In this document: positions 1 to 64,000 of the stretch, one piece after another
Layout: each line of letters opens with the position of its first letter
Numbering within the stretch: position 1 is the stretch's first letter
NCBI GenBank assembly: GCA_002189035.1
Contig: CM007992.1
Span: 1,302,001 to 1,366,000 of the forward strand
Origin: Utricularia gibba
Lineage: Eukaryota > Plantae > Magnoliophyta
DNA length: 64,000 bases
Direction: 5' to 3'
Translations under genes and position numbers: made by a program
The notes under the pieces: model-generated
The model's input: only the letters and a program-made list of their open reading frames with translations
Told to the model about the DNA's origin: nothing
The model's database searches: none

Positions 1-1787
1 ATTTCGGTCTTATTGGTAAGGCTAAAGGGGGAGAGCTTCTTCTAAAACTGGGGTTTCAGATCATGGAGAAGGATGGAGGATTCGAGATTTTCCGGCAGGC
101 GCAGGGGGAGAAACCGGCAGACAGAACTGCTCGGAGTCAATCCAAGACATCCTTCAGTGTTCCGAGTCCCAAGCTGTCTGGTCGCGCAGGACCTTGGAGT
201 CCTCGCAGTCCACAGAGAGCTTCTTCTGCCGCCGAGCTTCAAGAGATTGATGATCTAAATCTTGATGAACCTGCTCCCGCTCCTCCTCATCCTCCACAAA
301 CCTCAAATACCAAGAACCTGGAGGAAAAAGCAGAGGAGAATGATTTCCCTGATTTCGATGTAGTTGACAAGGGTGTGGAGATTGAGGTCAAAGAGAAAGA
401 CCGTGGAGAGGAAGAAGATGAGGAGCACTCGGACAACTTTTCTGACAAGGGAACAGTTTCGAGTGAAGTTGTTAAGGAAGTTGTCCAGGATCCTTACCAC
501 GTCAATCGGCTGTCAGAGCTCGACTCCATTGCTCTGCAGATCAAGGCTCTGGAATCTATGATGGGAGAGGATATGGTTGAAGCTGAAAAGAATGACGAAG
601 AAGAAGCTCCAGCGCAGTTGCTGGATGCGGATGAAGATAAAGTGACGAGGGAGTTTCTTCAGCTACTTGAAGATGATGTTCAAGACTTCGAATTCAAGAG
701 CCTGAATCCCGGTGATGGTCTTGCTCTTAAATTGTCAGGGAGCAACGAAGAGGGGGAAACTGAGGCTTTCCTGAGTGATTTGGGGAAAGGATTGGGATCC
801 ATTGTTCAGACCGGAAACCGAGGATTCTTGGCAGCCATGAATCCACTGGACACTCCGGTAGCTAGAAAAGATACACCGAAGCTTGCCATGCAGTTATCCA
901 AGCCAATGGTGATTCGATCAGAGAAAGTTTCTGGTTTTGAGTTGTTCCAGAAAATTGCTGCAGTGGGGCTGCAAGAACTCACCTCTGGGATTCTCTCAGT
1001 GATGCCTATGGATGAGCTCATGGGGAAAACGGCAGAGCAGATTGCATTTGAAGGTATTGCATCGGCGATCATTCTCGGCAGAAATAAAGAAGGAGCAAGT
1101 TCCAGTGCTGCACGCACCGTCGGCGCCCTGAAGTCCATGGCGAATGCGATGAACGTCGGTCGTAAAGATCGGATTTCCTCCGGAATATGGAATGTGGGCG
1201 AGGATCCTTTAACTGTGGACGAGATTCTACCGTTTTCCATCCAAAAAATCGAGAGCATGGCCATGGAAGCGCTGAAAATCCAAGCAGACGCCACCGAAGA
1301 AGAAGCTCCCTTCGACGTTTCACCCGGAAAAGCTTCCGATAATATGTTCACCTCCGCAGTTCCAGTCGACGACTGGGCGAAGGAGAACAAAAACAAGGCG
1401 GCAGAGGCGATCACGGTCGCCGTAGTCATCCAACTGCGTGATCCCCTGAGGCAATACGAGGCCGTCGGCGGCCCGATGCTTGCGCTTATCCAAGTCAGCG
1501 CCGCCGTGGGAGAGAAAGCCGAGGAAGCGAACAAGTATAAAGTTGGGAGCCTTCAAGTGGGTGGAGTGAAGGTGAGAAATCCAGGGAAAAGCAACTCTTG
1601 GGACGGAGAGAAACAAGAGCTGACGGCATTGCAATGGCTTGTGGCGCACGGGCTCGCGAAGGCGGGTAGCAAGAAGGGGAAACGCCCGCCGGCGAAGGGA
1701 TCCGACGTCTTGTGGAGCTTGACGGCGCGTGTGATGGCGGACATGTGGCTGACACCCATCAGAAATCCGGACGTGAAGCTCACGTAG
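1..1787 (+). CDS. PMI1: PLASTID MOVEMENT IMPAIRED 1 (NT-C2 domain protein); 5'-truncated by the window edge, intronless here
   Basis: Frame is open from position 3 (FGLIGKAKGGELLLKLGFQIMEKDGG, the end of the PMI1 NT-C2 region). It continues through PMI1-typical motifs LSELDSIALQIKALESMM, LSDLGKGLG..VQT...GFLAAMNP, AFEGIASAII, QLRDPLRQYEAVGGPMLALI and MADMWL.PIRNPDVK to TAG at 1785-1787. Confidence 0.93.
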   Translation, partial: FGLIGKAKGGELLLKLGFQIMEKDGGFEIFRQAQGEKPADRTARSQSKTSFSVPSPKLSGRAGPWSPRSPQRASSAAELQEIDDLNLDEPAPAPPHPPQTSNTKNLEEKAEENDFPDFDVVDKGVEIEVKEKDRGEEEDEEHSDNFSDKGTVSSEVVKEVVQDPYHVNRLSELDSIALQIKALESMMGEDMVEAEKNDEEEAPAQLLDADEDKVTREFLQLLEDDVQDFEFKSLNPGDGLALKLSGSNEEGETEAFLSDLGKGLGSIVQTGNRGFLAAMNPLDTPVARKDTPKLAMQLSKPMVIRSEKVSGFELFQKIAAVGLQELTSGILSVMPMDELMGKTAEQIAFEGIASAIILGRNKEGASSSAARTVGALKSMANAMNVGRKDRISSGIWNVGEDPLTVDEILPFSIQKIESMAMEALKIQADATEEEAPFDVSPGKASDNMFTSAVPVDDWAKENKNKAAEAITVAVVIQLRDPLRQYEAVGGPMLALIQVSAAVGEKAEEANKYKVGSLQVGGVKVRNPGKSNSWDGEKQELTALQWLVAHGLAKAGSKKGKRPPAKGSDVLWSLTARVMADMWLTPIRNPDVKLT

Positions 1788-2621
1788 AAAGAAGCAAACG
1801 AAGGTCAAATTCTAATTGCTTTTGCAAGGAATGAAACGATGAAAGGGGTATATAAACAGCGGTGTGAAAAAATGTTTTCTTGATATTTTCAATTGAGAGT
1901 TTATGTTGACTCAATCAATTATGTTAATATATTTTATGTTTTTTATAATAAAAGTATAGAAATTAAATAATATTTAATTTAAAAATAAGAATTTGAATTA
2001 TATAAAAATAAATATATATTCATATTCTATATTTTTTATACGCTATATTTTACAAAATGAGAATGTAATAGAAAAATATACTTAGAAATGTACTAAAATA
2101 ATATTTTAGGACATGTACATGTATTGATTTTTAATTTTCATTTTCACGTAAAATTCCAAATCTATCATCTAGTTAAAAATAAATTGTTGATTTTAAAGGA
2201 TAAACATATAAATTAGTGTTCTCTAAAATTTTTAAAATCTTTTTTTATTTTTCAGAAGTAAAAATAGTTTTGTTTTAAAATAATTTTAATTATAAAATTA
2301 ATTCTATTAAAAATATTTTTAAAATTATAACTACAAAAGTTATTTTTGAAAAAAAATAATTGATTAATTCTACTCTTATTTTTACTTTTTAAAAATAATT
2401 TTAAAAAATAAAAATAGATTTCAAAAATTTTCCAAAATACTGATCAAATTTGTAATAAAAAGTAAAATAAAAAGGTAAACTTGACTCAATACTACTTAAT
2501 TGAAAAATTAGTAGTAAATAAAATGTTATTTTGTTATGATTTACTTTTTCATTCTTTTTATTAGGGGGAAGTACAAAAAAAAAAAGTAAGAATATGCCCT
2601 AAGCTTTTGACAGAAATTCAT

Positions 2622-5600
2622 TCAGTTTTGGAAATCATCGGTTACAACATTTGGCTGCACAGCTCCTTGTTTATCATTTGGTGAGGAGAGCGTGTACCTT
2701 CCTCTTTCCATGGTGAGCACTCCCTTCAGTTTCGAAACCTGCACATCATGCCCTCCGACCTTCTCAAACCGGAGTTGCTGCGCCAGTTGGACGTCAATAT
2801 CGATCACCGGAGCATCATCCTTCGTGTATGGAATGAAGACCTCCCTGCCCTCTGAGTAGTAGCTCAATGGAAGTGAAGTTTGGGAAGCCCCCAGCTTGTA
2901 CCTTAGTGCTTCAGGAAACTGAACCGAGTAGAAATCATCATTTTTTCATTGACCCCAGCTCAAGAAGATGGTATTGAAGAGAAGGTGAACAGTACCAGGA
3001 CCTGTCGTGGTTGCAATGTCTTCAGGAGATTGTGTGTTTTGTCTGGCCTGAGAAAAGGTGATTGGCAAGTTGCAAACCATCAGCACGAGAATGGATGCAT
3101 TTCCAGGTAAAAAACAATTCTTATCGAGGAACAGACTATGCTTGGAACTGTGGCGGTGCTAAAAGCTAAAGGAAACAGAAAGCTCCGGCAAGAAGAAAAG
3201 GTGAAGAATAAGAAAAATACTGTTGTTCGGAGATAAATGAGCACTTGAGAACTTGTATTTCGACCGGCTTGAAAGGTAACAAAGCAAGCTCGGCATCCAC
3301 TTCTTCCTGCTCACCAATCAAAACACGCAGAACCAATCACAATGTCTATGATGCTCTCAAAGTTGTATCCTACCAGAAGGTGAAGTGAAAGGAAATCTTG
3401 TAGGGGCATGTAGTGAAGTAAAATGACCTCCAGAACAATTAGGGAATTTTTATCTCCACACCATCTTCGCAGCAAATGAACGACAGGTCCAAGCCGTAGA
3501 CTCCAGTGTGGACAAAAGACGATGCAAGGTTCCTGCCAAGTTTTTCTATGTACTGGTGTTAGCAAGCAAGCAAACAAATGAAAAAAAAAATCGTAATAGC
3601 AATTCCCAACAAGCCAGCAACCACGTATTCCAACAATTGAACAGGTGCCTATTGTGTATAGAAAAGCCAGGTTCTCGCACAAAACATCAAGTGCATATTA
3701 AAGTGGCAGAAGGCTTTTCGCAGATAGAATGTGCAGATATTCGATAAATCTTACAAAAGCTTGACCGAATGAACAGCAGAAAATACATTAAGTCTTCCAT
3801 CTTTTAACATCTCCAGATGAGTAAACAATGGATGTCCACTGCAGAGCTATTACATTGAAAAGAAGGAAAGTGCTAAAAACGGCAAAGAGGTTTATTCCAA
3901 GGCTATGAATACGAAGCTGCAACACTTTAATGAGATGTACCTGGTTTTGCAGTTCATGGTGCAACCATTCCGGAATGATACTAGTAAATGCCATTAGTTC
4001 TTCTGCGACAGAAGAAATGAAAAAAATGGGCACCTGCAGCAAAAGGACTCGCTTAGGCAACTGCAAGAGAAAAACATTTTAAAACTTCAAATAAATGACG
4101 ACGGAAATGAGTGAATCTAAACAAAACTATTACAATCAATGTAAACTATATAATATGATTCAGAAAAGATGTTTTGGTATGTAGAATGGGATAACCAAAC
4201 AAAATTTGAAAAACATCCCTGGGAAATTAGAAATAAATCGTGTAGCTTCTGATCAACACTTGAATGAAATGCTGAACTTGAAATGAATAAATAAAATGAA
4301 ATTTTGGGGAAAAAAAGAAGGTAGGAAAACAGGTATCGTTAAGAGAATTTTTCCAGCAGTGTATGGGGTTAATTCATTTTAAAGAGTTTGAGAATAATCT
4401 TGTTCTAGTTAATTCAATATACCTGAACATCCTCTGATGCTAAGCGGCGTGATAACTGCTCCAGTAGCAGCAGAATGATCCCAACACATCCCAAAGGTAT
4501 CAAAACAGAACCACCAGCTCTTACAGAGTTGATGGAGCAGGCGCATATGAAATCTATCTTCTCCATCATCTCCATGTATTCATGAACATCTTGCAATGAG
4601 GCACTTCAAACAAGATTTAAATTCACAAACCATATCGGGTTTACTGATAATTAAACTACCAAGGAGGGGAAATGGTAGCAGGCAAGCGAGTACCTTGAAT
4701 TTGGAATGTGGGCATCAGCTGAGCTCGAAGAATCATCATCAGATCTACCTGGACAATTCAGACAATTGATGTCTGAATAGATAATGGCATCAGCTGTCTG
4801 GACAGCCATAAGGTCAAAATTCATTGCAGCAGATGATGAAAATAGAGCATTTGGAATCCAGGCAATACTTGCTTTCGGTACTGAGATAGTCCAATTACAT
4901 GAGCCTATTTCAAATCCGGAACTAAATGCTTTTATGATCAAAGTGCCATCATGGCAAAATTCCTCAGCCAGCTTAAGAGAACGAACATTCAGCATGCAGG
5001 ACTTCACATCAGCTGCGCTGGATGTAGTCCTCGTTAGATCTTATGCTAGGAATATATAATAATTAACATCAAAAGAGAGCTTAAAACGAAAGAAGAATTT
5101 GTATAAATAAAATCAGCCCGTCAGCATAGACTAATAGAGATTTAAGTAGTCATAAGAAAATAAAGCAGCATATCCAATCATATTTCACACAGAGCAATAT
5201 AAAAACCTTAAGTATTATACCTGTAGAGCGGCATCCAACCTCCAAACTTGTTCCCATTCTCACCACATATAATCCGTTTCAATTCTTGAGGGAGCAATTC
5301 AAGTTCATCCCATGCCATCCAATGAGGGTTAATCGATCCAGGTCCATAAAATTGCTTATATTCTTTATGCATGTCAACAAGATCATCCATCATTAGTTTC
5401 CCAAGTCTAGCTGCAGCCTCCGTAGCATATACCTGAGAACCACCTCACACCATAAGCAACATAATATCATATTGTTTTTTTTTAAAGGAATACGAAACCG
5501 AACGTAAGCACAACTTCACTTACCTTGGCTGAGAAATCATCAATACGGGTCAGAAATGGCAACCCAAGCATGCCTCTATGGCTTGATATCAACACAAAAT

Positions 5601-6073
5601 CAATGGATGAAACATTGAATAATTGCATACTCTTCACAGTTCTATAAAGGGGCTCGGCACAAATCAAACTGTTCACATCAAGATGCTCACTTTCATCGTT
5701 CAAGTGCAATCCTGGACTGTTTTCACCGGATAAAATTTTCTCGTTTTCATATATCCCTTTCGACTTAACAGGGATAGGAGAGAAGACAGCCAGAGGTGAA
5801 AGATCCAAGGGGCAATCCAGCAGCACCCGAAAACCACCTATATCCAAAATGTGGCAGGATGGAAAATTTGAACCACTCCCATTGCTTAAGCATGTCTGGA
5901 GTAAAAAAAAATTTACATATCAGATCAAAGGAACTACTCGGGAAGGAGAAATGTGGAAAAATCAAGAAGACAACACATAATGATCACGCACGAAGTAAGA
6001 GAAATACAATTTTCATCTAAAAAGACCCACACAGAAATGGGATTCCACAACACAGGAAGCTTACAAACTCCAT
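2622..6073 (-). CDS. INTS9: Integrator complex subunit 9 (metallo-beta-lactamase/beta-CASP family), about 11 coding exons
   Basis: Spliced by eye with GT-AG introns and consistent phases: MEF|TCLSNGSGSNFPSCHILDIGGFRVLLDCPLDLS...|VYATEAAARLGKLMMDDLV...|...GFEIGSCNWTI...|...GGSVLIPLG...|VPIFFISSVAEEL...IIPEWL|...WQEPCIVFCPHWSLRLGPVVHLLRRWCGD...|EEVDAELALLPFKP...|FPEALR...LKGVLTMERG; stop TGA at 2622-2624. Confidence 0.9.
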
Positions 6074-7600
6074 TAAACTCGACTGTGCAAAAAATATCCA
6101 CAAGGAAATGGGATTCCACGGCCTAGAAAGCGCAAAGAGTCAAAACGGGCAGAAGGGGCACGCTATCCTATTGGATTGAAATCCACCATCATAGCAAAAA
6201 CTCCCGACGCTAAACACGGCGGCACCCCGGCGCCCAGAGAGCGGCGAATGCAGGCGGCATAACGTTCGCTTGTGCCCCATCATCCACAACAATACAACAT
6301 CACGAAAGCGCCGGGGAAAATGTAGGAGTTTCGAAAATTGGTTTAGGGTATTTTAAATTATACCAAAACTTGTTTGCAAATTAATTTTAAATTATATTTA
6401 ATATTTTTAAAAACATTATATTTTAGTAATTAAAATTTCTCATCTGAAATTTATTTTCAAGTGCTACAACGGAGTTTAATGGTATTTTAAAATAATCTAT
6501 ATTTTTTTAAGATTGTATTTTTAAATAGTTATAATGAAGTTTATTGTATTTTTTAATATATTATTTTTAATCATCTATAACGATATTTAGTAATATTTCA
6601 AAATAAAGTATATTTTCAAAATATTATTTCTAAACAACTCAAATGAAAATTAGAAATGCATAGGAATTTATCAATATTATTATTACATTTGATGACAAAT
6701 AAAAATTTCAGATGAATGATTCATATATTATTTAACGAATTAATTTTTTTAATATTATTATATAAAGATTTCAAAATTTCATAGTACCAAAATACTGACT
6801 GGATTTTATAAATATTTTGAATAAATATGATAAAAAATGCAAAAATTGATGACTAACAAAATTAAAGAATAGGTCCTTAAAATATTGTTTTACATGCATC
6901 TAGTCTCCTCATTTGCATGGAGATCATGTTGCCATACCGCGTGGCTCGTGGCGTCCACAGGAACCAAGCCACAGAAAGAAACCAAGTTCCTGAAAAAGAT
7001 CAAATCTGGCAAATGGGATTAAATGGTTTGGGCACCAGTTTTAATGCTCAAGAAGTCATCTGCGACATCATGGTGTTTCGCCCTCATGAGACCAAAGCTC
7101 GGGAGGACACTAAACGGGTCAGATACAGAAGGATTCGTTCACCCCAAATGTATATATAAACAATGTGCAGATCGATGTTCTATTCCTAGAACGTGGTGGA
7201 AGCAGAACTGCCACAGCATACAAGCAGCATTCATTACACAGACACCATTTCATCACTTTCACGGGCATAGAAATGTGTGTAGTCGCCACACACTTCCAGA
7301 TTATCATGATCATGCTCTAGCCTAGTCACAGTCTAACCAAAATGCCATCATTCAAGGTAAATATTCTAAAAAAACCTCAAAGAATGAGCATAGAAAGCAT
7401 CTATAAATAGGCAGCAGCCTTGGTGTCCCATACTGTGATTGTCTTTGAGTTTATTTCGAATTCGCTTACTTACCTTCACAAAAACAGTGAAAGAAAGCGC
7501 CATAAATTAATGTACCATTTTTCTATAACGCAAGCAGCCAACCAGAAAAAAGCTGGCTCATGCTATGGCCAGCTTCCAATGAGCGACCCAATGTGAGTAG

Positions 7601-9657
7601 CTACGTCTCTGAAAATAAATAAGCCGAATGCCTTTCCACAATGAGCTTGATAAGTGGCTCCTCAACATCAGCATCTGCTTGAGTCTTGTCCCTTGCAACA
7701 ACAATGTTACCGCTCTTCGTAACGACCGTGACTTCCTCTTTACGAGTCAGAAGCTCATTAGCAACCACCATGTGGACATTGTAGTTTTTAAGGGCAACTG
7801 CAGCCTTGTCAAGAAGAATCTGGGCATCTGTCTCCAACTACAACATTGGACAAAGACACAGCATCACAAGACTATCAACATTTTCGAGTGAACAACCTTC
7901 ATCATCAGCCTATACGTTTACATGCTAATTCATCATGTCATATGTCATAGGAAGTAATACAACATAGTTGATGCAGGTTACGCAAATGTGGCACTGATCA
8001 AGCACTTGAAAAAGGCTCCGTCACTGACAAAAAACAAGGAGAGCGCAATCTCACCTTAAAGGATATGCAAAAGGCCGATGGTGCCCAATCCGTCCTCAAT
8101 ATTGAAAGCATTTTAGGCACTTGAGCAAGTCGCATGTCGAGGGGACCAGAACTAGACTGAATTTTATGCATTGTCTGGTTAATAAAAGGATGTCAGGGCA
8201 TTGTTCACTCATATGCGAAAAGATCCAAAAAAAAAAAAAATAGAACTGCCATAAATTAGCTATACTCAGACTAAAAATCTCGGAATTATTTGTTAACCAA
8301 AATGAAACAATAATTAAAATTTAGCATATCTTGTTAAGATGAGCATGCTAGTTATTTTCGCTTCTCAAGATTTAAGATCTAGAATATGGTGTTATGAGTA
8401 GCTGATTTTTACCATTGTCTCCCAAGGAACATAAAAATCAGAAACTGCTGCAGCCAGATAAAACATAGCACGATCACCCAAATTCCTCAATGAAAGTGCT
8501 ACCAACTGCAGAATCTGCACAATATAAATCATTGAACATAATTTTCTTCAACCTCCAATGGTGGACAATAACTCCTCAAAAAGCATATAAAATACGAACG
8601 TTGAAGTTCATAAGATAGACAATCAGTGTTTTGAGAGCAAAATGACCTGAAGATACTCAAAAATCGTTGTAAAGGGAGCTTCAGTAAGGTGTCCTGAGTA
8701 ACAGCCTGTGAAAGAGTTGCATCCATGTTCAGTGTTCCTATCATATCAGCTGCTAGCATCAGAATGATGAAAAATATGATAGAAAGTGGGTGCTCACTGC
8801 ACGATGGTTACCGATGGCCCTCTTCACCGCTAACTCGTGAATTGGATCCACTAGCAAAACAAACATCAAATTTTCCTATTAGTAAAAAGGAAATCCTCTC
8901 GAGTACAGTAAGATACTACTTAGAAAATGGAGAGGGTACTTACCAGTTACAGTTGAGTTACCAGTTACTTGAAAGCATTCGACTATGGGATCTTCAGGAA
9001 GAGCCCTGCAATATGGCTGGCAAGATCCTCTGCTTGCAGTTAAAGCAAGAAAGGAGAAAGTAAAGTTTTGAGTATTTTTCCAATGCTCTGCAAATGTAAC
9101 TAGAATCACCAAGGACCCACCTGCGGTAGAGAAATATAACAGAGTATCCAGCCTTCAGAAAGTATCTGAAATCACAAAAAAACAGTTCAATGCAACTAGA
9201 AAGAAAAACTCAATTTCATTTGACCTGACGATGGACTTACTCAGTGGATGCTGCTCCTCTATGACCTGAGCTGAAATTATCTATATAACGAACACATCTT
9301 TGTTCCAAAGGAACAGTAGTCCCCCAGATGTCACACACACGACTCTGCCAGCCCTTCCATCCTCTGGAAAACAATTACAAAGCTAACGATGTTAAAAACA
9401 GAATGTAAAGTCTAGGTAGATGTCAGAACAAGACTGAAACGTAGCATTATGAGCAGTAATAGAAAGAAAACCGAATTGCACAATGGAACTATCTGTGAAT
9501 CAGTATTTAACTTGCCTCCACGTGAACAGTTTATTTCAATAAAACTTTGCAACTTTCTCTTAATATCATCACTATCTTTTAGAGAAGGAGCGTGGTCAAA
9601 GAAAGATTTGATTTCCTCATAATGTGTCATCATTGCTGAACCGTTTCTGGCGTCCAT
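7601..9657 (-). CDS. PPCS: Phosphopantothenate--cysteine ligase (CoA biosynthesis); a 1-nt frameshift appears in one internal exon
   Basis: Exons encode MDARNG...[91 protein letters not shown] and [12 protein letters not shown]...[15 protein letters not shown]. These match eukaryotic PPCS motifs. Confidence 0.92.
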
Positions 9658-11615
9658 CAAAAGAATCTGCTAGTGCTGAAAACAAGAATCGAGAATTTAA
9701 GATTGCATAGATAATCTCAAGCGTTTACTACCAACATTGTTTCCTGTATCAAATCTCTCATCATCCCATGATTTGCAAACAAAAAAAAAACAGAAGCATG
9801 CAGATCAAAGAAAAAAGCAGAAAAAGATAGTCTTCATTTCTCCAAAAAAATTATAAATAAATCTCACTTTTCAGTGAGAAGCGTGTCCTATTTTGAAAAG
9901 CAACAGAAGCTAATACCTCTCCCTCCCTACTCACAAGTATAAATAGGACATCGGGCGCGTAGATCCAGACTGAAGTCCAATTAATGTCCAAGTACATAGC
10001 CGTAACGTGCAGTACCCATGAAAGTTGATAGACGCAAAAACCCCCCACCTACACAGCAATCAAAAATCAATCACCACATTCAATCATAGCCCTACGCTCC
10101 AATACATCCTTAGCTTCAGCAAATTGTGAGCAGTTAAACTCCCCTAAATAACAATAAATGATCAAGTAGGCCAGTAGGTAGAATTTTGAGACATCTAGAA
10201 GGATCCTCATATTTACGCATGTGCTTTGGAGATGAGGAGGATTGAAAGGAACTCTGGTGTTCACTTTCGAGTGATGTTGATGGTCGCAAATCAACATCTA
10301 GAAATTTGATGGCATTTATAGGAGGAGGGTGTCATGGCAGTCAATGCTACATTAATATTTTGCTTTATCACCGATTGAAGAGAAATATAATACGGCTACT
10401 GAAGCCTACAAGGAATGAAGAATAAGTTCTTGAGAACTCTTGGCATTAAGCCAGGGGAATAAGAGTTAGTGTCCGAGAGTAAGACTGCATCCATCTCGAA
10501 AACAATGGTTCACATGCACTTGGAAAAAGATCCATACGAAGGAAAATGGATCTAATACGGTGATGAAGATGCAACCTAAAGGGATTTTTTACTTCAATTT
10601 AATAGCTATCGGATTGAAAAATTCATCCATGTCTGGAAGGGGAGAATTGAATGAGTCCCTCCTCCACACAACAAAAGGGGTGCGTGACTCAGCACCAATC
10701 TGGACGGAAAAACTGAAAAGGAGGAAAGCGCCGAGATCGGCGGCCGGTGGAGAATTATCGAAGATGGGTGGGGTTTTCAGGCAGCTGCTAGCAGTTGCCG
10801 TCTGAGGTTAGGAAACACTAGGGATTACCTATGGAACGTTAAATTTTCGAGTTGAGGGTGCGCCGGTGAGTGATTTGGTTGCTAATTCGATCGAACAAAT
10901 TATGACCGAATTCCGATTTTCAGTTTTCCGGGCCAAGATATTAAATTTCATGGGTGAAGAGTTCAATCATTCACACGATCGCGAATGTAGAACTGAAGAA
11001 CACAGTATCTTTTTTTTCAATGGCAACTGAAGAACACAGTATCGTTTCCCATTTCCTAAACCTTGGAAAACGATACGCAGTTCAAATTAAGGTTTTTTCC
11101 ACTGAATCAGTGCCAATTCTCAAGACCATGCTTGCACAACAGGGAGTATTTTGGTAGGATCTCGACAACGTTTACAACACAGAAAGGAAAGAACCAAGGC
11201 AGGAGATGCGATTTGAGTAAGAAAATCAGTCAAGTAAATACCTGCTGAATGCGAGCTCCCTCCGTTCGGAGTTGAGGGTGGTAGCGATTCCCGGCGACGA
11301 GTGTGGTGCCCTCTACAGTCGAGCCAGCCAATTTGTCTCTCTATCTCCGTCTAAACATTCTAATCTACTATTTTTTTTATAATTAAAATTACATTTCTAA
11401 ATTTTAAAAATTAAAAAAAACAAACAAAACAAAACAAAATAAGCACTAACTAACTTGATCCTTTTCCTACGTGTCAGTCGTGCAAATTTACCTTAAAAAA
11501 TCTGCCTGCGTTAATGCAACTCGTACGGATCTGAATGAATCGCCGGCGCTACAAGGAAAAAGGATTAAACACGGGAGACGTGGTGGTGGCAGCCGCAGCC
11601 CACGTCACCTTCCGA

Positions 11616-14600
11616 TCATTGCTTCCTTGGCCTGCCTCTCCGGCCAGATCCCGATCCGCCTCCACCACTTTTAACGCTCTTGTCCGACGAAGCGCGGCCT
11701 CCGCCTCGGCCACGCCCACGCCCACGCCCACGGCCTCTTTTCGCAGGCGAAGAGCGGCCGGAGGTTTTGCCTCTTCCTCTACCCCTACCGGATTTCGCGG
11801 AGCCGTTGAGCAACTCATCCTCGCTATCATCGTAGTCGCTCATCTCCTCCTCCTCTTCCTCACCCGATGAACTATCATCATCTTTCCTTCTCTTCTTTGA
11901 GCTTTGAGGTCTTTTCTCCGAGGTCTCTTCCGCCGCCGGAGGCTCATCGTGCGGCCCTTGGGCTGCTGCTGTTGCACAAGAATTAAATTTTCAAAGAGGA
12001 AAAGCTTACGAGACACACGATGCATTCGCTATACCTTCGTGGGCAGCTTTTCCGTCGACTACTTCAAGCTGGAAAGACACCACGCAAAGAGTTAAAACCA
12101 CAGACCGGCAACCACTTCCACAGGCACGGAGGAGCGTTGAGGAAATGTACCTTTTCAAGTTGATCGGCAGCCTTGTTTCTGTCAACAACGATGACGGAGA
12201 ACGCAGTCCCACAGGCGACACTGCCGGAGGAGCGGCAAAGTTTTCATCTAAAAGCAAACAATGGACTGAAGAAACTGTTAGCACGATGATGCTAACCTGA
12301 TGACATGCATCCCCTCCAACGCGTCCACCTTCTTGGGGATTGCAGATGACCTGCATGTAATGCAAACTGAAGTCAGGAGCACGATCTGAGGAGATGAATC
12401 CAGAGGTTCGTGTAAACAAGCATATACTTTTGTGCAGTTGGGCCATATCCAAGTTCTCCAGACTGTGCATGGCCCCAACTTATGCATGAAGAATCTGCAC
12501 CAACAAAGTGGTGCATGTTGCCGGAATCCATGCAGCGCAGATGCCACCCGCTGTAGGAAACCCCGGTTCATGGAAGGAAGAAAGGAAACAAAAGATATAC
12601 AACAACCATTATGGAAATAAACAACCAGTGGATGAATGCAGCACCTCAAGTCCAAAAGGGGCTTGGGGTACATCCAGTCATCTCCACTGTTCTTTATCTT
12701 GCCCCACATGTAAAGCTGACCACCTCCTGTAGTCCCCAAAATGGCATACAGTATTGGTTTATCAGAACTATCTCATACATGGGCAATAATGCATCCCCTT
12801 GCAGGATTAGAAACACTAAGATTGCCAAAAGAATTGGCATACCAGCTGTACACGAAGAATTTGCAGCGCCTGCAGAAACAACAGCATCAGGAGGTAGAAT
12901 GTTACTCCTTGTGAAGACATCGACGAGACGGGGAACCCATTCATCCTTTTGTTCTCGATGCCCAAGCCTATGAGATAAGCAGGGGATGAGGGCAGGTTTA
13001 CAAAGAAAAAATAAGCAGAAAGAGTATGACCTCAGAAAAACAAATATTACCTCCCATAACCACCAAAACCCCACCTATATAGCAATGATACAAGGAGTAA
13101 AAGAGATCAACAATTAATTGCAATGATCAACAATCAAGAAGGCATTTTCATTATGATTCAAAAACTTGTATAAACAACTTACGTGTAGACATATCCGTTC
13201 TGGTTGACAGCCACTACAAATAGAAAACATGGAAAAAGTTGTGGTTAAGATGATAACCACATAAAAACAGGATTGTTTACTGATGACGAGAGTTGTGGGG
13301 TTTGCATGAAAACAGTGAGAGAAGCATGGAATTTGAGGAAAACCAATCATCATTAGATGAAACAAAAAAATAAGCACTATATATATGGAAATTGTGAATC
13401 AACATTTGAAACCTGTATGGTTAGTTCCGCATGCAACCTTCACAATCGTCTCTCCAGAAAGAGAAGCTATAGCCCTCGGTCGGGGCTGAGGTTCATATGC
13501 AAGTTTCACAGAACTGTCTTTGGTGTTGTACTGTCAGTTGAAAGGAGTTTCAGGGAGAGTATACAATCATGTTTGAATTTCCAGAAATATATGGAATCTT
13601 TTTGCAGTACCTCATTATTAGTACCATGGCCAAGCTGACCATACTGCGGGAGACCAGCCGTTCTGGTGAATAAGAGCAGATAAGGAAATAAGAGTATGTT
13701 TGTTAAAGGACAATCCAGGAAATTAATGCATAACAGAAATCATACAGTATGGATGATCCTTCAACAGAAGTTAACCACACAGTGAAATCGCCACCACAAA
13801 TGGCAGTCTTGACATCTACAGCTTGACAGCGGACTGGAGATGGTTCGATTTCTGAAAGAGAAAAGCAAAATTTGGAGCCACCATCTCCCAACAATTTCAA
13901 ACAAATGCAGAAAACCCGAAACCATATCATAGACAAGGTAAGAGAATCCATTTGTTTCCCAAAATCTAGAAGTGCAGAATACAATGCTAAAGTGACAGGT
14001 TTGGTAGTATCCACAGAATAACAAGTAAAATGAGAACTACATACCTCAGGTCCACTATACCCTTTCCGCATTATAAGTGAGTCTCCTGAAATACTCTACA
14101 AATGGCTAGGCTTACTTACCGTTTTTAATGGAGCTAGATCCAAGTTGGCCATGTTTATTCCAACCGAAAGCAAAAGATGTCCCCTCTGCAGTAACCACCA
14201 CTGAGTGGCATCTACCAGCCCCAGCTTTGACAACTTTATGCCTGGAATCAATGATATGCCTTACAACTGTTCAATACAAAAGCAATACACCAGAAATGAT
14301 ATTGCCTTGTTCTTTGAAGAAGCTTTTTAGATTTTGATATGCTTTATCTCTATACATTAACTTAACCCAGGAAGTCACAAACGGTGCATCTATAAAAAAA
14401 GGCTGCTCTTGTGATCAATAAGCTCAAGCATCATATTAAATATCCCACTTTGAATCCAAATCCAAAATATTAAGTTCAAAATCTTCTTTAAGTTAAATAA
14501 CTGTCACCAAAAGAAGTACATTGTCTATGCACGAAAACCGGAAAAGTTATAAACATAAGAAGCCATACTTGGAGAGTCCTGAAACAATAGTTGGTCTATC

Positions 14601-15039
14601 TCGTTGTAATTTATCCCCATGGCCGAGTTGTCCCTTCTGTGCATCATCAAAACATAGAAGAGAAATGTAAAATCGCATATGATTATTTCATCAAAGGTAA
14701 CAACACAGCATGCCTCATTTCGCCCCCAGGTGTAGCAGCGCCCTTCAATATCCAATGCCACACAGTGACAAGACACTACAATATTTTGCAATGAAAAGTG
14801 AGATCTGGAATACAGAAGAACCAAAAAATTCAAAAAAAAGGTACAAATGCCTTACCACAACCAGCAGCAACGGACCGAATGTTTACACCCATAAGCGGAC
14901 GCAACCTCGTTGGAGAAGCCAAATTCTCCTGTGGAGCAGTTCTCCGCCGGCCCATTGCATCCCACGAAGTTGTCCCACAGAAAAGCAACTCTCCACCGGC
15001 GACCTCCTCCATGGCGTTCTTCTCTTCCACCGTTTCCAT
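11616..15039 (-). CDS. RCC1-repeat protein of the RCC2/TD-60-like plant family (resembles At1g19880), with an acidic and Gly-Arg-rich C-terminal tail
   Basis: N-terminus GGELLFCGTTSWDAMG...LASPTRLRPLMGVNIR, then RCC1 blades (HCVALDIEGRCYTWGRNEKGQLGHGD; GTTGGGQLYMWGKIKNSGDDWMYPKPLLDL; PKKVDALEGMHVIRLA), and a final exon ending GRGRGRG...GRRGRPRKQ*. Confidence 0.88.
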
Positions 15040-16650
15040 ATCCCGCCAATTTGGCTCAACCGCCCGAAATGAAATTCAAATCTTAAGATCCAAAATCCAC
15101 ACTGCCCAATGCCAGATCAGACAAACCCAGGACGAGACAACCTGAAATTAAACAACAACAAAAAACTAGCCCCTTTAACCGCTACCCAGAGGAAAATGAG
15201 GCCAAATGCGGGAGCTCAACAATTGGAAGCTGCACGCTCAAACCCTACAGCCACCACTACGGAGGTAAGCAATAAAATTAATAATAGCAGCAGTAATGGA
15301 AAAGCGAAAAGGCAGATAATTTATGGGCTTTCTCTTCTTTTGGGTTCTCCGTGAAGACAACGACCAATTACCTTTATCGACAAGGAAACATCATTATTAA
15401 GCATTCTTCAACGTTCCGCTTCGAACAGCAACAGAAATTCAATATTTCCCGAAGTATGAACTACCCATTGCAATGAGGCATTTTGTTCACTGGGCATTCC
15501 ACCTACCTCTGAATCTGATGATCGTACCGATCAAAATACACGTACCTGCATAGATCCCAATACACTTATATCAAGCCCACTTGACAGTATTCAATGTTAG
15601 AGTGGCAGATACAAAGAAAAAGCAACTAAATTGATTGTAGGAACTTCGGTCATTGTAATGTTATATCAATGAGAAGAGGCTGCTGCCCATCTCCGGAATC
15701 TGAATTCCGGTTCCGGGCTGTGAGTTGCTAAGCTCGAGTTGGAGTGGTAATTCAAAAGACAAGAGTAGAAAAGATTGTAAATTCATTAAACACGCATTGA
15801 GAAACTTTCTAAGGAAACTAAGGAACCTGTCCCATGTTCAATGTCGCAATAAAGAGGTTGTGCATCTTCCTCTTGCTTTTCAAGGAACCATTCAACATTG
15901 TGCCAAGACAACATGCTCCAAAGACTAGGGAAATTCAACTATTCGATGTAAAGGAAGTGCCTTTAAGCACAATTTTTAGAGGAGAGCTACTACTTTCATT
16001 ACTGTACATTATGTGTTCAAAAAGCAGCAGGCAGCAAGCAATTAACGGTTGAATGTAATAGACTGTGTCCAAATTATCTAGGAAGATGACCCTGTGGCAT
16101 CTCTGTGCTTTGCCTGGCGCACTGTAGCTTGAATCGGGGCTGACCGCTAATTGAGCGTGGTTTTTAGAATATTTCATTATACATGTAGATTACACACTGG
16201 TATCGGAATTTCACCAGTCCGGAAAACGATGCAACTATAGAGGGCCTTTCACTATAAATAAGGAGAATCGTTTGTTATCACTTGCTAATGCTTTTTAAAT
16301 AGTTTCCAGGTGCAACAAGCAAACTCTACTCGGCATAAATCATCCCACATATCAATTAGCTAGACACAAAGCGGGACAGAAAATCCCAGTATTTCCAGAT
16401 ATCTATCAAAATGAGGTATTCAAACCAGTAGCAAATGCCAACACCGGTCAGTATCTTCAATTTGCACAAGGCATGTTGACACTGGGCATGGTCAGTATTT
16501 GCATCAGTTAATCCTACTGGCTCACGATCAACCGGAACATCATCTGCATTGTGTACATCAGTGTATCCTAACGTTGGTGGGAGGACTAAAAAGTTCAAAA
16601 CATCCAGAATATGCAGTGCAGAAGATTACCCCAAGACCATGTTCACCAAT

Positions 16651-17397
16651 CTAACTTGAATGTGTTTTCTTCTCAATGCTCGATTTGCTCAGGACTACAA
16701 CCCCAACTACGATAAGAGAAGCACCTGCAAACCACTGCACCATAGTGCTTGCATTAGGTATATACAACTTCGAATTGTTTTTCTCTACATGAGATAGAAT
16801 GCATCTCCCAATTTCAACAAAAGAAACACCATGACCATCAATCACATTTTCGTGAATGAAAGTTTACAAATTTACCTTGACAGGCAGTGCCTCCTCGAAG
16901 AGGAAGAACCCAGCCAAACCAGAGGACAAGAAGTTGGTAGCAAAATTTGTCACTGTAGCTTGCAAAGATGAGAGAGACTTCATGCTATTCACATAGCATC
17001 CCCACATCACCACATTGAACAATGCAACCAAAATATATTTCAACTGCAAAATTCAGGATCACATATAAAAGAAATCAACAGATTGCATATCAATACAGAA
17101 GATAGGGATAGAAACATTCACTTGTAAAGCTCATACGATATTTTTCCGGGAAACCCGCAAATTAAAAAGTTCAATCAGGAACGCATACAATACAATTTCA
17201 ACTTAAACAAATCAGGACATGAACAGCAAGGAAAAAATAAGCGACGAACCCGCACCTTCACAAATGCCCAGAATCGCAAAACAAAGAGACATTAACGTCA
17301 CCTGGGATTCAAAAAGCTTGGCAGATATCGCGGCCAGAGCTGCGTTCACTCCAGCCGAAACAGACCACAAATATCCTTTCCTGTTCTCACTTCCCAT
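16651..17397 (-). CDS. TMEM42: TMEM42-like small multi-pass membrane protein (DMT/EamA-like), 3 exons
   Basis: MGSENRKGYLWSVSAGVNAALAAISAKLFESQ|LKYILVALFNVVMWGCYVNSMKSLSSLQATVTNFATNFLSSGLAGFFLFEEALPVK|WFAGASLIVVGVVVLSKSSIEKKTHSS*; four hydrophobic segments. Confidence 0.75.
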
Positions 17398-18423
17398 ATC
17401 AATTCCTAATCATGCGGCTGCGTCGGAAATGTCAAGATCTTAGTCAATGACACCCGCACGTTTGTCCTGACGAAGAAAACGAGATTCAGAAATCCACCAT
17501 CTAACGCTCTAGTCTGAGATCCACTCCCCAACGTTTTGCTAACGTTTACAATAAGTATGAAATATTATATTTATATATAAAAACAATTATGTCCTAATTA
17601 TTTTTTAATGTGAATAAAAAATAATATAAAATATACACTGAAAGACATGTCTTAAAATTTAAATATATTAAATTCTAATTTTAATTTTCGTAAATCTTAT
17701 CTTATTTAACAAATATAAGATTTTGATATGTTTATTAATATTTCTTATTATCATACACCACCACACCGAGTACATACCTCATCGAAGAGAAAGTATGATT
17801 TCGACGTAATGTCACATGAGTAATATATAAAATAAAATATTATTTCTCCTTATTTTCAATAAACTTGTGCATGACATTTAAAAATATCTAAAATTAATTT
17901 AAAATTACACTATCCGATTAAAATAAACGTTCGTATCAAATACCTATATTAAATAAAACATGTTTTAAAATATACACAATATTTTTAAAATTGACACAAT
18001 TTGTTTTCAATATTTAATGAAAATAACATAATTAATCACCATTGATATATTTAGTTCCCAAATTTTAGAGAATCATATACATTTAATATTCAGATTTTGA
18101 TATACCAAACATATTTAGTTTCCAATCGTATTTACTTAAATCATTTTTAGTCTATATTATTTAAATATCAATTATAATTGATTCTCAATATTTAAAAATC
18201 GAATATATTTGATATTCATTATTTCATAATTTGATAAAGTTAATTCATATTTTGTTTCGACCTACCTTCCATGTCATTGAAGGTTAATCGATAATAATAA
18301 AATTGAATTAGGAAAAAATTAAAGTTTGAAATTGAAGATTAAATAGTGGTGATTGATTTTATCCAGTTTTGAGGCAATAGTGATCATTCATGAATGATTC
18401 GTAAACTAAAACATTGTTTATAA

Positions 18424-18628
18424 AGTGTGTTTGGTAGAAAATATAAAAGATTATAATTAAATAAAAAAAATAAAAACATGATATTTGATAAATGAGATAA
18501 ATTATATTTTTATGAATATGAGATAAAATAATAAAATAAAGAATTTAAATAAAATTATGATGTCACATACATGCTCTCTATATATCCCTTTTATTTCAGA
18601 TATAATTTATATATGTATCAAACACACT
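18424..18628. mobile_element. Tourist-like (PIF/Harbinger-derived) MITE, about 205 bp
   Basis: 13-bp imperfect TIR AGTGTGTTTG(G/A)TA at both ends with an AT-rich interior. Flanks are TAA and TAT, so the TSD is imperfect. Confidence 0.5.
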
Positions 18629-18937
18629 TATAAGGATTAATAATGCAGTCTTATTCAAGTTAACCTGGGAGTGTAAAGAATGAGATGTTGAGTAATTTTT
18701 GCGAGATAGAGCGATCTCCTTTTGCCCCATTTCATCAGATGGTGGAATCCCAGAGAAGCAAAGCATACAGAAGACTTCGATTTCAAATGCCAAGCAGAGC
18801 ATAGTATTCGCTGGCACTTTTAAATAAGCTGGGAGAGCAGTTTGCGGCTGCTAGTGATCACCACTAGTCATATTTACACAAGTCTAGAGGCTTTTTAGCA
18901 AGCATTCTAGCTAATGGCATGGCATGGGATGCCCAGC

Positions 18938-20490
<1,553 letters not shown>

Positions 20491-20579
20491 GGAAGGGGCA
20501 AAGAGAGCAACGAGATATTTCGCCTTTTTTTCTTCCTCTCGTTAGGTATCTACAGCGACTTTAAAGAGAGGAGATAGGG

Positions 20580-20740
20580 GAAGGCCCAATAATCTATCGC
20601 CACGTTGCTGCATTTAAATGGGCGAAATGAGCTTCACGCCACTTCATGGATGACGGCATGTTCTTTGGGTGGCTTGTGGCTTCACGCAACACCTTCGGCC
20701 CAATGAATAGGGCCCATTAATAAATTTAAAGCCCATGAAA
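20580..20740 (-). promoter_or_regulatory. Cluster of site II-like (GGCCCA/AGCCCA) elements upstream of RD19
   Basis: Several GGCCCA/GCCCAT motifs lie 90-250 bp upstream of the RD19 ATG. Confidence 0.4.
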
Positions 20741-21803
20741 CCTAAAACATTTTTTAAATTAAATTAGAATATCTAAAATTAGAAATATAATGCAAATTCA
20801 TAAGCTCAGAAATATATTAAATTGAAAATTAATATTGTGACTCTTGTAAATAGGTACAATCTATTTTCATGGCACCTATTTTAAAAAATATGATAAAATG
20901 TGAAAGAAAACTTAAATTATAATATTATTGCACATTAATGTGGCACAAATTATAAATTTTTCGAAATAAAATAATACACTCATTAATTGAAGTGCGCATT
21001 CAAATTATTTTTTAAAATTTAAATAGTTTTAATTTTATAATTTAAGTTTAATCTAACCAAAATTTAAGCTAAATAATACATGATATATATATATATATAT
21101 ACACACATGCATGTATATCACATATAAGTTGATTGTTAAATTAAAGATTCAATAGATTGAATGAATATATATAAAAGCTTAAATGTATAAAAAATATGTC
21201 TCATATTAAAAAAAATAATTTTAATAAATTAATAGTAATTTATAATTTTTTCATATTAGTAATCATTTCAATTTAATCCCTTGATTGGAAATTGATTGTT
21301 CTAATATTTGCTCACAAATCGAACTTGTTTTTATTTAGGTTAAGACTTATTTTTTTGTGATTATGAGTATTGGTCTAATGGAAGTCTAATGTATTTTATT
21401 GTTTTTTTTAACCTAAAATCAGACCAATATGAATTCCCACCCAGACAGATTTAGTATTGTATGTTATTATCAAGATTGTGAAACCGGTTGGGTTACACGT
21501 TCGAGCGGAGGGTGGATCCGATCCGACCCGACCCGAGAAAAACACAGTGTTGGGGTTTGCGAAAAGTGGTGTTGTTTTGTTTCTGGTAAAGCAGGGGCAT
21601 GGGCAGGAGCAGCACAAATGTTGAGGATGAGCAGAGACATGAAATGAAACCTCAATCACAAACAAGCAGCAGCACCCTCACGCTCACGCATCTACCTGCG
21701 TGTACCTTAAGAGAGGAGAGAAGAGTAGTTAATTGGCATTGAATACAGGTTAAAAAGAAAGAAAGAAAGAAAGAAAGAAATGCACGTAGTCAAGTCATTC
21801 ATT

Positions 21804-21833
<30 letters not shown>
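21804..21833. repeat. (CCTGTG)5 hexanucleotide microsatellite within an SSR-rich island
   Basis: Read directly; (AAAG)n at about 21757-21780 and (GAT)n at about 22304-22327 lie nearby. Confidence 0.9.
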
Positions 21834-21834
<1 letters not shown>

Positions 21835-23388
21835 TGTGCTGTGCGCTTCCCTTTGTCATGTCGCCATTGAATTTTGCAGCGAGCGAGCGAGCGAAACAAA
21901 TGAATACGATAAATGTCGAGGAGCGGGCAGCAGGAAAACCCAGATTCCTCAGCAGCAGCAACTTTAATCACCACGTGGGACCATGGCGACCACCCCTCCC
22001 ACAACACAACCCCAACCCCAACCCCGCCTGCCTCCTCCTCCTGCTCCTGCTTCTGCTCCTGCTGCGCTCCCTGTCCCCACGGTCAAACCCAAATCATGAG
22101 CTCCCGCCCTACACTTCCACTTCCTCGCCTCTCCACCACACCCTTTTTCTGCTTTTCAAATAATACTAATACAATACCAGCCAGCGGGTTTGGAATTTGG
22201 AAATGGAGGCGAGGAGTGGGAGTCCAGTGGGCGTCTGCGGATGGCTTTTTGGGTGTCCCCGAAAAATGCAACAGGGGGCATTAAAGCCACCCGAGAAAGG
22301 TTGATGATGAGGATGATGATGATGATGAAGAACCCTGCGTCGCAGAGGGCGGAAGGAAAGAGAGAGGGGACCAGTCCAGCCCAGTCGCACCCACGCCCTT
22401 TGCACCATTTTCAACTCCTTCACAGAAGAAATCTGCAGGGGCCTGTTGCTGTAGATATCCTCTAGCTTATCGCGTACCTTTCAACCGCCTGACAATATTT
22501 TCTAGCCTCCCTCCTACTCCTACACTTCACAAAAACCAAATCTATATTAATATTGTAAACCCAGGAATCGGAATCTTTGCCTTTTTCCCTTCAAAAATTA
22601 ATAAAAAACCAAATATCAACATCTAACTCCTATACTATATTATCTATTTTCATTAATTAATTTTCAAAAGCTTATGTTTTTCTCTTTGTAATATATTGTT
22701 TGTTTTGAGAATTATGATTTTATATCTTTTTTATTTAGATAAAATACTTCATACAATATTAGGATGATTCGTATATTTAAACATATTTAATCTCCTATCG
22801 GTAACTAATGTGATATACTGTTATAAGTTCTCTGAATATATATTCTCTTTTTAAAAAAAATATCATATAGATTATGATACCACTTTATTTAAATATATTC
22901 ACTTAATTATTCATAACTAATTTGTAATATCGATATCTTATTTAATTCAAAATATCATGATCCATGTTTTTATTATATAATACTATCAATTTTAGAAATT
23001 CAATTTTTACACTTTCCAGAAATAATTTAATTAAGCGCATTTTTTTTCGTATCTAACCAATCCTTTGGATGGGGTCTTATATTAAATTTGTTTGAAACAT
23101 TTTTCTATTTAAAAATAAATATTTTATATTTAAAAATAAAAAAGTATTCATTACTTTTAATAAAATATAAATTTTTAATTACTATTTTATTAGAAATAGT
23201 TTTCAACAAATATAACCAATAAAATAAAGAACGAATTTTGAGGATAAATAAAATGAATTGAAATGAAGTGGATTTTAGGGCATCATGTGTTGTATTAAAG
23301 GGATCGCTCAAAAGTATCTGCAATTCCCAATGCTCATTTCAAAGCTTTCTTCTTCCTTCGGAGTTTCGTTTGCAGATCAAGGGCAGCC

Positions 23389-24925
23389 ATGGTTTCCGAA
23401 GATTCCACGAATTCCAACTCAAATATGCTGCACCACTTCTTCATCACCAACTCCATCCAAACCCAGAACCACTTTGGAGGAGATCATCACCATTTCAATG
23501 CGTATGGAGCTTCTGCGAACTCCAATGCCGCTGCAGGCCACTACGCGCATCCTTTGCATTCATCCATTCTTGCCGACAGGATTGCGAGATCCGTCGACCT
23601 CGGACACGCTCCCCAAATGTCTGAAGAATCGAATATGACTTCTGTTCACGATACCCGGTTAATGGATCTTCTTGGAACTTCCACCGAAGCAACTGGCCCT
23701 GCGAGGATGCTTTCCCTGTCCTTGGGCTCTGTTTCGTGCAGGCAGAGACCGGCTATGAATCAAGCGTTTGTTGATCATGGGTGCTTTGACTCCTTTTACG
23801 CTCCAGCGTCGAATCAATGCTGCTCCACTTCGTCCTATGGAACTGAATCGTTTACGGCCGCCATTGGGAACTCCAAGTACTTGAAGCCTGCCCAGGCGCT
23901 GCTTGAGGAAATGGTTAGTGTTGCGGGGAAGGAGATTGATGAGGGGAACCAGAAGTTCGTGGAGGAGCTCTCGAACAATGCCGTGAAGGGGATTTATACT
24001 CTGTCTTCGGAGCTTCGGGCGGAGCTCTCCCATGGCGAATTGGTCGACGAGCAGGGAACTTATCTCAATCTTCTTAAGCTACTTTCCCTTCTGGAGGAGG
24101 TAAGTACAGGAAATGCAATCATCCATTCCCAATAGTGTTCTGCTTCTGCTTCTTCTTCTTGGTTTGAGTAGAAGGATGGAATTTGCAGGTGGAACGACGA
24201 TACGATGAGTACCACCGGAAATTGGACGGCGTCGTTTCTTCGTTCGAGATAATCGCCGGTCTGGGCGCCGGGAAATCGTACACTGCTCTAGCCCTACAAG
24301 CCATGTCGAAGCACTTTGCTGCGCTAAAAAAAGCGATTGTGTCTCAGATTCGAGCTGCGAAGCACAAGATTGAGAAGGAAATGCCTAAAATCAGCTCACG
24401 GCTGTCGCAACTTTCCTTGTTCGACCAGGAAACCAGACACAATCACAATCACAACCGCGTGTCTCTCCAACAACTTGGGCTTCTCCAGAACTCCCGTCAG
24501 GCTTTCCGGCCAATCAGAGGCCTCCCCGAGAACTCCGTCGCCATTCTTCGTGCCTGGCTCTTCGAACACTTTCTTCATCCGTACGCGTTTCCTTGGAAAA
24601 TGCCCCTTGTTTGATTGTTACCTTCATTATTTGTGCTTGATCTGAAGCCATGTTTGTTTTCCCAGTTATCCCAACGACTCGGAGAAGCTGATGCTGGCGT
24701 CGCAGACCGGATTATCCAAGAACCAGGTGGGCATCTTCTTCTTCCATGGATAGATCACAGGCACATTCATTCACTCACACGCTTGGTGACTTAAACCGCG
24801 TGGGCCTGCGTCTGTTGCAGGTTTCGAACTGGTTCATAAATGCTAGAGTGAGGCTGTGGAAGCCGATGATCGAGGAGATGTACAAGGATGAGTTCGGAGA
24901 GTTCTCAACAGAGTCTGATCAGTAA
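23389..24925 (+). CDS. BLH11: BEL1-like TALE homeodomain protein, BLH11-like; exons 23389-24099, 24189-24580, 24666-24726, 24821-24925
   Basis: SKY box ([19 protein letters not shown]), BELL domain ([12 protein letters not shown]...[13 protein letters not shown]), and homeodomain [61 protein letters not shown]. The 61-nt third exon is typical of BEL1 genes. An MVSED.. start and short C-tail fit BLH11. Confidence 0.88.
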
Positions 24926-25117
24926 GACGGGCGCCCCTTCCCCTTCCTCTGTCGTGTTTCTGGGGGTTCCCCCTTCTCTGTTTTTCCTTCATCTTCATCG
25001 GAAAATTGAAACTAAAGAATCCTTCTCATAATTCACCATCACCATCGCGCCTGCTTCCTCTCGTCTCCTCCCTCTCTCTGCCAAAACAATAAACAACAAT
25101 ATGCTCTGAGGCACTTA

Positions 25118-25667
25118 TCACAGACATCTCAGGACTCGAACCAATGTGCCTTCCGGGCATTCTTGCAATTGTTTCAGACTGTATCTACCGATGGAGACCA
25201 GTCGTCTCATTGTCGCATTCACCTCGGAGGCCTTCACATGGGGTTTAGCAAGAAAATGATACTACGATCTGAAACAAGACACCGATGGAAACAGGCTGCA
25301 ATGGAGTGCGCGGCGGGAAAGCAATGCCGACAGCAGCACCATACCTGCAACAAAGTGCGAAGAGAGAGAGACCCTGATAAATAAAGCAGCTCCTTTCGTC
25401 TGTCCATGGATACAACAACTCCATAGCCTACGAGATGATGCACAGTTGAAGAAAGCATTGAGTTAGTGAAGTGGGGTGTGGATTGATAGCCATTGGGGCA
25501 ACCTGAAAGGCAGTTGATGGTTACTTGCATCTTTTTAGGCAACTGGTGACTTGATATTTGGGCATCTGTCCTTGCGAATCATCTCCTTTGTCGTCGCTGT
25601 CCTTGCCTTGTTTCTGCTACTGGAAGAGGACAGACATGACGCCCCTTCCACCAACTGCTCCGAGCAT
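25118..25667 (-). pseudogene. Unidentified three-exon gene remnant with two in-frame stops
   Basis: Canonical GT-AG introns at 25524-25428 and 25344-25269 keep one reading frame: ARSSWWKGRHVCPLPVAETRQGQRRQRR*FARTDAQISSHQLPKKMQ|AMELLYPWTDERSCFIYQGLSLFALCCR|S*YHFLAKPHVKASEVNATMRRLVSIGRYSLKQLQECPEGTLVRVLRCL*. Family not recognised. Confidence 0.5.
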
Positions 25668-26279
25668 CTACAAAAAGGAAGAGATGATTATTATTGAATA
25701 ATAATATTATAGATATATTAATTTATTTTTCCTGTCTAAACTTATTTTGGGCAAACATATGTGATACATTTTTTATTTTAACTTAGTTGGAATGATTTCT
25801 AGTTCGTGTGGACAAGCTAGATTTATCATAGTTTCGATACTATTAGTGATGTAATATATCGTTGGTTACAAAAAGTGGAAAAATGTTGTTTTTCCCACTT
25901 TATACTACACGTAACCCGATAGTAGTATTAGAGCAATAATTCACATGGGCGTTGACATCTGAACTTTTCTTCATATCTGCACCAAATAGCCTCCTTTGTA
26001 GCTTCTGAAAGTGCTATATATTCAGCTTATGTGGTGGAATTTACAGTCATTTCTTGTTTGGAAGTTTTACAATCAACTGCTTCACCATTTACAGGAAAAA
26101 TTAAGTTGAGAAAGAATCCATTTGATTTTCTTTTTCATAAAAAAATATTGGATACGTGTACATGAATTCATGTGTGTATGCGTGAATTCATGTATCCAAT
26201 ACGTAAATTTGTATAAAACGGGAGAATTCATGGGTCATAGTATTAAAGTTGAAATTAGACCTAACTCAAAAAAAATTGT

Positions 26280-26325
26280 TTGGGCCTATTTGAATGTAGG
26301 CCCAATAAGATGTGGCCCGTATTGA
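26280..26325 (+). promoter_or_regulatory. Site II / TGGGC-type elements in the proteasome gene promoter
   Basis: TGGGCC, GGCCCA and TGGCCC are clustered about 130-170 bp upstream of the PAF ATG. Confidence 0.4.
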
Positions 26326-26449
26326 ATTTGTTTATTTATTAATTTAATTTTTTTCTGTCATTGGCTTGGGAAGAAAGAAAAACAGCCCTCATTTTTGTTC
26401 GAGAGATTCAGAGTTTGTTCAATTTCTGCTTTGCTGAAGACATTGGAAG

Positions 26450-27853
26450 ATGTTCAGAAATCAGTACGACACCGATGTCACGACGTGGTCTCCGGCGGGG
26501 CGTTTATTCCAGGTGGAGTACGCAATGGAGGCAGTGAAGCAGGGATCGGCGGCGATAGGGCTGCGATCCAAAACCCATGTGGTCCTCGCGTGTGTCAACA
26601 AGGCAAGCTCTGAGCTTTCTTCCCACCAGAAGAAGATCTTCAAGGTTGATAACCACATCGGCGTCGCCATTGCTGGGCTCACTGCCGACGGCCGTGTGCT
26701 ATCCAGATATATGCGAAACGAGTGCATCAATTACTCTTACAGTTACGAGTCTCCGCTTCCCGTCGGTCGTCTCGTTGTCCAGCTAGCGGACAAGGCTCAG
26801 GTACGAGTCTTCTTGTTATTTCTCGTGCTTGCTGTGTAATTTTCGAGAAAGCCCTCAAACAGCTTGAACAGTTATGGTTGCGATTTCTTAGTTATCACAC
26901 TTCATGCCATGTGGTTATTTCACTGCTTAATGCTGTTGAAATTGATACCTTTTCTTAACGATTCGCCTGGAGGAATGATGCAGTTTTGTTTTCGTTTTGA
27001 GACAAACGCGCGATGAGAATTTAGTGGAACTTAACCACTTCTGTGTTTTCCTGGTTATTAGCATCCCAATACTTTCTGCTTCTTTCTCAGTGTACTGCTC
27101 ATTGATTTGAAGTAAAATTTCGTTTTTAAGTGTAATGGTGCGCCAATTTGTGATTTGTAAATTCATGAGGTTCGTCAGTCACTTGCACCAGCTCACTGAA
27201 TTCACAATTATGCGGTCATTCTCTGGAACTGGATGTTAGTTTTTAAGGGAGTTCTGGTACTCTCTGTTGAACATTGTTACCTTGGCTATTTTCTGCTGCA
27301 ACCGAGGCTGTTCTACTAGCTATCAACTGGATACGAACTTTTCACTTTTTATCTTTTTCCAATGTAGGTCTGCACACAGCGCTCATGGAAACGTCCATAT
27401 GGCGTTGGGCTTCTTGTGGGTGGTCTGGATGAGTCTGGGGCTCACCTCTATTATAACTGTCCAAGTGGAAACTACTTTGAATATCAAGCATTTGCTATTG
27501 GCTCCCGGTCACAGGCTGCAAAGACATACTTAGAACGAAAATTTGAAGGTTTCACTTCATCAACCCGGGAAGACCTGATCAAGGATGCACTCTTTGCACT
27601 GAATGAGACCTTGCAGGGTGAGAAATTGACAAGCTCAATCTGCACAATCGCTGTACTAGGAGTAGGGGAGGCGTTCCACATTTTGGATCCCGAAACCGTT
27701 CAAGGGCTAATCAATAAATCTGATATTGTTCAAGAAGAGCCCAAGGAGGAAGCTGCTCCTGATCAACCGATTGATGCTGATCCGCGACCAAGTACTGCTG
27801 ATGAAGGAACTTCCTCTGATCAAGGTGTTGCCCCCAGCCCAATGGATATCTGA
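26450..27853 (+). CDS. PAF1: 20S proteasome subunit alpha type-1 (alpha6/PAF); exons 26450-26800 and 27368-27853
   Basis: [33 protein letters not shown]...LADKAQ|[17 protein letters not shown]...[13 protein letters not shown], with an acidic C-tail ending PMDI. Confidence 0.97.
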
Positions 27854-28189
27854 TTGCTACCCGAAAGTGATCAAATGCTGAATCCTCTTGCCGGCTCTTC
27901 AACAGGTTATCTGATACTGTTAGCTATATTTGACAAACAATGGTATCCTTGAGTCTTGTTTTGTGCTTTTGCATTAGAATCCATTGATGAAATCATGTTG
28001 CTAAGACTGGTTTGTGATTCCTCGTCGACAATATGTGTGGCACAGACATAACTAAGATTACATCGGGCTTCTATTTTCATAGCATGAATTTCTGAATGAA
28101 GTCTTTCCAGTTCAGATAAAAAACATACATTTAGTTCTTGAGCAGCCAATGTCAGGCAGATGATTTATTCATCAACTAGCATGCATCTC

Positions 28190-28462
28190 TTTTTTATGGG
28201 TTCTTAGCAAGTTTGATGATGTAGCTGATGAATGCCATCGATCTATGAGCTTCCTCAGAAACTTGGCTGGGTTTCCTGCCCATATCTGCACAACATGCCT
28301 AGCCAAAAGGGATTCTTGTGTCCTGTCTAACAAGAGATCCGGCACCAACAATCGAATGCCCTTCCCTTCCACAATGACACCATCAAGAAGCGTAGTTCCC
28401 GTTCCCCCAAGGCGTCATCCTCGTCCTCAGCGGGTGAGACCATGGGGAGCTACACTGTGAAC
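28190..28462 (-). pseudogene. Decayed 3' fragment of a mitochondrial gamma carbonic anhydrase (complex I CA domain) gene
   Basis: Across frameshifts it reads HSVAPHG..AEDE..GTGTTLLDGVIVE..VGAGSLVRQDTRIPFG*..IWAGNPAKFLRKL. The recalled gamma-CA sequence is GHSAVLHGCTVEDEAFVGMGATLLDGVVVE..VAAGALVRQNTRIPSGEVWGGNPAKFLRKL. No N-terminal exons were found. Confidence 0.85.
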
Positions 28463-28525
28463 CTGCAGCTCAAATATGTAGTGCCAGATGAAACCCGAAC
28501 ATGTTAACTAACTATGATGCACAAG

Positions 28526-28993
28526 TAGAGCTGGGTACGCGTCCGGGTCAACCCGTCCGACCCGCGGGTTGACTCGTAACGAGTCAATCCGTGAATCGTA
28601 CCCGTCACTAGACGGGTACGGTGCGAGTCGAGATAGACGGGTATGGGTTAACGGGCCGTACCAGTGTACCCACTTACTTCTCCTTGATTGTCCATCGTGT
28701 GACATCCATTGTTGGGTGGAAATCATTGCATTGTACTGGTGGTAACCCAAGAGGAGAAGGCTGGGTCCCTCTATGCCACCAACATAAATATTATCCAGTA
28801 AGCAACCTAGGGGGCTGTTGGGCTCATGTGGGAGTTAAGTGAAGTATCGACGAGCCCAAGGACACTTCAACCCGGGTACGAGTCGAGTCAAGCACTTTAC
28901 CCGCACGAGTTTAACCCGCCGAGTCAGCCACTTAATTTTTGATCCGGTGGGTCGGACTCGTACGAGTACGAGTCGGACCCGTACCCAGCTCTA
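28526..28993. mobile_element. Non-autonomous hAT-type element (MITE), 468 bp
   Basis: TIR TAGAGCTGGGTACG(C/G)GTCCG matches at 19/20 positions. A perfect 8-bp TSD TGCACAAG sits at 28518-28525 and 28994-29001. ACCCG/CGGGT subterminal repeats are dense. Confidence 0.93.
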
Positions 28994-29337
28994 TGCACAA
29001 GACCGGGTTGCTAAAGTCCGGGGATTCATAAAACTTTAATGTACTTATATTCAAAATATTTTTTTATAAAAATTATACAATAAGTAACTTAATATACAAA
29101 AATAAATTTTATATAATGTTTAATCAATGTTTCTAAAGAAAATATGTATTTGGTTTGAATGATGAGGTAAACACATTTGACCTCCTAAACCCTAGTTAAA
29201 CATGTATAGGCGCGTTTGGTTGCTCGGTTTAGGTGGGTTGCGGCATGGGTTTAGACATAAATCCACGTTTGGTACGTGAGTTTCAGGTGGGTAAAAATAA
29301 ACCCACATGTTGACCATAAATCGGACGGGAACCCGTG

Positions 29338-29395
29338 GAGCTGGGTTTAGCTAAACCCAAGGGGGGGGGGGGGTTGGTTTAGCTGAACCCAGCTC
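29338..29395. repeat. Subterminal inverted repeat (20-bp arms, one mismatch) with a G13 run in the loop
   Basis: GAGCTGGGTTTAGCTAAACC (29338-29357) pairs with GGTTTAGCTGAACCCAGCTC (29376-29395). Confidence 0.85.
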
Positions 29396-29712
29396 GGCAC
29401 TTCCACTTTTGCCCTTGTGTGAACTTCATTTGAACGCAGATCTACAACCCAGATTTGTTTGTGGTTTGCCGGTGGCGTCGCCTGTTCTTTGAGCGCAAGA
29501 GGGTGAGTCTTTCGGTAAGTATGCTTTTCTATTCTTGGTGGGTTGGCCCACGGTAGCACCGTGAGAGGCCAACCACGGCAGCACCGCATAGTGGATTTTT
29601 ATCTGTGATTTTCCAATTTCAGAATATGTGGTGTTGTGTCAATGAACTTATTTTGGTCGATTTTGGTGATTGTTGAGGGGTCATAGATTTTTTCACAGAG
29701 GGTCATGTCATC

Positions 29713-31028
29713 TTGAGTGCGGCAGCAGCAGTTTTGACTGAATACTTGGTGCAGATGAATGTGTTAGTATACTTACATTGGAAGAAATATCGTAAGGGAT
29801 ATAGGGTGCGACACCAGTATTCACTTACATACACGATTCCTAGAGAAGTTGAGTTTATTAGTAGGTTGGTGAGTGATGTGAATAGCGCATCCATTGATAA
29901 TTTGAGAATCAGCCGAGATGCGTTGGGTATTTTATATAGCCTATTAGAAAATCATTCTAACTTAAAAGGCTGGAAAATATGTAACAGTTCCGGAGATGGT
30001 TTGCATTTTTTTAGAAATATTAGGTCATCATAAAAAATTGCGGGTGCAGAAGCATGTCTACGGGAGAAGCACCGAGACTGTGCTTAGGTGCTTGCAAAAG
30101 GTGTTGCATGCGGTGCTTTGCCTCCATGAGGTTTTGTTAGAGATCCCAGTAGTTGCTGCAAAACGTGCATCCGAAGGGAAGTTTAAACACTTCCAGGTAG
30201 ACACATCTTTCATGCTTCTTTTTACGAATGTGTATCCTAAAATTGATTATGTATTTGCAGGGTTGTGTTGGAGACATAGATGGTACATACATCGGTATAC
30301 GAGTTAACAAAGGTGATGCTGCAAGGTACAAAAATCGAAAAGGGGTGATATCCACCAACGTGTTGGGTGTATGTGATGAACACATGAAATTTATATATGT
30401 GCTTGCTGGGTGGGAGGGGTCTGCTGCAGATAGTCGGGTGCTAAACGATACACTCTCACGATCCGACGGCTTCCGTGTACGCCCAAGTATTTCACTTGTT
30501 TAGCCCTTGCGCATGTGATTCCAATGATTTTATGCACCATGTATACGTGATGACACATGAACATAATACCTATATGACAATGGATACGCCAATAGGGAGG
30601 GCTTTTTGGCACCATACCGTGGGGTTCGTTACCACTTGAAGGAGTGGGGACAGGGAAATGGAGCACCCCAGAATGCGAAGGAGCTATTCAACATGTGGCA
30701 TGCATCAACCAGAAATGTGATCGAACGAGCTTGGGGCTTGATGAAGATGCGGTGGGGTATACTACGGATGGCTAGCTACTATTCCGTAGACACACAGAAC
30801 CGCATTGTATTAGCATGTGCTTTACTGCATAACCTCATTCGAAAGGAGATGGTGGTCGATCCCCTGGAGGATCAGGTCCCATTGGACTTCTAGGATGAAG
30901 CTGAGGATACGAGTGATCTAGAAGACGTCACAACATCTGCAGAAGGCAATCAGACATGGAATAGGTGGCATGACCAGCAAGCCGAGGGGATGTACACCGA
31001 GTGGCTGGCATCCCGCAGACGCCGCTAG
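29713..31028 (+). pseudogene. PIF/Harbinger (HARBI1-like) DDE transposase, inactivated
   Basis: Motifs GCVGDIDGTYI, FIYVLAGWEGSAADSRVL, YLYDNGYANREGFLAPYRGVRYHLKEW, FNMWHASTRNVIERAWGLMKMRW and ACALLHNLIR. Lesions: frameshift near 29970, degraded second intron acceptor near 30560, and premature TAG at 30891. Confidence 0.93.
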
Positions 31029-32034
31029 TGTAGCACTGTATTAGTAATTGTCGTGTTAGTGAATTTCCTAAATTCCCATTCGGAACCTATCATGTCGTGT
31101 GTACTGTATTGCTAAGCACAACTATGTGCATTGCAAAGTCATGTCCTAAATTCCCGTTTGTACTCCAACCTTGAACTTGAAATTGTCGAGTATTTGATAG
31201 TTGCTGCACAAATTGTTGGGATTGTACCATAGTGTCATGTCTTACCATGGGTAACATGGTCAGACATGGTGGATCATTGGAGCCAACACCGCGATCTTGA
31301 GTTGAGGTGCTACAGAAGCTTGTAGGACACCAAAGTTGTTGGTAGCACCACGTGTTTCATCGTATCCGGTGCTGAAAAAAATTAGATATTAGATGAGTGG
31401 GAAGCTGGTGCATAGTAGGAGGGTAGTTGGCAGAACATGAATGCGCCTTTTCATCAAACACCATGATCCGTAAACTCCGATGCATCGGAACGCCTGGGCT
31501 ATGCCCCGTTTAGTGCTGCACCGCATGCTTCCTCGTATCCGATGCTGTCAAGATTTAGAAGTACATGCGTATGCAGTTGGTGCATATTAACGTGGGTGAT
31601 TGGAAGTACAATAATACTCGTTTTGATCAAACACCGCGAAAACATAATCCGGTGTTTATAAACACATGAGCTACACTACGCATTCTGCACCACCGCGAAA
31701 TGCGTATCCGGTGTTCTAAGTTCCATAAATAAATCGGCAAAAAATATTGCAGTTATCCAGCATTAAATGAGAAGGGTGGTTGACAACCGTACAACGCTAT
31801 TAATACCCCCTGTGCACAATAAAGGCGTCTGACAATGTGCACTTTCCAAAAAAACTTCATTAATTTCGCCCATCCAACTCCACCCTTTCGGAAAACGTGC
31901 AGCAGCACCGCAAAAACCGACTCCTTGACAAATTCTCAAGAACAGCGTCGCGACGGTGAGAACCTTTGCCGTCAGCACCACGTGTTTCAAATTCTTCGTT
32001 GCCATCGTCGGCTAGCACGCCTATTGTTTTCTAG

Positions 32035-33848
32035 ATGTTGGCGTGTGAGAAACTACATATCCGCTTCTCAATTCCCGACGGTTACACGATGTGGGATAAA
32101 CAAACGGGCGAAACGTCGGACGGCGAACCACCATCTAGAGTTGGAGCATCGGGATTTGCCATCAGCACCGAGCACTTTCAGTGTGGATTGTGACTCCCCC
32201 CACCCCCTTTCTTGGTGCAGATACTTGCTGCACTCCAGATCCCATTCTCCCACCTCACACCACGTTCTGCGGCGCAGGTTCTCGCATTTCTGCAGATCTG
32301 TGAAGAAGAGGACATACCCCCGGAAATGCGTGTCTTCTTTGCGGTTTCTGTTTATGTCCAACGTAAGGGGAGTCCGCACTACTCGCTTCATGGAAAACCT
32401 GGTGTGGTTCTGGTGACAGACGTGAGATTGGTGGACCAGTTTTGTATGGGTATGCCCACCCACCGCTGCAAAATGGCCAACAACGTTGACAGTGTCAGAG
32501 AATGTGGGACACCCATTAGGTAACCATACAAAATAATTTCAGTGTTGCACACGTCTTGTGCAACAGTACTCATGTTTGTTGTTGTTTTCGTTGTAAACAT
32601 AGAGGTGTTGCCAAAACGTGCGGCAAGGAGGTTTGTGAATTTGTTCTCTTGCAGAACAAAGTCCTTGGAGGACGTCTTGCCCCCCTTCGTCAATGCCCCT
32701 AGGACACACCATCTGTGGTGCGGAACCCCTCGACACCGTCGACAACGTACGAATACAAATGATGATCCTGAGGAGGTGACCCATGAAGAGGAAGAAGATG
32801 TGCAGCCAGAAATCAGGGGCAACAAAGACGAGCCAACACCAATCTGGACACACGACGACGGGTGCGATGCTGCCACTGCAAAATATATCGAAGTGGAGAG
32901 ACTGTACGCAGAGAATCTTGATCTCTGTGGTCGGCTTGCATGGTATGAAGCAAGGTGGCCATATGGTGGATTGTCTAGTGATAACACGGCCCCACCACGG
33001 AAGTTGCTAATATTTGACGTGAATGGCGTAATTGCGGATATTGTGTATTCTCGCGAAGTCAGATGGGGGGGCGCCGAAGCCGGATGCCGTCATTTACGGG
33101 CAAAACGGTAATGCGGTGTCATCGATATGCATTTAATATTTGGTGCGTCTGTCACCACTATTTCTTGTGCTTGTAGTGTATCTTCGACCAGGTGCACGTG
33201 AGTTGATACAGTTTTGCATGAAACACTTTGACGTTCCCATCTGATCTTCAAGAGGATGGTAAGACTGATCATCTTGCAGCCAAGGGGGTCCGCGTTCTTG
33301 CTGACATCTGATTTTTCTGACCACATGTGGCAGGGAACAATTGCACGATGTGGTTCAGTGATTACTAGGGCCTGCAGCAACCAGCAAGCTCGTCTTTCAA
33401 TGGGATGGATCAAGGTGTGTGGACACAGGCTATCCGGTGCACGACAACAGGAACAACATGGTTAAGCTTAAGCTTTTGAATCATGTATGGGGCGTCAACA
33501 CCAAGTTCAAGAGCAAATATCACCTTCTTAATACGCTTCTCATCGATGATGTGCCGTACAAGTCACTACACAATTCGGTGAGTTTCCGGTAGCGCTCATT
33601 CTCCACCGTCTTGCCTCTGATTATTGTTTACTTTCATTGAACAGCTCGAAAATGCCATATTCCCAACCACATTCAAGTACACCGCGGTGAATGATTGTTC
33701 GCTGGTTCGAGGGGGAGATATTAGGTCATTCCTGGAAGCCCTCATTGACAACATGGATGTACCCATGCACGTCGATCGCCGTCGGGTAGGTTAACGTCCA
33801 ATAGACGAGGAACACCCATTGTGGAAGCATTACAAGACTCTTGTCTAA
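32035..33848 (+). pseudogene. Third gene inside the Harbinger: Transposase_28-like N-terminus, acidic linker, and FCP1/NIF HAD-phosphatase-like C-terminus; exons 32035-32519, 32603-33107, 33177-33258, 33334-33577, 33645-33848
   Basis: N-part: GL*LPPPPFLVQILAALQIPFSHLTPRSAAQVLAFLQICEE...DWWTSFVWV. C-part: RKLLIFDVNGVIADIV..PDAVIYGQNVYLRPG..FCMKHFDVPI*SSR..KLVFQWDGSRCVDTG..NTLLIDDVPYKSLHN..NAIFP..SLVRGGDIRSFLEAL..G*RPIDEEHPLWKHY. All four introns are GT-AG and phase-consistent after two frameshift corrections (about 32425 and about 33068). Confidence 0.8.
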
Positions 33849-34263
33849 TTGACGGCGTACCTTTGCAATTGCATGGATCTTGCGTGAACTATCGTATGCT
33901 GACCTTGTTAGTTTTTAATCAATCACTGATCGCGGTGGCACCGCATGTTGTAACATCCGGTGTCATCACTGGATTTGGAACCTTGTGTCTAGACGTGGTG
34001 CTTCGTAATATGTAACACCAACGTGGTGCTAGTCCATAACTACTCGATAGCACCGCTCTGAATGTGATGGTAGTTGCAGTACCGTGTTTGTGGAAGAGTG
34101 CTCAACAACGAAACGCCGTGATTGTTCTTACGCGGTGCTTCCACGTACGAAGTCAGAACACTATCTACCCTTTGTAGTTCTCATATCAGTTTAAAGGATG
34201 ATTAGAATATGAAATACATCTAGTCCATGAGTCCAACATAAGGTGGAGCAGCACACAACAGAT

Positions 34264-35313
34264 TTAAGATCTACGTTCGGATACTAAACCACACACAATA
34301 AGCTCTCTCTCACAGTCGCTAGAGGCAAGGAAATAGCGCAACCTCGTAGGGTTGGAACTAATCGTCTCTACTATGGTAAAACATTCGATGGCAGTTAATT
34401 GCACCGGCATACCTCTAATGATCTCCCCTGCCTGACGTTGATTATCCACCAACTCCCGTGCTTGCTGCACCACTGTTAATCCCAAGTGACGTAGCTCTTC
34501 GCATGTGCGCACGTTAAGCTCCTTCATTTTTGTGATAAACTACACAGCATCATCGATTCCCCTCGGTCCCTTGCCGCTTCGTCTAGAGCACCGCGATGAG
34601 TCGGTGCTGTTGTGTGATTCGGAGTCCCTACTAAGCGTGATGTTGACATCCTCCGCGACATAACCAATTGGGTCACAAGGTGTGTCAGCATACGAGAAGT
34701 TCATATCGTGTCCAGTGCTATCCGGGTCCAAAGGGCAATCCGAAGACACTTCCAGATTCTCCCCCACATCTTCCATCAATTTCCTCTTCTTGGTCGCAGC
34801 TACATAGCTCATCGTTTTTTCTCCTGTAGTCTGATCCTTTCCAAAGATTTCCTGCCACTCCATTTAATACGGCCACGCCTTGTGTCTTAGGGCGCGCAAT
34901 CTGGGTGCATGCTGACATAATAACACGATCAGCACCGGATATAACACAGCGACAACAGGGCATACATACCTGATCAATCTCCTTCCAAACCTCATCGTCT
35001 ATGTCTACGGTGTAGGTCAGCTCACTGAAACCGGTGCATGACCGTGATAGAAAATCTATAAGGAGGTAGTAGTATTTTTTCTAGGTGTGCACCTTGCTAG
35101 ATATTTGGGGGTGTGCACGGATGTCGGTTCCAAGTTGGAGTTTCAAAAACTCTGTCTCTAACGCTCAGTGATACCCACCCCTAAAACCATTCTCAATTTT
35201 CCAGCCTTCTTTCACTATCTGCTTCAAAGCATGCAATAAGTCTTTCTCCTCATCTGAATTCTAGGCACGTTTCGTTTTTTGTGAGACTCTTCCACCACAT
35301 TTGGGCTATGCAT
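34264..35313 (-). pseudogene. PIF/Harbinger Myb/SANT-like DNA-binding protein (ORF1), inactivated
   Basis: KRA*NSDEEKDLLHALKQIVKEGWKIENGFRGGY...HPQISSKVHT*KKYY...VDIDDEVWKEI|...AWPY*MEWQEIFGKDQTTG...YFLASS. In-frame stops at about 35262, 35166, 35082, 34865 and 34541. Confidence 0.88.
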
Positions 35314-36048
35314 ACCTGCAATCTGTGCTGGAGGAAATAAAACAGCAAGAACAAAGCACCTAAACCGAATAATTACCACAAGTAAACCGTAAAATTCACT
35401 CAAAATTCAACGGATTTCAAACAAGAAACCTTACGCAACGAAGGGAGTATACAAACTGGACTGAACCCATGGCTCTTCACTCTCAATTACTTGTGAAAAC
35501 GAGGGATCTCGTCGACAGGTAGCACCGCGACAACGGACTGTGAAAGTCGGTGGACGAAGGGGGTAATGGTAATAAAGAGGAATATGTCTGAATGGGTAAA
35601 GTGGGTGTGAAAGTAGGTGCACGAGTGTGAAAGGCTATATTGGTAAATTTCCATAAAAATTATGTATAAACCCAATTTTATACCTACCTATCAAACATAA
35701 GTTTATTTAAACCCAAATAATGTAAACCCATCAACCAAACATGATTCACAGAGATTAAACCCACAAAGTTGGATTCCCTAAACCCAAATAAACTAAACTT
35801 GGATTTAGGTCAAATCCAGCAACCAAACGCGCCCTATATGTGTGTCAATATCTTATTATTTCTAATTTAACATTTTCACCTAATTAATTGGAAAAGAAAA
35901 AGAGTTTATTAAAGGGAATAATATAATTCACTTTTAATAATGATAGATTAAATTTTGAACTCAATAATAAGGTTTCACCTAATGCTTAATAATTTAAACC
36001 CTCCTAAATATGAAGCCTCTAACCAAACAAGCTCTAGGTGAACAACCT

Positions 36049-36275
36049 CATACTTCTTGTCCTAACACTCCACAACAAAAATGGACTTGTGGTTGAATGC
36101 AAACATGGATACTTATTGGAGTAGCTAAAGTCTTGATGCTACAATGTAGCTATATTATTAATAAATTGTCATTTCAAGTTTTAGGATGGAAAACTCTTAT
36201 AGAAAAATTACTTCATTCAATCAATTTCTAGTTTTGTACCAAGAACTTTTAGAGTGTGTTTTTTGAGATATCTTC
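36049..36275 (+). mobile_element. Degenerate Ty1/Copia integrase fragment
   Basis: SCPNTPQQNGLVVECKHGYLLE/VAKVLM resembles the Copia integrase core SCPxTPQQNGVAERKHRHLLEVAR. A PRxxxCVFL-like remnant follows at about 36240. Confidence 0.7.
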
Positions 36276-36349
36276 CAAATCCAAAGAAGTTCCAACTACT
36301 TGTATAATATTTTCTAAATATTTTTTCCTTTTTAACATACCAAACAAAT

Positions 36350-36690
36350 TGGTTTCAATATAACTAAATGAATCAATATAATAAACAGATTAACATAAGA
36401 TCATAGAATCAAACAAGATGGTGTAAAAATAGAGAGAGGAAATTCTCTTCCCAACTCCAAAAAGTTTTCTCCAAATAATCTCTCCGCATAGCTTGTATGC
36501 AGGAATGAAGCTGTCAAGAATACATTGTAAATTTTATTTAAAACACATCTACTCCAAATCTAGAATGTCCTCTATAAATAGATATTTTTTTGAACTTTGA
36601 AAATATATTAATTACTAAATAACATTCAAATATGATATGAATATATTTGAAAATTATCATATTTAGAAAATTGTAGATATATATTCAACA
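36350..36690. mobile_element. Possible degenerate LTR remnant
   Basis: Ends in ...ATTCAACA (TGTTGAAT on the minus strand), contains CCTCTATAAATAG and a GA-rich tract, and lies next to the Copia fragment. No paired LTR or TSD was seen. Confidence 0.3.
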
Positions 36691-37042
36691 TACTCTCACG
36701 TAATCATCCGATACCTAGCCTTATCAATCTCTCCTACTACATGTTCATCGGATAATACTTTAGAAAAAACCTATCCTGCGTCTTATTTTAGAAACACAAG
36801 TTATTTCTAGTGTTGGTGATTTAAACACGTGTGTTTCTTGAGATCTTGATCCTAATCACTTTCTCTCCCAAAGTCCCGCTTGAAGGAGTTGCGTTCAGGT
36901 GCAGGTGCTGACCTTTGCGTTGAAGATGTTGGTTCCGAATTTCTAGAACGTCGGCTGTTTTTGATCTTTTTTATACATAGCATCTTCTGTCTGTCGTAAT
37001 GTGTTTGTGTCTGCTTCTGTATTCATTCTGGGAACGCGCATC

Positions 37043-38640
37043 TCAGAGTAGTTTCCATGCCTGACCTCCGTCTGCATTGAATTGCTTCAACCTTCCGAAA
37101 AGCATCACTATCAGGAGGACTGTTTTCCCCTTGCTGCTCCATGCCCCGGCGAATCCGTACCACCGGTTCACACACTTGTCATCCTCTGCCAGTCGTCGCT
37201 CGCAGCCGTAGCCGGTGGTGAATCCCACGTTCCCGTACGCACTGTCCGCTCCCCAGATCGCCATCGTTTGCATCAGTAAGCACAACACACGCAGAGCAGA
37301 AAAGTTACCTTACTACTTCCAGTGTGATGTTCAGGACGCTGAAGTTGAGCGGATCGGTCTCCATGCTCCTCCTCTCCGTGACGCAGATGATGATGACGAA
37401 GATGGCGATGTACGATAGCTGCGAAAACACCAGGCTCTCCGCAATCCCATTTCTCTGTTTCCCCCATCTCGCACCCCTTTCCGCCTCGCCTTCGCCGTTA
37501 CCGGCCGGAAGAAACGAAGTATACGGAGGAAGATACCTGCGGCACGCACAGCCGGGTCAGTGAGGATTTCTTGGACAGAGTCAGTTGGGAGACTCACATC
37601 ATCACGATGAAGAATGCCAACACGGCTGGTGTGATTTTGGATAAATCGACGACAGTTTCGCCGCTGCGTCGGGCGTTAACGATCTCGAATAGAATGCAGA
37701 CAGCTTTCCGGCAGAGACCCAAGCCTTCTAATTCCATGGAGTTCCACTCTAAAGCTGAGAATAGCAGGAATCCGATGAGGATGAAACCGAAAACAGTGGC
37801 TGCTAAACACTGAGAATGGCGAGATGGAAGCAGATGAAGGTACTCGATTTTGCTCGTGTTCTTGAGCAGATACTCGGCTTCTTCTTTCTTATTCTTCTTG
37901 CTGTGAGACCGCAGTAAGATTCTGAGACAGAAAGGGAACAGTGTGTTCCCTAAGAGAACTTGGGGGATCAAAACCAGCAAAAGCACTGAGTTTTCACGAA
38001 AACATATCATATTCTCGTTCGTGGGCACGAACCCACAATTACTGAACGTCGAAATGACCAGGAAAACAGCAACGATCCAGGTTTTGAGGCCTTTGGATCT
38101 GAGTAAAGCAGCAGCTGAATGATTGAGAGTCAGGTAGAAGAAAACGAGAGCTACACCGACCAAATGAACTACCAGAATGTATCTCCAGACTACAGAAATC
38201 AAGTGATCTTGAGCGTCAGCCTCAAGTAAGGGATTTTGCAAACCAGATCCAAATTCAGAGTCGTCGGAATCGAATTCGAAATAATCCTCTTCTTCTGCTT
38301 GTTCAACTTCACTCCAGAGCTTCCTCGACGAAAGCCCAATCACAGAAACGAAAATTTCACCCCCACATAACATCAAGAGGGATATAACCATGAGCTGTCG
38401 GTCTGAAAACGCCTCCATCTCAACAGTGGACATGCTGGACGCGGTGGCGGCAGAGACCGCGGTGAACAACATGTCAATCTTCAGTGGACTGAAATCTGCT
38501 TTGGGTCTCAATAATTGAAGAACCAGAAAACCCAGAAGGGACAGGGCAACTAGATACCCTGCTTGCACGAAACCAGCGTTTATTTCACGATTGCAGCGAG
38601 AAGGGGGCTCTTCCCGGGGACTCCGAGGACCGTTGTTCAT
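37043..38640 (-). CDS. HKT1: HKT1-type (class I, Ser in first pore loop) Na+ transporter; exons 38640-37598, 37536-37309, 37241-37043
   Basis: Pore motifs SAATASSMST (Ser), STFSNCGF, NARRSGE and SAYGNVGFTTGY; MYLPPYTSF; C-terminal MLFGRLKQFN..GGQAWKLL. Confidence 0.93.
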
Positions 38641-39984
38641 CTCCCCGGTTGGTCAAGAAACACAAGGCCCCAAATCTAAGGAATCACCGGAGAAGAACGG
38701 AGCAAAGACAGCGCCGCGAAGTTGAGAATTATAGACTCACATTGCCGTCCGTACTGGATTGCCCTCCGATCGCAGGCAGGAAGATGATGACTAGATGATT
38801 GTTCTGGGTTAAGAAGACTCGCGTGATTATGGGACTTGCGGCCATTGTGTTAAAAACCAACGTGCGACATGTGGATGGAGTTGATTGGGTCCCTTTCTTC
38901 TTGCAAAAAAAAAAAAAAAAATTAAAATAATCGGGTAGGATAAAGATATTTTAAATTAGAAACTGTAGTTCAAAATCCGCAAGTGCCACTTGTAAGGAGG
39001 AAGCCTACAAATTGCTGGATAGAGAAATAATGAAATAGGTTCATTACAAACTAAATAAGTCGACACAATGGTTTTAATGCTATACTGAAAAGTCCCGCAA
39101 AACGATAGACAGATAAATGTCAAAGTTTGGTAGTAGCAATTATTTTGACAAATTGAAAAATAATTGAATTACATTAATGCTACAATAGTCGGTAATTATC
39201 CGACAGCATGACCACAATACGATTAACAGGTTCAAAAAATAGTCAACATCTGTAATACTTAGAATTTGATCGGATTAGGTTACTTTATAAATATAAGAAA
39301 ACATAAAGAATAAAAGTTTGAAATCTCTACATTTCAACTTGTATCTTTGTCTATTTTCATTTTCATCGATCGCACCACATTTCTCAAAACCATAATACCC
39401 AAATCGGATCCATCGCTCTCGCTTTATTCGTAACCCAAAGTCGATTGTCAACCTCATTCCGATTTCCGACCATAACAGAAACCCTTATGTTTTTATAATT
39501 TTATTGATACTTTGAAAATGTATTATATTTAATCATTTATAAAATTAAATTATATAAATAATAACTCCACTCTAATCCATTTTATCAATCAAAAAATCAT
39601 TAGGTAATATATGTTGGATTCATTTTCAAAATATGGATAATTTTTATTATTTTAATAATATTTTGGTGGGGACCATAAGACACCCTCTCACATCAAATAT
39701 TTAAAATCACTTTAACTACTCAAAAATTAAAGTGAAGATCGAGAGTAGCCATCAAATTTGATATTTAATAAATAAGATGAATTTACTACGTCGACATTCT
39801 TCAAAAAATGAAATAATTTAATAAATTGAAGCAAGGTGGGCCCCATCCTTCCATTAGAATCTCTATCAATAGCGGCCACGGGCTAACCAAGCCATGTCAT
39901 GTCATATCGTTTAAGGACATAACAAAAAATGATATTAATTAAAATGATCACATAAATTTTATGCGAAATATTTTTCTAACATAA

Positions 39985-40137
39985 AGGGTGTTTGATAAAA
40001 CTCCAAATTTAAATATGCTTAACTTAGAATAATATGTTAATAAGTAATTTTTTAGAAAGACAAGATAAGTATAAGAAAAACGTAAAATCGTGTTCAAGTA
40101 AAAAACGCTTAAATTTAGAGTTTCTATCAAACACACT
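39985..40137. mobile_element. Possible Tourist-like MITE remnant
   Basis: AGGGTGTTTGATAAAACTC pairs imperfectly with GAGTTTCTATCAAACACACT; no TSD. Confidence 0.35.
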
Positions 40138-41279
40138 CCATAGAAAAAATGATTCATACAAAATTTTGTAATAAGTGAATTTTTAGGAAGATAATGTGAT
40201 AATAAGTGCCATTTGGATGTTACAACTCTCGGATTTGTGGCCTTTTAAAAAAAAAGGAAAATTAGACAGCAGCATCCCTTCCGTGGTGTCTTGTCCGTGC
40301 GACACGTGGAGGCTTGACTTCCATACAACTAAAGGCTAAATATAATAGTTTTCTTTAATTAAATTAATACTGCACATGCATTTTATGTTCAATCATTCTA
40401 TTTAGAACACTCAATTATTAGATGCGGACTTTCATGGATGGTAAAAAGTTATTAAAAATATAATGAAATGCAGAAGAAGAATGTAATTTTGATTAATGAT
40501 TTATTAAATAAACATATATTATATAATTGTATTTAAAATTATATTTATTAGATTAATGTGTTTATTAAATATATATGGTTAGAATAAATAAAAAAAACTA
40601 AAACTTGCCTTATTAAAAATTTACTTAGCTTTGAAAACATAATTGTAAAAATTATTCAAGTATTTATAAATTACTAGAAATATATGACAAATAAATATAA
40701 TTATCGATTTTAAATCACAAACAAACATACCAAATATCGTTTCAGGGATAATAAGGTTATAAGTGTGTGTTTGGTACGATAGTATTATTAATAATATATT
40801 TGAGTTATTTATATTTAGATAAATATGTATTATCTATTTAAAATTAAAATTTGTTTAATATATAGATTTTGAATATATATATATCTAAAACTATATTATA
40901 TTTGATAAATATATTTAAAATATATAATTTATAAATTAGATTTTTTGAAATATATAATTCGGAGAAACTCTCTAATTGCTAAACTAGTCTATTCAACATA
41001 TATTGTTACCAAGTATTATAATGTCCGAAATAAAGTTTTATTCTCGTCGATTTTCGAGTACGATTTATGATTATCATCAATTTTTTGAATAATCTAAATA
41101 ATAATTTAATGAGTTTTCTAAATGTGTTGACCGGTGGGACCCAACCGATAGAAAGTCAATTCCGTCAATTAAAAGCACATTTTTCCTTGAAAAAATTACG
41201 AAATGAGACGCACAAAACACAGACGCAAATCAACAAGGACACTGTGGAAGCTCGGAGAGGCGGAAGTTCAGGCGAGAGT

Positions 41280-42564
41280 TCAGACAAAGCGATCAAGGTA
41301 CTCGTCGACGGTGGTGTACTTGACATCAGGGTACAGCTCCGACGCCTCGACGCCGAAAGACGGCTCGATTTGGAAGTAGGTTTGATCGCCCTTGACGAAG
41401 ACAGAGTGGCTGATGGCGAGTATGATGTTCAATGGAATGGGCGATTCTGCAAAAGCGGGGGGTTAGGGATGGGAGGAAGAGGGTAAGGAAGATCGAATTT
41501 GGGTTACCTTGGATCTGCTTCAACAGCTGCTCCTCCAAGATGTATTCCTTGTCTAGCGTCTTGCTGATCTTCTTCTCCCACAAAGCGACTAGCTCGTTGA
41601 ATGACAGGGTGTTGCTTGCTGGTCTGATGTAGAGTGTCTTGTTCAGAGTCCGGGGATCATCCGCAGCCCTGATCGTGAATTTTCCGATATCGAATTCCTC
41701 GTTGAACACAGCTGCAGGACAATTATAAACAAACAACTTTGAGATTCGGGAAGCATAGTACTGGTCGCATCAAGAAGTTAATGAGCAGGAGGGTACCTTT
41801 GACGTTTCCGTCGCCATAGATGACGACTTTATCACGGGGAATGGCGGCTGCGCCAAGTTGTGCCAGTGTCGGGAGGAAATAGCCGGCGAAATAGTTGGAA
41901 GAAACGTAGGTGTACGGTATGCCTTCTGCTTCAATCGCGCGGCGGATTTGGACTTTGATCTCGAAAATTGACTTGGCTGGCTCCACAGCCCGGATACGAT
42001 CAACATCGTTTCCGAATTCCGATGGGAAGAATCTCTGTAACACCATCAAGAAAGTGAATAACCCCAATCATAATCAAAGCACCAAATCCCACTCTGCAGT
42101 CTGTATTTTCAGTCGACAACATAACGATCCCCGGAACTATAAAGGCAAAATTGTAGAGATAGAATCTAGGGGTGAACCTTGACATTCCCAGCTTCTTTAA
42201 TGGCAGCGATGATCTTCAATTGATCAGCCAACTGCAAAGAACCCACAGCAGATATAACGACATCTACTTGCTTGATCGCTTTCACCAAACTCTCGTGATC
42301 ATCCAAATCACCCTGCGAACAAACAAACAAGAATCACAAAACCACAGGATACGCACCCAGATTCAGACGTACGGAACATACAGTGAGGATTGTAACGCCA
42401 TAGCTTTTGAAATCCTTAGCGAATTGTCCCTTGACGGGATCGTTGAGCGTGGTCTCTCTGAAGAGAGCGAAGGTGGGGTGCCCATAATGGGCGCTGGCTT
42501 GAACTATGTACTTTCCGATGTACCCGGAAGCTCCGATCACAAGAATCTTGCTCTTCTCCGCCAT
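41280..42564 (-). CDS. Isoflavone reductase-like / phenylcoumaran benzylic ether reductase (PIP, NmrA family), 5 exons
   Basis: MAEKSKILVIGASGYIGKYIV (GxxGxxG), GDLYDHESLVKAIKQVDVVIS, RFFPSEFGNDVDR, KVQIRRAIEAEGIPYTY, DDPRTLNKTLYIRP and ELYPDVKYTTVDEYLDRFV*. Confidence 0.95.
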
Positions 42565-43606
42565 TTCTTCCGTTGGCCTCGAAATGGGAACAATTGAGGT
42601 TAAAAATCGGCTCCTTCTCCTTCTCCGCCACCAGCAACCAGTTTCCTTCACCTATATATCACACCCACAAACACCGTGAGAACACGAGAAGAATGAGGAA
42701 TCGAATTTACAGAAATACCCCTTACCTACGTTGTATGGGCTTCTAGAAGGTTGAATTAATATATATCCCTGTTTTAAACAGAAAATTAGCAAAATATACA
42801 TTTTAGAAAAAAATTATTGGCGAAATACCCAAGTATAGGAAATATTTTGTAAAATACATGTTTTGTACAAAAGCCTTGCTACTCATTCATTACTATTCCA
42901 ATACATATATTACTATAGAAAATATGTATTTTACTACCCTTTTTTATTTTAAGCATTTTGACACTACATATTTTTAAATATATATTTCATCAATCAATTC
43001 ATGTTTTAAATTTTTATTCCTGTTTTTGAAATAAATAAAAATTAAATAGAAATTATTATGACATTAATAATAAAAAATAAAAACATATTAAATTTGGATC
43101 AATATAAATAATCTAATACTTAAATTTAAAATTATAAAAAAACATTTCAAATTATCAACATCATACAACACACTTAAATAGTTTTTAAAATTTTATAGTA
43201 TTACTTTTCACATTCACGTCTGAAATTCGAAAAATCAAATATTACTCCTATTAAGATCATATCATGTTCACATCTCGTATAATACAACATGATAATGATT
43301 AATGGTAATATGATAAAAACCAATTAATTTTGATATCAAATATATAATTTCATAAATTTGAAAGCAAACTATTTATAAAAAATAATTTAAATAACCTATG
43401 ACATAATTTTGAAACATGTAAGTTAATTTTTTTATATTAAGAATAACTTGAAATGTCATGGACAAATTGTACCTAGCAAAAAAACATGAACATGAAATAT
43501 AGTGAAGCAAAATGAGGGAGATCACATTCACTTTTGTACAAAATAATCCTATTGAATATTTACTACCAAATGAATCCTGACAATTTTACATTAGAAAAAA
43601 ACCTTC

Positions 43607-44619
43607 TTACGAAGTTTGTTCCAGAAGCAATTTGAACGCAAGAATCCTATTAGCACGTGCCACGGGTGTAGCTTGTTGCTCAGCTGGTTGTTTTGAGTCT
43701 GCTCTTCGCACCCCGGAAGAAGATTTGCATCCTGATGAGCTTTCTTCGGCATGTGAAGTTGGGGTTGAACCTGCAAAACTATCCTAAGTTAATGGTCAAG
43801 AGCTAAAGCTTAGTGGTAGTAATCTGCAAAACCAATTGCTCAGGTAATGACCAGCGGCTAAAGTTTAGTGCTAGTAAAAGTTGACTGAACAGCTGCTACC
43901 AAGGCACACTGTTGCAACATGTACAATGTGGGGATTCAAAGCTTGCTTATCTTACTGGTATCTGACTTGGGTGTTACAACAAGAATGAGTATTTAATGCA
44001 TTGAAGGATGGTCCAAGCAAAAGTACATGCCTACGAGTATTTTGAATCCCTACCGGCTTTGCTCTATTGTTTGTGTGTGAGTGTTGAAAAACTACGGTAT
44101 GCTATTAGTCCCCAAAGCTCAGAGATAGTGTTACTTTACTAATCCTTTCTGAATACTGTTATAAATGAAACTTACCAGTTTTCCCAAACACAAGGCATGC
44201 ACCGATTGTCTCCTGGTACTCTCCAATCTGATATGGAATTAACACAAGTTACAACACAAAAAAATCGGAATACTTCCCCATCGTCTGTCACAAGAGCATG
44301 AAGAATACTAAAAACATACATGTTTTTTACCGTACCAGTTTAACCTTGTTATCTATCACTAAGATGGGGTTGATCGTGTCCAAGCCCTGCATCATTTGAA
44401 GGGCAAGCACAATGACTAATGTGCAATGAATCTAAGCCCTCATTGTCCACATGACTATACCAACGTAATAAAGCTATGAATTGCAATTACCGACAGTGCA
44501 AATGGTGCATTTGGCGGAATAGAGTAGTACTTGGCAACCTCATGAAGATCAAGCAATACAAACTCCGATTCTTCATCTTCTTGTTGCTCTTCGTGCACCT
44601 CTTCTGCTCGTTCTCTCAT
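43607..44619 (-). CDS. GTF3C6: General transcription factor IIIC subunit 6-like (TFIIIC_sub6), 4 coding exons; not captured by the ORF track
   Basis: MRERAEE...EESEFVLLDLHEV..IPPNAPFALS|GLDTINPILVIDNKVKL|IGEYQETIGACLVFGKT|G...TPVARANRILAFKLLLEQTS*; phases are consistent. Confidence 0.8.
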
Positions 44620-46214
44620 ATCAATAATCCTACTAGGAAAACAAAAACATTCAGTAAAATCATAATAACGAAGAACTCAAACTGTCCAAAACATAAAAAC
44701 ATATTTGGAAGTTATTTTCCACACAAAAAACTTGAAAGTGATTTGCCTCTTCAAAAGAGTATGAAGGGCTCCTCGACTAAGTTATGTTCCCCTCTGCTTC
44801 TTTGTCAGAGTTACAACTATATCACTTACTTCAAGGATATATGCACACAATGTGAATTGATTCCCCTGAAGGTGAAAAACAGCAACCGATCGTAGATTCC
44901 CCTGATCTTTCAACTCTTCTAATCATAACATCACCAAATTAACTTAGCCCCTTGTTTTTTTTACTCAAAATCCTTTTTTCTGGCGTTGGCTGACCTTCTC
45001 AAGAACTAACAATCATGCGACATTTATGTTTTTTTTCCCTAGAAACATGCAGGTAGGGGACAGAGTCCAGTAAACGCACATCATTCCAGTTCACTTAACG
45101 AACTCCTCCATTCGAAACAAAAACAAACGCATAAATTCAAGAAATACCTGGTTTCTGTTTAAATATCAAGCAACCGAAAGTCAAATGGGACTCAACTTCT
45201 AGGAACACTAAAGTTTAGTGCTTTTTCTCTACTCTAAAGCGTACGATAATTTCCCGACACACAACCACCAGCCTATACAACTCAGCGACTACTTATCAAG
45301 AACAAGGCATCCAAAACTGAATTCGAAGCCATATCTGATAAAATCACCCAAAAAGAATCCAAAAAAGGAAATGCGAGGTTTAAAAAGTAAGAGACTGACC
45401 TTCAATTCAAAGAGAGCGATCCTTCCTACTGCAAGTGGTATGGCTGAAAAACCGCCGTAAATGGGACGGGCGGCCCGGTCATCCCGCCCGCCCGTCTATC
45501 TTGTAATTATTGGGCTTTGGTTGGGCCTATTCCCTCTACATTAGACGTAATCATTATATTAAATTTCTTTTCCACATCGACATTTCACATGTTTTTTTTT
45601 TTGTTTCGACATTATTTTTTATATTAAAATTTGGATGAATGTATTATTTTGCAAATGATTCATAATTAATATCAATGCCTTTAAGTAGAAAGCAAGTTGC
45701 CACATGAAAAAAATTAATTCAATAGATGTTCCAATTTGGTGATAAAAGAAATAGACATTTCAACAATACAAAAATATCAAAATTTTCTAGTATTTTAATA
45801 CATAGTTCCATAATGGTTCAATATCAGCACCAAACTCTCAATTGCTCATCCCTATTATTAAATATGGCTAACAAGGACCTACTTATTCAAATGAGAATGA
45901 GACACCAAATTCAAGTGCAAAACTGGCATATGGACCTAAAGCTTGGGAAGTATCAGGCATTTGAAGACAAAACTCTAGTCATTCTGTGACCTGATTGCAA
46001 CCATTTTTCATGGCCAAGATGCTACACTTTTGGTCTATTGAAATACAACTACCTCATTTTTAGTCTACAAACTGTGAGCAATGACAAGGGAATCGACGAA
46101 AAACGCCGATATGAATTTCTTTTACTGAATGCATTGAGATAGATGAAAACACAAATGGCCCCTCAAAGAAAATTCAAAGGGAGGTCATTTACCGGGAGTG
46201 TTTGAAGCCACAAG

Positions 46215-48506
46215 CTAAATTGCATCCACAGGCTTTATCCCGGAGTTCTTGTCCCACTCTTCCGGAGGTGCCACATCTGCCATTATCCTTTCTTGCCCTC
46301 GCCAGAGTATCTGCTTGCACTGGAACAGCTTAGGATGATCGAGAAAAAAAGGACATAGTGATGATGATGATGGTAATGTGGTGGGACTTGCTAACCCTAT
46401 CGATGACACCGAACTCTTTGGCTCGAGTTGAGTCCATGTAAAATGGTCGTTTCATCACATTGGCCACAGCTTCTTCGGACTGATAAAACGAACAAGGAAC
46501 AACGAAATAACCACCTTCGTTTAGTTGCTAACCGAGCACCCAACACAACAACAGTACTGAGTACAAACTTACATTTCCGGTGTGCTTTGCCAAGAGCTTG
46601 ACAAGAGTGTCCCTGTTTATGATTACCTGAATATAATTATTCCGTTGGCCACAGCTTGGTTAGATGCTAGCAATTAAGAACATTAAATATCAATATGGCC
46701 TGATGATGTTGAAAAAATACCGTACGATGAAAAGTAATTTGCCACAACGACACACAAAACCGTGAAGGATCAATGAGTCAAGTGTACCCATTTCAATTCA
46801 AAAGAGGATTTCAAAGTGCCATTGAAATATATAATGTGCCCATTTTTCTATTTTACACACAATGTGAGAAGCATAATTGGCATCACCAATGGTGTGTAGA
46901 CTTGCCTCTTTCGCACGAATAAGGACATCACTTGCTGGCATTAAACCAGATGAGGGGACACGGGGTTGTTGAATCATGGCTACAAGCAAACATTTCCACA
47001 GTAATTGCAGACAGAGCATGCCATAGATCTTTTATAAAATAATAGAACTCAAAGTCATAATGAACCTTTTGCGTGGGGCATCATAAACCTCTTCCCCTTG
47101 GTTCCTGCAGCAAGCAAGAGGCATGCCTGGCCAATGGCAGCTCCAACAGCTACCGTGTGTATCTGTGGATCCACATACGATAACACAGGTGTGAAATGAC
47201 TAGCCCTGGTAAACCAGGAATGAATGGCAGTTCCTTCGGAAAATGATCAAAATATGCTTTAAAGAGCACTCAAATGGCAGCATGATTCTGAATCCCAAGT
47301 TTTTGAGTTTACAGAAAAATTGTGGCCGGAATAATAAAAGCCAACGTAACAATTGAATCCAGAAGATATACTACATGGAAACCAAAAAACAATTCCACGA
47401 GAAGAATAAATCGAGAACCTATTAAGACTTTCCTCTAAGGTGGATCCAGCCAAAAAAAAAAAAATTCTAACCTCGTTCTTCAATTGCATCATGGCATCAT
47501 AAATAGCAAAGCCCTCCGTTTCCATTCCAACCTTACAACATACATGATATTTCCAGCATTAGATAGAGACAAGCACAAAACATTGCAGATAAATATTCAT
47601 TGCGTCAACAGAGAACTAAAAACATAATGACCACACCGTTTCACCATCATCACGTGTTGTCCCAGTAGAATTGATGTATATATAAATTGGTTCCTTTGGA
47701 TCCGCCCACTGGAGATACATCAACTCGGCTACAACAAGCTCAGTAACAGCTGGAACCAGCTGAAACTCATACACAGTGCATGAAATCAGAATAAAATCGT
47801 GTGAACCTCACAATTCGTAACAAGAGGGAAGAGGTGAGAAGTAAATACTTGTAGATGTTTGTTAATTTACAGTTGGTGCCAACTTATACGAGCAATTTTC
47901 ATGCAAAGTAACAATTTCCTCACCGTCCAACGAGCAAGGGAAACAATTATCTTACCCAAGAAACGGGTTATACCACAGGATAAACAAGGCATACATCTTT
48001 AGAAAATGTAAAGTGCTTACAGGCATTCCGATATAAACAATCCTGCCATTCAGCAACAAAGATGGCAAGTCCGGTGGAGGTCTTCTTGGCCTATGCTCGT
48101 TGTAGGAGCCTGATCTCTCAACCTGAGTATAGTATCAAGAATAGTTCTACTTATCGGGAATATGCATAAAAACGGCAAAAATCCCTTTCCTGAGCATTCG
48201 AACAGATACACAGACAACTGACACGGAGACTAGAACAACCTGCGCTGGTGCAGCCATTAGCTGAGGCGAGTCAAACAAGTCCAAATACGGTGGAGAATCG
48301 GAGTTCCTGGACTTGCTCGAGAGAGTTTCGGGTGATGACGCAGCAACGGAGGCGAGCTTCGATAGAAAGGAATCCTTAGGGTTCATAGGAGGCATCGGAA
48401 TCCTGGCGCTATTGACTACCCCACAACTCCGCCGCCTAGGCGGTGCAGTGAACGATGAAGAGCAGCAGAGCGATGAAGCCAGCGATATCCGCAAACAGTC
48501 CGCCAT
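46215..48506 (-). CDS. CLPR3: Chloroplast ATP-dependent Clp protease proteolytic subunit-related protein 3
   Basis: Transit peptide, then IPMPPMNPKDSFLSKLAS, PPYLDLFDSPQLM, PPPDLPSLLLNGRIVYIGMP, YINSTGTTRDDGET, GMETEGFAIYD, QQPRVPSSGLMPASDVLIRAKE and ILWRGQERIMADV. Confidence 0.95.
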
Positions 48507-49588
48507 TCTTGCGCACCTGTAGATGACGTATGAAGAAATTCAAAATTCCCGCAAAACTACTCACAGAAACCGGAAAGCAGTCGGTGTACCTACGGAACCG
48601 GCGACAACGGTTTCTTGAGAAAAACGAAGACGTCGGAGATAACACGACGGAGACGATAGATCCCAGAGCCCAAAACCTTCATTCAGGCTTTTGTATGGAC
48701 TGTCGAAGGCTTTCCTCGATTGGGCTTTTGGCAACTTTTGTTATCGTGAAGCCCACGTCATGTGCCTCGCAACTTAGAATCAATGAAGCTTGGAGATGAG
48801 ATTATTTTCCTTGAAATTCATTAATATTAAATAAATATTAATGCTATAATACTATATGCTTTTTCTATTTTTTAAACGTTACATGTAAACCACATCGATT
48901 ATGGAAATCCAATATTAAGATTTATATACAATCGAGTAATAGTCGAATTAAATATAGCATAAATATTGATATTTAGTACTAAGGATTAAATATCTAATTA
49001 TTATTTTATTTAAACCTCTGCTCATGGTAAAATAAAAACTCACGAATTTAGTTGATCCTGTGGTGGTAAAATACAATATTATTCTTAATGTTTTTTAAAA
49101 AATTTCTTTCAATTATGTATTAATATATATATATATATATAATTTTAAAATGTTATATTAAATACGTGATAATTAATCAGTCTTCAAATATAAATTTCTA
49201 CAAAATAATATCCATGTTTTTCAAAATCAGTTATTTTTGTATAAATTAATCCCACTTTTATTTAATATTAAATAAATTAAAAACATCCTACTAAATGAAT
49301 TGGAATAAAGAATAGGTTCGTGCGCGCACACACACGTTCTTCTTTAATTAAGAAAATTGGGTTTATAATAAAGCGAAATCAAAATAAAAATTAAAATACA
49401 TAAGCTATGCATAAGGGATACAAATCCAACCTCCAAAAGGTATATGATGATAATAGATATAGCAACCTTAGTCTATAACCACCAAATCCCAAAAATAGTT
49501 AATCAAAAGTGTGATCCAAAATATAATGCACCCATGCAATTGGATATTCGAGTGACATGACATGCAATTGGGTTAGGTAAGTCATTTA

Positions 49589-49863
49589 GGGTTCGTTTGA
49601 TATTAGTATGTTTAAGTATAATGTAATTGAGTATGCATACACTTAATTGTATATAACGTTTGATATGTGATAATAGAAATTTAAGTACATAAATGATAGA
49701 CATATAACTATACCCCTCTCTATTTATATGTACCATCCATATATTCAAAAAATGAGTATGTTAGTAGTATAGTCAGGTTGGCATATATATACTACTTAAT
49801 CAAACAACGATATACGTATAAATTTAGGTATAATTTTTTTATACTCTCTTATCAAACAACCTC
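49589..49863. mobile_element. Tourist-like MITE, 275 bp
   Basis: TIRs GGGTTCGTTTGATA and GAGGTTGTTTGATA match at 11/14 positions, with a TTA TSD on both sides (49586-88 and 49864-66). Confidence 0.7.
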
Positions 49864-51639
49864 TTAGAAATATGATCACCCTCGTTATCTCTATTTCACA
49901 CACATGAGGCTCCCCCTGTCTTAGTGGTTTTAAAAAGGCAATGCAGAAGGATTGAGGATGGTTTTGGAACCACAGCATTTCCTTTTTGTGTGTGTGTGGA
50001 TGAACATGGTATGCGACACAAAAATAATGGCGTTGTGGGGGCAGGGCGCGGGTTCAGCCCATGATCCTTACAACTTACAAGCTGTCCGAGCGCGATGCAT
50101 CATGACGTGTTGTTGTGTGTAGCCTGTAGCATTATTATTCTTCAGACAGCCGTCCTTGTAGTTGTGGTGGGCTCATCTGGTCCACTGCGCCACCACACCT
50201 ACTCATTAAAACTAACCATCTTCCTCTATTACAAAATTAAAATAATTCAACAATTATGATCCATTTGGAACCCTTTCTATAGTTTTATTATCAAATAATT
50301 ATTGGTTTAGAAAAAAAATTCATCTTCCACCTTTCGGAAATGCTTTTTAAATGGTATTATTCCATGGAATAATAGAATCATAGCTTTTTTTTACAATGGA
50401 TAGGCCCCTCCAACAAAAAATTATTCTACTAAGTGTTCTTTTAAGATAATCACAATTGTTAGAACGTTTTAAATTTCAATGAAATTTTAGGAAATTTTGG
50501 ATTTTAATTTTTTTTTCGATTTATACAAAATATCATAACTCATACTTTATTTATATGATATTATATGATTCGCATACTCAAACCTTACCATTTTAAGTTT
50601 TTAATGGAAAACGATTAACAAAAAATTAAGAAAATTTCTCTATTTAAATACATTTTTTCCTCATTCATAACTAACATTGTATAATATCGTTAAGTCTCCT
50701 AATTTTAATAATAATATATACTTTCTTTTTATGTTATTGTCTATTTCGTTTGCTCAATTCTTATGATTTACATTCTATCCTTCTATGAAAAATTACTCGT
50801 TCAAAATTAAAAGAATCAATGTTTATTCTTTCATCCTTAACTAATATGTAATATCATCACTAGTATTCTGACCTTAAAATATTTCTGTAATTTTCCACAC
50901 CAAAATGTCATAAAATTCAAATTTTTTCCGAATTTTCCTTGAAACCTACGCCAGTTGCATCTATCTATGTGTTTGAATTGTAGGGCACACGAAGTCCTCA
51001 CAAACTATATATTTTATGGCCATTAATTCAAATTTCAACCGTGTTTGTGTTTTCCTCCTCCCTCCCCAGGTCAATCCTGTCTTCATACATTACCTCATAA
51101 TAATACTGATTAATAATAATAATATTAATATTATTGTCAACCCAAAGCCTTATTTTTTTTCCTTGATGAGTCACATCAGTACCTGTACTTCCCCAAGCAG
51201 TTACAGTATCTGCTTTTATAACGACCATTTTTGAAAATAAAGATATTGTCTTTATATTTTATTTTTTTAAAAAAAAATCATACAATTTATTCATTTTGTG
51301 TGAAGGAAATGGGGTTTGTTTTAATAATATACATACATACATAATAAAAGGAATGCGATGGGGGAGGAGGTCGGGTCACAATAGTAATGATGCAAAAAAC
51401 ACACAAGATCTGGACGCAAATGGGCGTAGTGGCAGGAAAAGGGAAGGCTCCTCTAGTTAATGCACGATAAGATACAACAACACGGCGGGGGGAGGCACCG
51501 GCGGCAGCAGCAGGGGGGGGGCGACGGCGACAGTGAACTGTGAGGGTGAAAGGGGGCGGAATCCGAACCAATGGATTGAGGATGACGCATCATATCATTC
51601 CCTCTGCCCCCCATGTGTGGTGTTTCGCGGTTGGGTGGA

Positions 51640-53172
51640 TCACGCCGCTATTTTGACGGGGTATCTGTCGATGCAGTCCTCCCAGGGGCCGTTTCTGGAG
51701 GGACTCACGCGGCGGAGCGCCACCCACACGGCGCTGTTGCACTTGAACCCGCTCCCGAACGCGATCTGCCATACCTTGTGACCCTTCCGGACGCGCCCCT
51801 TGGCTTCTATGTACGCCAGTTCGTACCAGATGGAGCTGGAGGAGGTGTTCCCGAACCGGTGAAGGGTCATCCGGGAAGCTTCCACGTGGATGGGGAGGAG
51901 GTCCAGGTTCATCTCCAATTCGTCGATCACTGCGCGCCCTCCGGCGTGGATGCAGAAGTGATGGAATGCTAGTTTGAAGTCTGGGATGTACGGTTTCAGA
52001 TTCCTGTTCACTAATTTCTTCAGCACCAGTGCCGCGAAGAAGAGGAGCTGTTCGCTGATGGGGAGAACCAGGGGACCCAATGTGGTGATGTTTGTTTTCA
52101 ACGCGCCGCCGGCGATCGCCATCAGGTCTTTCGAGAGCGAGACTCCGGTTTTCCCGGCGTCGTCTTGCTCCTGGTACACGCAACGGAAGGCTTTATCCTC
52201 CGCGCCTTTGTGGGTCCTCACCACGTGAACCAGCTTGTACTTGGATCTGCGGCGGTCGCTAGGTTTATTGGAGAGGAGCACCGCGGCGCCGCCGACGCGG
52301 AAGAGGCAGTTGGGTATAAGCATAGATTTCTTGTTACCGAAGTACCAGTTCTGGGTGATGTTCTCTGTGCTGACGACCACGGCGTATGTGTTTCTGTTGG
52401 ATTGGAGCAGATCCTTGGCTAAATCCACGGCGATTACGCCGGCGCTGCAGCCCATCCCTCCGAGATTGAAGCTCTTGATGTTTCCCCTCAACTTGTACTT
52501 GTTCACAATCATCGCAGACAAAGAAGGCGTCGGATTGAACAAACTGCAGTTGACAACCAAAATCCCGATATCCTTGGGCTTCAATTTCGTGTTCTCGAAC
52601 AACCTATCCAACGCCCCGAACATCACCTGCTCCGCCTCCTCCCTCGCCGCCTGCATCGACGGCCGCGGCGGCAGAAAATGCATCGCCTCCGGCACATAGG
52701 TCTCATCTCCGAGACCAGAGCGTTCGAGAATCTTCCTCTGAAATTCCAAGGAAGAATCATCAAAATCCCCAGTCAAGGAAGAATGCTCCATAAACCGATG
52801 AAACGGAGCCTTGAGATGCTCCGGCGCCTGGTAACACGAGTAATCCAGCAAATAAACAGAACGCGGCCGCCTCATGATGTACACCGTGGATCCGAAAACG
52901 ATAAACACGGAGCAGATTATAACAGAAGCCAAATTATACTTAAGATGCAGCCACAGCTGACGAACATCATCGGGATTCATCTCCGAAACTTGGACGAATA
53001 TGGCCACCATTAGCGGGATCAAGCAGAGGGTGAGAAGATTAGAGATCAAATAATGGTAACCCAGTTTCACATACTTCAAATTAACACTCTGCAGGAAATC
53101 CGGCAGCCTCCGGGGATGGTGAATCCGGACGCCCACCCTCGCTCCTCCTCCTCCTCCGCCGCCGCCGTCCAT
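51640..53172 (-). CDS. KCS4: 3-ketoacyl-CoA synthase (KCS4-like), intronless, 510 aa
   Basis: MDGGGG...[25 protein letters not shown], catalytic [16 protein letters not shown] and [10 protein letters not shown]. The true ATG is at 53172; the ORF-track extension begins at GTG. Confidence 0.95.
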
Positions 53173-56100
53173 GGCCACCAATTGAATCGACGAAAACCAA
53201 AAGGAAGAGACACAAGGAGAAGCCAAGTTGCTTAAGGGACAGCACAAGAGCGGAGAGCGAAGGGTATTAAATACTACCACTGCACTCTGAATTCATTGCC
53301 AAATTGCTCTGTCCCCCCATCGCATCTCCTTCTCTCTCCCTCTCTGCGACTTCCTTCGTCTCCGCTAACCAAATAACGTTTACCCTGCCGTAAAAGAAGA
53401 TAAAGACACAGCGGCCATAGCTTTTAAAATTCAAGGTGTTGACCGCTCTCTGTTACACTTGCCTTTTCACTGTCTGCTAATATTTTAAAATTCTGAATTT
53501 AACTGGGATATCATATTTATTTTTATAAGAAATTAAAATTTAAAATATTAAATTTATATAATTATTTTTATTTTTTTACAATATTTTTACAATAAATTTA
53601 GAAGTGTGCAGTTTTAAAAGACTGCTGTCTGCTACCTACCCTTGCCAAATCTCAACGGGTACACTCCAACATGTACTATGCAATTATTTTGAAGCTAAAT
53701 TATGATTAAATTGTGATTGAAATAGGATTCGATCGTATTTATTTTTTTATATTTTAAAACGTTGAACGATTTACATTTCAAAACATCAGTTATGTGGATC
53801 CAACATTTTGAAAAATTCAGAAATGATAACCAAATTTTGGGTAAGTTTTTGTAATTAAAAAATAATATAATTTATTTTAAGATTTAAACATAATTAATAA
53901 ATATTAATCCCACATACTCAAAATCAAATTTTGATAGAAATTTTCAATAAAAAATTTAATGTAAATTGGGAGGAGGGGTTGGGTTAAAATTCGAACTTTC
54001 GTTTTAAAATTCAATACATTTTTTCTATAAATCTATTACTTGAATTATTGGGCTAAACTTTATTTAATCTCTACTAATACTCGTTTTAAATATTCAAAAA
54101 TTTTACAACATTTGAACCTTTTCTAAATTTAATATCTATAAATGAAAAAATATTATTTAAATTCTTAATAAAACAAACAAAAATTTTATTTTCAAGGGGA
54201 CAGCCAATAGACATGAAAATGATAAAACATACCACATTTTTTCAAATTTTGCAATTCATTTCTGTATAATGTCTGAGTGGTATAATTTTTTAAGATATGT
54301 TTTTTATGACATCTACTTCTATCATCATCTCAATATACCATCTAACCATTTTGTCCTCCGTACTCAATCATTGTGCGGAAAGCCTCGACCTCTATATTTT
54401 TTTTTCCATTAGTGGATGAGCTAAAACACATGTGATTTACTTGTTTTCCAAATGGTCACATTGATCTCTTTTTTTCTTTAGATCTTTTTTTTAATTACGA
54501 CTTTGATATATTTTTATTATTTCGCAAGAACAAACGACACTTGAAAAGTCATATGTAAAATGAAAAACTCCTAAAAATGTTGAATGGTTTTGAAAGAATT
54601 TTTCCCATAAACAAGGATATTGCATTAGTCATGATAAATGATATAGACAACGTTTAGAAATCAATTATATTCTACTAAAATTAATTATATTTTTGTATAT
54701 TTGATTTTGTATTTCAAATGTGTATTATATTTTTTTACGTGAATTAATTTTTAAAAATCATTTCAATTCTATAAAAAGTATGAATAAGTGGTTTTAATAT
54801 AAAATTATTTTTTAAAAATTGATTTTCATAATAAATTTAATATTATATATATACATACATATTTGTTAATGATAAAAATTATAATGAATGTCATTTTAAA
54901 TAAATATTGATTAATTTATTTGTCTATCAAAATTTTATTCTAATTATACGAATTGGGATTCTACAAATTTTCAATTGGTAATAGAATAATCATTGATTTT
55001 AAGGAATAGAGTAAGAATTTAATACATAGAATATAATTATTAATAAGTATAGGTAAATATGTAATTTAATTATAAAAATCACTTTGTAATTTTTACTATA
55101 ATAGTCATTTTTAGAAAACACTTTTAAATATATATCAATTTTCATTTTATTAAAATATTTAAGTTATGTTAAAATCAATTTTAAAGTGATTTTTTTCAAA
55201 CTTACGTATAATCTAGTATTATGTTTCAAATCAGTCGAAAATGACTCTACTGCTAGTATTACAAATTATACAAATAAAAGGCATATATTAATAATTTTCA
55301 AATGGAAAATCATATTTCCAATTAAAAATATTAAAAATTCGCTTTAATTTAAAGGAGCTATCATTGTTGTAATATCAGATATTATAAACAATATATGATA
55401 CAGATCCGGAATTTATAAAATATTAATGATATGGTAGTTGCATTTTAAAAAGGGTTCCAAATCTACGTTTAAAATTCATATAAACTTGGATGCTTTTTTA
55501 TTATTTTTATAATATTTTCTATGATTAGTTTGAAATTTGTCAAGAAAATGAAGAAATTAGAAAATTGCCGTCCTGCACGCAATTGTATTGGTAGGAATTT
55601 AAGGCAGGTTGGACACCCACTTTTGAACATATGCGTGTATTGTAGTAAAGGAACATGGGGTGCAGAGTGGGGCCTCTTCCACCTATTCCAGAATGAGAGA
55701 AGGTTTGAAATGTAGTTAATTTGGATGGAATATTTGAAAATATATTAAAATATTTGTTTTGGTAAATTTTAATTAGAATGAAATATATTATATTTATATA
55801 AAAGATAAAAAACAAAATGAATAAAAAAGAGACGGATGATAAAAATATCAAACGAGGGGTGAGATAATTAAATCACAACAGTACATATTAGAGTTGTAAT
55901 CGGCTCGACATTCAAGATTCTGAATGTCAGCATTTTTTCATAAGCATGATTCATGTGAGCATTTGAAAAAAAGTCAGCATTTTTTGGATTGTTTCTAGAT
56001 ATGCATAAGAGATGTTATAGATACTTGAAAAAAATTATAAATATATTGTACTTCTTAGGTACTTGCAATAACTTATGCGGATCATGAAAAAAAATTTGAT

Positions 56101-56924
56101 ATTCTTATGAGTGTTTTCAAACATTCATAAAAATCGTTGTAAGTGATTGAAAATATAATTTTTATTTTAAAAATTTAAAACCGTGATTTGAATCGAAATT
56201 ATATGATTCGATTTCAGGTTTATGATTCTAATTTCGAACCAAAATCATGTGATTCAATTTCGATTTCCATTCAGCTCAGTTTAAGTTTTATGTTCCTATT
56301 TTGAATCAAAACTGAAATTGAATTTGACATCATACCCTAATTTATGAATTATCGTTTTGATGAAACAGATCGATTTGGAACCCGTCATAATACCAATATT
56401 GACTATTACAAAATCTTAATCACAATATTTCATCAATCCCATTCCATATTAAAAATGTGAAATTTTAATACGTTTATTATATTAAACATACCATAAAAGT
56501 TTTTTAAGTATAAAATTTAGATGACAATATTTTATAGGATTTGATGCAATTTTTGAAAATATTCAAAATATTAATAATTTACTAATAACAATTTAAAGTA
56601 TCAAATGTTTGTGTATTAATTATAGAAATATTAATTTTAATATTGAGATAGCAATTTAGTTTCACTGTGAATAAAAAAAATCGAATTGTGGTTCGATTAG
56701 AACATTATTTTGCATAAATTTGACTGATAAAAAATCGTATTAATCATGAAATTAAAACTCGGTGACCGGGTTTAATGACTAACGCGTTACTGGTTGGGTA
56801 AACGGTAGCTTACCAAACCCGACCACTCGATAGGGATTTCGTGTATTAATGACAATAAATCATACCCATTTTATCTGGGCGGGCCGGGTACGCTGTTTAT
56901 GTACCCGACTTGAACCGTCAAGGA

Positions 56925-56975
56925 TTTATTGGGCCGGTTCATGACGTCATGCGAATGCATCGATGACGTGGCAAC
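56925..56975 (+). promoter_or_regulatory. Site II plus TGACGT/ACGT motifs upstream of the HMGB pseudogene
   Basis: TGGGCC, ATGACGTCAT and GATGACGTGGC lie within 50 bp. Confidence 0.4.
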
Positions 56976-57175
56976 ATGGTGCCGAAGTTTGCATTTGTTT
57001 TAATTTTCCCTCCCACTGGAATCGGCGGTCTGGTTTTTCTGTATTCTACCGTTTCGCATTAGCAATTTCTGTCGCCAAAAACCCTATCGCGGCGGTGAGT
57101 TTTACCGGCGTTTTCGTCTGCTGTGATTCTAGTTTTTCGATTTAGCAGCCTTTTTTTTTTCATTTCGTGTTTCAG

Positions 57176-58729
57176 ATGGAGGAAGATCGAAGGGGACTCG
57201 TCGAGTAAAACGGACGGCAGGTTTGGTTGATCTCTGCGTTTTTTTTTGGGTTTTTTGTTTTGTTTAGTTAATATGTTGTTATCTTGCCTCAGAGTGTGAT
57301 ATCAATACGTCTTCATCATGCTCGTTGCAGTTTGAATGCTGTTTTTGTCCTAGGAAGTTGTCTTGATTTGCATGATTTGGAGTTGAAACGATGTCTCATT
57401 TGTGTTCATATTGACGAAGAAACTTACTAGTGTTTACCTTGTGTTCTTTTTTCTGTTGATACTCGGAATGCTTTTTGGTTGTTTTATTTTTTCCTGTTTG
57501 GCTGCATAGATTTGCTTATTTTTTTTGGCGTATTTTGCGTGGTTTTCTCTTTTTGTATCGGTTGTATGACTTACATTACTGTTTTGTGCATTTTCAGCCT
57601 AGCTGTAAAAAAGAAAACTGCGAAGGAGAAGAAACTAGAAAAGAGGCCTTCAAGTGGCTTTTTTGTTTTCATTTGCGCCACTTTCAACGTGCTTTTATTT
57701 CTGCACATGTTGAATGGTGCTAAGATCTTTTTCTTGTGCTACGTACGTATTGTGTTCTGTTGTCGACAGGGAAGACTTCAGAACGCATTATAAACAAAAG
57801 CATCCCAACAATAAATCCGTTGCAGCTCTGAGTAAACTTGTTTCATTTTCAACCGTTAACATGACCATAGTTTTTCGAGAACATGGAGAGAGCTCAAGGT
57901 TTCTGGTTCTTAATGCAGGTGGGTTATGAAGACAGATGAAGACGTATACACAAGAGGATAGTTGATGTTACTGAGGAAATGAGTGCACGTGCAGGCAAAT
58001 GCATGGAACAGAGGATCATTTCGTGAAGATATTATAGATCATGGTCAGTTACGGGATTATGTAGATGTTTTACGGTTTTGCCTTCAGAGAAATAGATATA
58101 TACATAATGTTCATTGTCATTCTGCGATGGATTGAGAAATAAGATTTATAGTGTGAATTTCCTGTTCTATCTCTTCCTCGTCTGAGTTGTTCTGGTATGG
58201 ATCATCAGAGAATACTTTGATCATTCACTTTAATCATTTACATTTTCTGTATAGGTAAACCCGCTTGCCATAAGTGAAAAGCAATGAGCAAAGAGGTGAC
58301 CTTATTTCAAATTTCATCCTACTTTGTTATTCAACATATGTCACCAAGGCAGAGTAGAGGAAGGAGGAATATGAGGCTCAAATGGAGGTGCACAACTAGA
58401 AGTTGGCGTGTTTTTTTCATTACACACGAGTTTGTTACCTCTCGAGTATTTCATTACATCTGTTGCTCACAGAAAACTCCTGCGCATTTCGGAACAGACA
58501 ACCTTTAATGCTTCCTAACTATAATCTGATGAAGAATCCGACAAGTCAAAGTCTGAGGTTGATGACATAGAAGAAGGGGATGCAGAGGTGAGCTAGTTCC
58601 TCTTTTATGATCCTTGTTCCATAGTTATCACTCTCTGCACCCAAAGGGAACCCCAACCTCATGCTTGTCCTTCATCTCCCTTGTTTAAAATGTTAGCATT
58701 CTCTAAAGGAGGAAGAGGGTGATGACTAA
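57176..58729 (+). pseudogene. HMGB: Intron-retaining HMGB1/2/3-type pseudogene
   Basis: Exon remnants GGRSKG.., LAVKKK..KRPSSGFFVF, EDFRTHYKQKHPNNKSVAA, K*KAMSKE, YVTKAE*RKEEYE..HN*KL, DEESDKSKSEVDD and EEEGDD*. The ATG frame stops after 10 codons; donors are changed to TT (about 57672), CT (about 57829) and GC (about 58406). Confidence 0.88.
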
Positions 58730-60029
58730 TCCCATTGGGATTGTAAGGGCAGTAGTTGCGGTGATTTGGAGGTTTGGTATCCTGTGTGCACATCCCTTCA
58801 GGTCTTTTCCTAGGTGTTGTGGACATCTGTTCCTAGGTACTGCGCCTTAGCATTTACATGCCCCTTTGTTGATCATTTGAATTAAACTAAGTTTTTTGCT
58901 TCCTTTTTTTAGTGGTTAATTAGTCCTAACTCACGTGCTTAAGGGTGGAATTATGAAATCGTATACTTGGCTTGAATTATTGGTTAAATTATGTATAATT
59001 AACTAAATATATGATCAATTTTTAATATTGAAATAAAATTTAACCATTTAATCCATTTTTATTAAAAAAAAAAGTGTGGAATGATTAGTGTTCAGCCTTT
59101 TTTTAACTTCGAGAGGTGTTTGCAGTTATGATGTATGGATTCTTATATTTTCTATACACTTAAAAGTATTTGATGTATACATTTTTGGATACATGTACGG
59201 ATATATGCATATATATTCAATAAATGAAGATATTAATATTCATTAACTTTTTTCAATTTTCTTTAATATTAATTTTATATTCTCTTATTGGTTGTGTAGA
59301 TAAATTCTTTTTCTTTATACATTAATGATTCTCATTAGCAATTATAATTAGAATAATCATTTAGGATAGTTATATTTTTTCTAACAAAAGTTTTATATAA
59401 TATTTATTAAATATTTTGTTTATTAAAAGTTTATAGTAAATCATTATCATTAAATATTTTTTAAATATTTATTAAACATTGTGTAAAGTTTATTATTTTA
59501 TTATTTATATTCCGGTTTTAGATTTCTATATATTAATTTTTTTATTTTCTTAACAAATAACTTTATTTTAAATATTGACATATTTAAATTTCATAAAACT
59601 TTGTAATTGTATCCTTGTAGCATCTAGTCTACCCACCCACACTTGTGCATTATAACTTCACACTTCCGTCCTCTTAAGAAAAAGAAAATTACAAAAATAC
59701 CTCAAAAGTGGTACTATATTTTTAGAAGCAAAAATCAATGATAATGCATAACAAGATAATTTATGTCTATTTTATTATAAAATCATAAATTCAATAGAGA
59801 ATTGGTTCCACTTCAATCCAAGTTTATAAATGAATTATAAAACAAGTTTCATTCATTTAAACTAATTTTATTTTTAAAATATAATTAAAAAATACTAAAT
59901 TTAATTTAAACTATTATAAAACACTGAATGAATTCAATACATTTTGACACCGATCAAATGCCCTGATAGAAGCAATTTCATGCATTAGATTAGATATCTA
60001 CACTATCACAACCCTCCTACCAACCAACC

Positions 60030-63000
60030 TCAACTTTGGTTGGGCTGACTACTGGGGGGCATCCGTCGCTTCATATTTCTCAGGCTTCCAGAACCTTCGG
60101 TGGGTGCAACATATGCGAAGCAATCCAAGTCAACTGCATTCGACTTCTTGGCCGTGTTCACGCCCTAAGTCACCCAAACATGCAATCAACCACACCATTG
60201 CAAGTGACCGTAAGACAGCTCGGAGCCACAAGCATACTACTACAGCATGCGTATTGAGACCAGTGACCATATCGTATACACAGTGCAACTGAACATTTTT
60301 TTTATAGCAAAAGCGTCAACAAAACCAACCGCTGCATGTATATATGTTTTTTTCCATGCAACATGTTTCCCAAAACCTGTTACCTAAGCTCAGAGAGTGG
60401 GGAGAGAGAGAGAATGAGCAGTTTGTTCAACCAATTCAACTACAAAAGTCCACTAGTTCACACGGTATCTATTTCAAACATGTTTTGAAAACTCTATACG
60501 CAAATTGAAGGCTCTATAAACGTCACTAGTACTACTAGTACCAAATAGCATAGCCAACAGTTAAGAGTTTATACCCTTAGTGTGTCAACAGTGGAGTTAA
60601 GAAACGGTACCTGATCCTCTGGAAAATAAGGTGACTTTGTTGGCGCTCCCGCATTTTTTATAACCAGAGAATCGAGGTAAAGCATTATCTGTTTGTGGGA
60701 GACAGAAAAAATGGATAGGTCAGTCGCAAATCAAGTTGTAATAGGAGAGAAGAATCCTGCTGCAAGATTGAAGGCTCAACCTTATTTTGGTAATTCAAGT
60801 TAGATGCGTCAGTGGCCACAATGTGCACACCAAGACAAGTGTCGTGGTTGTCACAGGAAGGGCAAAATATGGAGTTGTAAACGCAGCCATCTTCACTGCA
60901 CCAGACACCCTGTCCAGAATGATGGCCTTGACGAACTGAAAAGAGACGCTCATCAACTGATGACTTTTCAGCTAAAAAAACATCCACACTTGATGAATCC
61001 TTTCTTCTCAGGGATAATAAATGAACTTTTGATGTAGAAACTACAGTTCCCAAGACAGAAAATTCTTCTTCAAATCGACCTAGTGGATTTTGGCAACTTG
61101 AGCAAAAAAGTTGTGGTTCATTTACATTGGCTCCATAAGACAAGGGCCACTCCCGGAAACCAGTCTCCTTTGGGTGGTGGAAAGTTTTGGATGGAGTGAC
61201 TGGACTGGGAGAATCATCAGTTGCTGCTAATGGACTGGGCATAGAACTAAACGTTTCAGAAACTTGAACCGGAGTTCTGAATTCAGGTACGTTGGAAACT
61301 GAAGATAGGGAAGGTACTTTTCTCTTCCTGATTTTCGATTTAACACTCCACGGCGATTCTTGCTCATCAGCACCAGTGCTGCCATACTCAGATCTTATAT
61401 CATTTCCTGGTGTATCCAGTACAGAGGAAATAGCACTGTTAGGACCTTTCGTTGACGGAAGAAGAGATGCATACTGCTGAACCAGTGTCGAAACATCCTC
61501 AGGGAGGGTTTCAGGGCTCTGGAGATCCATACTGGGTGTTTCCTTGACAAAAGTAAGATCAAGATCATCCGGTGCTTCTGTCCACCTGTGTAAATATAAT
61601 CACAGAATAGAATGAAAACCGTATAGGGTCTAAACAAGAAGAGGCACATACATCTCTTGTGAGTATCATTATTCAAACGAACCAAGACTTTTCCGCTGCT
61701 AATATCCTACATTTAACTGGTTGACATGACTGAGGCATTTTGATCTATCTTTAAGTGAAGGCTGAAAGCAAAGAAAAATTAAAGCCAATGTCGTTTACCT
61801 CAAATTTTCTTGAGATTCATTCTCGAGATCAACATAGTCGGATGCTATGCTTAAAGAATCCCTATTATCCAAGTCAACATACCCCGAGGCAACACTTGCT
61901 TTAGCACTCTTTATTGTAATGAAGTTCCGCCTGATCTGAGCAGAAGTACAGTCAGATCTCACATCGGAGTTCGAAAGATTGTTCAATCCAGTAGCCTCAT
62001 CATTATTCGGTAACGTGTTTCCTTGTGCTTCCTTCTGCTGACTGCAACCATATTTTGCAACTCCAGTGTCAAATGGGGTAACGTTTTTGAAGTCTTTATG
62101 AGCCTGCTTGGAAATTATTGTCGTTCCAACAGCGTCCTGCATGATGATGCATAGTGCTCAGTTGAAAACAGTGAGAGAAACTAGATCAGGTGATGGAACA
62201 GTTACAGGTTCAAAATCCAAACGGCTAGACTGCAATCAGCCATTAATTCAAGCACGCCACAAGTAGCAGTTACCAACATTTTAAACAATGTTAAATCACC
62301 ATAAATAATTTTTGAAAAATAAAAGTTGCAGCAGCATAAAGCATAAATTGAAAAAAAAAACAAAAAATACAGACTGGTTCAAGGGATGCGTCCTTGAACT
62401 AAAATAGAATAATGATTGTTTTCTAAACACATTACCTTCACATCTCGGAAAAACGCTTTTAAACTTTTGAGGGATTCATCAAAGGAACTGTACAGCTTAA
62501 TAGACTTGCGCAGCCACTTTGATATATATGCTCTATTTCGCTCCCTATGAAAGCGCTCATCTGCAATTCAAAAGGTCCATAACACAATTACAATGTCAAT
62601 ACACCAAAGCTGTAGATCAGTTGAAAGATCAGGAATGCCAAGCCAAACTTTGTCGTTCGGGCAAATAAATGAAGAATGTCAATTGATTCAGAGTTAATCA
62701 AGGTGAAACAACATTTACTTTAATTTTGACAACTCAGAGTGTATCTGTTAACTAGTGATCTTTAGATATAAAAAAGTGATAGTTCAGGCCCACCTAGTAA
62801 GATGACAGCTCCATGATCAAATCTGTGGCGTATGCAACGACCTAAAATTTTGAGCATGAAAAGAAAAAATTACAAAGAATTCACTTGATTTTAATTACTA
62901 GACAAAAATCACAATTCAAAATTAATCCCAACATCCTAAACGTCAAGCCTTACCATATTACCAGGTTTAAGTTTTAATAATAAGCCCAACCAACACCACG

Positions 63001-64000
63001 GTTATACAGCAGACAAGAAAGGTGCCATGCATTTCCCGGAGCATCATGGAATATCACTTTGTATACTGTTGACAGGAAACAAAGAATTACCTATAGCTTG
63101 GTTTACAGCTCTGAATGCTTGCTGACAGTACCATTCATTCCCATTTACAAGATTTTTTGACAGCTCATGTGTATCATTGAACTTCTTTTTCTGGGCAACC
63201 TTAACTTCATGACTAGAAATAAAATGATAAAAAAAACAGATATTAATACTAACGCCAACAACACAATAGTCATGGAAGTCAAAGGAGACCAGTGATCTTA
63301 CATATTTGGAAAGGGAATACCAATCATCACCTAGTATAGTTAAAGCAAAACAGCTGACAAAGAACTCTATAGTTTTTGAATAATTTAGTAACTACAAACG
63401 CTTAAAAGCATTAAACAACATTTAAACTACTGAAGGATACAACAGCCCGTGCGTTATCATTTGAGAAATCCATTCCTTCTGATACCTGTAAAAATGGAAA
63501 GCCCTGGTGATAGAATTTTCGTTCACAAGGTCACGAGCATGGAAAACAGAATATTAAAAGCATTACCTTACCACGGCAAACAGCCAAAAATGCAGCGCCT
63601 TCTTTCTTAAAATCCTTAGATGATTTCACCATGGTGCCAGTTTTAATACCCAACCTTTTAGACCGTGATTTCATCCCCTTATGGACTGAATCATAATACT
63701 TCCTTAACACTTCATCAAAAGCGTCTTGACTGCTTCTTCTAGGTTCTAAATCCAAATACCCCACCCCATTAGTAAAATAAGTAGCATAAGCTACATACTG
63801 CCAAAGGATCATAGAAGAAAGGGCACATATAACTTGTCTTTGAGCAGATTTTGTGAATGAGTTGGTCTCACGATTGGTTCATCGTGAGACTAAAAAAACA
63901 AAAACTTCATGCTACGGTTCGCTGCCGTACAGGTGAGAAAGAGCAAACACCACAAGTTGCATAACGAATGATGATGATATGTGGAATGGATTCGAATAAT
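60030..64000 (-). CDS. FANCJ: FANCJ/BRIP1-like RAD3/XPD-family DNA helicase, 3' part (gene continues beyond the window)
   Basis: EPR..QDAFDEVL..YY, GAAFLAVCRGK|VSEGMDFSNDNARAV|VMIGIPFPN|...WYCQQAFRAVNQAIG|RCIRHRFDHGAVILLD|ERF...YISKWLRKS. The plant C-terminal Cys-rich region follows (CSSC...GVWCSEDGCVYNSIFCPSC...CLGV), and the last exon is 60164-60030. Confidence 0.92.

Follow-up and report, generated by a model that had tools for sequence, protein, structure and literature searches.

The window analysed here, a 64-kb stretch of contig CM007992.1 of Utricularia gibba, contains at positions 29208-35834 a PIF/Harbinger element bounded by terminal inverted repeats (TIRs) and flanked on both sides by TAT. 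PIF/Harbinger elements are the textbook two-gene transposons. Between its TIRs this one encloses the three genes that a preliminary description had placed there: a transposase gene (+), a third gene of five exons (+) and a Myb gene (-). The third gene, hereafter the cargo, sits between the convergent 3' ends of the other two. The features, in window positions, are the following.

29205-29207: left target-site duplication (TSD) TAT, identical to the right TSD
29208-29230, + strand: left TIR, with the core GGCGCGTTTGGTTGC at 29209-29223 (inverted-repeat and 15-mer searches)
29240-29395: left subterminal repeats, with TGGGTTTA / TAAACCCA motifs, a G-run and a 20-nt palindrome (repeat listing and sequence)
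29713-31028, + strand: PIF/Harbinger DDE transposase pseudogene, with at least one intron near 30200-30260, stops and frameshifts (Pfam, frames, homologues)
31344-31690: 173-bp unit duplicated in tandem, in the transposase-cargo spacer, spacing 172-173, 75-79% identity (repeat listing)
31750-32034, + strand: presumed promoter and 5' UTR of the cargo, with a AGCACCGC motif at 31904 (sequence, motif census)
32035-32519, + strand: cargo exon 1, ATG and Transposase_28 (TRP28) domain, in-frame TGA at 32191-32193 (Pfam, Atlas, gene model)
32520-32654, + strand: cargo intron 1 (GTAACC...TTGCAG)
32655-33107, + strand: cargo exon 2, encoding an acidic linker followed by the first part of the HAD-like domain (LLIFDVNGVIADI), +1 frameshift in the G-run 33065-33071 (gene model)
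33177-33258, + strand: cargo exon 3, VYLRPGARELIQFCMKHFDVPI-stop-SSRG, with a TGA (33242-33244) private to this copy (gene model, contigs)
33334-33577, + strand: cargo exon 4, which encodes the NIF-like core (...LLIDDVPYK...) and has a TGA (33359-33361) private to this copy (Atlas, contigs, gene model)
33645-33794, + strand: cargo exon 5 and stop codon TAA at 33792-33794 (gene model)
34264-35260, - strand: Myb/SANT-like pseudogene (Myb_DNA-bind_3 type), with an intron near 34864-34965 and at least three stops (frames, tblastn)
35660-35800: right subterminal repeats, five copies of TAAACCCA (sequence and repeat listing)
35812-35834, - strand: right TIR (inverted-repeat and 15-mer searches)
35835-35837: right TSD TAT (sequence)

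Ends and core genes of the element

The TIRs and the TAT duplication (29205-29207 and 35835-35837) of the preliminary description were both recovered. The terminal inverted repeat is exact over 15 of 15 nucleotides and extends to 22 nt at 91%. Exact matches to the 15-mer GGCGCGTTTGGTTGC are confined, within the 64-kb window, to the two ends of the element (29209-29223, +, and 35819-35833, -); 0.66 matches would be expected there by chance when up to three mismatches are allowed. The outermost bases of the element are unpaired, 29208 being A and 35834 being C. A TSD of 3 bp, typically TWA (TTA/TAA), is expected for PIF/Harbinger elements; here the length is 3 bp, but the letters are TAT instead of the canonical TWA. 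In other copies of the family the contigs depart into unrelated sequence exactly at 29209, and the consensus of these left flanks, which has low agreement, ends in ...TTAG. Within the 64-kb window the element and the cargo are each present only once.

Pieces of the transposase reading frame match the Pfam families DDE_Tnp_4 (PF13359), at 6.8e-08 and 5.6e-11, and Plant_tran (PF04827), at about 1e-06, and 95 homologues carrying PF13359/PF04827 were found, the best of them 69% identical; its relatives include sequences of 56-69% identity in the tested exon. Pieces of the Myb gene align by tblastn (E 1e-6 to 1e-8) to PF12776-annotated genes that adjoin the transposase in three related loci (L002, L004 and L007). 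A Pfam search with these Myb pieces returned no match, the pieces being too short, as are those of the HAD-like domain described below.

The cargo gene and its predicted protein

The sequence fits the full exon-intron structure claimed for the cargo. The model comprises an ATG, five exons, four GT-AG introns with polypyrimidine tracts and consistent phases (2/1/2/0), and a stop codon; once one G is taken from the run of seven, the coding length is 1413 nt, corresponding to 470 codons. In this copy the gene is damaged by three in-frame TGA stops and one frameshift. A first model of intron 1, with its acceptor at 32601/32603, was dropped for a phase clash, and the acceptor at 32653-32654 restores the frame. 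A putative intron in the 5' UTR at 31956-32034 (GTGAGA...TCTAG) is plausible from its GT...AG borders.

The N-terminal third of the predicted protein is, as judged from its sequence, a Transposase_28 (TRP28) domain. Exon 1 exceeds the Pfam gathering score of PF04195 (27.7 bits against a cutoff of 26.2, E 3.2e-06, model positions 14-62 of 69), and in the Atlas, where it has a score of 0.96 and 195 shared features, 79 of its 100 neighbours are PF04195. The C-terminus looks like a HAD domain of the NIF/FCP1 type, a resemblance suggested by motifs and by the language-model neighbours of one exon. The motifs FDVNG, WSS, K and IDD lie colinearly in the C-terminal half, as hhhFDxxG, WSS, K and IDD do in the NIF/FCP1/SCP family of small CTD-phosphatases (PF03031), and 99 of the 100 nearest named clusters of exon 4 (72 aa) in the Atlas are PF03031 NIF (score 0.91, 181 shared features). 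Exon 5 alone was not recognised in the Atlas. Stop-free pieces of the HAD-like region had no Pfam match at E <= 1, and phmmer against the PDB with exons 4 and 5 gave only chance matches (a response regulator and uL6). The term phosphatase-like, used for the cargo in the preliminary description, therefore stands on the motifs and on the neighbours of exon 4; the Pfam and PDB searches with pieces do not bear it out, and the N-terminal third is Transposase_28.

The predicted protein departs from the PF03031 phosphatases at the catalytic motif itself, having DVNG in place of DxDx(T/V). The motif reads F-D-V-N-G in this copy (codons 33016-33027), the general-acid Asp being replaced by Asn. This could be a private G>A change (GAT>AAT) due to the decay of this copy; position 33022, in the D/N codon, is absent among the 40 family variants listed. 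If, on the other hand, the DxN form were ancestral, the protein may have been a substrate-trapping pseudo-phosphatase acting on transcription or silencing factors.

Searches for relatives were extended to proteins and metagenomes. Exon 2 as a query (32614-33078) gave only two low-complexity matches among protein representatives, no homologous proteins were found for the 189-aa reading frame 32542-33111 or for exon 4, and metagenome scans with the TRP28 piece and exon 4 yielded pattern matches, with no relative confirmed by tblastn. No relative of the cargo, and hence no donor, emerged from either kind of search.

The cargo in other copies and in other plants

The family was surveyed in the contigs of four DNA runs (X1, X2, X5 and X6), which are too short to bridge whole elements. 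The contigs covering the element number 1223, 1083, 3067 and 4455, respectively, and their identities to it range from more than 99% to less than 90%. The present element is an old and defunct member of a highly repeated PIF/Harbinger family. It departs from the family majority at about 118 of 1771 positions (6.7%), and most of these differences are G>A and C>T changes on the side of this copy.

The cargo belongs to what was amplified. In X1, 424 contigs fall on the cargo alone, and their distribution over identity classes (49/122/139/114) matches that of the whole element (122/323/435/343). The summed depths of cargo, transposase and Myb gene are 222/218/214 in X1 and 179/132/177 in X2; in X5 and X6 the depth of the cargo is only 0.45-0.7 of that of the transposase and Myb gene. 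The family master carried three genes, namely the transposase (+), the five-exon TRP28-NIF-like gene (+) and the Myb-like gene (-), and these were amplified together. With that caveat for X5 and X6, the earlier view of the cargo as integral rather than random is upheld. The lower depth in these two runs indicates that cargo-less copies or sister families exist, and therefore that the cargo is dispensable for transposition.

Two ways in which the cargo might be foreign to the family were considered. That it is a nested insertion or a chance juxtaposition private to this copy was rejected and has a negligible probability, since in each run the cargo is covered by hundreds of contigs, whose spectrum of identities equals that for the rest of the element. 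That the element is a composite of two repeats, the cargo being a separate repeated or mobile unit that is bracketed by GCACCRC-type motifs and often lies inside Harbinger copies, is highly improbable. Such motifs do occur on both sides of the cargo, which is also flanked by a weak inverted pair (31681-31698 and 33930-33947, 18 nt, 78%). However, chance pairs of equal quality appear in the same listing, and the motif is also present near both ends of the element and inside the other genes. Moreover, the cargo is bracketed by no LTR, TIR or TSD of its own, and its depth never rises above that of the core genes, as would be expected of an independent repeat.

The other copies also allow the damage of the present one to be set apart from the state of the family. 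At 33244, A>G turns TGA into TGG in 136 of 143 of the depth in X1 and in 669 of 726 in X5, and at 33361 the same change accounts for 140 of 140 (X1) and 1431 of 1487 (X5). At two of the three stops of this copy, then, the cargo is open in the family majority, with TGG in at least 92% of the depth. One G fewer at 33065, the form free of the frameshift, makes up a minority of the depth, about 28-40% in X1, X2 and X5 and about 5% in X6. Exon bins of the cargo are deeper than intron bins, 1.74-fold in X1 and 1.83-fold in X5 (Mann-Whitney p = 0.003 each), which hints at constraint on the cargo; host paralogues or assembly effects could also yield such a contrast. The spacer between transposase and cargo is shallower in depth as well.

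Outside this genome the picture is different. No cargo exon was detected at E <= 0.1 in 11 related Harbinger loci of other plants, several of them Lamiales, and the TIR 15-mer is absent from the seven of these loci that were examined for it. The proposal of a distinct Harbinger lineage is accordingly not supported beyond this genome. As all 11 loci are without cargo exons, the cargo is best regarded as a derived, lineage-specific acquisition. The related loci that show both core genes are mostly compact two-gene elements. The canonical plant elements (PIF and Pong, L004 and L007 from Logan contigs, and the Striga, Salvia and Phlomoides loci) share with the Utricularia element the short TIRs, a TSD length of 3 bp, a transposase of the DDE_Tnp_4/Plant_tran type (56-69% identity in the tested exon) and a Myb_DNA-bind_3 partner, and in L004 and L007 the convergent gene order is shared too. 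Their genes, however, are separated by less than about 1-2 kb with no trace of cargo, whereas in the Utricularia element the core genes lie 3.2 kb apart, and this interval accommodates the third gene in full, together with its upstream region and the 173-bp tandem repeat.

Origin and possible role of the cargo

The best overall explanation, to which we give a probability of roughly 60%, is that the element is a dead copy of a three-gene Harbinger family which captured a TRP28-NIF chimera whose protein served the element. An ordinary two-gene Harbinger would have gained the cargo through capture or recombination at the DNA level; retroposition is disfavoured because the introns are kept. The cargo itself would be a chimera joining TRP28, otherwise a domain of the Retand side-ORF, to a HAD domain of the NIF/FCP1 type. 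For the narrower proposal that its protein worked for the element, as a TRP28-targeted CTD-type phosphatase, rather than being ballast, the chances seem about even.

A neutral passenger is the main alternative, and a less probable one: the chimeric gene would have been transduplicated into the master copy and hitch-hiked, in the manner of Pack-type elements or Pifvine-3, with no role for element or host. Most genes captured by plant DNA transposons are indeed non-functional. The 19 non-synonymous against 10 synonymous changes among the best-supported exonic changes of this copy look neutral, no RNA contigs lie over the cargo in two RNA runs (X9 and X10), with no listed RNA run matching the stretch, and both the related elements without cargo and its reduced depth in X5 and X6 fit a passenger. 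Capture of exons and introns common to several copies is documented in the grapevine family Pifvine-3, which is of the autonomous PIF type (Benjak et al. 2008, PMC2528002); since the extra genic DNA is common to several copies, capture does not stop transposition. In Pifvine-3, though, fragments of host genes make up a long captured 5' region, and they can be traced at high identity to host loci (PMC2528002); the Utricularia family, which is highly repeated, has instead an entire chimeric gene placed between the core genes, with donors that were not found. A passenger would also not be expected to be a complete gene with ATG, four intact canonical introns and stop instead of a fragment, to keep its exons significantly better than its introns across copies, or to persist over a family history spanning the above range of identities.

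The nature of the N-terminal domain likewise speaks against a passenger. TRP28 (PF04195) is encoded by an antisense ORF of Retand gypsy LTR retrotransposons and is conserved in nearly all Retand clusters; it is reported only in flowering plants and its role is unknown (PMC11963269). Being itself a conserved transposon accessory domain, it argues for a TE-related role of the cargo. The two contexts differ. In Retand, an LTR retrotransposon, the antisense ORF for TRP28 lacks introns, and no NIF/phosphatase partner is reported (PMC11963269); in the Utricularia DNA transposon, TRP28 is encoded by the first exon of a spliced gene and is joined to a HAD/NIF-like domain. The literature searched contains nothing on a Harbinger element with Transposase_28, a third ORF or an FCP1-type phosphatase, and nothing relevant linking NLI-interacting-factor-like phosphatases to transposable elements; the fusion of TRP28 with a phosphatase-like domain was found in no paper and in none of the eleven related elements from other plants. 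Such a fusion links two unrelated transposon classes via a shared accessory domain, and the many natural copies are on offer for testing how TRP28 acts. A bolder version, which we consider rather unlikely, is that TRP28 is a portable accessory module of plant transposons, recruited here by a DNA transposon, fused to a CTD-phosphatase-like and possibly substrate-trapping domain and, as a fusion protein, selected for aiding transcription or escape from silencing. If true, no earlier Harbinger lineage would have had a third gene that functions, and the case would provide a handle on TRP28 function.

Accessory genes of other superfamilies offer a parallel. The anti-silencing activity of VANC from VANDAL21 has been shown experimentally, and a similar anti-silencing or host-manipulation role for the cargo, as put forward in the preliminary description, would be speculation by analogy. 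To our knowledge the TRP28 and NIF-like domains are unrelated to VANC, so that the analogy is conceptual only. Mutator-like and CACTA elements with ULP1 or VANC likewise carry a cellular-type, non-transposase gene in their standard set, but their proteins are unrelated to the cargo and, while the function of VANC is demonstrated, any function of the cargo would be putative. Genes for ULP1 proteases are the accessory genes of KI-MULEs and of CACTA-ULP (PMC2528002). A high-copy Harbinger family with a complete, spliced third gene would lengthen this short list (VANDAL/VANC, KI-MULE and CACTA ULP). Were the cargo a mere passenger, the family would still represent a clean and abundant whole-gene capture by Harbinger, which is rarely reported.

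Under the preferred reading, that of a captured gene serving the element, the family would have moved by the usual mechanism of transposase and Myb protein, and the third gene would have been transcribed from its own upstream region. The motif census found AGCACCG to be common to the upstream regions of all three genes.

Terminal repeats and core genes

The feature at 29208-35834 is a real PIF/Harbinger element with a captured accessory gene. It represents a dead member of a high-copy family, the standard structure of which holds a complete chimeric gene between the convergent core genes, with a Transposase_28 (TRP28, PF04195) part and a part like NIF (PF03031, the FCP1-like HAD phosphatases). 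The preliminary description had the three genes enclosed by inverted repeats and a TAT duplication, and this was borne out. The 15-nt core of the inverted repeat, GGCGCGTTTGGTTGC, has two exact occurrences in the 64-kb window, one at each element end and in opposite orientation, while at up to 3 mismatches the chance expectation in the window is 0.66 matches. The inverted repeat comprises 22 nt in total at 91% identity, with the outermost bases unpaired, and TAT is found on either side (29205-29207 and 35835-35837). In other copies, represented by contigs of DNA sequencing runs, similarity breaks off exactly at 29209 and is followed by unrelated flanks with a consensus ending TTA-G; hence 29209 is a genuine transposon terminus. 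These flanks suggest that the target duplication of the family is usually TTA, unlike the TAT of the present copy. Seven of the eight window copies of the motif TAAACCCA fall within ~170 bp of the two ends, as expected for putative subterminal binding sites. In the left subterminal region there is also a 20-nt palindrome (29338-29357 / 29376-29395), centred on a run of 13 G (29364-29376). A separate unit at 28526-28993, ~215 bp left of the element, looks like a MITE: its 20-nt inverted repeat, TAGAGCTGGGTACGCGTCCG / CGGACCCGTACCCAGCTCTA (95%), has arms 428 nt apart, with extra internal palindromes.

The ORF pieces of the transposase (plus strand) match DDE_Tnp_4 (6.8e-08 and 5.6e-11) and Plant_tran in Pfam. 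Its last exon has 95 database relatives with a top identity of 69%, and those named (Striga, Salvia, Buddleja and Phlomoides) are all Lamiales. The minus-strand gene (~34264-35260) has reading frames resembling Myb_DNA-bind_3. Its pieces, too short for Pfam, gave no match there, and they align (E 1e-6 to 1e-8) to PF12776-annotated genes adjoining the transposase at three loci of other plants (L002, L004 and L007). Several stops and frameshifts disrupt each of the two core genes.

Structure, domains and decay of the third gene

The full exon-intron structure proposed for the third gene fits a model of five exons and four introns.

Exons of the third gene in the five-exon model
32035-32519, plus strand, exon 1
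32655-33107, plus strand, exon 2
33177-33258, plus strand, exon 3
33334-33577, plus strand, exon 4
33645-33794, plus strand, exon 5

The introns start with GTAACC, GTAATG, GTAAGA and GTGAGT, end in pyrimidine-rich CAG or TAG, and their phases (2, 1, 2, 0) connect the reading frames consistently. With a single G left out of the seven at 33065-33071, the coding length is 1413 nt (470 codons plus stop). This G run carries a +1 frameshift in the present copy, which also has TGA stops at 32191, 33242 and 33359.

Exon 1 matches Transposase_28 over the gathering score (27.7 versus 26.2 bits), and its neighbours in the Atlas, a protein language-model cluster resource, are PF04195 (score 0.96). The C-terminal half presents the HAD motifs in series (LLIFDVNG, FDVPI-W-SS, a lysine region and LLIDDVPYK), the catalytic DxDxT position reading DVNG in this copy, and 99 of the 100 named Atlas clusters nearest to exon 4 are PF03031 NIF (0.91, 181 shared features). 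NIF was unsupported by HMM or PDB sequence searches on the stop-free pieces, and exon 5 by itself was not recognised by the Atlas. The phosphatase-like label consequently stands on motif order and the exon 4 neighbours, and is probable but not proven.

The present copy differs from the family majority at ~118 of 1771 positions (min_share 50). From copy to family the changes are mainly A>G and T>C, so that this copy has decayed through G>A and C>T. Where it has stops at 33242-33244 and 33359-33361, 92-100% of the family depth shows TGG, which proves these two of its three stops to be private to it. The form one G shorter at 33065 makes up ~28-40% of depth in runs X1, X2 and X5 and ~5% in X6. 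Of the 40 best-supported differences, 11 are intronic and 29 exonic, the latter with 19 non-synonymous and 10 synonymous changes, a split to be expected when a dead copy decays neutrally.

The third gene within the family

Four DNA runs, drawn from three studies, supplied contigs that were aligned at 80% identity or more (1223, 1083, 3067 and 4455 over the element) and cover the whole element. The third gene alone collects 424 contigs in X1, with identity classes (49/122/139/114) essentially like those of the whole element (122/323/435/343). Summed depth over third gene, transposase and Myb gene is 222/218/214 in X1 and 179/132/177 in X2. The gene is thus integral to the family and not confined to this copy, as had been proposed. 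It did not prove to be a separate nested insertion: no repeat pair or duplication bracketing it exceeds chance level. No second copy of element or third gene occurs in the window. In X5 and X6 the depth over the third gene is just 0.45-0.7 of that of the core genes (29150-35140), and the spacer between transposase and third gene is lower still; the species would have family members without the gene or two-gene sister families, or else copies that are more diverged there. That spacer contains a tandemly duplicated 173-bp unit (31344-31690, 75-79% identity), each unit with a GCACCRC...ATCCGGTGC motif pair.

Eleven loci of other plants, each surrounding a related transposase fragment, were compared (Striga hermonthica, Salvia splendens, Buddleja alternifolia, three of Phlomoides rotata and five Logan contigs). 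None has a cargo exon at E <= 0.1, and matches at E <= 1 are at chance level; the three-gene state is therefore derived and, on this small sample, limited to the family of the Utricularia gibba genome. Of the distinct Harbinger lineage proposed earlier, the high-copy family in its own genome is supported, and a presence elsewhere finds no support in these loci. The core genes, where both were seen, lie close together: in the Logan contigs L004 and L007 they converge as in the element, and L001, L005, L010 and L011 have them in tandem. L002 (Salvia splendens CM031483.1, 9498-15666) departs from this spacing, its transposase (plus) and Myb gene (minus) being 4.7 kb apart, with a B3-domain gene (annotated, 333 aa) and an ORF of 166 aa between them. 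This locus may hold a different cargo in the equivalent position; its candidate TIRs at 8846/16339 are weak.

Proposed origin and possible role of the third gene

Because the third gene has kept its introns, a two-gene Harbinger ancestor would have taken it up as DNA. Grapevine PIF elements (Pifvine-3) hold transduplicated host exons and introns common to several copies (Benjak et al. 2008, PMC2528002), where ULP capture by MULEs and CACTAs is also described. Nearly all clusters of Retand gypsy elements share a conserved antisense ORF whose domain is TRP28; this domain is confined so far to flowering plants and of unknown role, no phosphatase partner being mentioned (PMC11963269, 2025). The TRP28 part of the third gene would thus be of Retand origin. 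Our literature search found no paper linking Harbinger with Transposase_28, a third ORF or FCP1/phosphatase.

That the gene served the element has a probability of about 50%, favoured by its completeness, by exons better kept than introns and by an N-terminal domain that is a conserved transposon accessory domain. Exon-rich 60-nt bins (at least 90% exon) have a greater summed contig depth across the family than bins of at most 50% exon, by 1.74x in X1 and 1.83x in X5 (Mann-Whitney p = 0.003 per run), and the transposase-cargo spacer is likewise shallow. This fits, as a hint, slower divergence of exons during family diversification, assembled-contig depth being a poor proxy for constraint that host paralogues could inflate over exons. 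A pure passenger is the less probable reading, at well under even odds. For a gene serving the element, the anti-silencing role offered in the preliminary description, like that of VANC in VANDAL elements, is only an analogy. The element stretch was in none of the listed RNA runs, and two RNA runs gave zero contigs, which is weak negative evidence.

Once co-carried, the gene would have been transcribed from its own upstream region, which contains AGCACCG, a motif also present upstream of both core genes. This putative shared regulatory or binding site has 9 copies in the 6.6-kb element versus 1 in the other 57.4 kb of the window.

Copies of AGCACCG in the element (motif census)
29555
29580
30068
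31904
32164
34049
34587
34931
35521

Follow-up and report, generated by a model that had tools for sequence, protein, structure and literature searches.

Transposase_28 (Pfam PF04195) has been described as an extra-ORF domain of Retand elements, in 23% of which it is found, and PMD is an extra-ORF domain of the Ogre retrotransposon (PMC6317226). PMD also occurs in fusions with PP7 (MAIL3, VvMAIL2.2), and MAIN/MAIL1 together with PP7L acts in the silencing of transposable elements and in gene expression (PMC7156037). Fungal elements of the Harbinger type (PHISTA) carry a captured TET/JBP dioxygenase gene, which has been proposed to counter silencing (PMC12730594). UBLCP1, a member of the FCP/SCP family of HAD phosphatases, is a proteasome phosphatase (PMC5451543).

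The gene described here lies in a window of 64,000 nt of Utricularia gibba DNA, the whole stretch that was analysed. It occupies positions 32035-33848 on the plus strand and is enclosed by a PIF/Harbinger element of 6.6 kb (Table 1). For autonomous DNA transposons of plants, the usual description gives one or two genes. According to our analysis, this element is probably what decay has left of a PIF/Harbinger DNA transposon with three genes, the third of which lies between the transposase and a putative Myb-like gene. Our best explanation as a whole, to which we assign a probability of about 0.65, is a dead Harbinger copy with a captured NIF domain in a chimeric accessory gene. The structural and evolutionary part of this explanation we consider highly probable.

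As in the extra ORFs of Retand-type Ty3/gypsy elements, Transposase_28 is present, here above the gathering score, but it forms exon 1 of a predicted spliced gene that belongs to a DNA transposon and continues with a host-derived domain. The pairing recalls the PMD-PP7 proteins, in which a retrotransposon extra-ORF domain likewise partners with a phosphatase-type domain, either in cis or in trans. We propose this as a conjectural analogy only: PMD-PP7 combines PMD with a PPP-type domain in host genes, whereas the present gene combines Transposase_28 with a HAD/NIF-type domain as transposon cargo. PHISTA elements offer another parallel, being of PIF/Harbinger type with an extra host-derived, enzyme-like gene beside their own, although there the hosts are fungi and the gene encodes a dioxygenase, and here the host is a plant and the gene a Transposase_28-NIF chimera. 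A literature search revealed no plant Harbinger with NIF cargo and no published description of the gene, and the original prediction had likewise pointed to none for such a fusion. When the Transposase_28, linker, DDE and Myb pieces were compared by tblastn with 120 metagenome loci, none of them gave a match, which leaves this genome as the one source of evidence for the fusion.

Table 1. Features of the PIF/Harbinger element and its third gene (positions within the window).
Feature	Positions	Strand	Evidence and remarks
Left TIR, PIF/Harbinger	29209-29230	+	GGCGCGTTTGGTTGCTCGGTTT; inverted repeat, 22 nt, 91% complementary to 35812-35833
Left subterminal repeats, GGTTTAGCTAAACCCAA-type	29344-29392	.	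Direct-repeat family and palindrome
DDE_Tnp_4 (PIF/Harbinger) transposase remnants, two frames	30201-30890	+	Pfam PF13359, Plant_tran
Exon 1: ATG and Transposase_28-like region, including GL*LPPPPFL and DWWTSFVWV	32035-32519	+	PF04195, Atlas search, translation
In-frame stop TGA within the Transposase_28 domain	32191-32193	+	Translation
Frame change in exon 1	32426-32427	+	Loose contig ends on both sides; frames 0 and 1
Predicted intron 1, 83 nt, GT..AG, 35% GC	32520-32602	+	Splice sites, phases
Exon 2: linker and start of the NIF domain (from about 32998)	32603-33107	+	Translation; HMM positions 4-43
HAD motif I, F-D-V-N-G	33013-33027	+	Codons TTT GAC GTG AAT GGC
Run of seven G; homologous reading moves one frame	33059-33065	+	HMM-aligned frame differs on each side
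Intron 2, 69 nt, GT..AG, phase 1	33108-33176	+	Directly before (V)YLRPG
Exon 3: YLRPGARELIQFCMKHFDVPI*SSRG, HAD motif II	33177-33258	+	HMM positions 44-68, E 2.6e-4 alone
In-frame TGA stop, exon 3	33242-33244	+	Trp codon in other contigs
Intron 3, 75 nt, GT..AG, phase 2	33259-33333	+	Splice sites, phase
Exon 4: FQWDGSRC, motif III Lys, NTLLIDDVPYK (motif IV)	33334-33577	+	57.7 bits, E 1.3e-16 alone
In-frame TGA stop, exon 4	33359-33361	+	Private to this copy
Intron 4, 67 nt, GTGAGT..AG, phase 0	33578-33644	+	After YKSLHNS
Exon 5: ENAIFP, GGDIRSFLEAL, G*RPI...W..Y tail	33645-33848	+	HMM positions 151-196; Panicum-type alignment
In-frame TAA stop, exon 5	33792-33794	+	Gln codon in other contigs
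Natural stop of the third gene	33846-33848	+	Translation
Putative Myb-like second Harbinger gene (ORF1) remnants, with stops	34267-35260	-	Translation read by eye
Right TIR, PIF/Harbinger	35812-35833	-	Inverted repeat partner of 29209-29230

The 19-nt TIR pattern occurs at two sites in the window, which are the two ends of the element, with a chance expectation of 0.01. The flanks read ATA on the left and CTA on the right and share TA alone rather than a clean 3-bp TSD (TWA). Matching copies of the GGTTTAGCTAAACCCAA-type repeats lie near the right end (35700-35716 and 35771-35787), and we consider these subterminal repeats to be putative binding sites. The transposase remnants match PF13359 with 32.7 bits (30228-30500) and 49.1 bits (30567-30890) and Pfam Plant_tran with 28.5 bits. 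The minus-strand translation of the putative second gene resembles Myb_DNA-bind_3 by eye, and Pfam gave no match on its pieces. Classification as a Pack-type (non-autonomous) transposon was rejected, as transposase remnants lie within the same TIRs and the cargo is a complete domain with introns.

The third gene comprises five exons and about 510 codons, and its open reading requires that four stops are read through, two frame changes are made and four GT..AG introns are removed. All four introns are canonical, and the frame is restored by each. Where exon 1 changes frame, other copies have about a dozen extra letters in their contigs. Intron 1 links the Transposase_28 exon in frame with the linker/NIF exon, which has no ATG of its own and whose linker contains the acidic run that had been predicted (about 32770-32815). 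We infer that the two halves were translated as one spliced protein. The fusion of the original prediction thereby stands as far as both domains are present, in one orientation, in one Harbinger element and with an in-frame 83-nt intron between them, while the single protein product keeps the status of a prediction.

The N-terminal half had been likened to Transposase_28, and this assignment is borne out by a PF04195 match at 32194-32520 on the plus strand (27.7 bits, E 3.2e-06, Pfam gathering cut-off 26.2). The match spans profile positions 14-62 of 69, with the first 13 positions preceding the stop at 32191. In the ESM-Atlas, PF04195 is present in 76 of the 100 clusters nearest to the Transposase_28 piece, with a top score of 0.96.

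A single DNA run of the same species yielded more than 1000 contigs related to the stretch. They cover the Transposase_28 and NIF halves at similar depth, and one contig from another copy spans exon 1, intron 1 and exon 2. This conserved adjacency, the common orientation of the halves, the canonical in-frame intron between them and the lack of a start codon in exon 2 all argue against a chance juxtaposition, in which a Retand-derived piece and a piece of a NIF gene would lie side by side as two pseudogene fragments and not as one gene. We consider such a juxtaposition extremely improbable, even though the halves are of different evolutionary origin and no RNA contig of two RNA runs could be matched to the stretch. 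In favour of a juxtaposition there is also a shallow check of public protein sets, in which the best 120 NIF-family matches (of 1094) all lack PF04195, and NIF is absent from the 100 Atlas clusters nearest to the Transposase_28 piece.

The NIF motifs that had been listed for the C-terminal half are all present and collinear, in the order FDVNG, YLRPG, (W)SS, FQWD, LLIDD, GGDIR..LE.L and the G.RPI...W..Y tail. We compared the spliced translation, with an X at every break (X-joined reading), with a custom HMM of 30 relatives, eight of which were tested and are all PF03031 members at 54-145 bits. The reading scored 138.8 bits (E 1.6e-41) over positions 4-196 of 199; the HMM members had been fished with NTLLxDDxPYK from this copy, which makes 11 columns match by construction but not the other ~185. 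The window yields 2025 six-frame ORF pieces, and only pieces inside 32524-33791 reach E<0.1 against this HMM. Of the Pfam matches that the original prediction had called for, the one to PF04195 was obtained, while the Pfam NIF profile (PF03031) gave no match for any single uninterrupted piece, even at E<=10. According to the HMM alignment, exons 2-5 correspond to the linker followed by a HAD domain of NIF/FCP1 type, which is complete and extends from motif I to the C-terminal tail typical of the family. The tail aligns with relatives annotated as 'FCP1 homology domain-containing protein', in line with the uncharacterised plant FCP1-homology family to which it had been attributed.

Of the 100 Atlas clusters closest to the exon 4 piece, 88 are NIF, with a top score of 0.91. 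The same search gave nothing informative for the C-terminal tail piece. With exon 2 (32542-33108) as query, phmmer against 1.84 billion representatives returned no true relative and one spurious bacterial repeat protein. The exon 4 piece retrieved no related loci from metagenome or viral contigs and no candidate protein with three common 5-mers, in a length window that left out full-length relatives.

The domain of a host relative, the metagenome ORF L024, was modelled with AlphaFold (pLDDT 94.8). The 32 best PDB matches of this model all belong to the FCP/SCP family, including SCP1/2/3, CTDNEP1, TIM50, UBLCP1 and Fcp1. By homology to this model, the window copy would have had a HAD fold of the FCP/SCP type. 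The best structural matches of the model are SCP1/CTDSP1, SCP2, SCP3 and Fcp1 (TM 0.75-0.78 by target, E 4e-10), with which it shares HAD motifs II-IV at 18-20% identity. The only solved structure matched by the family profile is that of UBLCP1 (PDB 3SHQ, E 1.1e-06). UBLCP1 and the family have in common the LLVLD start, the NSSNT..DD region of motif IV and the fold, but UBLCP1 possesses a ubiquitin-like domain and a canonical D-I-D-Y-T with the second Asp, where the DxNG family has Asn.

Motif I of FCP/SCP phosphatases reads DxDx(T/V), and its second Asp is the general acid/base; in SCP1 this catalytic Asp+2 is D98. SCP1-3 and Fcp1 conform to this pattern, whereas the DxNG family has Asn at Asp+2. 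The FDVNG of the present copy, confirmed at the predicted position and in its codons (Table 1), is D-V-N-G instead of DxDx(T/V), with the nucleophile Asp kept and the Asn aligned to the second Asp of the UBLCP1 D-I-D-Y. Across 65 relatives, which range from algal and protist ORFs to grasses and asterids, Asp+2 is replaced by Asn in 64 and by Ala in one, and Asp occurs in none. The nucleophile column is D in 62/65, the S/T column is conserved in 65/65 and the K column in 64/64; the DD column (65/65) is invariant by construction, since DD belonged to the fishing pattern. Because Asn at Asp+2 is near-invariant in the donor subfamily, DxN is best read as an ancestral signature of that host subfamily that was inherited with the captured domain, and the earlier idea that it had evolved in, or was deployed by, the transposon has to be given up. 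We also rejected a private G>A decay (GAT to AAT) as its source: all relatives are without Asp at this position, and position 33022 is absent from the well-supported differences between copies.

Two further suggestions of the original prediction concerned the activity of the domain. The term pseudophosphatase captures the replacement of Asp+2 by Asn, but the sequence suggests that it overstates the case, as Asp+2 alone is replaced and this copy keeps the nucleophile Asp, the SS of motif II, the Lys of motif III and the DD of motif IV. To our knowledge, no member of the DxNG subfamily has been characterised. The second suggestion was that the transposon turned a DxD phosphatase into a catalytically dead DxN decoy that binds the RNA polymerase II CTD. 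The FDVNG motif is real and SCP1-3 and Fcp1, which are CTD phosphatases, belong to the fold family, yet the Asn is already present in the donor host subfamily (64/65 N, 0 D), which places the change outside the transposon, and the nucleophile is retained. The specific link to the CTD is not upheld either, as the structural matches extend over the FCP/SCP family as a whole, the sequence showed no feature specific to CTD recognition, and the nearest solved sequence relative, UBLCP1, acts on the proteasome (PMC5451543). We therefore regard a CTD decoy evolved by the transposon in this way as very unlikely.

The donor of the NIF part appears to be the NIF subfamily annotated as 'FCP1 homology domain-containing protein', with D-x-N-G in place of DxDx(T/V). 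In a tree with its relatives, the NIF domain of the element nests in the land-plant clade (SH-like support 0.88-0.93), and its identity is 37% to a Panicum-type relative versus 25-33% to algal ones. With 1.6 substitutions per site, the branch of the TE domain is very long, which makes its exact sister group unreliable (support 0.68). Intron 2 has the same position and phase in the host genes L046 and L102, and host genes have an intron at the position and phase of intron 4, after YKAL.NP. For intron 3, there is a host intron of the same phase two codons upstream. Because of this nesting among land-plant genes and the common intron positions and phases, the NIF part is best explained as captured genomic DNA, introns included, of a land-plant gene.

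Comparison with the plant and algal subfamily (Panicum hallii PAHAL_9G083600, P0034; L024) shows a collinear NIF domain of ~195 residues at 37% identity. Host proteins and element gene have in common D-x-N-G, WSS, F.WD..C, LK.L, NTLL.DD.PYK, AIFP and the GGD.R.YL..L tail, as well as two intron positions and phases, whereas the host intron between F.W and D is absent from the element gene. The host proteins carry NIF alone in Pfam, behind long unrelated N-termini, where the element gene carries Transposase_28. Unlike the host genes, the element gene lies within a transposon, is present in more than 1000 repeats and has a very long branch.

The copy in the window is dead, with four in-frame stops (32191, 33242, 33359, 33792) and two frameshifts (about 32426 and the G-run). 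At least three of the stops (33242, 33359, 33792) are private to it: nearly all other contigs have G at 33244, which gives Trp instead of a stop, and at the stop at 33792 other contigs have C, which gives Gln. Most of the changes private to this copy are A-for-G or T-for-C. The G-run is one letter shorter, at 33065, in about a third of the related contigs, while about two thirds share the frame-breaking length of this copy, and therefore much of the amplification may stem from already defective copies. The depth of the related contigs dips at introns 1 and 3; this was judged too weak to count as a sign of selection, since the non-coding DNA downstream reaches the same depth.

In active ancestors of the element, the two halves would have been spliced into one protein that served as an accessory factor. 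Its NIF(DxNG) half would act as the host family does. With Asn in place of the general acid/base Asp and the other catalytic residues kept, the most likely role would be to bind a phosphorylated protein or to turn it over very slowly. Transposase_28, as the other half, would carry the NIF activity to the element's own complexes or to chromatin and so blunt host control. We posit such an accessory function tentatively, as one possibility.

Alternatively, the NIF segment, and perhaps that of Transposase_28, could be a functionless passenger that the element caught by chance, much as Pack-type transduplication does, and that never made a useful protein. Plant DNA transposons often capture genes, and what they capture is mostly non-functional fragments (reviews PMC13317346 and PMC8903248). 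The very long TE branch, the broken frames of this copy and of many related contigs and the lack of matching contigs in the two RNA runs fit such an origin. The captured part is, however, no fragment but a complete domain from motif I to the C-terminal tail, with four introns that have canonical sites and correct phases, and its junction with Transposase_28 is in frame. Moreover, every conserved motif residue of the host family is kept despite only 37% identity, and the element, with its transposase remnants, is of the autonomous type, unlike Pack elements. A passenger without function therefore seems rather unlikely to us, and we retain the chimeric accessory gene as the preferred reading. 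A more far-reaching version of that reading is unlikely, and we put it forward as speculation: with the accessory factor, PMD-PP7 would be joined by a second and independent example of a retroelement accessory domain that works together with a phosphatase-type module, the factor would interfere with silencing or with the control of protein turnover, and the host DxNG family would consist of phospho-protein binders or slow 'latch' enzymes.

Taken by itself, the locus carries a modest message, as the copy is dead and its DxN motif inherited. VANC-type proteins are known as anti-silencing factors of transposons. If our reading is true, a high-copy Harbinger with a spliced, chimeric third gene is a candidate for a plant transposon armed with host-derived machinery, and such an element would stand beside the VANC-type factors and the fungal TET/JBP carriers (PMC12730594). 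The gene links Transposase_28 with a eukaryote-wide NIF subfamily in which the general-acid Asp has become Asn (64/65 relatives), and may thus provide a handle for studying both.

The four predicted GT..AG introns of the third gene leave a single reading frame of about 510 codons; intron 1 links the Transposase_28 exon in frame with the linker/NIF exon, where no separate ATG occurs. In the window copy this frame carries six breaks. At the frame change, contigs of other copies hold about a dozen extra letters. When contigs from the same species were placed on the 2.3-kb third-gene stretch at a likeness of at least 80%, 1060 matched from one DNA run and 520 from another; the family is therefore highly repeated. 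Nearly all matching contigs have a sense codon in place of each of the last three stops, and the private differences of the window copy are mostly A for G and T for C, which is the pattern that cytosine deamination leaves. No listed RNA run was shown to contain the third-gene stretch, and a comparison with contigs from two of the RNA runs gave no match.

Coordinates of the third gene, its lesions, the Harbinger element and neighbouring genes (window positions)
Feature	Position	Strand	Detail
Intron 1	32520-32602	+	83 nt, GT..AG
Intron 2	33108-33176	+	69 nt, GT..AG
Intron 3	33259-33333	+	75 nt, GT..AG
Intron 4	33578-33644	+	67 nt, GT..AG
In-frame stops of the window copy	32191, 33242, 33359, 33792	+	
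Frame change	32426/7	+	
One-letter frame shift	33059-33065	+	G-run
Element inverted repeats	29209-29230 and 35812-35833		6.6-kb element; 22 nt, 91% complementary
PMI1-like gene	63-1787	+	C-terminal domain
Cysteine protease	20023-20490	-	I29 propeptide
BEL1-type gene	23389-24135	+	POX domain
HKT/TrkH transporter	37594-38640	-	
KCS (FAE1) ORF	51640-53280	-	546 aa, intact-looking

The Harbinger element sits within a gene-rich stretch of plant DNA, in which the PMI1-like product is nearest to that of Genlisea aurea (64%), followed by other Lamiales. Its terminal-repeat motif has no further site in the window. Besides the third gene, two sets of remnants lie between the repeats: DDE_Tnp_4 transposase remnants on the plus strand score 32.7 and 49.1 bits in Pfam; minus-strand remnants are full of stops and without a Pfam match, and read like a putative Myb-type second Harbinger gene. 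Directly to the left of the element lies a 20-nt inverted repeat (arms 28526-28545 and 28974-28993, 95% complementary, about 430 nt apart), which may be a small MITE. The spacer between transposase and third gene (31344-31715) contains short dispersed repeats of the families D1, D5 and D7; one example, AGCACCACGTGTTTCATCGTATCCGGTGC, occurs at 31344, 31517 and 31974.

The original prediction of a Transposase_28-like half followed by a NIF-like domain was borne out by significant matches to both halves, for NIF through a custom HMM and not through Pfam on single pieces. The N-terminal half scores 27.7 bits in Pfam against a cut-off of 26.2, and 76 of its 100 nearest ESM-Atlas clusters carry PF04195. 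In the C-terminal half all predicted NIF motifs were found in the same order, with FDVNG encoded by TTT GAC GTG AAT GGC (33013-33027). The Pfam NIF model did not match single uninterrupted pieces of the window copy even at E<=10; for the exon 4 piece, 88 of the 100 nearest Atlas neighbours are NIF clusters (top score 0.91). Relatives were fished by a degenerate DNA pattern for NTLLxDDxPYK, yielding more than 120 metagenome contigs, and the eight long ORFs tested were all genuine PF03031 members (54-145 bits). Against an HMM of 199 positions built from 30 fished domains, the spliced window reading, with X at each stop and frame break, scored 138.8 bits (E 1.6e-41, positions 4-196). Exon 3, exon 5 and the motif I piece, all lacking the fished motif, each scored alone at E 1e-3 to 3e-4. 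Because of these joint and separate scores, and since none of the other ORF pieces of the 64-kb window scored, the NIF half is, judged by its sequence, real and complete.

All long ORFs from the fished family read D-x-N-G at motif I, a result that is not circular since the fishing pattern did not contain motif I. In a set of 65 relatives that spans algal or protist ORFs, grasses and asterids, the nucleophile column reads D in 62, and the +2 column N in 64, A in one and D in none. The motif II Ser/Thr is retained throughout (first position S in 60, T in 5), as is the motif III Lys (64/64). With the family profile, UBLCP1 (3SHQ) was the only solved relative found (E 1.1e-06), and the family Asn aligns with its second Asp. 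An AlphaFold model of one host relative reached pLDDT 94.8 and pTM 0.90, and its best 32 PDB matches are FCP/SCP-type structures (SCP1/2/3, CTDNEP1, TIM50, UBLCP1 and Fcp1). The motif columns, the UBLCP1 alignment and the fold matches show DxNG to be the long-standing, conserved signature of a NIF subfamily found across eukaryotes, and the reading of DxN as the transposon's own alteration does not hold. Among the matches listed, the public-record names of this subfamily are limited to 'FCP1 homology domain-containing protein', 'uncharacterized protein' and an automatic 'TIM50'.

The sole non-Asn motif I found, D-L-A-G, belongs to a short plant paralogue type (metagenome contig L018). Two further contigs (L001, L079) carry three NIF-like genes of this type (KKGGPYSASNTLLIDDKPYK) in tandem, about 3 kb apart, and L017:1977-3758 (-) encodes a single 594-aa ORF with two complete tandem DxNG NIF domains (PF03031, 145 bits, two stretches). 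ORFs of 713-746 aa, probably algal, occur on L004 (e.g. 5131-7308, -), L052, L057 and L112; the L004 ORF, the one scanned with Pfam, fuses a DxNG-type NIF (54 bits) to a Methyltransf_16 lysine methyltransferase (87 bits), which may be a Rosetta-stone clue to the target of the family. The host NIF family shows a strong expansion in Asteraceae (Helianthus, Bidens; public proteins P0021, P0023, P0025), some members having PF05266 before NIF. More than 40 contigs from moss-associated metagenomes (e.g. L003, L014, L016, L019, L043, L051, L068, L116) contain NIF-like exons that are decayed and divergent (NTLLVDDTPYKS.FN..AIFLESF type), in some cases several on one contig. This looks like another highly repeated family in another plant, possibly transposon-borne; tblastn of the window Transposase_28 and DDE pieces against these loci gave no similarity.

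The window NIF domain shares 37% identity with a Panicum-type relative and 25-33% with algal ones. In a tree of 66 sequences (LG+gamma, SH-like support), as originally proposed, it falls within the land-plant clade (0.93) and, inside that, the 'long' paralogue group of seed plants (0.88); its branch is very long, which makes its exact sister unreliable. On genomic contigs, the introns of host genes lie at HMM positions of about 40, 69, 93 and 150. Those before (V)Y[KL]RP (phase 1) and after YK..N[PS] (phase 0) agree with the window gene in position and phase; the intron after WSSR agrees in phase and lies two codons off, and the window gene lacks the intron that host genes have between F.W and D. 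These common introns show that the transposon captured a host gene as genomic DNA and not as cDNA.

The general acid/base of HAD phosphatases is the Asp two residues past the nucleophile. The DxNG family, with Asn at this site, keeps the nucleophile, Ser/Thr, Lys and DD. The proposed pseudophosphatase probably goes too far: the family is not obviously 'dead', and a phospho-partner binder or very slow enzyme is more likely than a conventional phosphatase. A CTD-binding decoy deployed by the transposon, also proposed, is disfavoured, as UBLCP1, in sequence the closest characterised relative, has the proteasome and not the CTD as its target (PMC5451543). Retand retrotransposons carry Transposase_28 as an extra-ORF domain (PMC6317226), and Ogre elements carry the plant mobile domain (PMD) as one; PMD proteins encoded by the host silence transposons and bind PP7L, which is phosphatase-like, and a PMD-PP7 fusion arose twice (PMC7156037). 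This pairing of a retroelement extra-ORF domain with a phosphatase-type domain is a suggestive parallel to the putative Transposase_28-NIF protein. Fungal Harbinger-type elements with captured TET/JBP show that a third, host-derived gene, as in the window element, is possible in the superfamily, probably acting against silencing (PMC12730594). The features observed are anatomy and origin, and the main rival is a plain passenger, a third gene without a role for the element. We posit tentatively, at a probability of roughly 0.4, that the intact ancestor would have been an accessory factor of the element, a role favoured because of the binder or slow-enzyme reading, the PMD-PP7 parallel and the TET/JBP-carrying elements.

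In line with the original prediction, a Harbinger with such a Transposase_28-NIF gene was not found described in the full-text literature searched, nor was such a gene in the papers found on Transposase_28. A search with exon 2 of 1.84 billion protein representatives found no relative, so that the protein of the third-gene family appears absent from public protein sets. New here are statistical proof of the NIF half in the window copy, the list of its private lesions, the UBLCP1 link, the introns common to window and host genes, and the demonstration that DxN is ancestral to the donor family.
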